Below are positions 1-57,004 of a stretch of DNA of 57,004 nt, one piece after another. The stretch comes from a virus (lineage: Duplodnaviria > Caudoviricetes): IMG/VR virus record IMGVR_UViG_3300024999_000122, positions 1 through 57,004 of that record; one strand, 5' to 3'. The notes below the pieces were generated by a model. It saw nothing but the letters and a program-made list of their open reading frames with translations, was not told the DNA's origin and ran no database searches. Numbering within the stretch: position 1 is the first letter of the stretch; every line of letters begins with the position of its first letter. Position numbers and translations under genes: made by a program.

Positions 1-2
1 TC

Positions 3-893
3 TTGCTAGCCGTAACAATCGGGGGTGCGGCGTTTACAATGAGTAACGCAGTAATAAAGGCGCTGCCTATTGCGGCTGCCGCGGCTAAGCCTGCGGTACT
101 AATCGGGAGCGCGGCTATAAATAACGCCGATGCCAGCGGGGCGCACGCGAACACTGTGTTAACTATCACGGTTAACGGTAAGGCGTATACAGCGGCTAAC
201 GCTACACTGGCGGCCCTGGCAGCCGACAGCACAGACGCCGTAGTAGCGGCCGCGTTATCTACAGCGGCTAACGCTGACGGTACCACAGTGGCCGACGTCG
301 CCGAAGTAACGGTAGTAGCTAGTGTTATCCATATTTCTACCCGTAAAGTAGGAATTGACCAGTCAATAGCTATCGCAGGGACCTGGGGCGCCGCTGGCGA
401 CGAGGCCCTTTTAGAGGGTATTTTCGGTATTTCCTTCCCCGCAGCTGCCACGTACGGCGCTGCTAGTGCTGCCGAAACTATAGCCGCTGCCTTCTCTAAC
501 CTGGCTGTAGCTAGTGGATTGACCGTAGGGGACCTGGCCGTAGTCAGTGTTACCGCAGCTGGAAAACTGCGGGTAGTTACTAAGGACTTCGGTACCTTGC
601 AGACTATAGCTATTACGGGAACCTGGGGAACGGCTGGCGACGAAGCCACAGTAGAAGGTATTCTAGGCGTAGCCTTACCAGCCAGCGCCGTAGGTACTGG
701 AGCCTTCCCAGTAGGAAAGTCTAACCCCGTTATTCTGGACGAAAGCGTTAAGTTCGTGGTAAAAGACGACGGTACTAACCCAGACGTAACGGCTGGAGAA
801 GTCCTGGTACACGGCGCAGTATATAACGGTATGCTTACAGGCGCTACGGCGGCCTTTAGAGCAGCGCTGGCGGGCTTTATTCGCTTCGTATAA
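3..893 (+). CDS. Capsid decoration protein, 3' part (starts at 56602 across the join; about 388 aa total)
   Basis: In frame with the ORF starting at 56602; lies between scaffold and major capsid genes; C-terminus GEVLVHGAVYNGML resembles head decoration proteins. Confidence 0.7.
   Translation: MLAVTIGGAAFTMSNAVIKALPIAAAAAKPAVLIGSAAINNADASGAHANTVLTITVNGKAYTAANATLAALAADSTDAVVAAALSTAANADGTTVADVAEVTVVASVIHISTRKVGIDQSIAIAGTWGAAGDEALLEGIFGISFPAAATYGAASAAETIAAAFSNLAVASGLTVGDLAVVSVTAAGKLRVVTKDFGTLQTIAITGTWGTAGDEATVEGILGVALPASAVGTGAFPVGKSNPVILDESVKFVVKDDGTNPDVTAGEVLVHGAVYNGMLTGATAAFRAALAGFIRFV
4..129. repeat. Terminal direct repeat, copy 1 (126 bp; circular-assembly overlap)
   Basis: 4-129 is identical to 56879-57004; bases 1-3 (tct) differ from 56876-56878 (ctg). 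Confidence 0.95.
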
Positions 894-930
894 TCTATAA
901 ATTTAAAGACGAAAGGACGGTACAAACGAA

Positions 931-1941
931 ATGGCAGGACTAGCAAATTTAAGCGATTTTTTCGCTAACCCATTATTCACGGACGTAATCAAAGAAGTAC
1001 CTGTAGAAACGTCGTATATTGGACAGCGCTTCTTACCGCTGGCTGATACCTACGATATTGATTTTAACGAGACAGTCATAACCAGACAGGCCGACATGGC
1101 TAACCTGGTAGACAGTGGGGCAGAATTGCCACTAACTGACCGCGACCCAGTAAGACGGGTCAGCGGGGAAATTACAGACATGGGCCAGAGTTACATTTTA
1201 TCTAAAAAAGAACTGGCCGCCATGATGGACAAGGGCAACGAAGGAAAGCGTAAACTGGCCGTAAAAGAAGTCTTAAACAAAACGGCCCAGGTAAAGCGTA
1301 ACATTGATGCCCGTATTGAGTGGATGCGCTGGCAGGCCCTTGGAAATGGCGTACTGGCCTATAATAAGGGCGGTATTATCCTGGGTACAGACTTCGGGGT
1401 ACCGTCTGATAATAAAGTATCGGCCCTTACACGGTGGGACGACACAAGCCCTACTATTCTGGCTGATTACGAAGCCTGGGTACAGACCTATATAGACCTT
1501 AATGGTATGGCACCAGACACGTTCGTAACCAGTATTAAGGCTATCCGTGTCGTTATGAATAACGCGGATATTCGAAAGGCCGTTACTGGTTATTCGGACA
1601 AATTTCTTACACTGGCCGAACTTAATAGCTTCCTTACGGGCCGTCAAATGCCGACCATGGAAGCCTTCGACAGTTCGGTAACTTACCGCGACGTCGATAA
1701 CGGCGGGACACGTGTAACCCAGCGCCTACTTTCAGACAAAAAGGGTATCTTCTTGAAAGAGGGCGGCGCTATTGGGTCCCAACTCATAGGGCCTACTTAC
1801 GAGAACGACATGAACCCTGGCGTATTCTCTTATACCTTCACTATGCAGCGGCCCGTTAGGGAAGTAGTCGAGGTAGTAGCGGCATCGTTCCCTAAGATTT
1901 TAGAGCCTAATCTCATTAAGCAGGCCACTATTTTACTATAG
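931..1941 (+). CDS. Major capsid protein (capsid E-like)
   Basis: 336 aa; 'IDARIEWMRWQALGNG..TDFGVP..W' pattern typical of phage capsid E family; position after scaffold and decoration genes; RBS GAAAGGA. Confidence 0.9.
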   Translation: MAGLANLSDFFANPLFTDVIKEVPVETSYIGQRFLPLADTYDIDFNETVITRQADMANLVDSGAELPLTDRDPVRRVSGEITDMGQSYILSKKELAAMMDKGNEGKRKLAVKEVLNKTAQVKRNIDARIEWMRWQALGNGVLAYNKGGIILGTDFGVPSDNKVSALTRWDDTSPTILADYEAWVQTYIDLNGMAPDTFVTSIKAIRVVMNNADIRKAVTGYSDKFLTLAELNSFLTGRQMPTMEAFDSSVTYRDVDNGGTRVTQRLLSDKKGIFLKEGGAIGSQLIGPTYENDMNPGVFSYTFTMQRPVREVVEVVAASFPKILEPNLIKQATILL

Positions 1942-1950
1942 TACCCAGGA

Positions 1951-1973
1951 ACGGGGCGTAATATACGCCCCGT
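1951..1973 (+). terminator. Stem-loop after major capsid gene (partial terminator or mRNA stabiliser)
   Basis: acggggcgta-ata-tacgccccgt perfect 10-bp stem; no strong U-tract. Confidence 0.5.
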
Positions 1974-2009
1974 ATGCTATTTAAAATTAAGAACAAGGGG
2001 CGATAATAC

Positions 2010-2390
2010 TTGATAAAGGTACTGCTATTAATTCCAGGCACATTTAACGGGTCAATTATAGCCGCTGGGGAAGAAATCGAGTTACAAGACCGTAGTGCTA
2101 AATCATTGGTAAGTGAAGGCGGCGCTAAATATTCAAACGTGGAGAGCGCGACGCTAGGTGTAAGCCACGAAGGAGAAAAAGACTGGCAAGTACAAGCCGA
2201 AGGCAAAACAAAGGTCGCACAGAGCGAATTAGTGAAGGTTAAAAAGGCCTTACGGGATAAACTTACACATATGGACATGGCCAAAGAGGCTAAAGCCATG
2301 GGGGTAGAGTTTTCCTACGACGCCACGGAAGACGAGTTTATTAACGCAGTAGTAGCGTCTGGTAAGGCCGAAGCCCTACTACAGCTTTAG
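2010..2390 (+). CDS. Hypothetical head-associated protein
   Basis: ORF with RBS between capsid and connector genes. Confidence 0.6.
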   Translation: MIKVLLLIPGTFNGSIIAAGEEIELQDRSAKSLVSEGGAKYSNVESATLGVSHEGEKDWQVQAEGKTKVAQSELVKVKKALRDKLTHMDMAKEAKAMGVEFSYDATEDEFINAVVASGKAEALLQL

Positions 2391-2401
2391 GGGGTAGCAT
2401 T

Positions 2402-2779
2402 ATGGCCTTCTTGACCGAATCAGAACTAACGGGTATCTTTTACCCTAAAGCCGTGAACGTGGACCCAGCAGACCTACGCACGTACTTACTACGGGCTAAC
2501 TCCTTCGCTAAAGGAGAAATAGGCGGGGAACCTCCAGTAGTAGACGATGACTTAAAAGTAGCTGTAGCTATGGCCTTCGAGATCATGGCTCAGGGAGAAA
2601 CGTCCCAAGTAGACGAAATCACGGGAAATATTACGGAAGCAGCCCCGCCAGGCCAGTACATCAGGAAAAGCGAGTACAAGGACCCGTTAGACGTCGTTAG
2701 GGGTATGCTTAGGCCTTATAGGCTAGCCTTCGAAAAGGTTAACACGGCCCAAAGTGATAGGGGCGTAGCTTTTCTGTGA
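2402..2779 (+). CDS. Head-tail adaptor/connector protein
   Basis: 125 aa; position; 'VRGMLRPYR' C-terminal motif typical of gp6/gp15-like adaptors. Confidence 0.65.
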   Translation: MAFLTESELTGIFYPKAVNVDPADLRTYLLRANSFAKGEIGGEPPVVDDDLKVAVAMAFEIMAQGETSQVDEITGNITEAAPPGQYIRKSEYKDPLDVVRGMLRPYRLAFEKVNTAQSDRGVAFL

Positions 2780-3273
2780 GCATGGATGGCCTAAACATTG
2801 AAAACCTGGATCACTGGCTAGACTGGCTTAAGGGGCTAGAAAAGGAAAGTACGGACCGTTTTAAGTCCCGCGTCCTACGTAGCGCCGGGCTTAAGATATT
2901 AGAACACGCTGACGACCTAACGCCGCGACGTACTGGTCGCCTACAGAACAGTCTAGGTATGGGTGCCCAGGATAACTACTTTAGGCTAAAGATCGGTGGC
3001 ACTAGCTTAGTAGCTGTAGGTACGGCCGTAGAGTACGCGGCTGCCGTCGAAAATGGATTTAGTCAAGAGGACAGACGCGGCGACTTTATCCCTGGGTACT
3101 GGCGTAGCGGGACCTTCCACTATGACCCCACGGCCAGGACTGGTATGGTGTTAACTGGTAAGGTAATAGAGGGGGCACATATGTTTAGGGGCGCTATGGA
3201 CCGTCTTAAAAGCGGGGACCTGGGCACGATAGTGGAATTTGAATTTAGGCGGTTATACGCTGAATTGTTTTAG
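2776..3273 (+). CDS. HK97 gp10-like neck/tail component
   Basis: 'TPRRTGRLQNS...VGTAVEYAAAVENG...G.HMF' motifs. Confidence 0.8.
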   Translation: MSMDGLNIENLDHWLDWLKGLEKESTDRFKSRVLRSAGLKILEHADDLTPRRTGRLQNSLGMGAQDNYFRLKIGGTSLVAVGTAVEYAAAVENGFSQEDRRGDFIPGYWRSGTFHYDPTARTGMVLTGKVIEGAHMFRGAMDRLKSGDLGTIVEFEFRRLYAELF

Positions 3274-3282
3274 GGGGTAGCT

Positions 3283-3747
3283 ATGGACTACTTGGAAGAG
3301 TTAGAAGCTATACAGACATGGATTAAGGCGGCTGCTAACTTGAATTCGTACCGTCTTAAAGAAGCGAAGCCAAAAGTATCCAGGCCCGTAATATTATGGG
3401 AAAACCCCAGCAGGCAACCCCCGCGAAACCTAAGCCAGTACCAGTATGTGGTTAATGTCAGACAGTACGGGCGCTTATTTGTTAGCAGCCTGGACGAATC
3501 ACTAAGCGCCCAGGAAACGCTTACTAAGGATTTGGCCAATAAATACGGGGTACTGCCTATAAAGGTAGACGGAGTACAGGTAGGGCTACTTAAAGAAGCA
3601 CAGATCGAGTTTACAAACAGCGAAAGCCTGGACGTACCTTTTAGCGTGAGCTACGAAGTAACGTACGGCAGAACAAGGCCAGTAGTTCCGCCACCAGCTA
3701 CCGTAGTTACTACCAGGTATAAAATAGACTTCGACGACACGAATTAG
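3283..3747 (+). CDS. Putative tail terminator/completion protein
   Basis: 154 aa; immediately upstream of the sheath gene. Confidence 0.55.
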   Translation: MDYLEELEAIQTWIKAAANLNSYRLKEAKPKVSRPVILWENPSRQPPRNLSQYQYVVNVRQYGRLFVSSLDESLSAQETLTKDLANKYGVLPIKVDGVQVGLLKEAQIEFTNSESLDVPFSVSYEVTYGRTRPVVPPPATVVTTRYKIDFDDTN

Positions 3748-3767
3748 TAAGGGGGTAAGGCTTAATT

Positions 3768-5165
3768 ATGGCAGGAATATACCTAGAGGGAACGAGCAAA
3801 GTATTAAGCGGGGTCTATACCCTTATACAGGCGGCCGTTACACGGGTTACGATGGGTGCCAGGGGCATAGTAGCGTACCCGTTTACGTCGGACTGGGGGC
3901 CTATTAATAGCCTGGAAACGGTTATAATGGCCAGCGAGTTTAAGGCAATGTATAACGGGGCTGCTACAGCGTTAACCGCCGCCAAAGTCTACAAGCACGC
4001 TTTTAGCGGGAAGCCCCAGCGGGTCCTAAGCTACCGTATGGCTACAGGATTAGCAGCCAAAGGGACGGCGGTACTAGACGACGTGGAAAGCGCCCCGTCT
4101 TTAACCCTGGCGACGTTATACGAATCGGCCAGGGCCTTTACAGCTGTAGTTAAGGCCGGAACCAGCGGCGGCGTAATTGTAGAAATACTAGAGGGAGCCG
4201 TGAAACTTGTAAGCGTTGAAGGGGCTACGGTGGCAGATCTGGCGGCTAAGTTAAACGTCACGGATTACGTAAGGGCTACGGCGGGTACAACTTTACCAGC
4301 CGTTACAGCGGGGGTAGCCTTCGCTGGGGGTAACAACGGGTCTGTAGCGACGACCACGGAGTACGAAGCCTTTTTAGACGAACTAGAAGCGGACGGCACG
4401 CCTTCGGCCTTTAGCCTGGACGCAGTAAGCGACGACACGATACTAGCCACGGTTAGAACGTGGGTTACACGTGTTAGGGAAGAAGGCATTTACATTACCT
4501 TCGTACAGGGAGGCCCGACTGGCTGGGATGTCACTATAGCCGACGCTAATACCAAGTCGAAGTCCGTAAACTACAAGGGCATTATTAACGTAGGTAACGG
4601 GGTAGACGGATATACGGCCGCAGAGATGGCTATATTTATAGCCGCCCGCGTCGCCAGTGTCGCCCTTAATATGACACTGACTGACGAAATAGCCCCGTAC
4701 GTCGCCGTTAACAAAAAACTTAAGCCAGGCGAGCGAGTGGTAGCTAAGGAAAGCGGTACCCTGGTATTTGTCCAGGACGGTAGCGTAGTGCTTATTGACG
4801 AGGGAATTAACACGTTAACCGTGCCGCCAGCTGGCGAGGTAGTCGAATTCGGTAAGATCAGAATTAATAACGCCCTGGACTATATAGCCAAAGACCTGGA
4901 GAAGTTCGGCGACGAGTACAAGCGTACCCGTAGTAATACCCAGGAAGCCCGCGAAACATACGCGGCAGCGGTAGAAACCAGCTACCTTAAGCCCCTGGAA
5001 ACTTTAGAAGTTATCCAGGACGGCTATTTCTACCGACCAGACCCAGACTACCACGGTAAAGATGCAGTATTCACGCCCAAGATTGACGAAGCCTATTTCT
5101 ACGGCGACATTACGCCAGTAGACAGTATGGAACGTCTGTATCAAAAAATCGGCGTACACTTTTAG
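3768..5165 (+). CDS. Tail sheath protein (XkdK-like)
   Basis: 465 aa; 'GARGIVA.P..SDWGP', 'GINTLT', 'KIRI', 'PVDSMERLY' sheath motifs. Confidence 0.92.
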   Translation: MAGIYLEGTSKVLSGVYTLIQAAVTRVTMGARGIVAYPFTSDWGPINSLETVIMASEFKAMYNGAATALTAAKVYKHAFSGKPQRVLSYRMATGLAAKGTAVLDDVESAPSLTLATLYESARAFTAVVKAGTSGGVIVEILEGAVKLVSVEGATVADLAAKLNVTDYVRATAGTTLPAVTAGVAFAGGNNGSVATTTEYEAFLDELEADGTPSAFSLDAVSDDTILATVRTWVTRVREEGIYITFVQGGPTGWDVTIADANTKSKSVNYKGIINVGNGVDGYTAAEMAIFIAARVASVALNMTLTDEIAPYVAVNKKLKPGERVVAKESGTLVFVQDGSVVLIDEGINTLTVPPAGEVVEFGKIRINNALDYIAKDLEKFGDEYKRTRSNTQEARETYAAAVETSYLKPLETLEVIQDGYFYRPDPDYHGKDAVFTPKIDEAYFYGDITPVDSMERLYQKIGVHF

Positions 5166-5183
5166 GAAGGGGGTATAGGTTAA

Positions 5184-5603
5184 ATGTCCTTTGAAGCAAA
5201 CGAAGCCATTAACGGGCTATACGGCAAGGCTTACGACGAAAGCGGAAAAGAAATACAAGGTACCCAGGAATTCGAAGCGTCTGTAGAATTCGAGAAAGAG
5301 GACATTAAACAGGCTGGCGTCTTTATGACAGGCCATAAGGTAATGGGTGGCAGCGGTAAGGGAAGTATGAAAATACTTAAACTGGACAGCCGCCTACAAA
5401 AGAAAGTCCTAGAAAATCCTACTGTAAAGTTTAACTACATCGGCAAGCTAGCGGACCCGACAGCCAGGGGAGAAGAATCCGTGCTACTAATCGGGGTAAG
5501 CTTCGACGGGGCGCCTTTAATGGGCTACAGTATGGGGGCTTTAGTCGAGGTAGACCTGGACTTTACCTTTGACAGTTACCGTTATTTACAGTCGATAGAC
5601 TAA
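5184..5603 (+). CDS. Tail tube protein (XkdM-like)
   Basis: 139 aa after sheath; 'INGLYG..GKGSMK..KLADP..DFTF' motifs. Confidence 0.88.
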   Translation: MSFEANEAINGLYGKAYDESGKEIQGTQEFEASVEFEKEDIKQAGVFMTGHKVMGGSGKGSMKILKLDSRLQKKVLENPTVKFNYIGKLADPTARGEESVLLIGVSFDGAPLMGYSMGALVEVDLDFTFDSYRYLQSID

Positions 5604-5610
5604 GTTACAC

Positions 5611-5640
5611 GGGGTAGGCAGTAAGCCTGCCCCTTATTTT
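5611..5640 (+). terminator. Intrinsic terminator after tail tube gene
   Basis: ggggtaggc / gcctgcccc stem followed by ttatttt. Confidence 0.6.
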
Positions 5641-5667
5641 ATGAGTATGAAGGGCGGTAAAATAACC

Positions 5668-6099
5668 ATGGCTTACGTTACACTGGAAAACATTTTAGGA
5701 AAAGATCAGGCCGAACTTACAGCACTTAAGCAGGGGGAGTATGAAACCGAAAAACTGGGTCTTTTACCTTACACGGCAGTAGACCACGCAGAATACAAGG
5801 CGGCTAAGAATAGCTGTATGAGGATGGTACCCGACAAGAGCGGTGGCCGTGTCCCAGAACTTGACGACGACCGTTTAATGTTGGAAATTATTGTAACGTC
5901 TGTAGACAAAGACCAACGTAGTAATTTTACGTTTGCCAGTAAGGCGCTTTTGGAAAAGCTGGGGGTAGTCAAGGCCACGGACGTAGTAGCCAAGTTATTA
6001 AGCCCCGGGGAAGTTTATAACCTGGCTATCAAAATTCAAGACCTTAGTGGCTTCGGTTTGAAGGCAGAACTGGAGATTAAAGAAGCCGTAAAAAACTAA
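5668..6099 (+). CDS. Tail assembly chaperone (XkdN-like)
   Basis: Between tube and tape measure genes; 'LLSPGEV...LSGF...EAVKN*' ending; ATG 5668 follows an RBS. Confidence 0.85.
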   Translation: MAYVTLENILGKDQAELTALKQGEYETEKLGLLPYTAVDHAEYKAAKNSCMRMVPDKSGGRVPELDDDRLMLEIIVTSVDKDQRSNFTFASKALLEKLGVVKATDVVAKLLSPGEVYNLAIKIQDLSGFGLKAELEIKEAVKN

Positions 6100-6266
6100 T
6101 AAAACGGGACGGAGAAGCTAGCCTTATAGCCCATATCTGGAACGAGTACCACAGGCTACCGGGCGAAATATATAACCTTCCCGTAGGTGAAAGAGAATTT
6201 ATCTACCAAGCTACCAGGTTAAAAATAAAAGCAGAAGAACAGGCGCGTAAGAAGGGGGGTAAATAG
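6090..6266 (+). CDS. -1 frameshift extension of the tail chaperone (not in ORF track)
   Basis: Slippery A AAA AAC at 6090-6096; -1 frame reads KKLIKRDGEASLIAHIWNEYHRLPGEIYNLPVGEREFIYQATRLKIKAEEQARKKGGK to TAG 6264-6266, abutting the tape measure ATG. Confidence 0.8.
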   Translation, partial: KKLIKRDGEASLIAHIWNEYHRLPGEIYNLPVGEREFIYQATRLKIKAEEQARKKGGK

Positions 6267-8174
6267 ATGGCTGGCGAATTCGTCATGGGCGCTACTCTAC
6301 AATTACGTGACCTTTTCAGTAGACAGGTACAGAGAGCTACACAGGCTACGCAAATGTTCAGCGGTACAACACAAACGGCCGACCGTGCTACAGGGCGCTG
6401 GCGAGATAGCCAGGGGCGGTTAAACAATACACTGGGTCAGTTTGACCGGGCGGCACATAACAGCACGCGGGCTACACGGGGTTACGCCCAGGCTTCCAGC
6501 GGTTTAGCGGGGAGTTTAGGAGCGGTGAAAGGTGCCATACTGGCCGTAGTTGGCGCGGCGGCCTTGAAGGCCAGTTTTAGCTGGCTTGTAAAGTCTAACG
6601 CGGACATGGAAACGTATAAGAACACGCTGGCCGTCGTCCTTAAGTCCGAAGAAAAGGCTGTAGAAACGCTGGCCTGGGCGCAGAAGTTCGCGGCTAATAC
6701 ACCCTTCGAAATACCGCAAATTGTCGAAGCTACTACCCGTATGGCGTCGTACGGATTAAACGCCCAGAAAACGCTGGGCATAGTTGGGGACATGGCTTCC
6801 GTAATGGGCAAAGACCTTATGCAGGCTGTAGAAGCTGTAGCCGACGCCCAGACAGGGGAACTGGAACGGCTTAAGGAATTTGGGATAACTAAGAAACAGA
6901 TCGAAGACCAGGCTAAACTTATGAAGGTTACCGTAACGAATAACCAGGGGCAAATTACCGACCAAAAGGCCTTTAACGCTGTACTGTTTAAGCTTATGGA
7001 AGACCGCTACAAGGGCGGTATGGCCATGCAAAGTAAAACATTCTGGGGTATGTTAAGTAACGCTAAAGACTTTGTGGGCAGTATTGGAAAAACATTAGGC
7101 GCGCCCATGTTCGACGGTATGAAGGACGGCCTGAGGAATTTACTAGATTGGATGAATTTCGTACAAGAAAATGGTACCGTAGATCGGTGGGCTAACCATG
7201 TAGCATACGTATTAAAGCAAGTAGCAGCATACTTTGGCATGTTTAAGAGCTTCGCGGCACGTCATATAAACTACGTAATTTATAGGGCGAGAGCCTTGTA
7301 CACGGAAAACAAGCCGTTTTTCGATAGGTTGAGAGTTATCCTAGGGAACGTATTTACGGAACTACAGACTAAAGGAACCCCTGTAATGCAGTGGCTAAAC
7401 GTGCAACTGCCCAAGATTATAAACTTCCTGTTCAATATAGCCCAAAAAGTAATAGACGTGGCCAACTATATACAGACTAACTGGTCATGGATAGAACCGC
7501 TTGTACAGGGTATAGCCCTAGCGTTAGGTGTTTATCTAACCTACCTAGGCTTAGTTAAGGCTATGACTAAAACAGCCGCGGTTATGCAATGGCTGTGGAA
7601 CGCAGCTATGACAGCGAATCCTATAGGGCTTATTATCGTAGTGATAGGTCTGTTAGTCGGTGGCCTAATCCTGCTTTATAGGCACTGGGACATGGTAAAG
7701 CAGGGGGCGTCAGACATGTGGATAGGTATTTTAAACTTCTTTAAGTCTGGCGTAAACCAGGCTTTAGGGCTTATCAACAAGTTAAGCGACGGTATAAAAA
7801 AAGTAACGGGTAAGGACTTCGGGCACGTTGAACTTTTGCAAATGGAGCAAACGTCAGTGGAAAAAAGGAGTTCTTTTGACGCGGTAAGAGGTATAGACGG
7901 GAAGCATAAGAACGGCCTAAGCTATGTCCCCTTCGACGGCTACAGATCGGAGTTACACAAGGGGGAAGCCGTACTTACAGCTTCGGAGAACAGAGCGTAT
8001 CGAAAAGGTGGCGGCGGTAATTCGTTCGGGGCGCTTATCGGTCAGCTGGTTATTAACGGAACTGACAAGGACCCCGGTCAAATAGCCGACGAAGTAATAG
8101 ACGAACTTCACAAGAGATTTACAGACGCCGACGACGTAAACGGGCCGGGAATGGGGGCGTTGCTGAGTGCCTAA
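6267..8174 (+). CDS. Tape measure protein
   Basis: 635 aa; 'FAANTPFE' tape-measure domain, 'AMTANPIGLII' hydrophobic segment, 'GLSYVPFDGY..ELHKGE.VLTA.EN' C-terminal motif. Confidence 0.92.
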   Translation: MAGEFVMGATLQLRDLFSRQVQRATQATQMFSGTTQTADRATGRWRDSQGRLNNTLGQFDRAAHNSTRATRGYAQASSGLAGSLGAVKGAILAVVGAAALKASFSWLVKSNADMETYKNTLAVVLKSEEKAVETLAWAQKFAANTPFEIPQIVEATTRMASYGLNAQKTLGIVGDMASVMGKDLMQAVEAVADAQTGELERLKEFGITKKQIEDQAKLMKVTVTNNQGQITDQKAFNAVLFKLMEDRYKGGMAMQSKTFWGMLSNAKDFVGSIGKTLGAPMFDGMKDGLRNLLDWMNFVQENGTVDRWANHVAYVLKQVAAYFGMFKSFAARHINYVIYRARALYTENKPFFDRLRVILGNVFTELQTKGTPVMQWLNVQLPKIINFLFNIAQKVIDVANYIQTNWSWIEPLVQGIALALGVYLTYLGLVKAMTKTAAVMQWLWNAAMTANPIGLIIVVIGLLVGGLILLYRHWDMVKQGASDMWIGILNFFKSGVNQALGLINKLSDGIKKVTGKDFGHVELLQMEQTSVEKRSSFDAVRGIDGKHKNGLSYVPFDGYRSELHKGEAVLTASENRAYRKGGGGNSFGALIGQLVINGTDKDPGQIADEVIDELHKRFTDADDVNGPGMGALLSA

Positions 8175-8838
8175 CGGTATAAAAGTAGAGTTGACTATAC
8201 GGGACAACAAGACAGGTAAATACCTTAAAATACCAGTTACACCGCCTACGATAAAGTACAACGACGGCGAAGCGCTGGTAAACAGTGTCAATATTCTTAA
8301 TCTGGGCACGGTTGACTTTGCTAATGGGGTAGACCTGGACAGTATGGGCTGGGATAGCTTTTTTCCAGCTAGGTACGACGCTGGGTATTGCAGTACGAGC
8401 GACCTATTAACGCCTACCGAGTACCGCGACCAGTTCGTAGCCTGGAAGAATGAACATATCAGCTTACAGGTAATATGCCCAGCAGCGGGTATAAATAAGC
8501 AAATGTATGTAAGACAGTTCCAGGGAGAACTTAAAGGCTTCGAAGGCGACATTTACTACACGGTAAACTTTACGGAGGATCGTAAGCTATTACCCAGACA
8601 AATAGACGTAGCGGTAACGGGCACGACGATACAGGCGGTTACCACAGTAACCCCCGAATCAAGGCCCGAAGTCGCGCAGGAAGCTACCCCGGCCACGTAT
8701 ACCGTAGTAGCAGGGGACAGCCTAAGCTTAATAGGCAAAAAGTTAGGTATAGCTTGGGTCGATATTTACAACAGAAACAAAGGAATCATAGGGCCAGACC
8801 CTAACAAAATTTACCCAGGCCAGGTATTCAGCGTATGA
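8167..8838 (+). CDS. XkdP-like tail tube initiator with LysM domain
   Basis: C-terminal LysM 'YTVVAGDSLSLIGKK...IYNRNK..PNKIYPGQ'; follows tape measure. Confidence 0.88.
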   Translation: MPNGIKVELTIRDNKTGKYLKIPVTPPTIKYNDGEALVNSVNILNLGTVDFANGVDLDSMGWDSFFPARYDAGYCSTSDLLTPTEYRDQFVAWKNEHISLQVICPAAGINKQMYVRQFQGELKGFEGDIYYTVNFTEDRKLLPRQIDVAVTGTTIQAVTTVTPESRPEVAQEATPATYTVVAGDSLSLIGKKLGIAWVDIYNRNKGIIGPDPNKIYPGQVFSV

Positions 8839-9926
8839 CTTTAGACATACGGCTAAACGACCAGAGCCTAAGAGAAATACTAAGCGGGCCGCCTAAGATC
8901 ACGGACCAACTAGACGCAGTATGCCGAACGCTGGAGGTTACCGTAAAAAACGTGGACGGCCTAGAAAACTACTTAGGGCAGCCTATAGAATTATGGTATG
9001 CAGGAAAACGCTGGTTTATGGGCTTTTTAATGCGCCGCCGTATAGGGTCCGACGGGGCTATAACCTATGTAGCGTATGATCCGCTGTATTTCTTGAAACG
9101 TAACCCAGACGACTGGTATTTTGTGAATTCCACAGCTACCCAGGCATTTACGGAACTGGCTAGTAAGTCTGGCGTAAGGGTAGCTAGCCTGGCTAACACG
9201 GGGTCTGTATTCCCTGCCCTTTACTACCACGGTGCCGAAGCTAGTAAGGTAGGCATAGACCTATTAGCCAGGACTATAAAAAGCGGGGGTAACAAGTATT
9301 GGTTTAGGTACCAACCAGACGACGGAAACGACGGCCTGGTACTGTTCGAAAAGATCGTACCGCCGAAAATATGGGTATTCCAGGTAGGCGTAAACTTGAC
9401 AGCCGCCAGCAAGGAAGAAAGCTTGGAAGAAACGGCGACAGTAGTAAAACTGGTAAACCGTGAAACTGGGAAGGTAGTAACTAAAATCGACGACGAATCA
9501 TTTAAGAAATACGGGCAGCTTGTACACTTTGAAGAAGTAGACAAGGACCAGGCTGATACGATGGAAGCCAGAGCACAGCAGCTACTTACGGAACTGAACA
9601 CGGTAGGCGTTACAATGAGCGCCGAAGGCATTAACCCAGACCAGGTAATACCGCAGCTGTATAGCGGTGACGCTATTTACGTTGAAGAACCAGTAACGGG
9701 GCTAGTGGGCGGGTACTATATTCGCAATGTTACGCACAGCTTCGAGAGTGACAGCCTGGTAACTTTGTCCTTCGACATTACGACCGCCCCAGACGTCCCA
9801 GACCTTACCTACGAGGACGCGGACAAGAAGCCCGAAAGCAAAAAAGACAGCAAGGGCGACGGTAAAGGAGTCCAGCAAGTATACAGCGACGAAATGAACG
9901 GGCTAATAGATCAGTACGGGTTATAA
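8835..9926 (+). CDS. XkdQ-like baseplate hub protein
   Basis: 363 aa; 'AYDPLYFLKRN', 'KKYGQL', 'YYIRNVTHSF'; Xkd gene order. Confidence 0.82.
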   Translation: MTLDIRLNDQSLREILSGPPKITDQLDAVCRTLEVTVKNVDGLENYLGQPIELWYAGKRWFMGFLMRRRIGSDGAITYVAYDPLYFLKRNPDDWYFVNSTATQAFTELASKSGVRVASLANTGSVFPALYYHGAEASKVGIDLLARTIKSGGNKYWFRYQPDDGNDGLVLFEKIVPPKIWVFQVGVNLTAASKEESLEETATVVKLVNRETGKVVTKIDDESFKKYGQLVHFEEVDKDQADTMEARAQQLLTELNTVGVTMSAEGINPDQVIPQLYSGDAIYVEEPVTGLVGGYYIRNVTHSFESDSLVTLSFDITTAPDVPDLTYEDADKKPESKKDSKGDGKGVQQVYSDEMNGLIDQYGL

Positions 9927-9937
9927 GGGGGCTAACC

Positions 9938-10456
9938 ATGGCAGGAGCGCTAGACCTACTAAACTTAATAAAGGGGCAGCAAACAGCCCCAGGGCTACGT
10001 ATTGCCAAGGTAAGCAGCACGGAGCCAGACAAAATTACAATAACCTTTGAAGGCGAAAAGCTGGCCCTGGGGTTAGAAATATTTGAGGTACCCGTAGGCC
10101 TCTACCCGCTAAAAAAGGACGACAGACTTTTAGCCTTCCCGTTAATTGGTGAGCAAGCAGGCCAGCGCTGGGGGATTATCGAGAAGATTAACGGCGGTAT
10201 AACCATGGCCACTATGCAGAGTGCTACAAGCCTGCAAGTAGACGGTATGGATAAAGTATATTCAGACGACTTGATTATACCGCCGTACTTCGTGGTAAGT
10301 GATACCAGCAGCGTATATAGTGACAGTTACACGGGAAAAACCAGCGACGACTATCTAAAGAAAGCCGCCATAAGCCCTCTAAAGGCTGGCGACCGCGTAA
10401 GCATAGCGCCGACCTGGGACGCTAAAATAAAATACGTCGTACTGCAAAGGTACTAA
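9938..10456 (+). CDS. XkdR-like baseplate/spike protein
   Basis: Gene order; 'LKAGDRV..YVVL' ending. Confidence 0.6.
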   Translation: MAGALDLLNLIKGQQTAPGLRIAKVSSTEPDKITITFEGEKLALGLEIFEVPVGLYPLKKDDRLLAFPLIGEQAGQRWGIIEKINGGITMATMQSATSLQVDGMDKVYSDDLIIPPYFVVSDTSSVYSDSYTGKTSDDYLKKAAISPLKAGDRVSIAPTWDAKIKYVVLQRY

Positions 10457-10468
10457 GGAGGGGGTAAG

Positions 10469-10882
10469 GTGGCAGACAATAGAAAGACGCCCGTATTCGA
10501 CTTTAAGGCTGGAGAATTCACGGTAAACTACGACCGTGTAATTACGGCCACGGGAGGGGCAGCGGTTAAAGAGATCGTACAGAAGGCCCAGACTACGCCA
10601 CGGGGTAGGTACTTGATATATGCTAACCAGCTGGCCCGCTTAAACCATAAGTACGGAAGCGACGTACTGGACATAGCTACCAGGCGAGACATTAGCGAGG
10701 AATTACGCCTTAGTGAGCTACAGCGGGCGCTTAAGGAAGCGGTAAGGTACGATGCCTGGGTAAAGGAAGTCTATAACGTCGTCGTTACACGGGCCGAGAG
10801 CGGACAAATAACGGCCACGTATACCGTACGGACTATTTACGACACAGAGGTAGAAATAGAGGGGGTAATAGTAAATGGCTAG
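10469..10882 (+). CDS. XkdS-like baseplate wedge protein
   Basis: 'FDFKAGEF..T.RGRYLIY..YGS..SELQR...EA..YD..TIY' pattern. Confidence 0.8.
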   Translation: MADNRKTPVFDFKAGEFTVNYDRVITATGGAAVKEIVQKAQTTPRGRYLIYANQLARLNHKYGSDVLDIATRRDISEELRLSELQRALKEAVRYDAWVKEVYNVVVTRAESGQITATYTVRTIYDTEVEIEGVIVNG

Positions 10883-11978
10883 ACCTGTTTTTACCTCTGT
10901 ATTTGAAGAAGAGGAAAACGTAATACTGGCCAGAATGTTAGGCCGAGTAAGCGACGAATGGCGTAAGGAACCAGGCGACTATATCCACGACACTATAGCG
11001 GCCGCGCCGTTAGAAATTAAGCAGCTGGAGATTAACCAGGACTACGTACTTAAGAGCGGATTCGCCCAGTACGCGGAAGACGTAGACCTAGACGCCGCTT
11101 TAAACGCCAGAGGATTAACCAGGGACGTAGCTACCCCGAATAAGAGAACCTTACAGGTAAACGCTGACGCTGGGGTAGTCGTTCCAGCTGGGAAAAGGGC
11201 AAGCGTCGTTATCCTGGACAGTAACGGAAACCCGTTAGATTACACGGTAGACAGTACCGTAACATTCGCCGTAGCTGGGAATATGGACGTAGCCATAACG
11301 TGCAGCCAGGCGGGGACAATAGGGAACATTTCGACGGGCAGCCAGTTTATTATTATGCCGCCGATTCCTGGCGTACGGAGTATAACGGACTTAGGGCCTA
11401 TCGTACTAGGCGTAGCTAAAGAAACGGACCTAGCGGCCTGGGAACGCTACGACTTTACGGTAAAAAACCCAGACACGGGAGGCAATAAAAACGACTACGT
11501 ACGCTGGGCTACAGATATAGACGACGTAGGTAAAGCTAAATGTATACCGCGCTGGGCCGGGGTTAACACGGTAAAGGTTATCATTGTAGGTATTGATTTT
11601 ACGCCCGCGCTTCCAGCCTTAGTAGACGAAGTACAGGTTTACCTGGATCCAGGAAGCGCTGGCCTGGGGGAAGGTAAAGCACCGTGCGGGGCTGCGGTAA
11701 CCGTGGTAGCTGCTGACGGCTTGCCTATAAACATCACGGCTACGGTTACCTACGCAGGGGACCCCGTAACGACTAAGGAAGCCTTCGAAGTTTCGGTAGC
11801 TGCCCATTTAGCTAGTCTGGTATTCGTGGCAGAATCTAAAGTCGTCTGGGCCAGGATAGGGGCTATCCTTATCACGACGCCAGGGGTAAGTAACTACGCT
11901 GGTCTAACGGTTAACGGCGATGTAGTAGACATTACCGTAGGCGACGCAGCCCCGACCGTGGGGACGGTGACTGTTTAA
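10875..11978 (+). CDS. Baseplate J-like protein (XkdT-like)
   Basis: 'GGNKNDYVRWA..VG...IPRW.G..TVKV..AP.GA.VTV' motifs. Confidence 0.92.
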   Translation: MARPVFTSVFEEEENVILARMLGRVSDEWRKEPGDYIHDTIAAAPLEIKQLEINQDYVLKSGFAQYAEDVDLDAALNARGLTRDVATPNKRTLQVNADAGVVVPAGKRASVVILDSNGNPLDYTVDSTVTFAVAGNMDVAITCSQAGTIGNISTGSQFIIMPPIPGVRSITDLGPIVLGVAKETDLAAWERYDFTVKNPDTGGNKNDYVRWATDIDDVGKAKCIPRWAGVNTVKVIIVGIDFTPALPALVDEVQVYLDPGSAGLGEGKAPCGAAVTVVAADGLPINITATVTYAGDPVTTKEAFEVSVAAHLASLVFVAESKVVWARIGAILITTPGVSNYAGLTVNGDVVDITVGDAAPTVGTVTV

Positions 11979-12542
11979 ATGTCTGAACTATCCGAACGAA
12001 TGATAAACAGCGCCCCAGACTACTACCAGAATTCTGCAATTTACACGGGGATACAGGAATCCATAGCCGCAGAATTCGAGACAGTAGGCGTTAATAACTA
12101 CGATATTCACGCCCAACACGACCCCAGTACAGCTACCTGGGGCTTACGGTACTGGGAGGAAACTTTAGGCATAGCCACGGTGTTAACGGACAGCTACCCT
12201 ATACGCCGAAGCCGTGTACTAGCTAAATGGCGAAGTATCGGGAACTTTAGCGCAGCCTTAATTGAAAGCCTGGGGGAAGCGTTCACGAATGGCGACGTAG
12301 CGGTAGTTATGGACGTACCGACTAGCACGGTTAAAATTACGTTTATCGGTAAACGGGGCATACCGCCGAACCTGGACGACCTTAAGGCCAGTATAGACAA
12401 CGTAATGCACGCACATTTAGACACGGCTTACTTTTTTACGTACCTTATCTACAGTGAGCTAGCAGCGTGGGGCGGTACCTATGCCGAATTAGCGGCACTA
12501 GGAATGACGTACGCCGAACTGATTACCTGGAAGCCAGTATAA
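11979..12542 (+). CDS. XkdU-like baseplate protein
   Basis: 'PDYY..TATWGLRYWE..LGI..RRSRVLAK..AHL' motifs. Confidence 0.85.
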   Translation: MSELSERMINSAPDYYQNSAIYTGIQESIAAEFETVGVNNYDIHAQHDPSTATWGLRYWEETLGIATVLTDSYPIRRSRVLAKWRSIGNFSAALIESLGEAFTNGDVAVVMDVPTSTVKITFIGKRGIPPNLDDLKASIDNVMHAHLDTAYFFTYLIYSELAAWGGTYAELAALGMTYAELITWKPV

Positions 12543-12558
12543 GGAAGGGGGTTACTAG

Positions 12559-13443
12559 ATGCCTGGGAGTACAACGGTATATAATTTACCTTATCCATTA
12601 GAGAATGAGACAGCCGACCCGCGACTAGACCTACTGGCCTTGGCCGAAGCTACTGAAACGGCGCTAGGGGCTGTAGAAGACGCAATACCAGCAATGCCAG
12701 ACGTTCCCGTATTAAGCGTGAACGGTGAAACGGGAGCTGTGACACTAAGTGCCGCTGATGTCGGAGCCGAAACTCCAACCGGAGCACAGGCCAAAGCGGA
12801 CACGGCAGAAACCAATGCTAAGACATATGCAGACACTAAGGATGCTGAACATTTGGCGGAAGAAGCGACACAAGCACACTTGGCCCAAAACATTGGATTA
12901 GAAGATGTAGATGGTTTACTTGATGCCGAAGATGTTGAAGGAGCTATAGCTGAACTTGCAGCAACTGGATATAAGATAGTAATACCTGAGACTGCTACCA
13001 CAGAAGAAGTTGCGTTTATTGAATTAGCAATACCAACTGGATATCGAAAATTAAAACTATTTTTGAGGAATTTAAAATCAGTAGACACATCTTCCCACAA
13101 TGCTTATATAGGGTTCAATGGGGACGTAGGTAGTAATTATAGTTATGAGTACAGTTATGATACATCTGGCGGGGGCTCGTCTGGCTCCACAACAGGGATA
13201 TTGCTGGCGCGTCAAGTATCAAATATTAATCATAGAAGTGTATTTATAGATATTGAAAACGATCCAGCACTTGATAAGGATGTATACGGATTTTTTAACG
13301 GAAGAAGGGATAGTGTTAGTGAGCGCGGTCACTTAAATGGTGCTTGGGGGAATACGTCAGATGAAATATCCTCAATTAAAATATCCATCAATGGTGCAAC
13401 CATTTCCAGCGGCGCAAAAGTTGAAGTTTGGGGGTTGAAGTGA
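12559..13443 (+). CDS. Tail fibre / receptor-binding protein
   Basis: After baseplate genes; 'SVNGETGAVTLSAADVGA' and 'ETPTGAQAKAD' fibre motifs; AT-rich beta-rich C-terminal domain. Confidence 0.75.
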   Translation: MPGSTTVYNLPYPLENETADPRLDLLALAEATETALGAVEDAIPAMPDVPVLSVNGETGAVTLSAADVGAETPTGAQAKADTAETNAKTYADTKDAEHLAEEATQAHLAQNIGLEDVDGLLDAEDVEGAIAELAATGYKIVIPETATTEEVAFIELAIPTGYRKLKLFLRNLKSVDTSSHNAYIGFNGDVGSNYSYEYSYDTSGGGSSGSTTGILLARQVSNINHRSVFIDIENDPALDKDVYGFFNGRRDSVSERGHLNGAWGNTSDEISSIKISINGATISSGAKVEVWGLK

Positions 13444-13688
13444 TGCAGAAACTTGTCATTACTACTAATGGTGGGATTGTGATCGATTTAACTCCCAAAG
13501 AAATTGCACAAATGGAATTAGAAGCAAGTTTGCCGCCAGTTATTCCACCTAAAACGGAATTAGAATTATTGCAAGAAGAAAACGCATCCCTAAAGGGCAG
13601 AGTTATTAGAGCTGAGCAAATATTAACAACTAACACCATTGTCCAACAAGAGTTATTGGAATTATTAATTGATATGGAGGTAATTTAA
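13443..13688 (+). CDS. Small tail-fibre-associated protein (XkdW-like position)
   Basis: ATG overlaps fibre stop (TGATG); 'PPKTELELLQEEN' coiled coil; low GC. Confidence 0.55.
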   Translation: MQKLVITTNGGIVIDLTPKEIAQMELEASLPPVIPPKTELELLQEENASLKGRVIRAEQILTTNTIVQQELLELLIDMEVI

Positions 13689-13690
13689 AA

Positions 13691-13966
13691 ATGGCAGTAA
13701 ACACACTTTTGGTAAAATCCTATGCGACTAATGTATATCTTACAGGGACGAACTCTTTATCTAATATTGCAGCTACACGACCAGAGTATGTTCAACCAGT
13801 TATGCAACGTGCAGCCGATGCGTTTTACATTGATGACATTGATTACGCTTTATCACAAGGATGGATTACACCACAGGAACACGCCGACACACTGGCATTA
13901 AAAGGACCGGAAGATCCTCAGTATCGTCCGGAATTACTTGTGGCACAGGAAGAAGTTATGTCGTAG
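13691..13966 (+). CDS. Small tail-fibre-associated protein (XkdX-like)
   Basis: 'ALSQGWITPQEH' resembles the XkdX GWIT.E motif; RBS GGAGG. Confidence 0.55.
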   Translation: MAVNTLLVKSYATNVYLTGTNSLSNIAATRPEYVQPVMQRAADAFYIDDIDYALSQGWITPQEHADTLALKGPEDPQYRPELLVAQEEVMS

Positions 13967-13985
13967 TAGACGCATTATGTGACGT
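13958..13985. other. Candidate dif-like tyrosine-recombinase site
   Basis: ATGTCGTAGTA-GACGCA-TTATGTGACGT; 11-6-11 layout with partial match to the Bacillus dif arms as I recall them. Confidence 0.35.
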
Positions 13986-14002
13986 AAGGGTAAACGAAAT
14001 AG

Positions 14003-14047
14003 GAATAAAGAACTATTTACTTCTTTATTCGTCAATGTTAGCATAAT
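14003..14047 (+). promoter_or_regulatory. Promoter/operator of the recombinase gene
   Basis: gaataaagaa-N8-ttctttattc inverted repeat overlapping TTTACT-N17-TAGCAT. Confidence 0.5.
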
Positions 14048-14082
14048 TCTAATTCCGAAATAAAAAGAGGGGGATTAGAATT

Positions 14083-15081
14083 ATGCTATCTACTGCCACG
14101 GGAGACATTTTAAGTAACCAGGTTATGGGGTTAGTGTACTCGTTATATCCTAACATTGACGCTGAATTACTCCAGCTGGGGTTGAGTAGGTTAATTTCCC
14201 AGTATGACGTTAGACCTTCTAAACTGGGGGAAGGTAACCCAGACCTTCATCAGAAAATAACACTGTTCCTGGAAGGTAAAAGGCTGGAGGGTTTAAGCCC
14301 CGTAACCCTAGCTAGTTATCTTATAGAATTGCGTACGTTCTCCAGGTATATCCAGAAGCCAGCGGCAGACATAACGACTACTGATATTAGGTATTTCTTA
14401 AGCCAGTGGGAAAGTCTAAAAACTAGCTCATTATCTAAAAAACTCTCAGTTCTTAAAAGTTTTTTCAGCTGGCTAAATACTGAAGAAATAGTAACCAAAG
14501 ACCCGACACGAAGGATTAAGCCGCCGAAAAAAGAAAAACGCTTACCTAAGAGCCTGTCAGTCGAGGAATTGGAACTACTGAGGGAGGCGTGCAGGACCAG
14601 AAGGGAACGTGCAGTAGTCGAAGTACTGTATTCTACGGGCTGCCGACTATCCGAGGTATTAAACTTAAACAAGGAGGACATAAATTACCAGTCAATGTCT
14701 ACACGGGTAATAGGCAAGGGGAACAAAGAAAGGGAGGTATTTTTCTCTCATAAGGCCCTGTTCCACTTGAAAAAGTATTTTATCCAACGTAAGGACATGA
14801 GCCAGGCGTTATTTTCAACAGAACGCCAGCCCTACGAGCGGCTATCTTCCAGGGGCCTACAAAGGGAGATAAAAGTAATTGCCGCCCGTGCTGGGTTAAC
14901 TAAAAGCGTATACCCTCACATTTTTAGGCATACATTCGCCACAGACTTACTTAATAACGGCGCTGAACTATCGACCGTACAGGCCCTATTAGGGCATGAA
15001 GACCCGGCGACGACGCTAATTTATTGTTCAGTTACCGACGATAAGAAGCGCCAAGCACATAAGCAATATCACGCACAATAG
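14083..15081 (+). CDS. XerC/D-like tyrosine recombinase
   Basis: 'STGCRLSE' (R), 'GKGNKER' (K), 'PHIFRH' (HxxR), 'LGHE..TTLIY' (H,Y); N-terminal SAM-like domain. Confidence 0.95.
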   Translation: MLSTATGDILSNQVMGLVYSLYPNIDAELLQLGLSRLISQYDVRPSKLGEGNPDLHQKITLFLEGKRLEGLSPVTLASYLIELRTFSRYIQKPAADITTTDIRYFLSQWESLKTSSLSKKLSVLKSFFSWLNTEEIVTKDPTRRIKPPKKEKRLPKSLSVEELELLREACRTRRERAVVEVLYSTGCRLSEVLNLNKEDINYQSMSTRVIGKGNKEREVFFSHKALFHLKKYFIQRKDMSQALFSTERQPYERLSSRGLQREIKVIAARAGLTKSVYPHIFRHTFATDLLNNGAELSTVQALLGHEDPATTLIYCSVTDDKKRQAHKQYHAQ

Positions 15082-15087
15082 GTACGT

Positions 15088-15121
15088 AAAAGACCAGGCC
15101 CACAAAGCCGGGTCTTTTATT
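15088..15121 (+). terminator. Intrinsic terminator after recombinase gene
   Basis: aaaagacc.ggc / gcc.ggtctttt stem-loop. Confidence 0.65.
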
Positions 15122-15177
15122 GTGAGCCAGTCCCGCGCCTAACGGGATGAAAGCCGAAAGACGAAGGGGGCGTAAAG

Positions 15178-15561
15178 GTGGCAGGGACAGAGGCAGTAAG
15201 CCTGCAAGTATGCGAGGTAGTAAGGGAAAATACCCAGGCCCAAATAAACGTAAACGTAAAGCGCCTAGACGCCCACAGCCTGGAGATAAAAGAACTGACC
15301 AGGATAGGCGACAGGTTGACCCAGCTTATTGAAATGCAATGTAAGCAGCTTGAAGATAAGACCAAGCAGCTGGAAGAACATAGCCACAGACTTGAAGAAC
15401 TAGAAATCGAAAAGCAGAAGCCCGCCCCTAAAGCTGCCTGGTACGAAACAAGTACGGGCAGCTTCGTAGTTAAGACAGGTATGGTAATTCTGGTCATGGT
15501 AGTAGCAGCAGCCATTGGCCAAAATTATAAGGACGTCCTAGCCACCGTATTCAGTAAGTAA
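15178..15561 (+). CDS. XhlA-like/holin-associated lysis membrane protein
   Basis: Coiled coil followed by one C-terminal transmembrane helix; directly upstream of endolysin. Confidence 0.6.
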   Translation: MAGTEAVSLQVCEVVRENTQAQINVNVKRLDAHSLEIKELTRIGDRLTQLIEMQCKQLEDKTKQLEEHSHRLEELEIEKQKPAPKAAWYETSTGSFVVKTGMVILVMVVAAAIGQNYKDVLATVFSK

Positions 15562-15574
15562 AGGAGGGAATACC

Positions 15575-16366
15575 TTGTATCCAGTAACCGCAAACTATCT
15601 AGCCGTAAACCGTTCCAAGATACCATTAAACCCAGAAGGCGCTATATGTCATTCTACGGCGACGCCGGGAGCCACAGACGAGAATGAATTCACGTTCTAT
15701 AACGGGGCCTACCGCGGGGCTTCGGCTCACGCCTTCATTGACTGGGACAGTATTACCGAAACGATACCCCGGAACGAACGAGCAGGGCACGCAGGGCCTA
15801 CAGCTAACCGTAGGTTTGTAGGCGTTGAGTTATGCGAACCACGCGACGACGACCCAGACCGTTTTAGGAAGTTCACGGAAGTATGGAAACGCGGCGTATG
15901 GTATTTCGCGGACATGTTCATACAGGAAGGCTGGAGCATTGGTGCTCTGCATTCTCACAAATGGGTAAGTGAAACGTACCACGAAACAGACCATACGGAC
16001 CCCTACGAATACTTCCAAAGGTACGGTAAGACGTTCGGCGACTTTAACGACGACGTAGCGGCAGAAATGGAGCGGCTTAAAAACGGGGAGGTAGACGACG
16101 TGTTAGAAGAAGCTATTTTGAAATTCACAAGTGAAGACGAATGGGCGGCCAAAGACGTGGACGCTAAGCGTGGAGGTATCGCAAACTTTACACGTCAGGG
16201 CACCGACAGATCAGTAATACCAGCGGCAGCTTTAAGTGCTAAGAAATTGTATATCATAGGTGGCCCAGACGTACCGACGCACCCGAACCGTATTTACATG
16301 TCTGGTAACGACAAATACGACACGGCCGCAGAAGTGGGGAGGGCCTTGAAAGACGGGCGGGTATAA
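15575..16366 (+). CDS. Endolysin, N-acetylmuramoyl-L-alanine amidase (Amidase_2) with CWB2-like tail
   Basis: 'HSTATPG..ASAH.F..HAG.TAN..GVELCE..H..TDHTDP'; C-terminal 'LYIIGG..MSGNDKYDTA' resembles cell-wall-binding repeat 2. Confidence 0.9.
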   Translation: MYPVTANYLAVNRSKIPLNPEGAICHSTATPGATDENEFTFYNGAYRGASAHAFIDWDSITETIPRNERAGHAGPTANRRFVGVELCEPRDDDPDRFRKFTEVWKRGVWYFADMFIQEGWSIGALHSHKWVSETYHETDHTDPYEYFQRYGKTFGDFNDDVAAEMERLKNGEVDDVLEEAILKFTSEDEWAAKDVDAKRGGIANFTRQGTDRSVIPAAALSAKKLYIIGGPDVPTHPNRIYMSGNDKYDTAAEVGRALKDGRV

Positions 16367-16368
16367 AC

Positions 16369-16557
16369 ATGGACGAACAAACGAAAGACGAAGAAATAGC
16401 GCGCCTTAAGGCTAAAGTAGCCCAGCTGGAAAAAGACCTAGATACTGCTCGCTGCCAGGTTATTGTAGCCGAGCGAATAACCCAGAAAACAAAGGGCCTT
16501 ATGGCCGAATACGAAGGATTCTTTAAGACCATGAAAAAACTACAAGGGGGTGTTTAA
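16369..16557 (+). CDS. Hypothetical coiled-coil protein in lysis cassette
   Basis: 62-aa ORF tightly coupled to both neighbours. Confidence 0.55.
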   Translation: MDEQTKDEEIARLKAKVAQLEKDLDTARCQVIVAERITQKTKGLMAEYEGFFKTMKKLQGGV

Positions 16558-16948
16558 TTTGACTATTTTATTGTTTATACTAGCCTGGCTTAAAATTTAC
16601 TGGCTGGACGTCTTAGTAGCCGCGGTATTCGGGGCTGTAGTTATCTGGCTGCTACGGCGCGGTAAAGTGGACACAGTGAAACAGATCATGCTTTACCTGG
16701 TAATGAGGGCCGAACGTAAACTAGGCAGCGGGACAGGGCCTTTAAAGTACGCATCAGTTATTGCAGGAATATACGAATATATACCCGTTATACTTCGTCT
16801 GATATTCACTAAAGACGAGTTAAGCCAGTATTTAGAAGAAGCCGTAAACAAACTGGAAACAATTTTAAAGGAGCCAGGCACTAACCTACTGACCTACGAA
16901 CAGGAAGCCCCGGCCACACAAGCAAAGAACATACCGAAAGACGAATAA
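16550..16948 (+). CDS. Holin
   Basis: N-terminal hydrophobic helices; 'AERKLGSGTGPLKY...EEAV' resembles LL-H-type holins. Confidence 0.7.
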   Translation: MFNLTILLFILAWLKIYWLDVLVAAVFGAVVIWLLRRGKVDTVKQIMLYLVMRAERKLGSGTGPLKYASVIAGIYEYIPVILRLIFTKDELSQYLEEAVNKLETILKEPGTNLLTYEQEAPATQAKNIPKDE

Positions 16949-16950
16949 CG

Positions 16951-16992
16951 AAAAGAAGACCCTGGGCGTAAAAGCCTGGGGTCTTCTTTTTT
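16951..16992 (+). terminator. Intrinsic (probably bidirectional) terminator ending the lysis cassette
   Basis: aaaagaagaccctgggc / gcctggggtcttcttttt. Confidence 0.85.
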
Positions 16993-17038
16993 GGTTATAA
17001 ATGTAATATACTAACAAAAAAGAACAGGGGGCGACGAC

Positions 17039-17416
17039 GTGGCTAATAAATTAAAGCTGGAACTGGTAACGGGCTACGGTAGTATTACAGGTAAGACCGT
17101 AACACTGAGCAGGGGGAAGAAGACGAAAAGCCTTAAATTTGTAACGGGTATGTTTAACGAAATCCAGGACTACGAAGTAACGGGCCTGGAATGGCAGCAG
17201 AAAGACGAAAGAAGCTTAGGCAAGGGCCTGGGCGGCGGTATTATAGGCGGGTTACTGGCCGGTCCTTTTGGCCTGGCTGCGGGGGCTGCGTTAGGCGGGC
17301 GTAAGAAAGATAAGTCCACAGCTGTAATACGGGTGGACGCCAACGGCCAGGAAGCAGCTATTTACGTGCAATGCGACGCCAGGGAGTACGAAGAACTTAC
17401 CAGGCTGCTAATGTAA
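17039..17416 (+). CDS. Hypothetical protein with glycine-zipper hydrophobic segment
   Basis: 'GKGLGGGIIGGLLAGPFGLAAGAALGG'; stand-alone gene. Confidence 0.65.
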   Translation: MANKLKLELVTGYGSITGKTVTLSRGKKTKSLKFVTGMFNEIQDYEVTGLEWQQKDERSLGKGLGGGIIGGLLAGPFGLAAGAALGGRKKDKSTAVIRVDANGQEAAIYVQCDAREYEELTRLLM

Positions 17417-17454
17417 AAGACTTCCAGCTTTAGAACGACGGGGAGAGGGTCTTA

Positions 17455-17640
17455 CATACATACTATGTATATATACATATAACTAATACTATTATATATA
17501 ATATATATATATTATAGTAGTATATATAATATATAAGGTATGTAATTACTTAGGGGGGTATACTTTTTTAATTTTGGTTTTTAGAAATCAAAGTTAGGGG
17601 GGACTACCCCCCTTCTTATTTTGCGTTCTTATATATTAAT
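17455..17640. repeat. AT-rich hairpin element, copy 1
   Basis: TA-repeat tract; 34 bp (17513-17546) identical to 48300-48333; G6-ACTA-C6 hairpin at 17596-17613. Confidence 0.9.
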
Positions 17641-17646
17641 TTTCAG

Positions 17647-17685
17647 TAAAGAAGTATTGACTTCTTTATATCATTTTAGTAATAT
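17647..17685 (+). promoter_or_regulatory. sigmaA promoter with palindromic operator
   Basis: TTGACT(17657)-N17-TAATAT(17680); taaagaag-N6-cttcttta palindrome over the -35. Confidence 0.75.
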
Positions 17686-17719
17686 AGGGGTATAGAAATT
17701 TACTTAAGGGGGCTTTTAC

Positions 17720-18685
17720 ATGAGAATGACAAGTAAAGCGCGGTTATGCGAGCGGGCTAACAAGATTATCGACGACTTTCAGGTAGTAACTGAACGGCTT
17801 TTTACCCTTCGCGACCAGGGTAAAATTACAGGCGGCTGCCTAATGGTTTACAACTGGAACAACACTTATTACGAAATGCTAAGCAAGGTTGTGTACCCGA
17901 CTTCAAAAGGTTACAAAAATACCACTGAATCAGAAATAGGGGTATTAGTTAAGCTTTACGAAGCTGAACGCGTAAAGGCCCTGGCCTTTGTCGAAGAACA
18001 AGAAGCCGCTACCATGGAAACGTGCCAAAAGGCCCAGGTAGAAGCTGAGCTAGCCGCCACTACCGCCGTAGAAGGTGCGGAAGTTATGACATTCTGCGAA
18101 ATGCACAAGGCTAGCGGCGGCTGTGAAGAGTGCCCTAACCGCTACGTATGCGAGGACAGCCCACTAAAGACCGTGCCCCAGAAGCCCGAAGCAGACGCGG
18201 CCGCCGAAGCCGAAAAGAACAAGGCTAAGAACTTTCTTGTAGGTTACTACGTCGTCAAAGAAGACGAGGTATTTACAGACAACGGTTACGCGTGCGCGGC
18301 CTGGTTTAAGAAAATCCTAGTTAAAGCTGGAAGATACGCCGTAATGGCCGGCCAGTATAGCTACCACGAACGCGACAAGTATTACATGGATAAGCTGGCC
18401 GACCGTTCCCTAAGCGTTAAGCTGCCTGGTACCGTCGTAGCTGCTGACTTCCAGGGGCGCTACTTCGGGAAACCTATAGGCGGTAGCGACGACGCCAGTA
18501 AAAAGTACCTGGGGGAAACGTCTAGCATATGCCTAAGCCCGTACGCCCACGCTACAGCCCTGGCCATACTGGAAGGGACCAGCAGCATAGAACTACTTCC
18601 AGAATTCGAAGCCAGAGAAATACCGTTCGAGTACGAAGGTAAGCCGAACAAGACCTACGGGATATTTAGAAAGGCAGGCGTTTAA
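17720..18685 (+). CDS. Hypothetical early protein
   Basis: 321-aa ORF with RBS; central Cys cluster (CEMHKASGGCEECPNRYVC). Confidence 0.7.
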   Translation: MRMTSKARLCERANKIIDDFQVVTERLFTLRDQGKITGGCLMVYNWNNTYYEMLSKVVYPTSKGYKNTTESEIGVLVKLYEAERVKALAFVEEQEAATMETCQKAQVEAELAATTAVEGAEVMTFCEMHKASGGCEECPNRYVCEDSPLKTVPQKPEADAAAEAEKNKAKNFLVGYYVVKEDEVFTDNGYACAAWFKKILVKAGRYAVMAGQYSYHERDKYYMDKLADRSLSVKLPGTVVAADFQGRYFGKPIGGSDDASKKYLGETSSICLSPYAHATALAILEGTSSIELLPEFEAREIPFEYEGKPNKTYGIFRKAGV

Positions 18686-18686
18686 C

Positions 18687-18875
18687 ATGATTAAGCCTGC
18701 AAGCATTAAAAACGGGGAGCTAGTTACCGAGAAGTACAAGGAACGGGTAAGGCCTTTTAGGAAGCTGGTAGAATGGAACTACCGAGACGTAAACGGCAAT
18801 CTACACGCTGGAGTAGCGCCGTCGCTGGAAGTTGCGGAAGAAAGGGCCGCTAAGCACGGGTACGTTAAGCCATGA
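18687..18875 (+). CDS. Hypothetical protein
   Basis: Coupled ORF in early operon. Confidence 0.6.
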   Translation: MIKPASIKNGELVTEKYKERVRPFRKLVEWNYRDVNGNLHAGVAPSLEVAEERAAKHGYVKP

Positions 18876-19222
18876 AGAAACGTAAGCCGCCTAAGAACAT
18901 GGTTTACTACTCCAGTCAACTTACCCCAGGAGGAACCCAGGTACTACCCGTTAAACCGTTATGGCTTATAGATTTCCCGGAATCCCCAAAGTATAGGTTT
19001 TTCCTTTATCACAGTGAAACCCAGCACGCCTACTTTGTCCTGGAAGTAACTACGGGTATGGGCGTGTCAAGTAATAAACCCGCTACCCAGAAGGACGCCC
19101 TGGAAAAGGCGGCTGCTAACCTAAAGCTATACGCCGCCGACTTCGACAAGATCGTAGCTGACTTTATCAAAAAGCACGGGGCCGCCCCTAGTCCCCATAA
19201 GGAGGAACCAGAACAATGTTAG
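18872..19222 (+). CDS. Hypothetical protein
   Basis: ATGA overlap with upstream ORF. Confidence 0.6.
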   Translation: MKKRKPPKNMVYYSSQLTPGGTQVLPVKPLWLIDFPESPKYRFFLYHSETQHAYFVLEVTTGMGVSSNKPATQKDALEKAAANLKLYAADFDKIVADFIKKHGAAPSPHKEEPEQC

Positions 19223-19533
19223 ACGACCAACTACTAAGGGAGTTTGTGGACCTGGTAAAGGTAGCGGGCAGGGGTACCTTACACCCTGCCCAGGCAGCCA
19301 CGGCAGAAAAACTAGAGCAGGAAATACTTAGGCGTATGGCCTACAAAGTAGAACCCCACGAAGTAAGCCTACGTGTGTACCATATGCGGCACGCTGAACG
19401 ACGTATAGGGGAAATAAGCCTGAGTATAGCTGGCCTGGACAAGAGAATAGCCAAGGAGTACGACGACCTGGTACATGAGATACGACGGCTAGAACACGAA
19501 ATGACCAAGATACTAGAAGGAGGTAAAAGGTAA
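19216..19533 (+). CDS. Hypothetical protein
   Basis: RBS AAGGAGG; helical ORF. Confidence 0.6.
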   Translation: MLDDQLLREFVDLVKVAGRGTLHPAQAATAEKLEQEILRRMAYKVEPHEVSLRVYHMRHAERRIGEISLSIAGLDKRIAKEYDDLVHEIRRLEHEMTKILEGGKR

Positions 19534-19802
19534 TGGCAAAGGGTAAACCAACAAACGGTGCCCCACTTGTAAACCTTAATAGCAAGGTAACCCCAGAAAC
19601 GAAGGCCCTTATAGACGCGCTTATAGGGATAGGCAGCCCTGGTATAGGCAGCGTTCGGGAATTAATCGAAGAAGCCTTAAAGCTGCTGGAGAAGGAACGG
19701 CCCGACGACATGGCCACGGCCCGTAAATTCATGGAACTTTTAGGGTCTACGCAGGATCGGCGGAAGTACAAAGACGGCACCGCTAAAAATATTTTGCAAT
19801 AA
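19533..19802 (+). CDS. Putative ribbon-helix-helix regulator
   Basis: 'VNLNSKVTPETKALIDAL...SVRELIEEALKLL' strand-helix-helix pattern. Confidence 0.6.
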   Translation: MAKGKPTNGAPLVNLNSKVTPETKALIDALIGIGSPGIGSVRELIEEALKLLEKERPDDMATARKFMELLGSTQDRRKYKDGTAKNILQ

Positions 19803-19814
19803 AGCGGCAGACGT

Positions 19815-19844
19815 GCATATTTTAGGGTACCCAGATCATACGCT
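19815..19844 (+). promoter_or_regulatory. sigmaE-like sporulation promoter 1
   Basis: gcATA-N17-CATACGCT; fits the B. subtilis sigmaE consensus ATA-N16-18-CATAcanT. Confidence 0.6.
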
Positions 19845-19849
19845 ATAGC

Positions 19850-19937
19850 GTGAGCGCAGCTAAGCGGTAGCGACCATAAGCAAAGTATACCCAGGGCAAA
19901 AAGCCAGGCGAAGTTAAATACTTCCCTGGCTTTTTTG
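19850..19937 (+). ncRNA. Candidate small RNA (about 90 nt)
   Basis: Lies between the sigmaE-like promoter and a strong terminator; no RBS-led ORF. Confidence 0.35.
19898..19937 (+). terminator. Intrinsic terminator
   Basis: aaaaagccagg.gaagt / acttccctggcttttttg. Confidence 0.8.
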
Positions 19938-19945
19938 TCGTTTAA

Positions 19946-19975
19946 GCATAAAACGGACCCCCAACGCCATAAGAT
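19946..19975 (+). promoter_or_regulatory. sigmaE-like sporulation promoter 2 (drives 20006-24352 operon)
   Basis: gcATA-N17-CATAAGAT about 30 nt upstream of the 20006 start. Confidence 0.6.
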
Positions 19976-20005
19976 GTAATACGACTAAAGGCAGGAGGGG
20001 GTAAG

Positions 20006-20209
20006 GTGGAACGTAAGGTAGTTTATGACGTATCTTTTAAGTTACGACCAGGGCGCGACGACGATATAGCGCAGGCACTAGCCCGAATACCTACATACTT
20101 CGACCGTAGCGACGTACTGAGGGACGCCCTAAGACAATACTACAACCTAGAGGGAACCAGGCCAGAACTTCGGGTTAGCGTGTTATCCAGTATACCAGAG
20201 CGCCTATAA
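20006..20209 (+). CDS. CopG/ribbon-helix-helix regulator
   Basis: 'VSFKLRPGRDDDIAQAL..DRSDVLRDALRQYY'. Confidence 0.7.
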   Translation: MERKVVYDVSFKLRPGRDDDIAQALARIPTYFDRSDVLRDALRQYYNLEGTRPELRVSVLSSIPERL

Positions 20210-20241
20210 ATGGCGTCGCTACGACCACTAAACCCAGCAGC

Positions 20242-20316
20242 CTAGAAGTTAAAAACCGCAGGGGCACCGTAAGCCATCAACGCAATTCCTACCGCTATCT
20301 TTATCAGAGCAGCCAT
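20242..20316 (-). CDS. 24-aa hydrophobic peptide MAALIKIAVGIALMAYGAPAVFNF (not in ORF track)
   Basis: Minus-strand ATG at 20316 with AGAAAGGA RBS 10 nt upstream; single transmembrane-length helix. Confidence 0.6.
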   Translation of the reverse strand: MAALIKIAVGIALMAYGAPAVFNF

Positions 20317-20350
20317 TAGCTACACGTCCTTTCTGTTTAGGTTACGAACT

Positions 20351-20380
20351 TAGTATTAGCTAAAGCCTAGAAGTTTATAC
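20351..20380 (-). promoter_or_regulatory. sigmaF/sigmaG-like forespore promoter for the peptide
   Basis: Minus strand reads GTATA-N15-GCTAATACTA (sigmaF spacing), equivalently GTATA-N18-AATACTA (sigmaG spacing). Confidence 0.5.
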
Positions 20381-20415
20381 ACGGGGTTAGAATTTTATTT
20401 AAAGGGGGTCGTACA

Positions 20416-20871
20416 ATGTTAGTAAAAATTAATGGGATTACACGGACCTACGCCCCGCCCGTAGCCGTGGAGGTTATCGAAGTGCAGGACCTTTCTCTTA
20501 CTACCCTGGGACGTATAAAGCGCCACGTAAGACAGAACTACCGCGCTTATTTAACGGCGGGCTACACATTCGCGCTAATAGCTCACCCTAGCATAGCCTT
20601 AGCAGCTGGAAGCAGCGGTGGCATACGTCTAATACTACTAATGCAGAAAGCTAGTTTCTGGGTAGGAATGGGCGTAACCATATGGGGCATAGTAGAAGCC
20701 CAGCTAGATTACCCAGGCTGGAAAAGTCGTGTACTTAAGGGCGTACTGGGGTATATCGGTATTTTATTGGTGCCCCTGGTATTCCTGGAGCTACAGAACA
20801 GCCTACAGGTAGACGTATGGGGCCAGATCGAAGAAGCCACTAAGAAACCGTTGCCCCTCCAGCCCCAGTAA
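20416..20871 (+). CDS. Membrane protein, TrbC/VirB2 pilin-like layout
   Basis: Basic leader, cleavage-like 'HPSIALAA', then two hydrophobic helices. Confidence 0.5.
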   Translation: MLVKINGITRTYAPPVAVEVIEVQDLSLTTLGRIKRHVRQNYRAYLTAGYTFALIAHPSIALAAGSSGGIRLILLMQKASFWVGMGVTIWGIVEAQLDYPGWKSRVLKGVLGYIGILLVPLVFLELQNSLQVDVWGQIEEATKKPLPLQPQ

Positions 20872-20882
20872 GGGGCGCTACG

Positions 20883-21599
20883 ATGGTAAAGGTTACGTCT
20901 GAATTCGGGGCCATTGACAACATGCACAGTAAACCCCATAGCGGCACAGACATAGCCGTACCGAGTGGTACGCCGATAACTAGCATAGGGTACGGGGTAG
21001 TCGAAAGTACGCCAGACTTTGGGGATGAGAACATAGGTAAGGGCGTCATAGTCAAACAGGCCGACGCTACCGTAACGTATGGGCACTTTTCGGAGGTTAA
21101 AGTAGTCAAGGGGCAGCCAGTAGCCAAGGGTACAGTTCTGGGGTTATCGGGTAGCACGGGCCACAGCAGCGGGCCACATTTACATTTACAAGTAACCCAG
21201 GGCGGGAAGCTGGTAAACCCCGAAAAGTATACCCAGCTAACAGCTGCCGTAGCAGGCCCAGGAGCGCCGCAGCTGCCGAAGCCTGCCGAAGGTATAGACC
21301 TTATGGGGGCGGTAAGCCTGGGCCTGCTGGTAGTCTTAGTATTAGCGTTCGTAGGGGGTAAGCGTATGGTCTTTACGCCTATATCGGTAATAGTAATGGT
21401 AGTAGCCCTGGTATTCTTCGGCCCGTCGCTGTGGCAGGCCACGGGCGCACTGTTTAAGGCGGGCTATTTAGATGTCCCTATGATACTGGCTACGATAGGC
21501 GCCATATGGTTATGGCAATTCGGAGCCAAATTTCCGAAGCGTTTACTGTTCTGGGGCTGGTTAATATTTTGGGCATTAAGGGGGTTGGTATTCGCATGA
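20883..21599 (+). CDS. M23/LytM peptidase with C-terminal multi-pass membrane domain
   Basis: 'HSGTD' (HxxxD), 'YGH', 'GSTGHSSGPHLH' (HxH); about four hydrophobic helices at the C-terminus. Confidence 0.88.
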   Translation: MVKVTSEFGAIDNMHSKPHSGTDIAVPSGTPITSIGYGVVESTPDFGDENIGKGVIVKQADATVTYGHFSEVKVVKGQPVAKGTVLGLSGSTGHSSGPHLHLQVTQGGKLVNPEKYTQLTAAVAGPGAPQLPKPAEGIDLMGAVSLGLLVVLVLAFVGGKRMVFTPISVIVMVVALVFFGPSLWQATGALFKAGYLDVPMILATIGAIWLWQFGAKFPKRLLFWGWLIFWALRGLVFA

Positions 21600-24352
21600 T
21601 CGTAAGAATTAACGGACGGGAAGCCTGGGTAATAGTCACGGAGAAAGTAGCAGAGATTAAAACCGACGTACAGCCACAAAAAGGGCCTTCTAAGCCTTTA
21701 AACCTTAAGACGGCAGTAGAACGTATCAAAGTGGCCGTAAAAGATCAGAAACTAATAGCCTGGCGTCCAGACGACTACGTTACGTATGAACTTACCCCGA
21801 CGTCTAGCGTTAAAAATACCCAGGCTTATGTACTGGCCAAAGTAGTAGCCAGCTTCTACCGCCAGACCGAGGAACTACGGACCTGGGACTTTAGCAGGAA
21901 AACAGCGCTTTTTACCCTTGGTAAGCAATACAGAATTAACTTTAGGGTAGTATTCACGAAGGATACCATACGTTTTTACTTACTCGTACCACGGGCCAGG
22001 GCTGCCGAGATCATGCGTAAGGCCGAAAGCGTCTACCATGAGAACATAACCGTACAGGAGGTAACCGAACCGCTGCCACAGATTGACGTTACACGGGCTT
22101 ACGGGTCCGAACTGACCTACCGAAAGCACGACATATTTAGCCTGGACACGGACAGAGGAAACAGCTACCCGCTGCCCAGCCTATTAACAGCCGTAAGGAC
22201 ATTAGAGGGCGACGACCTGGCCGTATTTGACACGATGCTAGAGCCTACCGACCGTAAGGCCTGGGAGCAGGCAGCGGCCAAGGCCCATAAACAGCTGGAG
22301 AATGGCCAGATACCCAGGCACGGGCTTAAGTTACTACAGAAGGTAGACGAAGTATTTAACGCTTTACGTTGGCAGTTGCTAGAACTGGCAGCGTTTACCC
22401 CACAGCATAAACGGCAGCTTAAGCAGCGCAAGAAGGAGGAAAACAGGTACCAAGAAGTAAAAAGGATAATGGACAATATGACCACTTCCACGAAGCGAAA
22501 AGCCGCTGACGACGTATTAAACACGTGGGTACGGATAGCAGCCCACAGTGATAGTCCAGAACGGGCAAAAAGCGCGGTGAAAACTCTAGCGAACGCCTGG
22601 AAGGACTTAAGTGCTGATAACCAGGTAGACGTCGTGGCTATAACGCCGAAATGGACTGCGTTCTTTATCGAGAGCATAAACAAGCGTAGGGCCTTTAGTA
22701 TTCGTATGCGCCCCTTAAAACTATCTACCGAAGAAGCGGGAAAGTTTATGCAGCTGCCAGGCGACTACCTCATAAACGAATTCCCACAAATACAGTCTAG
22801 GAAGTTTAAAGACGTAAGCGTACCGAAGGAACTAACCCAGGACGACGTAAAAGGCATACGGGTAGGCGTCGTTACTGAACGAGGTACCCGCCAGCTGGTA
22901 AAAATGCCCCTGGAAGCCTACGAAGGGGTAAAGCTTAAAGAAGTCTACGACGCGGTATGTACTGGGACGTTTGGCCAGGGCAAGCAGGGTACTGGTAAAA
23001 CGGAAGGCTTCGGGACCGTCACGGCCTACGACATGATCGTAAACGGCTTTAGTGTCTTGGCCATAGCTACCGACGACGGCGAAGGCCTGCGGAACCTTAT
23101 AAACTCGTTACCCGAAGATTACCCAGACGACAAAATACACGCCCTAAACTTCGACAATAAAGCCTGGCCTATAGCGTGTAACTGGTCAGACATTTACGGC
23201 CGTACCTTTGCCCAAGGCGACGCAGAACTACAAGCGCTGGAAATATCCGAGCGTATAACCGACCGCTTTATACAATTCGTAAACAGCTTAAGTAATACGG
23301 GCGACTTTACCGACCGTATGGCCCAGTACGTCGTTAGCTGTATGCGTGCTATAACCAAAGTAGCAGACTGGTCATTCCTGGACCTAGAACTAGCCCTAAC
23401 ATCCCCAGCGTACCGCGCCGAACTACTCCAGCTGGAGGCGGTTAAGGAAATGCCCGAAGTGGCCCATGATTTACAGACGTTACAGGGTAGGGCAGAAGCA
23501 GGCAAAGACGGCGAAATAGTAAACCCTATCTTAAGCAGGGTAAAGGCCCTGGCTGGTACCCAGTTTATGGCTAACCTGTTTTACCAGGACCCGAAGCGAA
23601 ACGACGACGGCAGCCCCACGTTAGACCTACGGCGTATAATGGATAACCCAGAAGGCAGCTATGGCCACGTCGTCGCAATTTACGCAAGCGGGGACGCGTG
23701 GAACGATAACCAGGCTACAATACTGGGCTTTATGTTAGACAAGATCAATTTTAACGCGTTTAGCCGCGTGGACGTTTCGCAAGATCAGAGAAGGCCAGCC
23801 CTGGTATGGATAGACGAACCCCATAAGGTAATTAAGTCCATGGAAGATAAACTAGCAGGTACCGCCGTGGAATTCCGTAAGTATCGAATAAAGAACCTTT
23901 TCACGGGCCACAGTATCGACCAAATGGGGAAAGCCGCGAACAGTTTGCTAGACGGCGGTGCCCAGGTAATAAGTTACAAGACAGAGCGCCTAAGCGAGTT
24001 TACACGCTTCGCCCATAAGTTCGCCCCGTACGACGACGCGGCAGCCCTATACGAAGCCCTACCCGAAAAGTGGCGGGCTATATGCAGCCTACGTCTACCG
24101 AGCGGTAAAACGTGCCCCGCGTTCCTGGCTGATATGACACCGCCACCTGGTAAGATCAAAGACAGGGCCGAAGCCTGGCAACGATGCGCCGAAAAGTACG
24201 GCAGGCCATGGAAGGAGGTACGGGACGCGATACAGGGTAAACGTGCTAAGTACCAGGCCCTTAACTACGAATGGACAGCCGACAGGAAGGCCGAAGCCCT
24301 GGCAGCGAAAGCCGAAGAAAAGGGATTACTTAAACAGGCTAAAGCCAAGTAA
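21596..24352 (+). CDS. VirD4/TraG/HerA-like P-loop ATPase
   Basis: Walker A GKQGTGKT, Walker B VWIDEPH, 'EFRKY...GHSIDQ' motif; ATG 21596 overlaps upstream stop and follows an RBS. Confidence 0.75.
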   Translation: MIVRINGREAWVIVTEKVAEIKTDVQPQKGPSKPLNLKTAVERIKVAVKDQKLIAWRPDDYVTYELTPTSSVKNTQAYVLAKVVASFYRQTEELRTWDFSRKTALFTLGKQYRINFRVVFTKDTIRFYLLVPRARAAEIMRKAESVYHENITVQEVTEPLPQIDVTRAYGSELTYRKHDIFSLDTDRGNSYPLPSLLTAVRTLEGDDLAVFDTMLEPTDRKAWEQAAAKAHKQLENGQIPRHGLKLLQKVDEVFNALRWQLLELAAFTPQHKRQLKQRKKEENRYQEVKRIMDNMTTSTKRKAADDVLNTWVRIAAHSDSPERAKSAVKTLANAWKDLSADNQVDVVAITPKWTAFFIESINKRRAFSIRMRPLKLSTEEAGKFMQLPGDYLINEFPQIQSRKFKDVSVPKELTQDDVKGIRVGVVTERGTRQLVKMPLEAYEGVKLKEVYDAVCTGTFGQGKQGTGKTEGFGTVTAYDMIVNGFSVLAIATDDGEGLRNLINSLPEDYPDDKIHALNFDNKAWPIACNWSDIYGRTFAQGDAELQALEISERITDRFIQFVNSLSNTGDFTDRMAQYVVSCMRAITKVADWSFLDLELALTSPAYRAELLQLEAVKEMPEVAHDLQTLQGRAEAGKDGEIVNPILSRVKALAGTQFMANLFYQDPKRNDDGSPTLDLRRIMDNPEGSYGHVVAIYASGDAWNDNQATILGFMLDKINFNAFSRVDVSQDQRRPALVWIDEPHKVIKSMEDKLAGTAVEFRKYRIKNLFTGHSIDQMGKAANSLLDGGAQVISYKTERLSEFTRFAHKFAPYDDAAALYEALPEKWRAICSLRLPSGKTCPAFLADMTPPPGKIKDRAEAWQRCAEKYGRPWKEVRDAIQGKRAKYQALNYEWTADRKAEALAAKAEEKGLLKQAKAK

Positions 24353-24388
24353 ATAGTTCTTGACTTCTTTACTAATAGGCGTCAAACT
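24350..24388 (+). promoter_or_regulatory. sigmaA-like promoter sharing TTGACTTCTTTA with the 17647 promoter
   Basis: TTGACT(24360)-N17-CAAACT. Confidence 0.5.
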
Positions 24389-24420
24389 AGGACTATAAGA
24401 AATTTAAGGGGGTATAACCT

Positions 24421-24666
24421 ATGCGCGTATTGATTTTAAAGGGTTGTTACAAGGGGCGCCAAGCGGAAGTAATCGATGAAGGTACTTTTAACGTATTCGG
24501 TAGACAGATCACGGGTATCAAGGTAGACGCGGGATTAGCAGGGCCTTTAGTTTTACAGAAAGACGACTACGAGGAAACAGTGCCCGTAGAAGTAGACCCT
24601 AGATTAGTTGAGTTGTGTATTCCATGGGATAAAGAAGAGGGGGAATATAACGCGTTGCATATGTGA
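24421..24666 (+). CDS. Hypothetical protein with KOW/SH3-like start
   Basis: 'VLILKGCYKGRQAEVID'; own promoter and terminator. Confidence 0.6.
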   Translation: MRVLILKGCYKGRQAEVIDEGTFNVFGRQITGIKVDAGLAGPLVLQKDDYEETVPVEVDPRLVELCIPWDKEEGEYNALHM

Positions 24667-24703
24667 ATGTAGTAACCTAGTAGTAAAATAAGTCGAAACA
24701 AGT

Positions 24704-24729
24704 AAAGGACCCCCAGCGGGTCCTTTTTT
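24704..24729 (+). terminator. Intrinsic terminator
   Basis: aaaggaccc / gggtcctttttt. Confidence 0.8.
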
Positions 24730-24741
24730 ATATTTGAACGC

Positions 24742-24823
24742 AAAAAGGACCCAGGGGGCGCCTGGGTACCAAGTAAATAGGGTATATCGTAATACCACGC
24801 CGAAAGACGAATAACCGCGTAGC
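24742..24823 (-). ncRNA. Candidate minus-strand small RNA (about 80 nt)
   Basis: Minus-strand TTTACA(24858-24853)-N17-TAAACT(24835-24830) promoter and minus-strand terminator acccagg/cctgggtccttttt ending at 24742. Confidence 0.5.
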
Positions 24824-24907
24824 ATCTTTAGTTTAAGGGGATACGTCGCGAATGTAAACATACAAATAATGGAAATAAAAGAAACGCGGCGTAAGGTGAA
24901 AAAGTTA

Positions 24908-24950
24908 TTGACTAATGGAAAATAAGCCCCTATAATAGAAAATAGCCGCG
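24908..24950 (+). promoter_or_regulatory. Strong sigmaA promoter with tandem GAAAATA boxes
   Basis: TTGACT-N17-TATAAT; boxes at 24918 and 24938. Confidence 0.85.
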
Positions 24951-24991
24951 AATACACGCGAGTAAGCGAAAAAAGAAAGGGGGCGGCGAGA

Positions 24992-25117
24992 ATGAAAGCG
25001 GGCATGTTAGTGATAAGGGGCAAGTCTAACGACGTGACTAAACAGCTTAAGGAAATGAAGCCCGAAGACTTCGAAGCGTTAAAGCGCCAGGTACTTACCA
25101 GAAAGGGGCTACAGTAA
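24992..25117 (+). CDS. 41-aa peptide MKAGMLVIRGKSNDVTKQLKEMKPEDFEALKRQVLTRKGLQ (not in ORF track)
   Basis: RBS AAAGGGGG; TAATG overlap with the next gene. Confidence 0.65.
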   Translation: MKAGMLVIRGKSNDVTKQLKEMKPEDFEALKRQVLTRKGLQ

Positions 25118-26694
25118 TGGCCAAGATCGAATACGTTAAAGCCTGGGGCTTATGGTCGCACTTCGAAAGCTACTTTATGCTAAGCCCAAGCCTGACCGTA
25201 GTAACTGGACCCAACGGCAGCGGTAAAAGTAGCCTACTAAGAATCATTAAATGGGTAGCCCTGGGCGAACCAAGCGGGGAAAATTTCATTTTTAAGGTAG
25301 AGGACGAAGACACGAAGGAGGTACTAAAACAGTCCGAAGAAGGACGCGCAGAGATAGGCCTAGACAATGGGGTAGTCATTACCAAGACCAGGCGTAAAGG
25401 TAAGACGACGCACACTATTAGCACGATAGCGGAACCGTTCGAAAAGGCAGAGGTACCCCAGGAGATTAAGGACGCGCTGGGTATCACTAAATACAAGTTC
25501 GGGGACTTCGAAACTTATCTAAACTTCGCCTTCCAGCTGGAAGCGCCGTTTTTACTTTCAGAAAGCCCCAGCGTAGGCGCTAAGGTACTGGGAAAACTAG
25601 CTGGAACCGAAGCGGTGGACCTGGCTATAGGCGAAGCTACCAAGAGGACAAGCAGGACCCAGAAGCTTATTTCTACGGCTAAAAAGGACGTCGTACGGAT
25701 TAACGGCGACTTACTAGAATACCAGGACCTAGACGACCTACAGCAGCAGCTTAAGGCCTGCGAATTCCTTGTAGAAGAACTGGACAATAACGCCAGCAAG
25801 CGCCAGACGTTAGCCGAACTTACGAACCTACTGATACGTTCCAGGGATAGCCTGGAAACCTTGGAAACCGAGCTAGTGAAACTGGCTATAGTCCCAGACC
25901 TGGCGCTAGACCTAAAGAACATTGACCAGGCCCAGCAACGGTACGACGACCTACTAAGTCTATATGGGCAGCTTGACAGCAGCATACAGACCATAGACGA
26001 CCTTGCCGCCCAGCTGGTTAACTTTGAAGGGCTAAACGTCGCCGCGTTACTAATGGACAGCCTAGACGCCATTGAACGACGCCTAAGCACTATTCAAAGT
26101 TTATCCACGGAATTAATAAGTTACACGCAGGCCATTAAGGAAGCCGAGGACTTCCTGGAAACGACGAAGGGCCTGGACGTTGCCGCCTTACTCGTAGACA
26201 GTGCAGAAACTACCGACAGACGCCTAACCACTATTACCAAGTTATCCACTGACCTACTAAGTTATAAGCAGGCCATTAAGGAAGCCGACGACTTTTTACA
26301 GACTACCAAAGACCTGGACGTAGCAGCCGACAACCTGGGACACGTTGAAAAGCACGCCGCACGTATGGACAAGCTGCGGAACCTTTACGGAGAACATACC
26401 ATAGCCAGCAGCCAGGTAACGCGGCTTACGAAGGACATTACGGGCCTGGAAGGGGTAAAGGAAGCCGCCGACCTAGTTACGGCAGCAGGGCTAAGCATAG
26501 GACGCCTGGACACGCTTAGGCAGCTGGGGAGGGAATACACGGTAAAGGCTGACACGGTAATTAGTTCGGTAGCCGAGCTAGGGGCAGCCGTAAAAGCGCA
26601 AGGGTACGCCGAAGACGAACTAAGTAAAGCCTGGGAAGCGGCGGGGGGTAAATGCCCGCTATGTGACCAGGCAGTAGATACTCATAGCCATTAA
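25117..26694 (+). CDS. SbcC/Rad50-like ATPase, N-terminal half ending at the zinc hook
   Basis: Walker A 'GPNGSGKSS', Q-loop 'FAFQ', long coiled coil, terminal CPLC; no Walker B. Confidence 0.85.
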   Translation: MAKIEYVKAWGLWSHFESYFMLSPSLTVVTGPNGSGKSSLLRIIKWVALGEPSGENFIFKVEDEDTKEVLKQSEEGRAEIGLDNGVVITKTRRKGKTTHTISTIAEPFEKAEVPQEIKDALGITKYKFGDFETYLNFAFQLEAPFLLSESPSVGAKVLGKLAGTEAVDLAIGEATKRTSRTQKLISTAKKDVVRINGDLLEYQDLDDLQQQLKACEFLVEELDNNASKRQTLAELTNLLIRSRDSLETLETELVKLAIVPDLALDLKNIDQAQQRYDDLLSLYGQLDSSIQTIDDLAAQLVNFEGLNVAALLMDSLDAIERRLSTIQSLSTELISYTQAIKEAEDFLETTKGLDVAALLVDSAETTDRRLTTITKLSTDLLSYKQAIKEADDFLQTTKDLDVAADNLGHVEKHAARMDKLRNLYGEHTIASSQVTRLTKDITGLEGVKEAADLVTAAGLSIGRLDTLRQLGREYTVKADTVISSVAELGAAVKAQGYAEDELSKAWEAAGGKCPLCDQAVDTHSH

Positions 26695-26706
26695 GGAGGG
26701 TACAAC

Positions 26707-27438
26707 GTGGAAAATGACTACAAAGTAAATGGGGAGGTAGCCGTAATTATCTTACGGCACAAAAAGAAAGACTGGCGGGAAGACGTGGTACTAATAGACG
26801 CCGTCGAACTTCCTAAGCTGCTGGAGTTTAAAGGCCGTTTCCACCCCTACGTACACCCAAGAACTGGTAAACTTTACGCCAGGGGCTACTATAAAGACCC
26901 CGTAACCAAGAAGATAAGCCAGCCATTGTTACACAGACTTATCATGGAACCGACACGTGGCCAAAATACCATGCACATTAACGAAGACACGCTTTTATGT
27001 ACCAGGTTTAATATGCGAAACGTGATTATAGGCACTAGCCAGCAGGACCTAATGGATCTTATACAGGCTGAACAGGAATCATTAAGGGTGCTGGAAGAAA
27101 CGGCGTCGCCTACAGCTGGAGAAGTAGAAAACGAAACCTTCTTAGTACACGAAACGACGACGGCTGGCGTATGGCTGCCAGACCTGGCCAATTTAAGCGA
27201 AGGCGGCCTAAAGATAGCCCTGGACGAACTTAAAGCAGCGGGGAAAATCGAGAAGGGTGTAAGCTTCCATAAGCAAAAAAGACGCTGGGAGGTAAGCGCG
27301 TTCCATGAGGGGGTAAGGCATAGGCTAGGGTACTGGCCGCCCGTAGACCTAGAGCGGGCTAATAAGGCGGTAAAACTATTTAGGGACGTAGGCCCCGTGG
27401 ACTACTTCGCTGGGGTAGGGAAAGGCGGTACTTTTTAA
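26707..27438 (+). CDS. Degenerate HNH + AP2 domain protein
   Basis: 'LHRLIM..TMHINEDTLLCTRFNMR' (HNH-like) and 'KGVSFHKQKRRWEV...HRLGYW' (AP2-like). Confidence 0.65.
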   Translation: MENDYKVNGEVAVIILRHKKKDWREDVVLIDAVELPKLLEFKGRFHPYVHPRTGKLYARGYYKDPVTKKISQPLLHRLIMEPTRGQNTMHINEDTLLCTRFNMRNVIIGTSQQDLMDLIQAEQESLRVLEETASPTAGEVENETFLVHETTTAGVWLPDLANLSEGGLKIALDELKAAGKIEKGVSFHKQKRRWEVSAFHEGVRHRLGYWPPVDLERANKAVKLFRDVGPVDYFAGVGKGGTF

Positions 27439-27722
27439 TGAACGACGTAGAACTAGACAAGCTACGGGCCACGGTAGACACGGCCGAAAAACTTAAACGC
27501 CAAATTAAGACGTTGGATGACTTTATAGCTAGTTCGAACAACGCGGTAGGATACCTTAACGTAACCATGAACCACAAGAACCAGAACGAAATACAGCTTA
27601 TTAGTAACTTCGAGACACGTGTAATATTCGACTGGTTTAAAGATCATTTACGGGAAGCCGCCGAGCTACTTAAGTCTGACCTGGAAGGAAAATACAAGGA
27701 ATTGGAAGTGACTAAGAAATGA
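27438..27722 (+). CDS. Hypothetical protein
   Basis: Coupled ORF. Confidence 0.6.
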   Translation: MNDVELDKLRATVDTAEKLKRQIKTLDDFIASSNNAVGYLNVTMNHKNQNEIQLISNFETRVIFDWFKDHLREAAELLKSDLEGKYKELEVTKK

Positions 27723-27958
27723 ATAGTCGCCAGCGTGCTAAACAGGCAGCCAGGAAGGTTAACCCAGTGCAGGAAGCCTGGAACGTAGTAGCTGACCATT
27801 TACTAAGTGTAGAAGCCGTAGCTCCTTGCTTTTTTATTGGTGAGGAGGGTTGGAGCAAAACGCGTAAGTGTCTAAGTTTAACTAGCATAAGAGGCTTTAA
27901 ACTGGTAAGTAAACCGTTAGGGGAGGTAACTAAGAAGTGGCTAAAGACCAGGAAATGA
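27719..27958 (+). CDS. Hypothetical protein
   Basis: ATGA-coupled ORF. Confidence 0.5.
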   Translation: MNSRQRAKQAARKVNPVQEAWNVVADHLLSVEAVAPCFFIGEEGWSKTRKCLSLTSIRGFKLVSKPLGEVTKKWLKTRK

Positions 27959-28215
27959 ACCTAGCCCTAGAAGTGGGACGTAGGTCACTAGAAAAAACCA
28001 AGAACTATTTAAGCCTTCAAAAGCATATTGCCGACCATTACCTAGACCACGCGGAAACGTGCGTTAACTGTTCTAAAAAGCCGGAAGCCGTAAACGCCAT
28101 TAGAAAGCTACGTAACACGGCCAGCGCAGCCGAAGAAGCCCTTAACACGTTTACCAGTGTTGAAGCTGACACGCTTAAGGAACTTAAAGAAGTGGCAAAG
28201 AACCAAGCGCACTAA
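27937..28215 (+). CDS. Hypothetical protein with CxxC
   Basis: RBS GGGAGG; 'HAETCVNC'. Confidence 0.55.
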   Translation: MAKDQEMNLALEVGRRSLEKTKNYLSLQKHIADHYLDHAETCVNCSKKPEAVNAIRKLRNTASAAEEALNTFTSVEADTLKELKEVAKNQAH

Positions 28216-28239
28216 ATTAAATAGGGGGTAATAAACACG

Positions 28240-28473
28240 ATGGATGTTAAAAACCGTATCGAAGTAGCTAAAGTTAACCTTAAGAAGGCCGAGCAGGCTA
28301 AGACCATCAAAGAAACCCAAAAGAAGGCAGCTGAACAGCAGCGCGACGAAGTGATAGTAAAGCTAGCCCAGGAGGGCGTAACCCCAGAAACGGTAGCCGA
28401 GGAAATAGCCAAGCTGGATTCCGAAATACAGGCCAGCCTAACCAAGGTAGAAGGCCTTATACCGAGACTATAA
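28240..28473 (+). CDS. Small coiled-coil protein (possible partner of split SbcC)
   Basis: Helix-'GVTPE'-helix; immediately upstream of the SbcC C-terminal half. Confidence 0.65.
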   Translation: MDVKNRIEVAKVNLKKAEQAKTIKETQKKAAEQQRDEVIVKLAQEGVTPETVAEEIAKLDSEIQASLTKVEGLIPRL

Positions 28474-28485
28474 GGGGGCGGTTAC

Positions 28486-29226
28486 GTGTCATTAGCAGAA
28501 TTACTAGCCAGAAAGCCCGTCAGACCTTCCACGTTGACGCCTGACGAGTTAAAAGTAGCTAACCCTACTTACGGGTCCTACCAGCTTAATAAGGTTAAAC
28601 TGGACCTTAAAACGGCCGCGCAGAAGCTAGCCGTAAGGGAGGGTAAACGGGACCTACTTTTAGAGCAGCGCGCCACGGCAGAAGCTAGCCAGCAGACAGC
28701 AGAAAACCAACTATCTATACTGGATAAAGTGTTAATCCTGCTACAGAAGGCTAGCGACTTCGCCAGGCAACAGACCAAGGGACGCATGGAAGAACTGGTA
28801 AGCCAGGCCCTAAATATCGTGTACGGGGGTAACCATAAATTTATCATTGACCTAGTAGTACGTTCGAACCGACCAGAAGCAGACTTTTATTTAAACGAGA
28901 ACGGCGTAGTAACCAAGCTGGAGAAGCCCGACTACGATAACGGCGGCGGCAAGATTGACGTAATATGTCTAACGCTTCGCCTGGCCATTGACGAACTGGT
29001 AAACGACGACGGCCCGTTACTGCTGGACGAAATCGGGAAGCACGTAGACGGGGAAGCAGCCATAAACCTGGCGTATTTCCTTAAGCAGTACGCCGAAAAG
29101 TTCGGTCGCCAGATCATTCTTATTACTCATAACACGACCTTGGAAACCATAGGCGACGTAAGCTACAGGGTAACTAAGGACCCCGTAACCCAGGAAGCCA
29201 GGGTAAAAGGAGGGGCTAGGGAATGA
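28486..29226 (+). CDS. SbcC/Rad50-like ATPase, C-terminal half
   Basis: Signature-like 'NGGGK', Walker B 'LLLDE', D-loop 'HVD', H-loop 'ILITH'; no Walker A. Confidence 0.85.
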   Translation: MSLAELLARKPVRPSTLTPDELKVANPTYGSYQLNKVKLDLKTAAQKLAVREGKRDLLLEQRATAEASQQTAENQLSILDKVLILLQKASDFARQQTKGRMEELVSQALNIVYGGNHKFIIDLVVRSNRPEADFYLNENGVVTKLEKPDYDNGGGKIDVICLTLRLAIDELVNDDGPLLLDEIGKHVDGEAAINLAYFLKQYAEKFGRQIILITHNTTLETIGDVSYRVTKDPVTQEARVKGGARE

Positions 29227-29405
29227 AAGTAAAACTAAGTGAATTCCCTAACCAACCTGGAGCCATGGCCTGCTGTAAAGAATGTCAAGGAAAAACGCGT
29301 AAGGATTGCCAGCCCGAACCAATGAACTGCCCAGACTTCTTTATACAGAATAAGACGTTTATGGACAGACGGCTTATGGATGCCGAAGAGGGGGTAAAAA
29401 CATGA
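29223..29405 (+). CDS. Small Cys-rich hypothetical protein
   Basis: ATGA-coupled at both ends. Confidence 0.55.
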   Translation: MKVKLSEFPNQPGAMACCKECQGKTRKDCQPEPMNCPDFFIQNKTFMDRRLMDAEEGVKT

Positions 29406-30406
29406 TACGTCTACTATTTACCGCGGATTGGCACTTACGGGGAGCGAACCCCAGGAACCGCACCGACGACTACAAGGAAGCAGTAAAGGCCAAGCTGCTA
29501 GAATGTTTCCAGCTAGCTAAAAAGTGGGAAGTAAATGCTATTCTGACACCTGGGGACATATGGGACAGCTTCGTAGTCAGTATAGGAACGCTGCTAGAGT
29601 ACGCGGACTTTATCAATGAACACAGCGGCGGCGTCCCAATACTTACGACCTTCGGCCAGCACGACGTACAGGGCTACAACGTCGCCAGCTTATACCGTAC
29701 TAGCCTGGCCCTGCTGGAAAGACTGGTACCGAATCTACGGATATACAAGAACCCCAGCGACCCCAACGACGTAGCCTATATATTTAACGACAACGGCTAC
29801 ACGGAAGCGGCTATAACCTTCACGCCATACAGTCGAAAGATGGACGTAAACGGCTACGGCTACAGCCCAGAAGTTAAGCTAGTAGAAGGAATTACGAGTA
29901 TCCAGGTATCCCACGGTACCCTATTAGATCACGAACCGCCGTTTGATAAGTTTACCCTGGTAGACGACGCAGTAACGACGGCCGACCTGGTACTAACGGG
30001 GGACTACCACCCTGGCTACGGACTTATTAAACGGGCCGACGGGAAGGTATTCTATAACCCAGGCAGCCTAACACGTCTTAAGGCGTCCGAAGCAGAGATA
30101 GCGCGAACCATAGCCGTAGGCCTGGTAACGGTAGATGGTAAGGACATCGACGTAAAGACCATACAGCTGGAGAGCGCGAAGCCTGGCGACGAAGTATTAG
30201 ACCGTAGCCGAATCGAAGCCGAAAAAGAACGGGCCTACGCTATGGACACGTTTAGCGCCCTTATGCAGACCAAGACCGAAGGGGCTGTACTTCTGGACAT
30301 TAACACCATCGTAGAAGCTATAGCCGCCCAGGAGGAAACAGCGCCACATATCGTTAAGGCAGCCCTGGAACTAATCGACGAGCAGCGGGCAAACGTGGTA
30401 GCGTAG
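29402..30406 (+). CDS. SbcD/Mre11-like metallophosphoesterase nuclease
   Basis: 'DWH', 'GDIWD', 'GQHD', 'SHG', 'GDYH', 'NPGS' motifs. Confidence 0.9.
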   Translation: MIRLLFTADWHLRGANPRNRTDDYKEAVKAKLLECFQLAKKWEVNAILTPGDIWDSFVVSIGTLLEYADFINEHSGGVPILTTFGQHDVQGYNVASLYRTSLALLERLVPNLRIYKNPSDPNDVAYIFNDNGYTEAAITFTPYSRKMDVNGYGYSPEVKLVEGITSIQVSHGTLLDHEPPFDKFTLVDDAVTTADLVLTGDYHPGYGLIKRADGKVFYNPGSLTRLKASEAEIARTIAVGLVTVDGKDIDVKTIQLESAKPGDEVLDRSRIEAEKERAYAMDTFSALMQTKTEGAVLLDINTIVEAIAAQEETAPHIVKAALELIDEQRANVVA

Positions 30407-30420
30407 GAGGGATTAAGCTT

Positions 30421-30639
30421 ATGAACTTAGGCGTATACCGCTGCGGAAACTGCGGCCACGAAGAACCTAAAACGGAAGACCTTAAGTTCTTAAAATTCCA
30501 ATGGATGGGACCATTAACCAGTAAAGTAAGTTGTAGGGCCTGCGGTAGTTATACCCTACAAAGGGCCTACGACGACACGTTTACCAGGGGAGAATTTCTT
30601 TTAGTGAAGACCAAAATTAAACATTACGGAAGGGGCTAA
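30421..30639 (+). CDS. Zinc-ribbon hypothetical protein
   Basis: CGNC and CRAC pairs. Confidence 0.6.
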   Translation: MNLGVYRCGNCGHEEPKTEDLKFLKFQWMGPLTSKVSCRACGSYTLQRAYDDTFTRGEFLLVKTKIKHYGRG

Positions 30640-30643
30640 AACC

Positions 30644-31210
30644 ATGGATTTTTTGACAGCAGGCGAGCAGCTTAAGGACTTAGTAGCTACCTACGGTATC
30701 GAGAACGTAAAGGGAGCGGTTAACGAGTTACTAGGCAAGGTGCCCAGAAGCCTGCCAGCCGAACACATAGCGGTACTAAGCCCACCAACAATCCAGGACA
30801 CACTACTCCAGCTGGAGAGTGCAGTAAGCGACGTACTGGCTGCTGGCGTAGAATTAGACGAAGCTTACGGGGAACGTGCCGCGTTAGGTAAGAAACGGGT
30901 ACAGCTTGAAACGGAAATAAAGTTAACCGAAGCAGAAGCCATAATGAAAATAAAGGGGGAAGCACGTAGCCAGTATGTAGAGATCGGGTCCGAAAAAGTG
31001 GCCTTGACTAATGACACGGTACGCGACGCTTACCGCAGAATGTCCAGTAAGCCCCAGCGTGAAGAACTAGCCACGGTAAACGCAGGCCTGTATTTTATCG
31101 ACGTAAACATTGAACGGGCCAAAGAGAAACGAAACACGGCTAAAGAAGCGAACGACAGTATACGGGCCAGGGCAAATATACAGGCCGCGCTTCTGAATTT
31201 CTTAGCGTAG
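30644..31210 (+). CDS. Hypothetical coiled-coil protein
   Basis: 188-aa helical ORF with RBS. Confidence 0.65.
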   Translation: MDFLTAGEQLKDLVATYGIENVKGAVNELLGKVPRSLPAEHIAVLSPPTIQDTLLQLESAVSDVLAAGVELDEAYGERAALGKKRVQLETEIKLTEAEAIMKIKGEARSQYVEIGSEKVALTNDTVRDAYRRMSSKPQREELATVNAGLYFIDVNIERAKEKRNTAKEANDSIRARANIQAALLNFLA

Positions 31211-31222
31211 GAGGGGTTAAAC

Positions 31223-31543
31223 ATGCGTAACCAGTTCGACAGCTGTAGCTACGACGAGCTTACTAGCTGCCTTAAGGCCCGCGTAGAATGGATACGGGAA
31301 AGCCGCCTATTTCTGGCTGACCCGTATACCTTGAAGTATGAACACGTAAGGGCTAAGACAATTTTAAGTATGGCCATTAACGCCGACGAAATACGCTTAC
31401 TTCTTATCATTCGACGGGTCCTTAAACGCAGCAAGTATAGGAACTGGGACAGCACTAACAAGGACCTGGTTAACGGCTACGTACAGGCCTACATGAACGC
31501 TAAAGGTTATAAAGGTTGTATGAGTAGTCGAGCCGTTAGCTAG
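31223..31543 (+). CDS. Hypothetical protein
   Basis: RBS GGAGGGG. Confidence 0.55.
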   Translation: MRNQFDSCSYDELTSCLKARVEWIRESRLFLADPYTLKYEHVRAKTILSMAINADEIRLLLIIRRVLKRSKYRNWDSTNKDLVNGYVQAYMNAKGYKGCMSSRAVS

Positions 31544-31564
31544 TAAAATAGGGAGGGGATAAAC

Positions 31565-32068
31565 TTGATTACAGATATGACCCGGATAAATTCCAGGACC
31601 CACGAAGGACGTCTAGCGCTGGCCCTACTGGCTGTAGTTACTACAACGTCGCACCAAAGCAAGACGCCAGACGACGTTATAGCGTCAGTACATCCCCTAA
31701 TTAGTCGTATGTTTCAAGGGGAACCAGAACCTACCGACGGAAGAGCGGACGCCGAAGTTTTAAAACGGGCTAAAAAGGCCCTACTAGTAACTCTAAGGGA
31801 AGAATCTACCCAGGCATCTGTAGAATATGCAGAACTTGTACTACGAGAAATCGACGCCGCATTAAAGGGGGCAACGGGAACGACTAAAGGGATACGTGCC
31901 GACATGGCTGCACTAAGCACGGTTGAACTGGCCCGAGAACTAAGCGGCAGGCCTGGGGTAGAAATTTTAAAGGTTATGCCTAGCGGCAGCCACGAAGTTA
32001 TGTACGTGTCTACCTTGTACAGGGAACCTTGTAAACCTATAACCGTGTTAGTGGTACCCGCAGAATGA
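31565..32068 (+). CDS. Hypothetical protein
   Basis: RBS GGAGGGG; TTG start. Confidence 0.6.
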   Translation: MITDMTRINSRTHEGRLALALLAVVTTTSHQSKTPDDVIASVHPLISRMFQGEPEPTDGRADAEVLKRAKKALLVTLREESTQASVEYAELVLREIDAALKGATGTTKGIRADMAALSTVELARELSGRPGVEILKVMPSGSHEVMYVSTLYREPCKPITVLVVPAE

Positions 32069-32598
32069 ACGACGCCCAAAGGGACCTACAACACGAACGA
32101 CAGCAGCGCGGCGACGACTTCCAAAATGAAATACGCAAAAGCTGGCGTCTAGTAAATAATTGCTGGCGTATGACCATCGAAAGCGGCAAAGGTACGGGAC
32201 GAGGCAGCGGTACACGTCCAGCCGACGCCATTACCCTACTAAAGGACGTAAACATACTAACGGAACTTAAACGTACAGCTGGAAACGAATTTAAACTAAG
32301 TATGTTAAGGCCTGGGCAGCTTAAGGGGCTTATGGACTTCGATGCCGTGATACCTAGAAACTTCGGCCTGGTATTCATAAGCTTCTTAAACGAAGCCAAG
32401 GGCATAGACGAAGCGTACAGTTTTAGGATTAAAGACGGCCTGGACTTTATGAGGAAGGCGGGACGCTGGCATATCAAGCGGGAAGAAATACCAGACATGT
32501 ACAGCGTATTCGGCTTACCGCTGCCACGGTTACCAGGGGACGACGAACGGCTATACGATTTAGAGGGGGTTAATTACTATTATTCAAATTACGCTTAG
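32065..32598 (+). CDS. RecU-like Holliday junction resolvase (PD-(D/E)xK)
   Basis: 'RGDDFQNEI...PAD...ELKRT...LRPGQ..GL..F'. Confidence 0.7.
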   Translation: MNDAQRDLQHERQQRGDDFQNEIRKSWRLVNNCWRMTIESGKGTGRGSGTRPADAITLLKDVNILTELKRTAGNEFKLSMLRPGQLKGLMDFDAVIPRNFGLVFISFLNEAKGIDEAYSFRIKDGLDFMRKAGRWHIKREEIPDMYSVFGLPLPRLPGDDERLYDLEGVNYYYSNYA

Positions 32599-34276
32599 TA
32601 ATAACATTCGGCTACGAGGACTTACCACGCCGCTACGGGCTGCGATAACTACGGCCTTGACGATTGATAACCCCGAATTCGTGGACCGTAGGAAGAAGCG
32701 ACAGGCTACCTGGGGGATAGACGCTAAACTCCAGCTGTATATTTACGATGGTACCGACATGGTAGCGCCCAGGGGATTTATAGGGGAGTTACGGGACATT
32801 CTTACCGCCCAGGGATTAAGCCCAGACAAGGTAATAACGGTAGATCAAAACTTAGGCAAGGCCGCAGACTTCGGGCCGTGGAACCCAGCCTATAAACTAC
32901 GGGAAGATCAGAAGCCGTTAGTAGCGTCCCTGGTAGCGGATAACGGCATAGGCGTAGCCCCAGCTGGAAGCGGTAAGACAATTATGGGTATGCGGTACAT
33001 TTACGAGGTAGGCCGCCTTACGTTATGGCTAACCCATACGACAGACCTTATGTACCAGACCGAGGAACGGGCCGAAGCAGCGTTACAGGGGGTAGGAAAA
33101 GTAGGCCTACTGGGCGACAGTCTAAAGGAATGGGGTGACGGTAAACTAATCATAGCGACCGTACAGACGCTACAGGCTAATCCTAAGCTATTCGAAATAC
33201 TGGACCCTATTGTAGGCGTCGTCATAATCGACGAGGCCCACCACTTCCCAGCTGGCCAGTTTATCGACGTCGCCGCGAAGTTCAAGGCTGCTAGAATCAT
33301 AGGCCTAACGGCGACACCAGATAGGAAGGACAAGCTAGAACGGTTTATGTACATGGGCATAGGACCGAAGCGCCACGAAATAACCCGCGACGGGCTGTAC
33401 GAATCGGGTAAGCTGATAAAGCCAGACGTTAAATTTATCTTTACTAAGTTCAACTTCGAACAGGCCAGCATACGGGAGGGCACAAACGTAGACGCTGGCG
33501 GCGACGACTTCGACTACATCGAACTTATCCAGGCCTTAATACGTGACCAGGCCAGGGCTGAACTGGTAGCGGAAAACATTATACAGACGTTCCCAGGGGC
33601 AGGAAAAGCCGTCATAGTGCTGACCGAAAGCGTACGGTATTGCTACAAGCTTCGGGACGAATGTCTTAAGTATTTTAACAAGACCTACGCGGCTAACCCG
33701 CCGACAATGGCCGTTATACATGGGGGAATTAGCCGCTACGTATGGCGTAACATACGGGGCGGGCAACGTGCAGCCGAACGCATGGTAGTAAACGGTAAGG
33801 CCCTGGAATGTAAAAAGGCTGGAGCAAGAAGCTGGAAGGTAAAAGTAGAACAGTATACCGAACAAGAATTTAAGGACTGGCAAGTAACCCCAGGACAGCG
33901 TAAGGCAGCCCTGGAAGCCCTGGGAAACAAAAAGGTAGATATACTGTTTACTACCCAGCTGGCCAGGGAAGGCCTGGACTTCGCTCATTTAACCGTAGGG
34001 CATATGGCGACGCCGAAACGTGGCGACGCCCAGGGCAGAAAAGACGGGGCAGCAGTAGAACAGGAAATAGGACGTATCATGCGGCCAGACGCTTCTAACC
34101 CCGACAAAAAGGCAGCCTGGTACGATTACGTAGACTACGAGGTAGGCGTGCTACAGAGTCAGTATTACAGCCGCAGGAAAGTGTACGTACGCCTGGGCCT
34201 GGCTACACCGAAAAAGCCGCCTAAGGAAGCCGAACGGGATCTAATAGACAGCTTCTTAAGCGGGGACATGTACTAA
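32579..34276 (+). CDS. Superfamily 2 DEAH helicase (probable ATT start upstream of annotated 32657)
   Basis: 'APAGSGKT', 'IDEAHH', 'GLTATP', 'EGLD', 'QEIGRIMR'; open frame extends to the RBS at 32563-32569. Confidence 0.88.
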   Translation: MIQITLSNNIRLRGLTTPLRAAITTALTIDNPEFVDRRKKRQATWGIDAKLQLYIYDGTDMVAPRGFIGELRDILTAQGLSPDKVITVDQNLGKAADFGPWNPAYKLREDQKPLVASLVADNGIGVAPAGSGKTIMGMRYIYEVGRLTLWLTHTTDLMYQTEERAEAALQGVGKVGLLGDSLKEWGDGKLIIATVQTLQANPKLFEILDPIVGVVIIDEAHHFPAGQFIDVAAKFKAARIIGLTATPDRKDKLERFMYMGIGPKRHEITRDGLYESGKLIKPDVKFIFTKFNFEQASIREGTNVDAGGDDFDYIELIQALIRDQARAELVAENIIQTFPGAGKAVIVLTESVRYCYKLRDECLKYFNKTYAANPPTMAVIHGGISRYVWRNIRGGQRAAERMVVNGKALECKKAGARSWKVKVEQYTEQEFKDWQVTPGQRKAALEALGNKKVDILFTTQLAREGLDFAHLTVGHMATPKRGDAQGRKDGAAVEQEIGRIMRPDASNPDKKAAWYDYVDYEVGVLQSQYYSRRKVYVRLGLATPKKPPKEAERDLIDSFLSGDMY

Positions 34277-34288
34277 AGGGGGTAAAGC

Positions 34289-34528
34289 ATGGCCCACGGA
34301 ATAAAGCCACTTACTTACGAAGGTAAGAAGTACGTAGTTAAAGGATCACGACAGACTACTAAAGGCCACCTGCTAGATTATACGTGTGACGCGTTTTTAG
34401 TAGCGAAGAAAGGACGACTGAAGGAGGTAAAAAGCGCGGCATTGTTAGACGCTTTAGCACGTTTAAAGCTTTTCGGGACGACGGCGCAGAATTCAGAGAA
34501 TCATAACGAAGCTACTGGTACGCGTTGA
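34289..34528 (+). CDS. Hypothetical protein
   Basis: RBS AAGGGGGT. Confidence 0.6.
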   Translation: MAHGIKPLTYEGKKYVVKGSRQTTKGHLLDYTCDAFLVAKKGRLKEVKSAALLDALARLKLFGTTAQNSENHNEATGTR

Positions 34529-34535
34529 CAATTTA

Positions 34536-34598
34536 TTGACGTATGCAGAATAGCAACGTATAATAGAAAATAAGCGCGATTAGTGGAAAATAAGCGCA
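34536..34598 (+). promoter_or_regulatory. Strong sigmaA promoter with tandem GAAAATAAGCGC boxes
   Basis: TTGACG-N17-TATAAT; boxes at 34566 and 34586. Confidence 0.85.
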
Positions 34599-34616
34599 GC
34601 AGAAAGGAGCGCCGCA

Positions 34617-34847
34617 ATGTCAGAACAGGACAAGCTTAAGTCTTTGGAAAAGGGGCTACAGAACTACCCGCCAGTATTAACGCCTGACCAGGTAGCGGAC
34701 ATACTGGGGGTAAGCCGTAGAACAGTGGACGACTACATTAAGGCCGACGTAATTAAAGCCTTCCCGCTGGACCCTTCCAAAGCACGTAAACAGTACCGAG
34801 TAACCAAGGCCGAACTAATGGCCTATGTCACGAACAAAGGGAACTAA
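34617..34847 (+). CDS. Excisionase-like winged helix-turn-helix protein
   Basis: 'VLTPDQVADILGVSRRTVDDYIK..IKA..YRVTKAEL'. Confidence 0.85.
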   Translation: MSEQDKLKSLEKGLQNYPPVLTPDQVADILGVSRRTVDDYIKADVIKAFPLDPSKARKQYRVTKAELMAYVTNKGN

Positions 34848-34874
34848 GTAAAAGAACGAGAGGGGAAAAAGTTA

Positions 34875-35690
34875 ATGAGTACGAAAGACGCTAACAAAAC
34901 AGAGGTAACCGAAACAGTCCAGGAAAACACAGGAGCAGCCCAGGAAACCCCAGCCACAGAAACCGTCGCCACTGAAAACCTACCAGTAGTTACTACCGAA
35001 GGCGCTGTAGTAAAGTCAACAGTCGGGACAGCCTACATTACCAAGCTTTTAACCGCTATTAAAGAAGAATTCGTAGAGGCTAACGCAGACCTAGACATGG
35101 ACTTCGTGTTTATGGGTACCTGGCTTACCATAGACAAAAAAGGGAACTTCGTAGAGAAAGACGACGAAACTGTAAAGTATGGCGACAGTATCGACGTAGT
35201 GTTTGGCCAAGGAGAAAAGCGCTGGTCTGTATGGGGACTTAAAGACAGCCCAGAAGACGGCACCCTTATTGTGGCCTGCAAGGAAAAGCCCGAAGCAGAA
35301 GCACAAATGACCGCATGGCTGGAGGCTAACCCCGAAGCCCAGAGCCGTTACACGCTTGACAGCCTAGAACTTCGTTACATGGCCTTCGTCGTACCTGTAA
35401 GCACGCTAAACCCTGAAGACTTCCCAAAGGTTTACCTAATGAGTTTTAGCCCGACCGCTACCCTGGACTACGGTAAGTATGCCATGGCGGTATTCGGTGG
35501 ACGCTATAAGCTTATGGGAGTTAAGGCCCGTACAGGAATTAACAAGGTAGTAACCAGGCTTACGACCGCTGAGAAAACAGGTAAAAAATTCGATTGGATA
35601 GGCATAGACTTTACAGCTGTAGGCATGTTCAGCCCAGCCGACTACGGAATAGTCGAGACAGAAGAACCAACGGCAGCAGCCGCCGAATAA
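34875..35690 (+). CDS. Putative single-stranded DNA-binding/replication protein
   Basis: Upstream of primase-helicase; beta-rich aromatic core with acidic tail; assignment by position only. Confidence 0.4.
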   Translation: MSTKDANKTEVTETVQENTGAAQETPATETVATENLPVVTTEGAVVKSTVGTAYITKLLTAIKEEFVEANADLDMDFVFMGTWLTIDKKGNFVEKDDETVKYGDSIDVVFGQGEKRWSVWGLKDSPEDGTLIVACKEKPEAEAQMTAWLEANPEAQSRYTLDSLELRYMAFVVPVSTLNPEDFPKVYLMSFSPTATLDYGKYAMAVFGGRYKLMGVKARTGINKVVTRLTTAEKTGKKFDWIGIDFTAVGMFSPADYGIVETEEPTAAAAE

Positions 35691-35713
35691 ACACATAAGG
35701 GGGCTGCCGTATA

Positions 35714-38700
35714 ATGGCTGGAAAAGATACAAGTCTACAAGACTACAAATACGTAGACGTATGGTACAGCGACGAAAAAGGTAAAAGTAGCCCCTGGCAG
35801 CGTATAGAAATGGGCGGTGTCCCTAAATTCCAGCAGGAAGAAGCGTTCAACTTTAATTGTTTCGCTACCGTGCAGCGCTTCGCTAGTAAGACGAAGGTAA
35901 AGGGGGAGGCCTTTATAGCCCCCCTTTTCTTCGACCTAGATTATGAAGCAGACCCGGGCCTAGCTAAGGACGAATCAGTAAGAATAGTTGACTTCTTCAT
36001 AACGGAATTAGACGTAAAGCCCACAGACATATGGGTATATTTTAGCGGTAGTAAGGGCTTCCATATACTCGTAAGCGGCCAGGCTATTGGTATCGAACCT
36101 AGTCATACCCTACACAAGGTATTCAATCATATAGCGGGGTACCTTAAATACAGGCTGGGTAACGTCGTCGTAAAAGAAGACGAAACAGGCAAAGAACAGG
36201 ACGTAGTGGAACCGCTTAAAAGCATTGACCCAGTAGTATACACGTCGTACAGAATGTTAAGGCTGCCAAACAGTGTACACGCTAAGACGCGCCTGTTTAA
36301 GGTAGAACTGACCATAGACGAACTAAGGACCCTAAGCATGGACGAAATACGGGATAAGGCTCGTATGCCACGGAGAAGCGACGAAGGGCTATTTACCGCC
36401 GAAGAACGCCAGACAGCGTTAGGGTTACGGAAAACTACGGCCGCCTTCTTCGCTGACAAGCGCCAGGAATATGAACAGGCCGCGGCGACGTCCAGCCAGA
36501 AGTACGAAAAAGAAGAATTCGTATTTGTAAAGGATAAGCCGCCCGTATGCGTTAAGGACATTTTAAAAGGAGGCTGGAAGAAGAACGGGGACCGTAACCA
36601 GGCCACTGTACAGATAGCCTGCTATTTTAAGGCCGCAGGGCATACCAGGGAAGACGCGCTAAACACACTGGAAGCCTGGGTAAAGGACCATACCAGCGCT
36701 TCTGGGGGCTACCAGCTAAGCCAAAGGGTAGCTAATACCCGTAGCGTCGTCGAAGCTGTGTTTAGCAAAGAGAACGAATATAAGTTTGGTTGTGCTTTTA
36801 TTCGCAGCTTGCACGGGGCCAAGACACCAGGAAGCAAAGACTACGACCGTGTACCGTGTGCAGGGGACTTATGTGAAGTTCTTAAACGAAACGTAGACCC
36901 AGACGAAGAAGCCGTAAGCCTTCATTTAGCGGCCACGGGCGCGGCAGAATTCACGGGTAAACTGATACGTACCAGGGTAATGGTAGCAGGCAAGAAGCAT
37001 ACCCCTTATATCGTTCCTAAGAAGATCGAGTACAACTGCTGGGGACGGGAAAAATGTAAACGGTATGGCTGCCCACTGTATAACTTACCGAATAGCACAG
37101 CCTACAAGGATCTAAGCGTACAGAACCGCGAATTAATCCAAATGACAGCCACGGGCGACGACAACATAAAGGGTATTATCAAGGAACTAAGCGGTATACC
37201 AAACTGTACGAAATTTGACACGGAAATTGTAGAAACTACGAACGTCGAAGAACTTCTAGTAATTCCAATGGCTGACACGGAAACCGTAAGGCCGGACGAC
37301 GAAAAACACGAAGGAAAGTACGTTCTACGTCGTGTCTACTCAGTGGGAGCCTTGAAAATATCGGAAAACAAATACTATGAGATCGAAGGTTATGTTTACC
37401 CGCATCCTAAGAACCAAGAAAGTACCGTTATCGTTAAGTCCGCTACGCCCTTACAGGACGTCGTAGACAGCTTCATACTTACAGACGAGGTAAAGGCCGA
37501 CCTGGCGGTATTCCAGCCAGCGGACTATACAGCCGAAGCCATAGCCGAGAAACTAGGTAGCGTACTGAATGACCTAACCTACAACGTGACGCACATAGTA
37601 GAACGTGACGAAGTTTTACTAGGCGTGTTACTTACTTACCACAGCGTTTTACGTTTCCATGTTCCATGGGACGTGGACGCCATACGGGGCTGGCTAGAAC
37701 TTAAGGTAGTGGGCGACACGGGGACAGGTAAAAGCGCCCTTATCGAAAAGATACAGCGTTACGCAGGCCTGGGGGCCAGGGTAAACGCTGAAAGTACGAG
37801 TAGGACAGGCCTAACTTACAAAATGGAACAGTCCGGCAGCGGAGGCGCCTGGTACATTGTCTGGGGAGCCTGGCCGCTATCAGACAAAGAGCTGATATGG
37901 ATTGACGAAGACACGGGAATCGAGAAGGAAGCCTATGGAGAAATGACCCTAGCCCGGAGCGACGGACGATTAGAAGTAAAAAGGGCTGTAACCGCAGAAA
38001 CGCCCTGCCGAGTACGGGCGATAATGAGCGGTAACGCGCCAAAGGGAAAACGTCTAGCGGAATATACCCAGGGCGTCGAAAGCATGAAAGACATTTTTAA
38101 CAATGAGGATATAAGGCGTTTCGACTTCGGGGTATTTATGCGGGCCACGGACGTAGACGCAGCCCTTTATAATCAAAAGTTGCCGATATTCCCCAGCACT
38201 ATTAGCACAGAAACCTTTACACGGAACATTCTTTTTGCCTGGTCACGGGAACCAGAAGCCGTAAGCTTCGCAGGGGGAACCATCGAACGCATACTAGAAG
38301 CCGCGACAGAGTTAAGTAAGATTTACGGTAATGCTACTGACGTGCCCCTAGTTAGCCCTTCTGACCAAAGGAACAAGCTGGCACGGTTAACGGTAGCCCT
38401 AGCGGCCCTGACTAATAGCGTGGATGAAAGCGGCGAACGTATTGTAGTATGGCCAGGGCACGTAGACTTTATACTTACGTACCTTAAAGGCATCTATAAC
38501 GCCCCAGGATGCGGCCTAAACTACTACGCCAGGCTATCAGTCAAGGAAGAGGAATTAAGCGAAGACAGGTACGTAAAACTGACCACAGAGCTAAGGAAAC
38601 TGGACACGCTTAAGGGCCAGAATAAGTACCTAGAATTCATTACGTTATTCGCCCAGCAGAAGTATTTAAGACTGGGGGACGTCGAAGCCATGCTAAGCAT

Positions 38701-38857
38701 AGACAAGGAAGAAGCTAAGGCCGTGGTAAACCTTCTGGCCAAGTTACGAATGGTTATTATGACGTCTGGCGGGTACCGAAAAACGCCACGCTTCAACAGC
38801 TATATTGCTAAGTGCTTCGAACTTGGCCTATTCGATAACCTGGACAATGACATTTAA
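35714..38857 (+). CDS. AEP primase / MCM-like helicase fusion
   Basis: AEP motifs 'FFDLD', 'FSGSKGFH', 'RMLRLPNSVH'; Cys clusters; AAA+ 'GDTGTGKS', MCM-type 'STSRTGLT', 'WIDE', 'RRFD'. Confidence 0.85.
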   Translation: MAGKDTSLQDYKYVDVWYSDEKGKSSPWQRIEMGGVPKFQQEEAFNFNCFATVQRFASKTKVKGEAFIAPLFFDLDYEADPGLAKDESVRIVDFFITELDVKPTDIWVYFSGSKGFHILVSGQAIGIEPSHTLHKVFNHIAGYLKYRLGNVVVKEDETGKEQDVVEPLKSIDPVVYTSYRMLRLPNSVHAKTRLFKVELTIDELRTLSMDEIRDKARMPRRSDEGLFTAEERQTALGLRKTTAAFFADKRQEYEQAAATSSQKYEKEEFVFVKDKPPVCVKDILKGGWKKNGDRNQATVQIACYFKAAGHTREDALNTLEAWVKDHTSASGGYQLSQRVANTRSVVEAVFSKENEYKFGCAFIRSLHGAKTPGSKDYDRVPCAGDLCEVLKRNVDPDEEAVSLHLAATGAAEFTGKLIRTRVMVAGKKHTPYIVPKKIEYNCWGREKCKRYGCPLYNLPNSTAYKDLSVQNRELIQMTATGDDNIKGIIKELSGIPNCTKFDTEIVETTNVEELLVIPMADTETVRPDDEKHEGKYVLRRVYSVGALKISENKYYEIEGYVYPHPKNQESTVIVKSATPLQDVVDSFILTDEVKADLAVFQPADYTAEAIAEKLGSVLNDLTYNVTHIVERDEVLLGVLLTYHSVLRFHVPWDVDAIRGWLELKVVGDTGTGKSALIEKIQRYAGLGARVNAESTSRTGLTYKMEQSGSGGAWYIVWGAWPLSDKELIWIDEDTGIEKEAYGEMTLARSDGRLEVKRAVTAETPCRVRAIMSGNAPKGKRLAEYTQGVESMKDIFNNEDIRRFDFGVFMRATDVDAALYNQKLPIFPSTISTETFTRNILFAWSREPEAVSFAGGTIERILEAATELSKIYGNATDVPLVSPSDQRNKLARLTVALAALTNSVDESGERIVVWPGHVDFILTYLKGIYNAPGCGLNYYARLSVKEEELSEDRYVKLTTELRKLDTLKGQNKYLEFITLFAQQKYLRLGDVEAMLSIDKEEAKAVVNLLAKLRMVIMTSGGYRKTPRFNSYIAKCFELGLFDNLDNDI

Positions 38858-38869
38858 GGAGGTGGAAAC

Positions 38870-40267
38870 ATGCCAAAGGTCATAGATATGTTTTGTGGTG
38901 GGGGCGGTATGGGGCTAGCCTTCCAGCTGGAGGGTTACGAAATACCTTTAGCCTTCGACTTCGATAAGTTTTGTGTAGAAACGTACAGGGCTAATGTAGG
39001 TGACCACGTTAAACAGATCGACATTACAAAGCTTACAGCTATGGAATTACCTTACGCTGACGTGTGGACGTTCGGATTTCCCTGCCAAGACCTTAGTATA
39101 GCTGGTAAACAGGCTGGGCTATTCGAAGGCAAGCGTAGCGGTTTATTCTTCGAAGTAATGCGTTTATTAGACGAATCGACAGGCCGCCCTAAAATGCTAC
39201 TAGCGGAAAACGTAAAGGGGTTAAAGCCTTATTTGCCTGTTCTAGAACAAGAGTTTAAGGCTCGGGGCTACAGGATGTATGTAAATGTTTTTAACTCTAA
39301 ATACTGGGACGTACCACAGAACAGGGAACGGTATTACGTCGTCGGTGTACGGGACGACGTAGCAGGTGACTTCGTCTATCCTACAGAACAGCATGAATCC
39401 GTACCTAAGCTTTCTACCGTGTTAGAAACAGATGTAGCCGAAAAGTATTATATCAGTGACGAAAAGGCTGAGAAGATCCTAGAGCAGGCGCTTCTTAAGC
39501 TGGACAAGTTAGGTACGGTACATTCTACGATTACGCCAGATCGTGTAGACAAAAAGCAGAACGGGCGACGGGCTAAAGCGGACGACGAAGAAATGTATAC
39601 ACTCACGGCGCAGGATTTACATGGCGTGATACTGCGTTGGCGGAACTCTACAGACGGCCTGGTACCCAGTGACACGGCCCCGACGCTAAAGGCTAACGCT
39701 CATAAAGCTGGAGAACGTAACACGCCTTTTGTTATCGAAGAACCCCGGATAAACGTAGTAGGTATATTAGACCAACCGGGGCACGAACACCGAAAACGAG
39801 TACACGACCCCGAAGGATTAAGCCCGACCGTAACAGCCGTAGCAGGCGGGGATCAACAGGTTAAGATACTGGAGCCGTTGTTAGTACCAGTAGGCGACAC
39901 GGCCGCCAGCGCCCTTATGCACAGTCGAGGATTAGAAACACGTAAGGATAGCGTATGTCATTGTGTAAAAGGCGCGGAGGGGGGCAGTAGTAAAGGTCAC
40001 TTAGTAGAACGAACAGTGACAGGCTACCGTGTCCGCAGGCTAACGCCAACGGAATATGGACGACTTCAGGGCTTCCCTATGGATACCTGGAAGCAAGTAG
40101 TAAGTAACAGCCAGGCCTATAAGCAATTCGGGAACGCGGTAACCGTTACAGTAGCCCGTGCTATGGCTAAGACTATAAAGGAATTTTTAGGGGAGGGGTT
40201 ACGCGGTGAAACTAGGCAGCATGTTCCCGCCATCGAAGACATTAGCGGGGTCAATCCCCAGCCCTAA
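38870..40267 (+). CDS. DNA (cytosine-5) methyltransferase with long variable region
   Basis: 'DMFCGGGG', 'GFPCQ', 'ENV', 'PQNRER', 'RLQGFP', 'KQFGNAV'. Confidence 0.95.
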   Translation: MPKVIDMFCGGGGMGLAFQLEGYEIPLAFDFDKFCVETYRANVGDHVKQIDITKLTAMELPYADVWTFGFPCQDLSIAGKQAGLFEGKRSGLFFEVMRLLDESTGRPKMLLAENVKGLKPYLPVLEQEFKARGYRMYVNVFNSKYWDVPQNRERYYVVGVRDDVAGDFVYPTEQHESVPKLSTVLETDVAEKYYISDEKAEKILEQALLKLDKLGTVHSTITPDRVDKKQNGRRAKADDEEMYTLTAQDLHGVILRWRNSTDGLVPSDTAPTLKANAHKAGERNTPFVIEEPRINVVGILDQPGHEHRKRVHDPEGLSPTVTAVAGGDQQVKILEPLLVPVGDTAASALMHSRGLETRKDSVCHCVKGAEGGSSKGHLVERTVTGYRVRRLTPTEYGRLQGFPMDTWKQVVSNSQAYKQFGNAVTVTVARAMAKTIKEFLGEGLRGETRQHVPAIEDISGVNPQP

Positions 40268-42779
40268 AGCCGTCGCCGATTCGACCAGTGCCGCCGTAAG
40301 ACATTGTTTAAGGGACGTACTAAAGGCCAAGAAGCCAGGAGAATTTAAGGTAGACTGGCCGAAGTTTAAGCCCCAGGAACCGAAAGACTACCAGGTAATA
40401 ACTACGGTAAAACAGCTGGAAGATTACCTAGTACGCTGTGAATTTACAGGCCTGGGCGGCTTCGACTATGAGACAGCCGCGAACCAGCAGGAGCGGGAAC
40501 GCTTCGCTAAGTTCGCGGCCGAGATCGAAACCAGGAGGGCAGCAGCCAAGGGCCAGGCAGGCGACGACGTTAAACTACTGGATAAGCTTATAAAGGCTAT
40601 AGACACGGACTACGAAAAGGAGCGTACAGACCATTTAAGTACGCCCCTTGACCCGTGGAAGGCTGACCTATGCAGTATGAGCCTGGCAGCTGGTCCGAAC
40701 GAAGCACGGGCCGTATTCGTAAGCCACAAGAAAGGTAATAACCTATTTGAACCTTCTTTAGGCCGCGACGAAGCCCGCCAGCTGCTTATGGACACGTTAG
40801 AACGTCTGTTCTTTACGAATTCTAAAATTATGAAGATAGCCGTAAACCTGGCCTTCGAAGCGAAGCTTACAGCTAAGTATGGGAAGTACGTCTTAATGCC
40901 CGTAGCGGACCCGTTCGTAGCCTGGGTAAGACTTACGCAGCTGCTAACGCCACACAAGATCAAGAACCCGAAGAAGCCTACCAGCGGCAAGGGCCTTAAG
41001 CCTATGACGTTCGAGGTATTCGGGGTACGTATGAACGACTTTAAAGACGTACTAGCGAAGCACGGGGCCGACTTCTACGACGAAGTAGACAGCGACAGCC
41101 AGGACGCCCTAGTATACTGCTGCGAAGACAGCGACTACGCCATACAGCATTACCTTTACTGGGACTACGTGGCCAAGCAAATACCGAACGAAAACGACCT
41201 ATATAAAACGTACTCGGACTGGCTGCATAACATCGAAATGCCCTTTAGCCGTGTAATAGGCCTTATGGAATTCTGGGGTATGTACTGGGATAAGGACCTA
41301 AGCGAAGTTAAGCGCCAGGACGCCGCTACGATGCAGGCCAAGGCAGCTGACGAAATCAAACGTATCACGAAGGAAGCCCTGGGCCTGGACGTAAACCCGG
41401 GTAAGTCTGGGAAAACTGGCGAAGTAAAAAGCGTACTATTCGACGTGATGAAGGTACCAGCAGCGGCCTGGTCTGACACGACGAAAGACCCCAGCCTTGA
41501 CGCTAACGCCATCATGGATATGACCTTTATGCTGGAAAACAAGCTACTAGACCCAGACGAAGAAAAGTATTTAAGTGCCACGCTGCCCGAAGACTGGGAA
41601 ACCATAAACACGGAAACAGACCCCAGGCTAGACAAGGCTACCAGGATGCGAGTACGTATCGAGCAGCGGGAGCCGCACCCACACAGGGACGCCGCCATAG
41701 CCCTACTGGCCGAACTTAAGAAAATCCAGAAGTATAACACGTTACTAAGTAGCCATATCGTAGGCCGTGAAAAGTACCTAAACGAAGTTACTAACCGAAT
41801 TCACGCAAACTACACGCCCTGGACAGAAACCAGCCGCCTTAATTCCATGAAACCGAACGGCCAGAACGTGCCTAAAATGGATAACGACGAATTCGAAATA
41901 CGTAACTTTTACCGGGCACCAGGCGGTAAAATGTTGTTCCTTATTGACTACGCGGGCTTCGAACTTCGTCTAATATGCTGGAAGTCTGGCGACGAAGTTA
42001 TGATGGACATTTTCTGGAATAACGGGGATATGCACAGGAAGACAGCGGCGACGTTAACAGGGAAAGCCGAAGCAGACGTAACGAAGCACGAACGGGGCGA
42101 CGCGAAGCCTGGGAACTTCGGGATAACTTACGGAGGTACAGAACACGCCCTACAGAAGACCTTTAAGAAGTACGGAATACGTAAGAGCCTGGCAGAGTGC
42201 GCGCTAATCGTAACGGCGGTAAAGACGACGTACAAACGAATACCCGAATACCAGCAGAACGCTATAATCATATCCCGTGACACGGGCTACGCTGAATGTA
42301 TCTACGGCTATAAGCGCCTTTTACCTAACATCAATAGCAGCAACAACACGGCCAGGGGAGAAGACGAGCGCCGCGCAGGAAATACTCCTATTCAAGGTAC
42401 CGCCGCCGAGATTATGAAACGCTCACAGACGACGGTATACGAGAAGATCGGACTAGACACAGCGGCTAAGAACCTGGGCGTAAAGGTAGAGGTATGGGAC
42501 GGCTTTATACCAGAACTTAAAGCCCTGCTGGAGGAACCACCTGTAATGTGCCACGGTATTACGGACATGATAGCCCAAATACACGACGAAATTATATTCC
42601 AGTTCGACGACGACGTAGAAGTAGCCAAGGCAGCGGGGTACTGGGTTAAGAAGGTTATGGAAGTACCGCCTATGCCAGGCTTCCCGCTACCGATACAAGC
42701 AGACGCCAGCGGGGCCTACGCCTGGGGCAGTAAAGTAGATTTCGACAAATGGGTAGAACAGAAGGAGGGGGCGGGGTAA
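40206..42779 (+). CDS. Family A DNA polymerase with 3'-5' exonuclease
   Basis: Exo 'FDYET' and 'YCCED'; motif A 'DYAGFELR', B 'R.DAKPGNFGITYG', C 'IHDE'. Confidence 0.93.
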   Translation: MKLGSMFPPSKTLAGSIPSPKAVADSTSAAVRHCLRDVLKAKKPGEFKVDWPKFKPQEPKDYQVITTVKQLEDYLVRCEFTGLGGFDYETAANQQERERFAKFAAEIETRRAAAKGQAGDDVKLLDKLIKAIDTDYEKERTDHLSTPLDPWKADLCSMSLAAGPNEARAVFVSHKKGNNLFEPSLGRDEARQLLMDTLERLFFTNSKIMKIAVNLAFEAKLTAKYGKYVLMPVADPFVAWVRLTQLLTPHKIKNPKKPTSGKGLKPMTFEVFGVRMNDFKDVLAKHGADFYDEVDSDSQDALVYCCEDSDYAIQHYLYWDYVAKQIPNENDLYKTYSDWLHNIEMPFSRVIGLMEFWGMYWDKDLSEVKRQDAATMQAKAADEIKRITKEALGLDVNPGKSGKTGEVKSVLFDVMKVPAAAWSDTTKDPSLDANAIMDMTFMLENKLLDPDEEKYLSATLPEDWETINTETDPRLDKATRMRVRIEQREPHPHRDAAIALLAELKKIQKYNTLLSSHIVGREKYLNEVTNRIHANYTPWTETSRLNSMKPNGQNVPKMDNDEFEIRNFYRAPGGKMLFLIDYAGFELRLICWKSGDEVMMDIFWNNGDMHRKTAATLTGKAEADVTKHERGDAKPGNFGITYGGTEHALQKTFKKYGIRKSLAECALIVTAVKTTYKRIPEYQQNAIIISRDTGYAECIYGYKRLLPNINSSNNTARGEDERRAGNTPIQGTAAEIMKRSQTTVYEKIGLDTAAKNLGVKVEVWDGFIPELKALLEEPPVMCHGITDMIAQIHDEIIFQFDDDVEVAKAAGYWVKKVMEVPPMPGFPLPIQADASGAYAWGSKVDFDKWVEQKEGAG

Positions 42780-43141
42780 TGGTAGGCTACAAAGTAGGCG
42801 AATGGTCTGTAGATTTTATCGACGACATTATAGCCCAGTACGAAAAGGACGTAATGAGGACCGAGAACCCAAACCTAAAAAACCCGCTGGTATACGGGAC
42901 CATAAAGCTAGCCGAAGAAGCAGGGGAAGCCTGCGGAATTATCGCCAAGCATATAGGACAGGGCCACGACCTAGACATAGACGACCTGGAAGAAGAACTA
43001 GGCGACGCGCTATATTTCCTAGTCTACACGGCCCTAAAGGCTGGAAGCAGCCTAAAAGACGTTATACGTGTAAACATGGCTAAACGATGGAAAAGGTACC
43101 CTGACGGCTTCGAAAGCGCTAGGAGTATAGACAGGGTTTAG
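42779..43141 (+). CDS. MazG-like nucleotide pyrophosphohydrolase
   Basis: 'LAEEAGE...EELGD.L.F..N..K..KRYPDGF'; ATG 42779 overlaps the polymerase stop. Confidence 0.88.
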   Translation: MVGYKVGEWSVDFIDDIIAQYEKDVMRTENPNLKNPLVYGTIKLAEEAGEACGIIAKHIGQGHDLDIDDLEEELGDALYFLVYTALKAGSSLKDVIRVNMAKRWKRYPDGFESARSIDRV

Positions 43142-43160
43142 CCGTAAAGGGGGCGCAAAG

Positions 43161-43625
43161 GTGGGGAAAACGTATTTAAACCGTGACGAAAAGAAAACCG
43201 TCCTAGTAGTGGCATCGTTTACTGACTATCTCCAGCAGCTAGCTAGTAACACGACGAACACGGCACGAAGGAAATGTTTAAGAACGGCCCGTACGTGGGC
43301 GCTTAAGGCCATGGACACGTACTTTGAGGGGGTAGACCAGGTACAAGTACAGGCGGTACTTAAGAACGCTGACCAGATGGAGGTAGTAGCACGGTACAAG
43401 GACCAGGCCATACGAGAGTATAAGGCCATGCTAGAACTAGACAGCACTACCCCAATGGTAACCGAGGACTTACTAGACCTAGCAGAAGTAGCGGTAGAGT
43501 TATGCGTAACATGTCATAAAGAAGCGTCTGGAGTGTCATTGTGTGCGTTACGTACGATGCTACTTAAGTACAACATACCTATGGCTAACCATGAACCAGG
43601 GCAAGGCTGCCCATACAAAGCTTAG
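43161..43625 (+). CDS. Hypothetical protein with C-terminal Cys motif
   Basis: 'KTYLNRDEK...CVTC...C.L...CPY'. Confidence 0.65.
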   Translation: MGKTYLNRDEKKTVLVVASFTDYLQQLASNTTNTARRKCLRTARTWALKAMDTYFEGVDQVQVQAVLKNADQMEVVARYKDQAIREYKAMLELDSTTPMVTEDLLDLAEVAVELCVTCHKEASGVSLCALRTMLLKYNIPMANHEPGQGCPYKA

Positions 43626-43636
43626 GAGGTAACACA

Positions 43637-44254
43637 GTGGAAGACTTAGTAAGCAGAACTAAACTACGCAGGGCCTACGGACGTATAAGGGCTATTCTGG
43701 ATCAGGAGGGCGTGGAACTTAAAACATTCCACACCCTACCAGACATTTACCTTACCGTTATAGCTGGGGTAAGTATTAGCCTAAACGAACTAGCCCTACT
43801 TCAACCGTACGACGATAACGAGCCACCAAGGGACTGGGACGATTTTCTAGCGGCCGCTACCGACATGTTCGTAAAGAAGAACACGGACTACGGTAACTCA
43901 TTTATGAAAGCCTTAATAGGCGCCAGAGACCCCCAGTATTTCTGGGCCTGGGAAGCGACTAAGAAACTGAACCGTCTTAGGACCTGGCTGAAACGTGGGG
44001 AGCTAAAGGTATTCGGGGAGAAAGTGAAAGACGACGTACTAGACCTTTTTGTATACACTGTGCAATTTTTTATTTTCATACGTTACGAATTCGACCCCTT
44101 CTCCCATTTAAACGAACGCGGATTCTACGCCCGTGCAGCCCATAGGACTATTCTGGAATGGCTAGATGTATACGCTAACCTGGGCGTAATTAAGCCAGAC
44201 GAAGAAGGCGAGCTAATCGAATTACTGCTTACGTACATGGGGCGCGGTAAATAA
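43637..44254 (+). CDS. Nucleotide-modification-associated (Nmad1/DUF1599-like) protein
   Basis: 'KKNTDYGNSF...KLNRL...E.V.D.VLDL..Y' motif. Confidence 0.65.
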   Translation: MEDLVSRTKLRRAYGRIRAILDQEGVELKTFHTLPDIYLTVIAGVSISLNELALLQPYDDNEPPRDWDDFLAAATDMFVKKNTDYGNSFMKALIGARDPQYFWAWEATKKLNRLRTWLKRGELKVFGEKVKDDVLDLFVYTVQFFIFIRYEFDPFSHLNERGFYARAAHRTILEWLDVYANLGVIKPDEEGELIELLLTYMGRGK

Positions 44255-44925
44255 TGAACGGCACCGTAGCCAGGACGACGCTAATTATTCTGGCGACGGG
44301 AATCTTACTAGGGGGTGCATGTCATGGGACAGAGAGGGAAAATGCAGCAACGAAACAAGACGAAAGCCTATGTACAACACGAAACGGGGGCATACGATTT
44401 AGTGGAACAAATGAAGGACATAGCCCAGGAGTTGGAAGAAGAACGGGAGAAGTACCGCCGGGCTACGTTTATCTCGAACAGCCACAAAGCACGGGGCGAC
44501 AGCCTCCAGCTGGAAAAGGAAATGTACGCGCAGCTATGGAGAAACCAGCGACGACGAGCCAGACTATTAGCAGGGGCGACGTTCCTGCTGCTGGTAACGA
44601 ACATAGCGACAGCCTGGGGGTTTTTAAGGTAAGTGCCTACACAGCAGGGCACGAAAGCACGGGGAAACGACCAGGCGACAAGGGCTACGGGATAACGTCC
44701 ACGGGTACCAGGGTAAGAGAGAATTACACGATAGCGGCAGACTGGAAGGTACTGCCGCCTGGTACTAAATTAAGCATCGAAGGCCTGCCCTACGTTTACG
44801 TCGTCGAGGACAGTGGAAACTTTACGGGCAGTCAGCTAGACCTTTATATACCAAAGCTAGACGACGCCCTAGCCTGGGGCGTGCAGGAACGGGGCGTAAC
44901 GGTACTAGAATGGGGGAGGAACTAA
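44254..44925 (+). CDS. Exported 3D-domain cell-wall protein
   Basis: N-terminal hydrophobic signal; 'VSAYT..GITSTG..IAADWKVLPPGT..VEDSG..LDLY..WG' 3D domain. Confidence 0.82.
   Translation: MNGTVARTTLIILATGILLGGACHGTERENAATKQDESLCTTRNGGIRFSGTNEGHSPGVGRRTGEVPPGYVYLEQPQSTGRQPPAGKGNVRAAMEKPATTSQTISRGDVPAAGNEHSDSLGVFKVSAYTAGHESTGKRPGDKGYGITSTGTRVRENYTIAADWKVLPPGTKLSIEGLPYVYVVEDSGNFTGSQLDLYIPKLDDALAWGVQERGVTVLEWGRN
44324..44632 (+). CDS. Nested out-of-frame coiled-coil protein with C-terminal transmembrane anchor
   Basis: AGGGGGT RBS 8 nt before ATG 44324; lies wholly within the linker of the 3D-domain gene. Confidence 0.55.
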   Translation: MGQRGKMQQRNKTKAYVQHETGAYDLVEQMKDIAQELEEEREKYRRATFISNSHKARGDSLQLEKEMYAQLWRNQRRRARLLAGATFLLLVTNIATAWGFLR

Positions 44926-44929
44926 AGCT

Positions 44930-45226
44930 ATGAGTAACGTGTTAATGAAATGTGGGCATTCGGCCAATGGGTATAAGCAGACCGAAAGCGGGCCTGTACC
45001 AGTTTGCGTAATATGCGCGGGGATAACCAAAGACGCCGAAATAGTAGAGGATAACGTACCAGACCTAACTGGACGAAAGGCACGCTGTAATCACTTCGGC
45101 CAGGAAGCTAGACATGGTAAAACGTGTACAGGGGAGGCTAATTCTAAAATAGACCTGGTATTTTTTGAGCATAAACCAGACAGAACGTACGACGTGTTTT
45201 ACTGCGGCTGCTGGGGATGGGATTAA
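44930..45226 (+). CDS. Cys-rich hypothetical protein
   Basis: 'MKCGH..CVIC..FYCGCWGWD'. Confidence 0.65.
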   Translation: MSNVLMKCGHSANGYKQTESGPVPVCVICAGITKDAEIVEDNVPDLTGRKARCNHFGQEARHGKTCTGEANSKIDLVFFEHKPDRTYDVFYCGCWGWD

Positions 45227-45245
45227 ACGAAGGGGGTAAGGTTTA

Positions 45246-45629
45246 GTGAATCCAATATTAATGGCCACCGCTAACATGGTGCTTAAGGGACCCGCAGGCA
45301 GCGGCATAATGGACTTACCTGTAACTAAGATAGTCTACGGCGACGGACAGATAGGACTAGAAAGCTGCTGGCAATTAGACCCCGAAGAACTGGAAGAAGT
45401 AAAGCGCACGGGTAACATTTACTTTGTAGCTATGGGCCAGACGCACCCGCCTGTATGCCTAAGCCCGTATAGCAGCTTAAGCGGGAAGGTAGACGGGCAG
45501 TACGACACAGGGATAAACCTGCTAACTTTATGTAAGAAGAATCCAGGCCCAGAGTGCGAGACATGCACAGTATACGCGTGCCCTAGCTATAACTGGTATA
45601 AGGGAGGTAAAGCCAGTGAAACAGATTAA
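45246..45629 (+). CDS. Hypothetical protein
   Basis: RBS; 'ESCWQLDPEELEEV..HPPV'. Confidence 0.62.
   Translation: MNPILMATANMVLKGPAGSGIMDLPVTKIVYGDGQIGLESCWQLDPEELEEVKRTGNIYFVAMGQTHPPVCLSPYSSLSGKVDGQYDTGINLLTLCKKNPGPECETCTVYACPSYNWYKGGKASETD

Positions 45630-57004: not shown

Follow-up and report, generated by a model that had tools for sequence, protein, structure and literature searches.

A conserved hydrophobic micro-gene with a putative forespore-type promoter beside a membrane-protein and ATPase operon of Elmenteitavirus-like phages

Introduction

Several described systems come close to the one presented here. The prophage SPbeta carries sspC under sigmaG control, as part of the sporulation programme of its host (PMC8270828). 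Another route of Bacillus phages into the forespore transcription programme is that of Eldridge, SP10 and Goe3, which encode sigma factors resembling sigmaF and sigmaG (PMC9429907). Among host products, SpoVM (26 aa) and CmpA are described as very small, sporulation-only proteins that have compartment-specific sigma promoters and act at the forespore membrane. The same source presents TxpA, BsrG, BsrE, BsrH and YonT as small hydrophobic prophage peptides that are convergent with, and overlap, another transcript, the type I toxins of B. subtilis being given there a size of 30-59 aa (PMC10730256).

Here we describe a gene for a hydrophobic peptide in a 57,004-nucleotide stretch of tailed phage DNA (Caudoviricetes; IMG/VR record IMGVR_UViG_3300024999_000122), hereafter the window, together with its relatives. 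Like sspC of SPbeta, it is phage-borne and has a putative sigmaG-type promoter, with the geometry found in the host spore-protein (SASP) genes, but SspC is a soluble DNA-binding SASP (PF00269), whereas the peptide is a family-less hydrophobic helix tied to an operon of membrane proteins and an ATPase. Unlike Eldridge, SP10 and Goe3, the phage of the window has the target promoter and no sigma factor. With SpoVM and CmpA it would share tiny size, a compartment-specific promoter and the forespore membrane, expression and site being predicted in the case of the peptide. However, those two are host proteins under sigmaE (mother cell), amphipathic or soluble, while the peptide is phage-encoded, uniformly hydrophobic and preceded by a forespore-type promoter, and no similarity to either was seen in Pfam and NCBIfam scans. 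Compared to the type I toxins of B. subtilis it is shorter, has no charged tail and has a promoter of forespore rather than vegetative or stress type. Finally, in the gp27.9-gp27.3 block of SPO1, gp27.4 is a distant homologue of the 948-aa ATPase of the operon (23% identity, E 4e-37) and is preceded by small hydrophobic proteins and by one similar at its C-terminus to gp18 of phage vB_BboS-125, a homologue of the 67-aa protein of the window; the SPO1 block has, however, no M23 peptidase, no homologue of the 151-aa membrane protein and no match to the HMM of the peptide.

Results

A small hydrophobic peptide gene

The original prediction, made from the window alone, had described a minus-strand ORF, its RBS and an upstream GTATA-N15-GCTAATACTA element, all of which we have confirmed at 20242-20380 (Table 1). 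It had been called the only convincing minus-strand ORF, and this needs some qualification. A scan of 22 plus-strand gaps for ORFs of 12-70 aa with an SD-like motif upstream gave three on the minus strand, of which this one is the sole strongly hydrophobic. It lies within a 206-nt gap (20210-20415) between two plus-strand ORFs and overlaps no coding sequence. Only a transcript reading through the gap, if there is one, would be antisense to it, and the proposal that opposite strands of the same DNA are read does not apply to coding DNA, of which the strands share none. No PHROG match was found for the larger minus-strand ORFs of the window, Rfam gave two noise matches only between 19700 and 20500 (E 2.7 and 4.3), no tRNAs were found and a simple sigma-70/terminator scan of 19500-20700 returned nothing relevant.

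Table 1. Coordinates of the peptide gene, its signals and the surrounding features in the window.
Feature	Position	Strand	Remarks
Strong hairpin	19895..19938	.	A-run and T-run flanks; -34.3 kcal/mol, z -3.3
67-aa gene	20006..20209	plus	Convergent with the peptide gene; homologue of vB_BboS-125 gp18 (alignment)
Peptide ORF	20242..20316	minus	24 codons and TAG stop; ATG at 20316; product MAALIKIAVGIALMAYGAPAVFNF
RBS AGAAAGGACGTG	20323..20334	minus	6 nt from the ATG
Putative -10 element	20351..20360	minus	sigmaF reading GCTAATACTA, 15-nt spacer; sigmaG reading AATACTA (20357-20351), 18-nt spacer
Putative -35 element GTATA	20376..20380	minus	GTAT[AG] at the same place in 13/15 loci
151-aa membrane protein gene	20416..20871	plus	First gene of the divergent operon; alignment
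M23 peptidoglycan endopeptidase	20883..21599	plus	Pfam PF01551, E 1.8e-23; hydrophobic C-terminal half
P-loop ATPase, TrwB/TraG/VirB4-type T4SS ATPase-like	21596..24352	plus	Longest ORF starts at 21506

A direct search with the peptide was unsuccessful (tblastn of the 24 aa against 50,697 phage records gave no match), and its homologues were reached via the neighbouring 151-aa gene. The peptide family was present in 14/14 related loci, always on the opposite strand and just upstream of the same operon, with the consensus MPFVxIAVGxAMMIWGAPAVF; the HMM built for it matched every one of the 15 loci with the 151-aa gene, that of the window among them (E 1e-10 to 1e-15), and a DNA pattern scan added a 16th locus. 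Thirteen loci have an ATG start and two a TTG, in each case behind an SD motif at constant spacing, the RBS of the relatives being AAAGGA(A/G)GTG-like and placed as in the window. All members are small and hydrophobic, with one membrane helix (21-26 aa, GRAVY 1.4-1.9; 1.68 for the window peptide, the length of which suffices for a single such helix), and small residues (G10, M14, G17) make up one face of the helix that is conserved. Their C-termini read FNF, FHF, FGG, FG, AYL or AYF; the FGE of locus L025 provides one terminal acidic residue and no charged stretch.

The pattern of substitutions is that of a coding sequence. Over 19 codons of the five closest copies, the variable columns by codon position number 4/0/16; the window and its four closest relatives differ with pN 0.03-0.05 and pS 0.51-0.96, and over all pairs of 14 peptide-gene sequences pS is 0.74 and pN 0.27. 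The concentration of changes at third positions rules out an antisense RNA without a peptide. These comparisons indicate that selection acts on the ORF at the protein level and that the small hydrophobic peptide gene is real, as had been predicted, with position, ORF and RBS all kept in the related operons. It is the conservation of ORF, RBS and promoter blocks among the relatives, and not the window by itself, that raises the gene above chance. No curated library contains the family. Nine family members gave no match below E 0.02 in Pfam, NCBIfam and PHROGs (single stray matches were to DUF3185, at 0.021, and to CD1871A, at 0.045), a set of 5.8 billion predicted proteins contained only one match, unnamed, and the deposited annotation of vB_BboS-125 has nothing at this place.

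The promoter of the peptide gene

We have compared the upstream region with the B. subtilis consensus for sigmaG (GNATA and CAWAMTA, used with an N18 spacer) and for sigmaF (GTATA and GGNAANAMTR, with the 15-nt spacing given in PMC5942855), the letters of both being those of Table 4 of PMC3416734. The window promoter has one mismatch to each. In the sigmaG reading the mismatch falls on the opening base of the -10 (AATACTA), and on its own this copy does not surpass 17 further sites: at one mismatch or fewer the sigmaG consensus occurs 18 times in the window, and that of sigmaF five times.

The relatives are more informative. Including the window, 13/15 loci fit the sigmaG consensus with at most one mismatch, 29-43 nt upstream of the start codon: seven have none, six have one, L025 has two and L016, which fits sigmaF with two mismatches, has three. 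The fits to sigmaE, sigmaK and sigmaA are worse (3-7 mismatches). The pattern GTAT[AG]-N18-xAxAxTx appears in 13/15 loci, the spacer being exactly 18 nt in all 13; proven sigmaG promoters have spacers of 17-19 nt and a -10 some 25-35 nt ahead of the start codon. The -35 block reads GTATA in the window and eight others and GTATG (one mismatch) in the four Paenibacillus loci; L025 and L016 deviate. In 11/15 loci the -10 block is perfect to CAWAMTA (CATACTA, CATAATA or CAAAATA), and it has one mismatch in the window and in L013 (CATAATG). Fit to the sigmaF consensus is close (one mismatch of 13 positions) in the window, L013 and L004 and drops to 2-3 mismatches in other loci and five in L025; where sigmaF prefers A the family -10 has C, and the window A. 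The loci are related and 13/15 does not amount to 13 independent events, so that the argument turns on conserved blocks against a diverged spacer: among 12 non-redundant loci, the mean frequency of the major base is 0.95 in the -35 block, 0.90 in the -10 block and 0.47 in the spacer.

The SASP genes belong to the sigmaG regulon and provide a control. With the same threshold of one mismatch, 16 of 30 host SASP genes scored positive, 13 of these 16 with the site at 26-35 nt from the start codon, against 2/67 of the other (plus-strand) genes of the window and 11/2000 random stretches of 85 nt. Two complete relatives, of 58.5 and 59.7 kb, each contain over both strands a single perfect GNATA-N17-19-CAWAMTA, the one ahead of the peptide gene. 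Taken together, the comparisons support a promoter of forespore type, with a family consensus that fits sigmaG and a window copy that fits sigmaF and sigmaG equally. The sigmaF or sigmaG promoter proposed originally thus stands as a class, by comparison only and with sigmaG favoured by the family; the window copy that had suggested it is not above chance. No sigma-70-family gene was found in the window, and a phage sigma factor as reader of the promoter was rejected for this window. On the operon strand the -10 block reads, as its reverse complement, TATTAT/TATAGT and looks like a sigmaA -10, with no -35 to accompany it, and part of the conservation of the block could serve that strand.

The neighbouring operon

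The peptide, 151-aa and M23 genes stay linked in 14/14 relatives although the upstream genes differ. The homologue of the 151-aa gene, which encodes a small two-helix membrane protein, adjoins the peptide gene in all of these loci; a resemblance to TrbC (Atlas score 0.85) is a weak lead. The 948-aa ATPase has a Walker A motif GKQGTGKT and a Walker B motif VWIDEPH (by eye), no Pfam or NCBIfam family and no PDB sequence match below E 0.3. Its Atlas entry, which starts at residue 31, resembles clusters with PF10412, PF01935 and PF26449 (feature scores 0.98, TM 0.65-0.75), and the Atlas is the one source of the likeness to T4SS ATPases. On the other side of the peptide gene, the 67-aa protein has no family match and tblastn matches in 5/14 relatives; a DNA-binding, ParR-like role is conceivable. 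Relatives also have an actin-like (ParM-like) partition protein; tblastn with those of two relatives gave no match below E 0.9 in the window. The 321-aa gene of the window (17720-18685) was considered for this role and rejected (BLASTP E 10 against gp17 of vB_BboS-125, no PDB sequence match).

A prediction of the complex that the peptide might form with the 151-aa protein and with the M23 C-terminal half gave no answer (score 0.01). One pair of positions co-varies in 14/14 loci, the C-terminus of the peptide (GAPAV or SQAY) with V or I in helix 2 of the 151-aa protein, but just 2-3 of the contrasts are independent (sign test p 0.5), and linkage of adjacent genes explains it equally well.

The operon had been described as sigmaE-like, a label that we could not maintain. 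We searched upstream of it for the mother-cell consensus sequences TYATATTT/KCATANANTN and KCACM/GCATANNNTA. No conserved sigmaE or sigmaK promoter appeared in the 15 loci, the best matches having 3-5 mismatches at inconsistent positions and that of the window overlapping the start codon of the 151-aa gene. Over sigmaE, K, A, F and G, no consensus recurs at a consistent place on this strand in the 15 loci (best matches 2-5 mismatches, scattered). The window has a sigmaE-like match at 19815-19845 (2 mismatches in 15 specified positions), followed by the strong terminator at 19895-19938.

Discussion

The explanation that accounts best for these observations, and to which as a whole we give about an even chance, is that of a forespore-made micro-gene tied to the neighbouring operon. 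It would be an independently transcribed unit whose product of 21-26 residues is essentially one hydrophobic membrane helix, and it belongs to one lineage of Elmenteitavirus-like phages and prophages whose hosts are spore-forming Bacillota (Bacillus/Halalkalibacter, Paenibacillus). Carriers include phage vB_BboS-125 of Bacillus bogoriensis and, with the prophage, strains of Paenibacillus methanolicus, P. xanthanilyticus and P. aurantiacus. As far as the comparison of the loci shows, promoter and RBS, joined in most relatives by a terminator, are conserved with the ORF as one compact unit. Since no sigma factor is encoded by the phage, the host forespore RNA polymerase would read the promoter. 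From the promoter class we infer that the peptide is made in the developing spore, where it would be inserted into the forespore membrane. Besides the two-helix membrane protein, the neighbouring operon encodes an M23 cell-wall peptidase anchored in the membrane and an ATPase that is TrwB/VirB4-like. Whether the peptide acts on or with these membrane proteins is a more doubtful matter; strict linkage and synteny are what hints at it, and we hold it for possible rather than probable. Transcription of the peptide gene would oppose read-through from the upstream gene and could dampen the operon in the spore, and both together may keep a wall-degrading, DNA-handling machine inactive for as long as the spore carries the phage genome.

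A much more elaborate version can be drawn, in which the operon products and the partition protein of the relatives form a machine that takes phage DNA across the sporulation septum or anchors it there and so brings the phage into the spore. The peptide, the sole gene that the phage entrusts to a forespore sigma factor, would be a gate or off-switch on the forespore side, marking or sealing the spores that hold the phage and silencing the machine until germination, within a dedicated and genetically encoded "virospore" programme of a temperate phage. We consider this version very improbable.

The same promoter evidence would serve equally for a spore-membrane conversion factor made in the forespore and unrelated to the operon, altering germination, resistance or membrane state in the manner of SspC of SPbeta, itself a precedent for a prophage-borne sigmaG gene (PMC8270828). 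Along these lines, a hairpin with a T-run lies immediately 3' of the peptide stop in 9/15 loci, as in a self-contained cassette. This feature is absent in the window, where the nearest terminator-like element downstream on the minus strand is the hairpin at 19895-19938. However, a free-standing moron should be mobile, whereas the peptide gene stands beside the 151-aa/M23 operon in 16/16 loci and no copy away from it was found in about 850 genomes searched, which leaves this explanation unlikely.

The forespore likeness could also be incidental, the peptide being a membrane peptide of the lysogen or the vegetative cell (for superinfection exclusion or modulation of the operon machine) expressed from a weak, -10-only sigmaA promoter. 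Most loci have CATAAT or TATAAT-like hexamers in the -10 block, and a sole opposite-strand gene in a phage genome otherwise read from one strand, as this one is, is typical of morons expressed from the prophage. In the Paenibacillus loci, moreover, an S24-type repressor-like ORF (by eye) is located about 1.3 kb upstream on the strand of the peptide. Yet the best sigmaA matches have 3-5 mismatches in 12 positions and are inconsistently placed, no TG-extended -10 was seen by eye, and a sigmaA promoter has no use for the GTAT[AG] that is strictly conserved at a distance of exactly 18 nt. We regard this origin of the peptide as quite unlikely.

A type I toxin comparable to txpA, bsrG, bsrE or yonT of B. 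subtilis had been suggested originally, and small size, hydrophobicity and a phage or prophage location fit it. The antisense RNA would be plus-strand read-through or the 3' end of the convergent gene where the two genes overlap. Such an overlap with the 3' end of the peptide gene exists in several relatives, and in the window there is no terminator between the 20006 gene and the peptide gene, so that a plus-strand transcript from the former would cross the latter. In the four Paenibacillus loci, on the contrary, a two-way terminator shields the peptide gene from upstream plus-strand transcription. Neither does the rest of the gene look like a toxin of this kind: no recurring antisense-RNA promoter was found on the opposite strand of the 15 loci, and the window mRNA is no more structured than its shuffles (z 0.15), with the SD open. 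With BsrH, of 29 aa, the B. subtilis toxins span 29-59 aa, against 21-26 for the peptide. The peptide is also devoid of the charged C-terminal region described for these toxins (PMC10730256). The toxin has become an improbable reading.

The weakest alternative, to which we give hardly any weight, takes the two blocks as the operator of a phage DNA-binding protein such as the convergent 67-aa protein, with the peptide expressed otherwise: GTAT and ATAC, some 20 nt from each other, make up a short inverted repeat (by eye) and a small putative DNA-binding gene is often adjacent (5/14 relatives by tblastn), but the blocks match, in seven loci, every one of the 11 positions that the sigmaG consensus specifies, lie at the start-codon distance of the host SASP genes, for which an operator has no reason, and are kept where the 67-aa homologue is absent.

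The peptide gene is one that gene callers miss, and the comparison with the SASP genes of the host itself shows a way of assigning a promoter class where RNA data are missing. If the forespore reading of this promoter is true, these phages encode a membrane microprotein made specifically inside the developing spore. A single 70-nt ORF and one promoter would then offer a simple genetic handle on the behaviour of temperate phages during host sporulation and on their carriage in spores.

A hydrophobic microprotein gene on the minus strand

The virus record is complete (57 kb), and its plus strand holds all the sizeable genes. The ORF, the ribosome-binding site and the promoter-like element that the original prediction had placed at 20242-20380 are all present on the minus strand, where they fall in a 206-nt gap flanked by a 67-aa gene and the gene of a two-helix 151-aa membrane protein that opens the operon at 20416-24352. 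It had also been proposed that opposite strands of the same DNA are read; the minus-strand ORF is real, but it does not overlap any coding sequence. A scan of the 22 plus-strand gaps gave three small minus-strand ORFs preceded by a Shine-Dalgarno-like motif, and this is the only strongly hydrophobic one among them (GRAVY 1.68). The larger minus-strand ORFs of the window had no match in PHROG.

Features of the peptide gene and its surroundings in the window
Feature	Position	Strand	Remarks
-35 element GTATA	20380-20376	minus	read in sequence
-10 element GCTAATACTA	20360-20351	minus	15 nt after GTATA
Long Shine-Dalgarno match AGAAAGGACGTG	20334-20323	minus	6 nt before ATG
Start codon ATG	20316	minus	sequence
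24-codon ORF (peptide gene)	20242-20316	minus	TAG at 20244-20242; product MAALIKIAVGIALMAYGAPAVFNF
Four to five genes (321, 62, 116, 105, 89 aa)	17720-19802		no Pfam or PHROG match
SigmaE-like GCATATTT-N13-TCATACGCTA and hairpin	19815-19938	plus	2 mismatches of 15 specified positions
Strong terminator-like hairpin	19895-19938	minus	next such element past the peptide gene
GCATA-N17-CATAAGA	19946-19974	plus	31 nt before the GTG start of the 67-aa gene
67-aa gene	20006-20209	plus	homologue of vB_BboS-125 gp18
151-aa membrane protein gene	20416-20871	plus
M23 peptidoglycan endopeptidase	3' of 151-aa gene	plus	PF01551, E 1.8e-23; membrane-anchored, hydrophobic C-terminal half
P-loop protein (ATPase), roughly 920 aa	3' of 151-aa gene	plus	Walker A and B motifs read by eye
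Perfect sigmaG sites inside plus-strand genes	53638-53610, 50966-50937, 38474-38445, 21593-21565	minus

Among named phages, Bacillus phage vB_BboS-125 (Elmenteitavirus) is the closest. Related loci were sought in IMG/VR, species genomes and metagenome contigs with the 151-aa protein as bait, and one further locus (G163) came from a genome search with a peptide profile built from nine peptides (alignment A3). After removal of same-record duplicates the set consisted of 14 related loci and the window; the prophages are those of Paenibacillus xanthanilyticus, P. methanolicus (two), P. aurantiacus, P. planticolens and Halalkalibacter flavus. The profile matched in 15 of 15 loci (E 1e-10 to 1e-15), always immediately upstream of the 151-aa gene and on the other strand. 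Conservation at this position in related operons, which had been proposed as a check, was thus found in all 14 relatives; the loci are akin to one another, and their counts overstate independence. A 16th locus of this type was picked up by a DNA pattern scan. The peptides are 21-26 aa long, start with ATG in 13 loci and TTG in two, and have the consensus MPFVxIAVGxAMMIWGAPAVF(GG), in which nine aligned sequences show no variation at the initiator Met, G10, M14 and G17. The profile matched in 2 of 401 genomes of a class-wide sample, 3 of 401 Paenibacillaceae genomes and 1 of 49 from the family of genome G002, and every match was an operon-bearing locus already counted, with no copy away from the operon.

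Across the 19 codons shared by the window and its four closest relatives, variable columns number 4, 0 and 16 at codon positions 1, 2 and 3. Between the window and these relatives pS is 0.51-0.96 and pN 0.03-0.05 (0.74 and 0.27 for all pairs of 14 peptide-gene sequences), and identity of the flanking DNA is only 56-67%. By this pattern the ORF is a protein-coding gene. A purely RNA-level function was also considered and is ruled out, since codon positions and pN/pS are those of coding sequence and the flanks have diverged.

A probable forespore-type promoter

In 13 of the 15 loci GTAT[AG] is followed, after exactly 18 nt, by an xAxAxTx 7-mer that lies 29-43 nt before the start codon. Mean major-base frequencies of the two blocks are 0.95 and 0.90, while the spacer and flanks are poorly conserved (0.47-0.55; 12 non-redundant loci). 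For each peptide gene, the preceding 85 nt were scored against B. subtilis consensus sequences from Table 4 of PMC3416734 (-35 and -10, respectively: sigmaF, GTATA and GGNAANAMTR; sigmaG, GNATA and CAWAMTA; sigmaE, TYATATTT and KCATANANTN; sigmaK, KCACM and GCATANNNTA), which are here applied to other genera, a step supported by host spore-protein (SASP) controls. Spacing for sigmaF is described as usually 15 nt (PMC5942855). Mismatches to sigmaG (of 11) were 0 in seven loci, 1 in six including the window, 2 in L025 and 3 in L016; those to sigmaF (of 13) were 1-3 in 14 loci (1 in the window; 2, at the same position, in L016) and 5 in L025. SigmaE, sigmaK and the housekeeping sigmaA gave 3-7 mismatches at inconsistent places. 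A terminal A and a C where sigmaF has a purine are described as typical of sigmaG promoters (PMC3789822), and the family -10 has both. Because of these two bases and the best fit being to sigmaG, the family promoter looks sigmaG-type. In the window's -10 an A replaces the C, which makes the fit to sigmaF equal to that to sigmaG; both are forespore-specific sigma factors. Taken alone, the match in the window is not unusual: the window has 5 sites with at most one mismatch to sigmaF and 18 with at most one to sigmaG.

The reference sigmaG regulon consisted of alpha/beta-type SASP genes (PF00269) from five prophage-carrying host genomes, their sigmaG dependence being established (Nicholson et al. 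1989, as cited in PMC8270828). Sites with at most one sigmaG mismatch preceded 16 of 30 SASP genes (9 perfect; 26-35 nt from the start codon in 13 of the 16) and 13 of 15 peptide genes (7 perfect), compared with 2 of 67 plus-strand genes of the window (none perfect) and 11 of 2000 random 85-nt window stretches. Across both strands of two complete genomes, vB_BboS-125 (58.5 kb) and a 59.7-kb IMG/VR relative that has terminal repeats, a single perfect GNATA-N17-19-CAWAMTA occurs in each, and it precedes the peptide gene; the same is true of a 13-kb fragment. No sigma-70-family gene was found in the window by Pfam scans or six-frame searches for PF04542 and PF04545, so a host sigma factor would have to read this promoter. 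Given the promoter class, the peptide gene is probably expressed in the forespore.

On the operon strand none of five promoter classes recurs across loci, which does not bear out the sigmaE-like operon originally proposed. The reverse complement of the -10 block (TATTAT/TATAGT) resembles a sigmaA -10 on that strand, with nothing like a -35 beside it.

Several other sites were seen. For the four perfect minus-strand sigmaG sites inside genes the expected number is 0.10, and 300 dinucleotide shuffles never yielded as many as 4. Neither complete relative, G819 or G820, has perfect sites that match them; they may have arisen by chance or be antisense forespore promoters specific to this phage. The 67-aa gene, convergent with the peptide gene and one of the two plus-strand genes counted above, is preceded by a site with one sigmaG mismatch and the geometry of the peptide promoter, at a position where relatives have no intergenic region. 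The sigmaE-like match at 19815 is followed within about 50 nt by the strong hairpin, and the arrangement points to a short non-coding transcript of about 85-90 nt; no Rfam family was matched at 19815-19938.

Transcription unit and gene neighbourhood

In 9 of 15 loci a GC-rich hairpin with a T-run starts 11-26 nt past the peptide stop codon, and by its layout the peptide gene is a transcription unit of its own. Directly after the stop the hairpin is absent in the window, L023, L025, L016, L007 and L004. The four Paenibacillus loci have A- and T-runs on either side of it, which makes it a two-way terminator. At some loci the hairpin lies within the 3' coding part of the convergent gene; in L021, L022 and L013 it is the antisense of that gene's last codons, the same stretch coding on one strand and terminating on the other.

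The order peptide gene (opposite strand), 151-aa gene, M23 gene is kept in 14 of 14 relatives, and the ATPase was found in all 12 loci whose contigs reach that far. For the ATPase, the longest ORF begins at 21506, which gives a 94-nt overlap with the M23 gene; the real start is probably 21596, because the protein Atlas record begins at residue 31 and an ATGA overlap is formed. The sequence had no match in Pfam, NCBIfam or PDB. In the Atlas it adjoins clusters with TrwB_AAD_bind, DUF87 and DUF8128 (feature scores 0.98, structure TM 0.65-0.75), which are TrwB/TraG/VirB4-type type IV secretion (T4SS) ATPases, and we take this apparent likeness as a lead and not as a family assignment. Distant homologues (20-25% identity) occur in 58 phage records, SPO1 gp27.4, SPP1, CP-51 and TP-84 included, exclusively from phages of Bacillus, Geobacillus or Lysinibacillus or deep-sea thermophile phages. 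In SPO1 the ATPase is flanked on one side by a partition protein and three small hydrophobic proteins, and on the other by a nicking replication initiator. In Bacillus phage vB_BpsM-61 an annotated Spo0E-like sporulation regulator (L057 4996-5139) is found two genes past the homologous ATPase, another tie of this module to sporulation.

Genes further upstream vary, a homologue of the 67-aa gene being detected in 5 of 14 relatives. In close relatives (vB_BboS-125 and one other) it comes directly after an annotated actin-like partition gene, of which no homologue was found anywhere in the window.

Two further small ORFs were noted. A second micro-gene, oriented like the operon and immediately preceding the 151-aa gene, occurs in 9 of 14 relatives by ORF lists or tblastn (L002 2924-3011; L003, vB_BboS-125, 3837-3924; L013 2353-2442) and was seen by eye in two more. 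Its product (27-30 aa, MFSF.VYMG...KGG(R/K)K) has one helix and a basic tail, the typical build of type I toxins and of holin-like peptides. It is absent at window 20380-20415, which looks like a clean deletion. vB_BboS-125 also has a hydrophobic 23-aa minus-strand ORF (L003 3622-3693; MITAAAFYFIVALLL...), one base after the peptide-gene stop and overlapping the end of gp18, that was not seen at other loci.

Possible role of the peptide

From its composition, the peptide would be a single helix in the forespore membrane, with a small-residue face suited to helix-helix packing. Strict linkage makes the operon's membrane proteins its most likely partners, a link with the operon that we put forward only tentatively. 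Across 14 of 14 loci, a GAPAV C-terminus of the peptide goes with V, and an SQAY one with I, in helix 2 of the 151-aa protein; with only 2-3 independent contrasts on the M23 tree (p 0.5), and confounded by linkage because the genes are adjacent, this is a weak hint of co-evolution. Plus-strand transcription would meet no barrier at the peptide gene in the window and in several relatives, so forespore transcription of the latter would oppose that of the operon.

The same promoter could serve a spore-conversion factor unrelated to the operon, like sspC of SPbeta, which we consider unlikely. Somewhat less likely again is a vegetative or lysogen-phase peptide made from a weak sigmaA promoter, a class whose matches shift from locus to locus. 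A type I toxin is improbable: the peptide has no charged tail, the window mRNA is unstructured (z 0.15), no antisense promoter was found and the Paenibacillus loci carry a shielding terminator. That the conserved blocks are an operator and not a promoter is very unlikely.

The peptide belongs to no family in Pfam, NCBIfam or PHROG and matches one unnamed protein only among 5.8 billion predicted proteins. The deposited vB_BboS-125 annotation is empty at this place, and no description surfaced in the literature searched, which took in listings of the two vB_BboS-125 papers. Prophage genes under sigmaG (sspC), small sporulation proteins and phage microproteins are already known; what is new, as predicted from sequence, is a conserved phage membrane microprotein with a forespore-type promoter, tied to a T4SS-ATPase-like operon. 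A forespore peptide acting on the operon, with transcription that opposes it, would fit a means of silencing the wall-cutting, DNA-handling machine while the spore carries the phage.

Follow-up and report, generated by a model that had tools for sequence, protein, structure and literature searches.

Does the intergenic DNA in front of the exonuclease/replication module of this phage encode a small RNA, and could such an RNA act on the lysis genes of the same genome? The window, that is, the whole stretch of DNA analyzed here (57,004 bp), is one whole IMG/VR virus record with a completeness estimate of complete, and the long ORFs of this 57-kb genome are all on the + strand. Positions 4-129 are duplicated at 56879-57004, an arrangement suggestive of overlapping ends in a circular assembly. 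The phage was present in four sequencing runs, all DNA, from one groundwater metagenome study, and where the contigs of these four runs covered 14000-26000, the candidate locus was free of variants, indels and joints.

The nearest named phage is Bacillus phage vB_BboS-125 (BboS-125), which has the same gene order, with 69% identity in the capsid protein and 36% in the exonuclease. Further IMG/VR relatives have capsid identities of 60-81%. Six relatives were compared in detail: BboS-125 and five long IMG/VR records (G001 to G005). All six are distant, with the exonuclease that adjoins the candidate locus 67% identical in G001, 42-49% identical in G002 to G005, and at most 67% identical at the protein level in any of them. 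A block carrying a 948-aa protein is common to this phage, G001, G004 and BboS-125, and is missing from G002, G003 and G005. A nucleotide search with 24300-25300 against named phages gave no match, and an exonuclease query revealed no close relative in viral contigs or genome contigs. The 948-aa protein found one relative of 57% identity in viral contigs and one of 59% in metagenome contigs, both too distant for a comparison of non-coding DNA. The features on which the analysis rests are collected in Table 1.

Table 1. Positions of the genes, signals and motif copies discussed in the text
Feature	Position	Strand	Remarks
Tyrosine integrase	14083..15081	+	Between the tail genes and the lysis cassette; missing from G001
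Proposed target 1	15153-15165	+	GCCGAAAGACGAA, 13 nt; directly 5' of the GGGGG ribosome site of ORF15178 (GTG 15178)
ORF15178, first cassette gene	15178..15561	+	127 aa; coiled-coil-like region and C-terminal hydrophobic stretch; no family match
Endolysin	15575..16366	+	Amidase-type PHROGs
ORF16369	16369..16557	+	62-aa coiled-coil ORF; homologous to the C-terminal tail of the longer endolysin of G001
Proposed target 2	16382-16392	+	CGAAAGACGAA, 11 nt; ORF16369 codons 5-8 (T-K-D-E)
ORF16550	16550..16948	+	132-aa membrane-anchored protein in holin position; candidate holin by position only
Proposed target 3	16934-16949	+	CCGAAAGACGAATAAC, 16 nt; last four codons of ORF16550 (P-K-D-E) and TAA stop
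Terminator T1 of the upstream + operon	24704..24736	+	Stem resembles the BboS-125 stem at the same position
Intrinsic terminator T2	24742..24770	-	ACCCAGGCGCCCCCTGGGT, then CCTTTTTGCG at 24767..24749
AU-rich linker of the predicted RNA	24771..24793	-	23 nt, single-stranded; unpaired probability 0.77 to 1.0
Predicted 5' hairpin	24794..24823	-	30 nt; 7-bp stem including two G-U pairs, one inner pair, 12-nt loop
Proposed seed	24799..24815	-	+ strand reads GCCGAAAGACGAATAAC; the RNA would carry its complement in the hairpin loop
Sigma-A-like promoter	24830..24858	-	-35 TTTACA at 24858..24853, 17-nt spacer, -10 TAAACT at 24835..24830; 9/12
Early promoter	24908..24936	+	TTGACT-17-TATAAT, exonuclease/replication module; 11/12, strong; kept in G001 and G004

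The candidate minus-strand unit

A sequence-only reading of this window had described a minus-strand promoter, TTTACA-N17-TAAACT, and a minus-strand terminator that bracket about 80 non-coding nt, and each of these elements was located as described. The minus-strand promoter and the early + promoter are divergent and have an AT-rich upstream region in common, the early promoter lying fifty bases to the right of the candidate unit and in opposite orientation. Sigma-A-like sites of this 9/12 quality are not commoner than expected (9 found, against 15.1 expected from shuffles over 16 kb), which argues against a small RNA gene. Terminator T2, of canonical type, has a GC-rich stem of 9 pairs with a one-base bulge, followed by U5, with a folding energy of -14.4 kcal/mol, and none of 200 shuffles was as good. 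Its T-tract is present on the minus strand only, and T2 faces T1. The early promoter is duplicated at about 34530-34582, and a search of viral contigs with its pattern matched only G001. A Pfam scan of 20 ORFs gave a single helix-turn-helix protein, at 34617-34847. Both between the two promoters and around them there are operator-like repeats, GGAAA(A)TAA, at about 24869, 24917 and 24938.

The RNA predicted from these features would be 79-82 nt long and would run on the minus strand from about 24823 to 24742. It would lie between T1 and the early promoter in the intergenic region 24667-24991, overlapping no + strand gene. The coding potential of the region was also analyzed. In the bracketed 80 nt or so, no ORF preceded by a ribosome site was found between promoter and terminator. 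A small minus-strand protein was rejected, as the frames lack a ribosome site and continue through both terminators. No small hydrophobic toxin ORF is present within or beside 24667-24991. Rfam gave no match at the gathering score over the whole window, and in E-value mode over 24600-25000 it gave two hits (E 0.58 and 0.95), both far under their gathering scores. A search for tRNA and tmRNA genes found none.

The predicted transcript would begin with a hairpin, which starts at the presumed transcription start at about 24823, seven bases past the -10 element. On the minus-strand RNA this hairpin has an energy of -9.4 kcal/mol, and 8 of 200 shuffles were as good; the same stretch read as + strand RNA gives only -2.4 kcal/mol (88 of 200). 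The stable fold is thus limited to the minus-strand RNA, which argues for a small RNA. The complement of the motif shared with the lysis genes falls within the 12-nt loop, where the unpaired probability is mostly above 0.9. The anatomy of the candidate thus suits a small RNA gene better than the sequence-only reading could know, and the interpretation given there is partly supported. On balance we consider it slightly more probable than its opposite that a discrete minus-strand RNA is made from this locus.

Motif copies and the lysis cassette

The 11-mer CGAAAGACGAA occurs exactly four times in the genome, at 15155, 16382, 16935 and 24801. Because all four copies are on the + strand, as direct repeats, only a minus-strand RNA can pair with them. 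The expectation from dinucleotide shuffling was 0.03 copies, and four copies were reached in none of 100 shuffles. The genome-wide count, which had been suggested together with the sequence-only reading, thus showed that the k-mer is not equally frequent elsewhere, and the complementary sites of 13, 11 and 16 nt that the reading had listed proved exact. Two of the three matches are within translation-initiation regions, which is in favour of a small RNA. Target 2 lies at the left edge of the homology with G001, and target 3 is directly 5' of the cassette terminator. A shorter form of the motif, the 9-mer AAAGACGAA, has six copies genome-wide. These include the one at the capsid ribosome site (905-913), which had been noticed before and is indeed present, and one at 17201. 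The copy at 17201 had been overlooked in the sequence-only reading.

Evidence against a small RNA was also obtained from the coding frames. Each of the three 9-mer copies that lie in genes is read in frame as K-D-E, and four of the seven KDE tripeptides of the proteome are in three adjacent small genes (16369-17416). The clustering of the proposed targets may therefore have a cause at the coding level. NCG-AAA-GAC-GAA is expected in frame 0.08 times, and two more copies are in non-coding DNA. In addition, a 13-nt match from 24881-24893, just outside the predicted RNA, also falls in the endolysin gene, again contrary to a small RNA. The four exact copies of the 11-mer are accompanied by only three one-mismatch copies, so a degenerate protein site fits less well than exact pairing or copying. 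Dyad symmetry is missing from the motif, and no flank is conserved around any copy. Two other roles of the motif were rejected: a promoter element, as no flank at a fixed distance from it is conserved, and an attP or integrase arm-site array, as the copies are spread over 1.8 kb with one more 8 kb away.

Pairing was examined by a duplex scan of the whole genome using the seed only. The site at 16934 was the best (-26.4 kcal/mol) and that at 15153 the second (-24.3 kcal/mol), and another site in the lysis cassette, 16457-16526, ranked fourth. However, the real seed gave 53 sites at -18 kcal/mol in comparison with 84.9 for shuffled seeds; this lack of enrichment argues against a small RNA. Duplex folding of the full-length RNA against 50-nt windows did not discriminate, being dominated by long loop-rich duplexes, and the same was true of duplexes with the target flanks. 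The seed, searched as an exact pattern, had no match in viral contigs (18-nt pattern) or in genome contigs (22-nt pattern).

The term lysis cassette, used in the sequence-only reading, is fair because 15575-16366 encodes an endolysin. The name holin given there to ORF16550 did not hold in the same way: this protein matches PHROG 15303 (function unknown) and has no match in Pfam, so that, with no named family matched, holin is a guess from position. No sigma-A-like promoter was found on the + strand within 13900-17216, and the integrase and the lysis cassette are separated only by a weak terminator at 15096-15115. G001 lacks the integrase, the RNA segment and the target copies alike. A search of the relatives for the Pfam Amidase_2 family gave no match.

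Relatives, chance tests and competing explanations

The segment of about 120 bp has no counterpart in any of the six relatives (G001 to G005 and BboS-125), all of which are distant. G001 has only about 57 nt between the terminator and the conserved early promoter, BboS-125 has a terminator followed by a + promoter with no minus-strand feature, and G004 has only two promoter-like sites of 9/12 at the locus. No minus-strand promoter-terminator unit was found at this position in these three genomes, and a DNA search of the relatives matched only the early-promoter part. G002, G003 and G005, which are temperate, have a minus-strand gene for a cI/LexA-like or XRE repressor directly upstream of the early + promoter, with cro-like genes to the right of it. 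Minus-strand promoter-like sites are present beside the + promoter in G002 and G003 (10/12 each), and none adjoins it in G005. The position of the candidate is therefore that expected of a vestigial cI-type switch. However, residual similarity to a repressor was lacking: tblastn with the three repressor proteins gave best E-values of 0.32 in the intergenic region and 0.70 window-wide, and no repressor remnant was seen.

The 11-mer is absent from G001, G002, G004 and G005 and present as a single copy in G003. Seed and targets are both missing from the relatives, which is uninformative, as these are too distant for a test of co-variation. G001 showed no similarity to the window to the left of about 16390. 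The BboS-125 holin gene ends with the same 15 nt as ORF16550, CGAAAGACGAATAAC, and yet the three lysis-cassette proteins compared between these phages are not alignable; this identity of 15 nt is an unexplained coincidence. The 15-mer has 38 exact matches in IMG/VR, many of which end unrelated ORFs in ..KDE, and only the BboS-125 copy is at a holin. In BboS-125 the motif is present only once, and the short matches of the intergenic region that corresponds to this one do not cluster on the phage's own lysis cassette, into which only 2 of 28 fall.

The frequency of such arrangements by chance was determined with several counts, all thresholds being set after the data had been seen. The whole genome was scanned on both strands for brackets, defined as a promoter-like site with a compact terminator 30-150 nt beyond it. 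The scan gave one bracket, which is the candidate unit and speaks for a small RNA; against it, at least one bracket arose in 15 of 40 simulated genomes (37.5%), with a mean of 0.45 per genome. Repeats were also counted. Eleven different 11-mers occur at least four times, in comparison with 0.3 after codon shuffling and 0.9-3.7 in periodic Markov models, so the dinucleotide null is too lenient for this genome. Same-strand repeat pairs number 18 of at least 16 nt, 173 of at least 13 nt and 1377 of at least 11 nt. The median 117-nt window has five matches of at least 11 nt elsewhere, and the candidate window also has five, which is contrary to a small RNA. A 117-nt window was scored as a clustered triple if it had three matches, of at least 11, 13 and 16 nt, inside a span of 1.8 kb. 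This held for 65 of 11,353 windows, which reduce to three loci: a true AT-rich repeat accounts for two of them, one per copy, and the candidate is the third. Among 60 simulated genomes, one or more such loci appeared in 3 at Markov order 2, in 2 at order 3 and in 6 at order 4. The real genome is richer in repeats than the simulated ones, and a rough estimate from its own repeat-pair densities gave about 0.4 clustered-triple loci per genome, again against a small RNA. One by one these signals are weak, and their conjunction is stronger, as the sole bracket and the sole non-repeat clustered triple coincide on the same 30 nt. The earlier opinion that the lysis-gene matches look non-random was thus borne out only in part: short repeats as such are common here, but the triple is unique outside one true repeat pair and lies inside the only bracket.

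Coincidence would mean that the promoter hexamers, the hairpin and the repeated 11-16-mers reflect chance and composition in a purine-rich genome coded on one strand, with no relation between an RNA and its targets. We regard it as doubtful, and yet as nearly as likely as a small RNA directed at the lysis cassette. The simulated brackets, a 9/12 promoter at or below the shuffle rate, the plentiful repeat pairs, the ordinary number of matches in the candidate window and the eleven 11-mers with at least four copies are all what coincidence predicts. So are the in-frame KDE codons of the coding copies, the extra 13-nt match that reaches the same cassette by chance, the ..KDE ends of unrelated IMG/VR ORFs and the failure of relatives to keep anything of the arrangement. 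What coincidence explains poorly is that two genome-unique features share the same 30 nt, that the hairpin displaying the motif is stable only on the minus-strand RNA, that exact copies outnumber one-mismatch copies by four to three, and that NCG-AAA-GAC-GAA exceeds its low in-frame expectation and has two non-coding copies besides. A real short minus-strand transcript with another role, for which the lysis matches are incidental, is unlikely. It might be a divergent by-product stopped by T2 before it enters the upstream operon, a remnant of a divergent repressor unit, or an RNA aimed at host transcripts. The repressor genes at this position in three of the six relatives, the facing of T1 and T2 as in convergent units, and the operator-like repeats around the promoters are consistent with it. 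However, neither the bracket nor the window resembles the three repressor genes, the block-bearing genomes G001, G004 and BboS-125 have no such unit here, and the loop-displayed seed and the two top-ranked lysis sites would be left unexplained.

Two further explanations place the origin or the function of the motif elsewhere. The copies might be footprints of module exchange at the DNA level, either linkers or microhomology at joints or copies of gene ends, in which case the copy at 24800 would be a scar without RNA function; we consider this improbable, more so than a transcript with another role. The homology with G001 starts at about 16390, directly after copy 2, copy 3 closes a C-terminal extension missing in G001, and the copies border two sub-modules of the cassette. 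The holin end shared by BboS-125 and the unalignable ORF16550 points in the same direction, as does the comparison with G001, relative to which the integrase, the catalytic part of the endolysin and the 120-bp segment were each gained or lost. However, flanking homology was not seen around any copy; the linker was not found in G001, G002, G004 or G005; the dyad symmetry normally expected of a recombinase core site is missing; and the promoter, the terminator and the strand-specific hairpin at the 24800 copy are not accounted for. It is very improbable that the motif is bound, as DNA or as + strand RNA, by a phage regulator acting on late and lysis genes. The sequence-only reading had offered a shared protein-binding site as its alternative, and we found that idea unsupported: one-mismatch variants are too few beside the exact copies, the site has no symmetry and its flanks are unconserved. 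What speaks for such a site is that all copies are on the + strand and that late-gene ribosome sites closely follow two of the six 9-mer copies (capsid, 905, and ORF15178, 15157). Nevertheless, three copies are in coding frames as KDE, T1 precedes the copy at 24801, so that little + strand RNA should reach it, and the motif is absent from four of the five IMG/VR relatives.

Proposed role and comparison with known systems

The explanation we prefer, held tentatively, is that expression of the lysis cassette is restrained by a lineage-specific small RNA, which pairs with the cassette mRNA in trans. The sequence-only reading had likewise proposed a trans-acting RNA that delays lysis-gene expression. 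The anatomy, the loop-displayed seed and the top duplexes at 16934 and 15153 agree with that proposal, and the absence of the segment from all six relatives, distant as they are, gives it no support. According to this explanation, the roughly 120 bp of 24742-24858 would be a lineage-specific, moron-like non-coding transcription unit, in which a host sigma-A-type promoter, a 5' hairpin, an AU-rich linker and an intrinsic terminator follow one another on one strand. The RNA would be made early in infection or in the lysogen, and its 12-nt loop could pair in trans with the lysis-cassette mRNA at three places. A 13-bp duplex would abut the ribosome site of ORF15178 and block ribosome loading, an 11-bp duplex would cover codons 5-8 of ORF16369, and a 16-bp duplex over the stop of the last gene, shortly before the cassette terminator, could direct cleavage. 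The net effect would be that the lysis genes stay silent until late transcription outruns the RNA.

We speculate further that the RNA became useful after the integrase was inserted directly upstream of the lysis genes. Because only a weak terminator lies between them and the cassette has no promoter of its own, transcription of the integrase, early or lysogenic, could read into the lysis genes. The RNA would then settle a conflict between early integrase expression and late lysis expression, with a logic like that of a type I antitoxin applied in trans to a whole lysis operon. In this fuller form, in which a constitutive trans RNA of about 80 nt is a safety catch that a Bacillus-type temperate phage has gained or kept with its integrase on its own lysis cassette, the proposal is rather doubtful. 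If true, it would provide a compact, testable case of RNA-level lysis control in a phage of Gram-positive bacteria, and would show a phage tolerating a module insertion that joins early-needed and late-needed genes on one transcript. If the unit is not real, it shows how easily promoter, terminator and seed coincide in a genome coded on one strand.

The timing of lysis is usually ascribed to late transcription and the holin clock. Our literature search found no trans-acting phage RNA against the phage's own lysis cassette. The phage RNAs that touch lysis genes have so far been cis-antisense, with roles proposed rather than proven (PMC12197685). The same source describes PAK_P4as15, a cis-encoded antisense RNA of about 550 nt at the endolysin gene of Pseudomonas phage PAK_P4, which is proposed to repress lysis-gene translation and so delay lysis, and which is absent from a closely related phage (PMC12197685). 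PAK_P4as15 and the candidate are both missing in relatives and are both proposed repressors of lysis genes. However, the former has about 550 nt and lies in cis opposite its target, whereas the latter would have about 80 nt and act in trans with short seeds at several sites.

The type I antitoxin RNAs of Bacillus prophages (SR4/bsrG and RatA/txpA) are constitutive and silence the mRNA of membrane-damaging proteins, and pairing at the 3' end is a known mode. They overlap the toxin gene convergently over tens of bases; in contrast to this long overlap, the candidate would pair over 11-16 nt in trans and with ordinary lysis-cassette genes. P22 sar and P1 c4 are short phage antisense RNAs that control antirepressor or immunity genes (PMC12197685). 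The candidate would resemble them in being short and in displaying its complementarity in a loop, and would resemble c4 in having several sites, but its proposed targets are lysis genes rather than antirepressor or immunity genes. Both sar and c4 block translation through loop-displayed complementary sequences, c4 with more than one matching site. Processing yields P1 c4 from the strand that also carries its targets, whereas the candidate could pair only from the opposite strand, the copies being direct repeats.

In its mode of action the candidate would come closest to lambda OOP, P22 sar, P1 c4 and the type I antitoxin RNAs. The cis-overlap with a target gene that characterizes OOP, sar and PAK_P4as15 is not seen in the candidate. 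Because this defining overlap is missing, the candidate is not a member of the OOP, sar, c4, type I or PAK_P4as15 families. Lambda OOP RNA, of about 77-80 nt, has its own constitutive promoter and an intrinsic terminator and is transcribed against the early operon in the control region. Its overlap with the target is in cis, at the 3' end of cII, whereas the proposed targets of the candidate are 8-10 kb away. In predicted size, in having a putative promoter and a terminator of its own, in its orientation against the early operon and in its place in the control region of a temperate phage, the candidate is like lambda OOP.

Short repeats across the window

Short exact repeats on the same strand were several-fold more frequent in the window than expected under either of two null models, a codon shuffle and a periodic Markov model. 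The number of different 11-mers present in at least three copies was 115, against 13-60 under these nulls. A longer exact direct repeat, of 126 nt, was found at both ends of the record. It resembles the overlapping ends of a genome that is circular or has terminal redundancy, although the record carries the classification linear.

Features of the window phage and its relatives (G001 and G004, IMG/VR relatives; L003, NC_048735.1, the sequence of Bacillus phage vB_BboS-125; L034, the sequence bearing the G001 endolysin tail region)
Feature	Sequence	Positions
Terminal 126-nt repeat	window	4-129 and 56879-57004
Tyrosine integrase gene	window	14083-15081
ORF16369	window	16369-16557
Coiled-coil tail of endolysin	L034	1300-1503
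Three adjacent small genes with KDE	window	16369-17416
Final 15 nt of last lysis-cassette gene	window	16935-16949
Final 15 nt of last lysis-cassette gene	L003	9447-9461
Early promoter	window	24902-24954 and 34530-34590
Early promoter	G001	52193-52278 and 8141-8243
Early promoter	G004	19198-19234
Weaker operator-like repeat	window	24869-24880
HTH_17 protein gene	window	34617-34847
AT-rich element	window	17440-17620 and 48240-48400
Homologue of the 948-aa protein	G001	49495-50770

The lysis cassette and its neighbours

The last lysis-cassette gene of the window phage, a putative holin gene by position, ends in the same 15 nt, CGAAAGACGAATAAC, as that of BboS-125, the nearest named phage, although the two proteins could not be aligned. 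Four of the seven KDE tripeptides of the entire proteome were encoded within three adjacent small genes, and the lysine codon was AAA in all four; genome-wide, AAG was commoner than AAA. One small protein, the 62-aa product of ORF16369, shares homology with the coiled-coil tail at the C-terminus of the 486-aa endolysin of G001, and therefore the catalytic part of the endolysin has been swapped in the window phage, with the tail left as a separate ORF.

The tail genes and the lysis cassette are separated by a tyrosine integrase gene, which has the same orientation as all other genes. The integrase had no match in G001, G003 or G004, and the window yielded no cI-like repressor.

Promoter copies, the AT-rich element and a shared protein

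The early promoter (TTATTGAC...TATAATAGAAAATA), which precedes the exonuclease/replication module, was present twice in the window phage and twice in G001. Within it are operator-like direct repeats, (T/A)GRAAAATAAGC, spaced by about 21 nt, and a weaker copy of this repeat was also detected. The second promoter copy in the window is followed by the gene for an HTH_17 protein.

The 948-aa protein is the product of a block common to the window phage, G001, G004 and BboS-125. Its homologue in G001 matched as three separate segments, two of which contain an internal TAG, and this gene may be broken or recoded.

An AT-rich element, which may act as a centromere, origin or promoter, occurs twice in the window; its copies are identical over stretches of 34 and 18 nt, and both terminate in the hairpin TAGGGGGGACTACCCCCC. 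Immediately downstream of one copy is a 321-aa gene, the positional counterpart of the BboS-125 'partition protein'.
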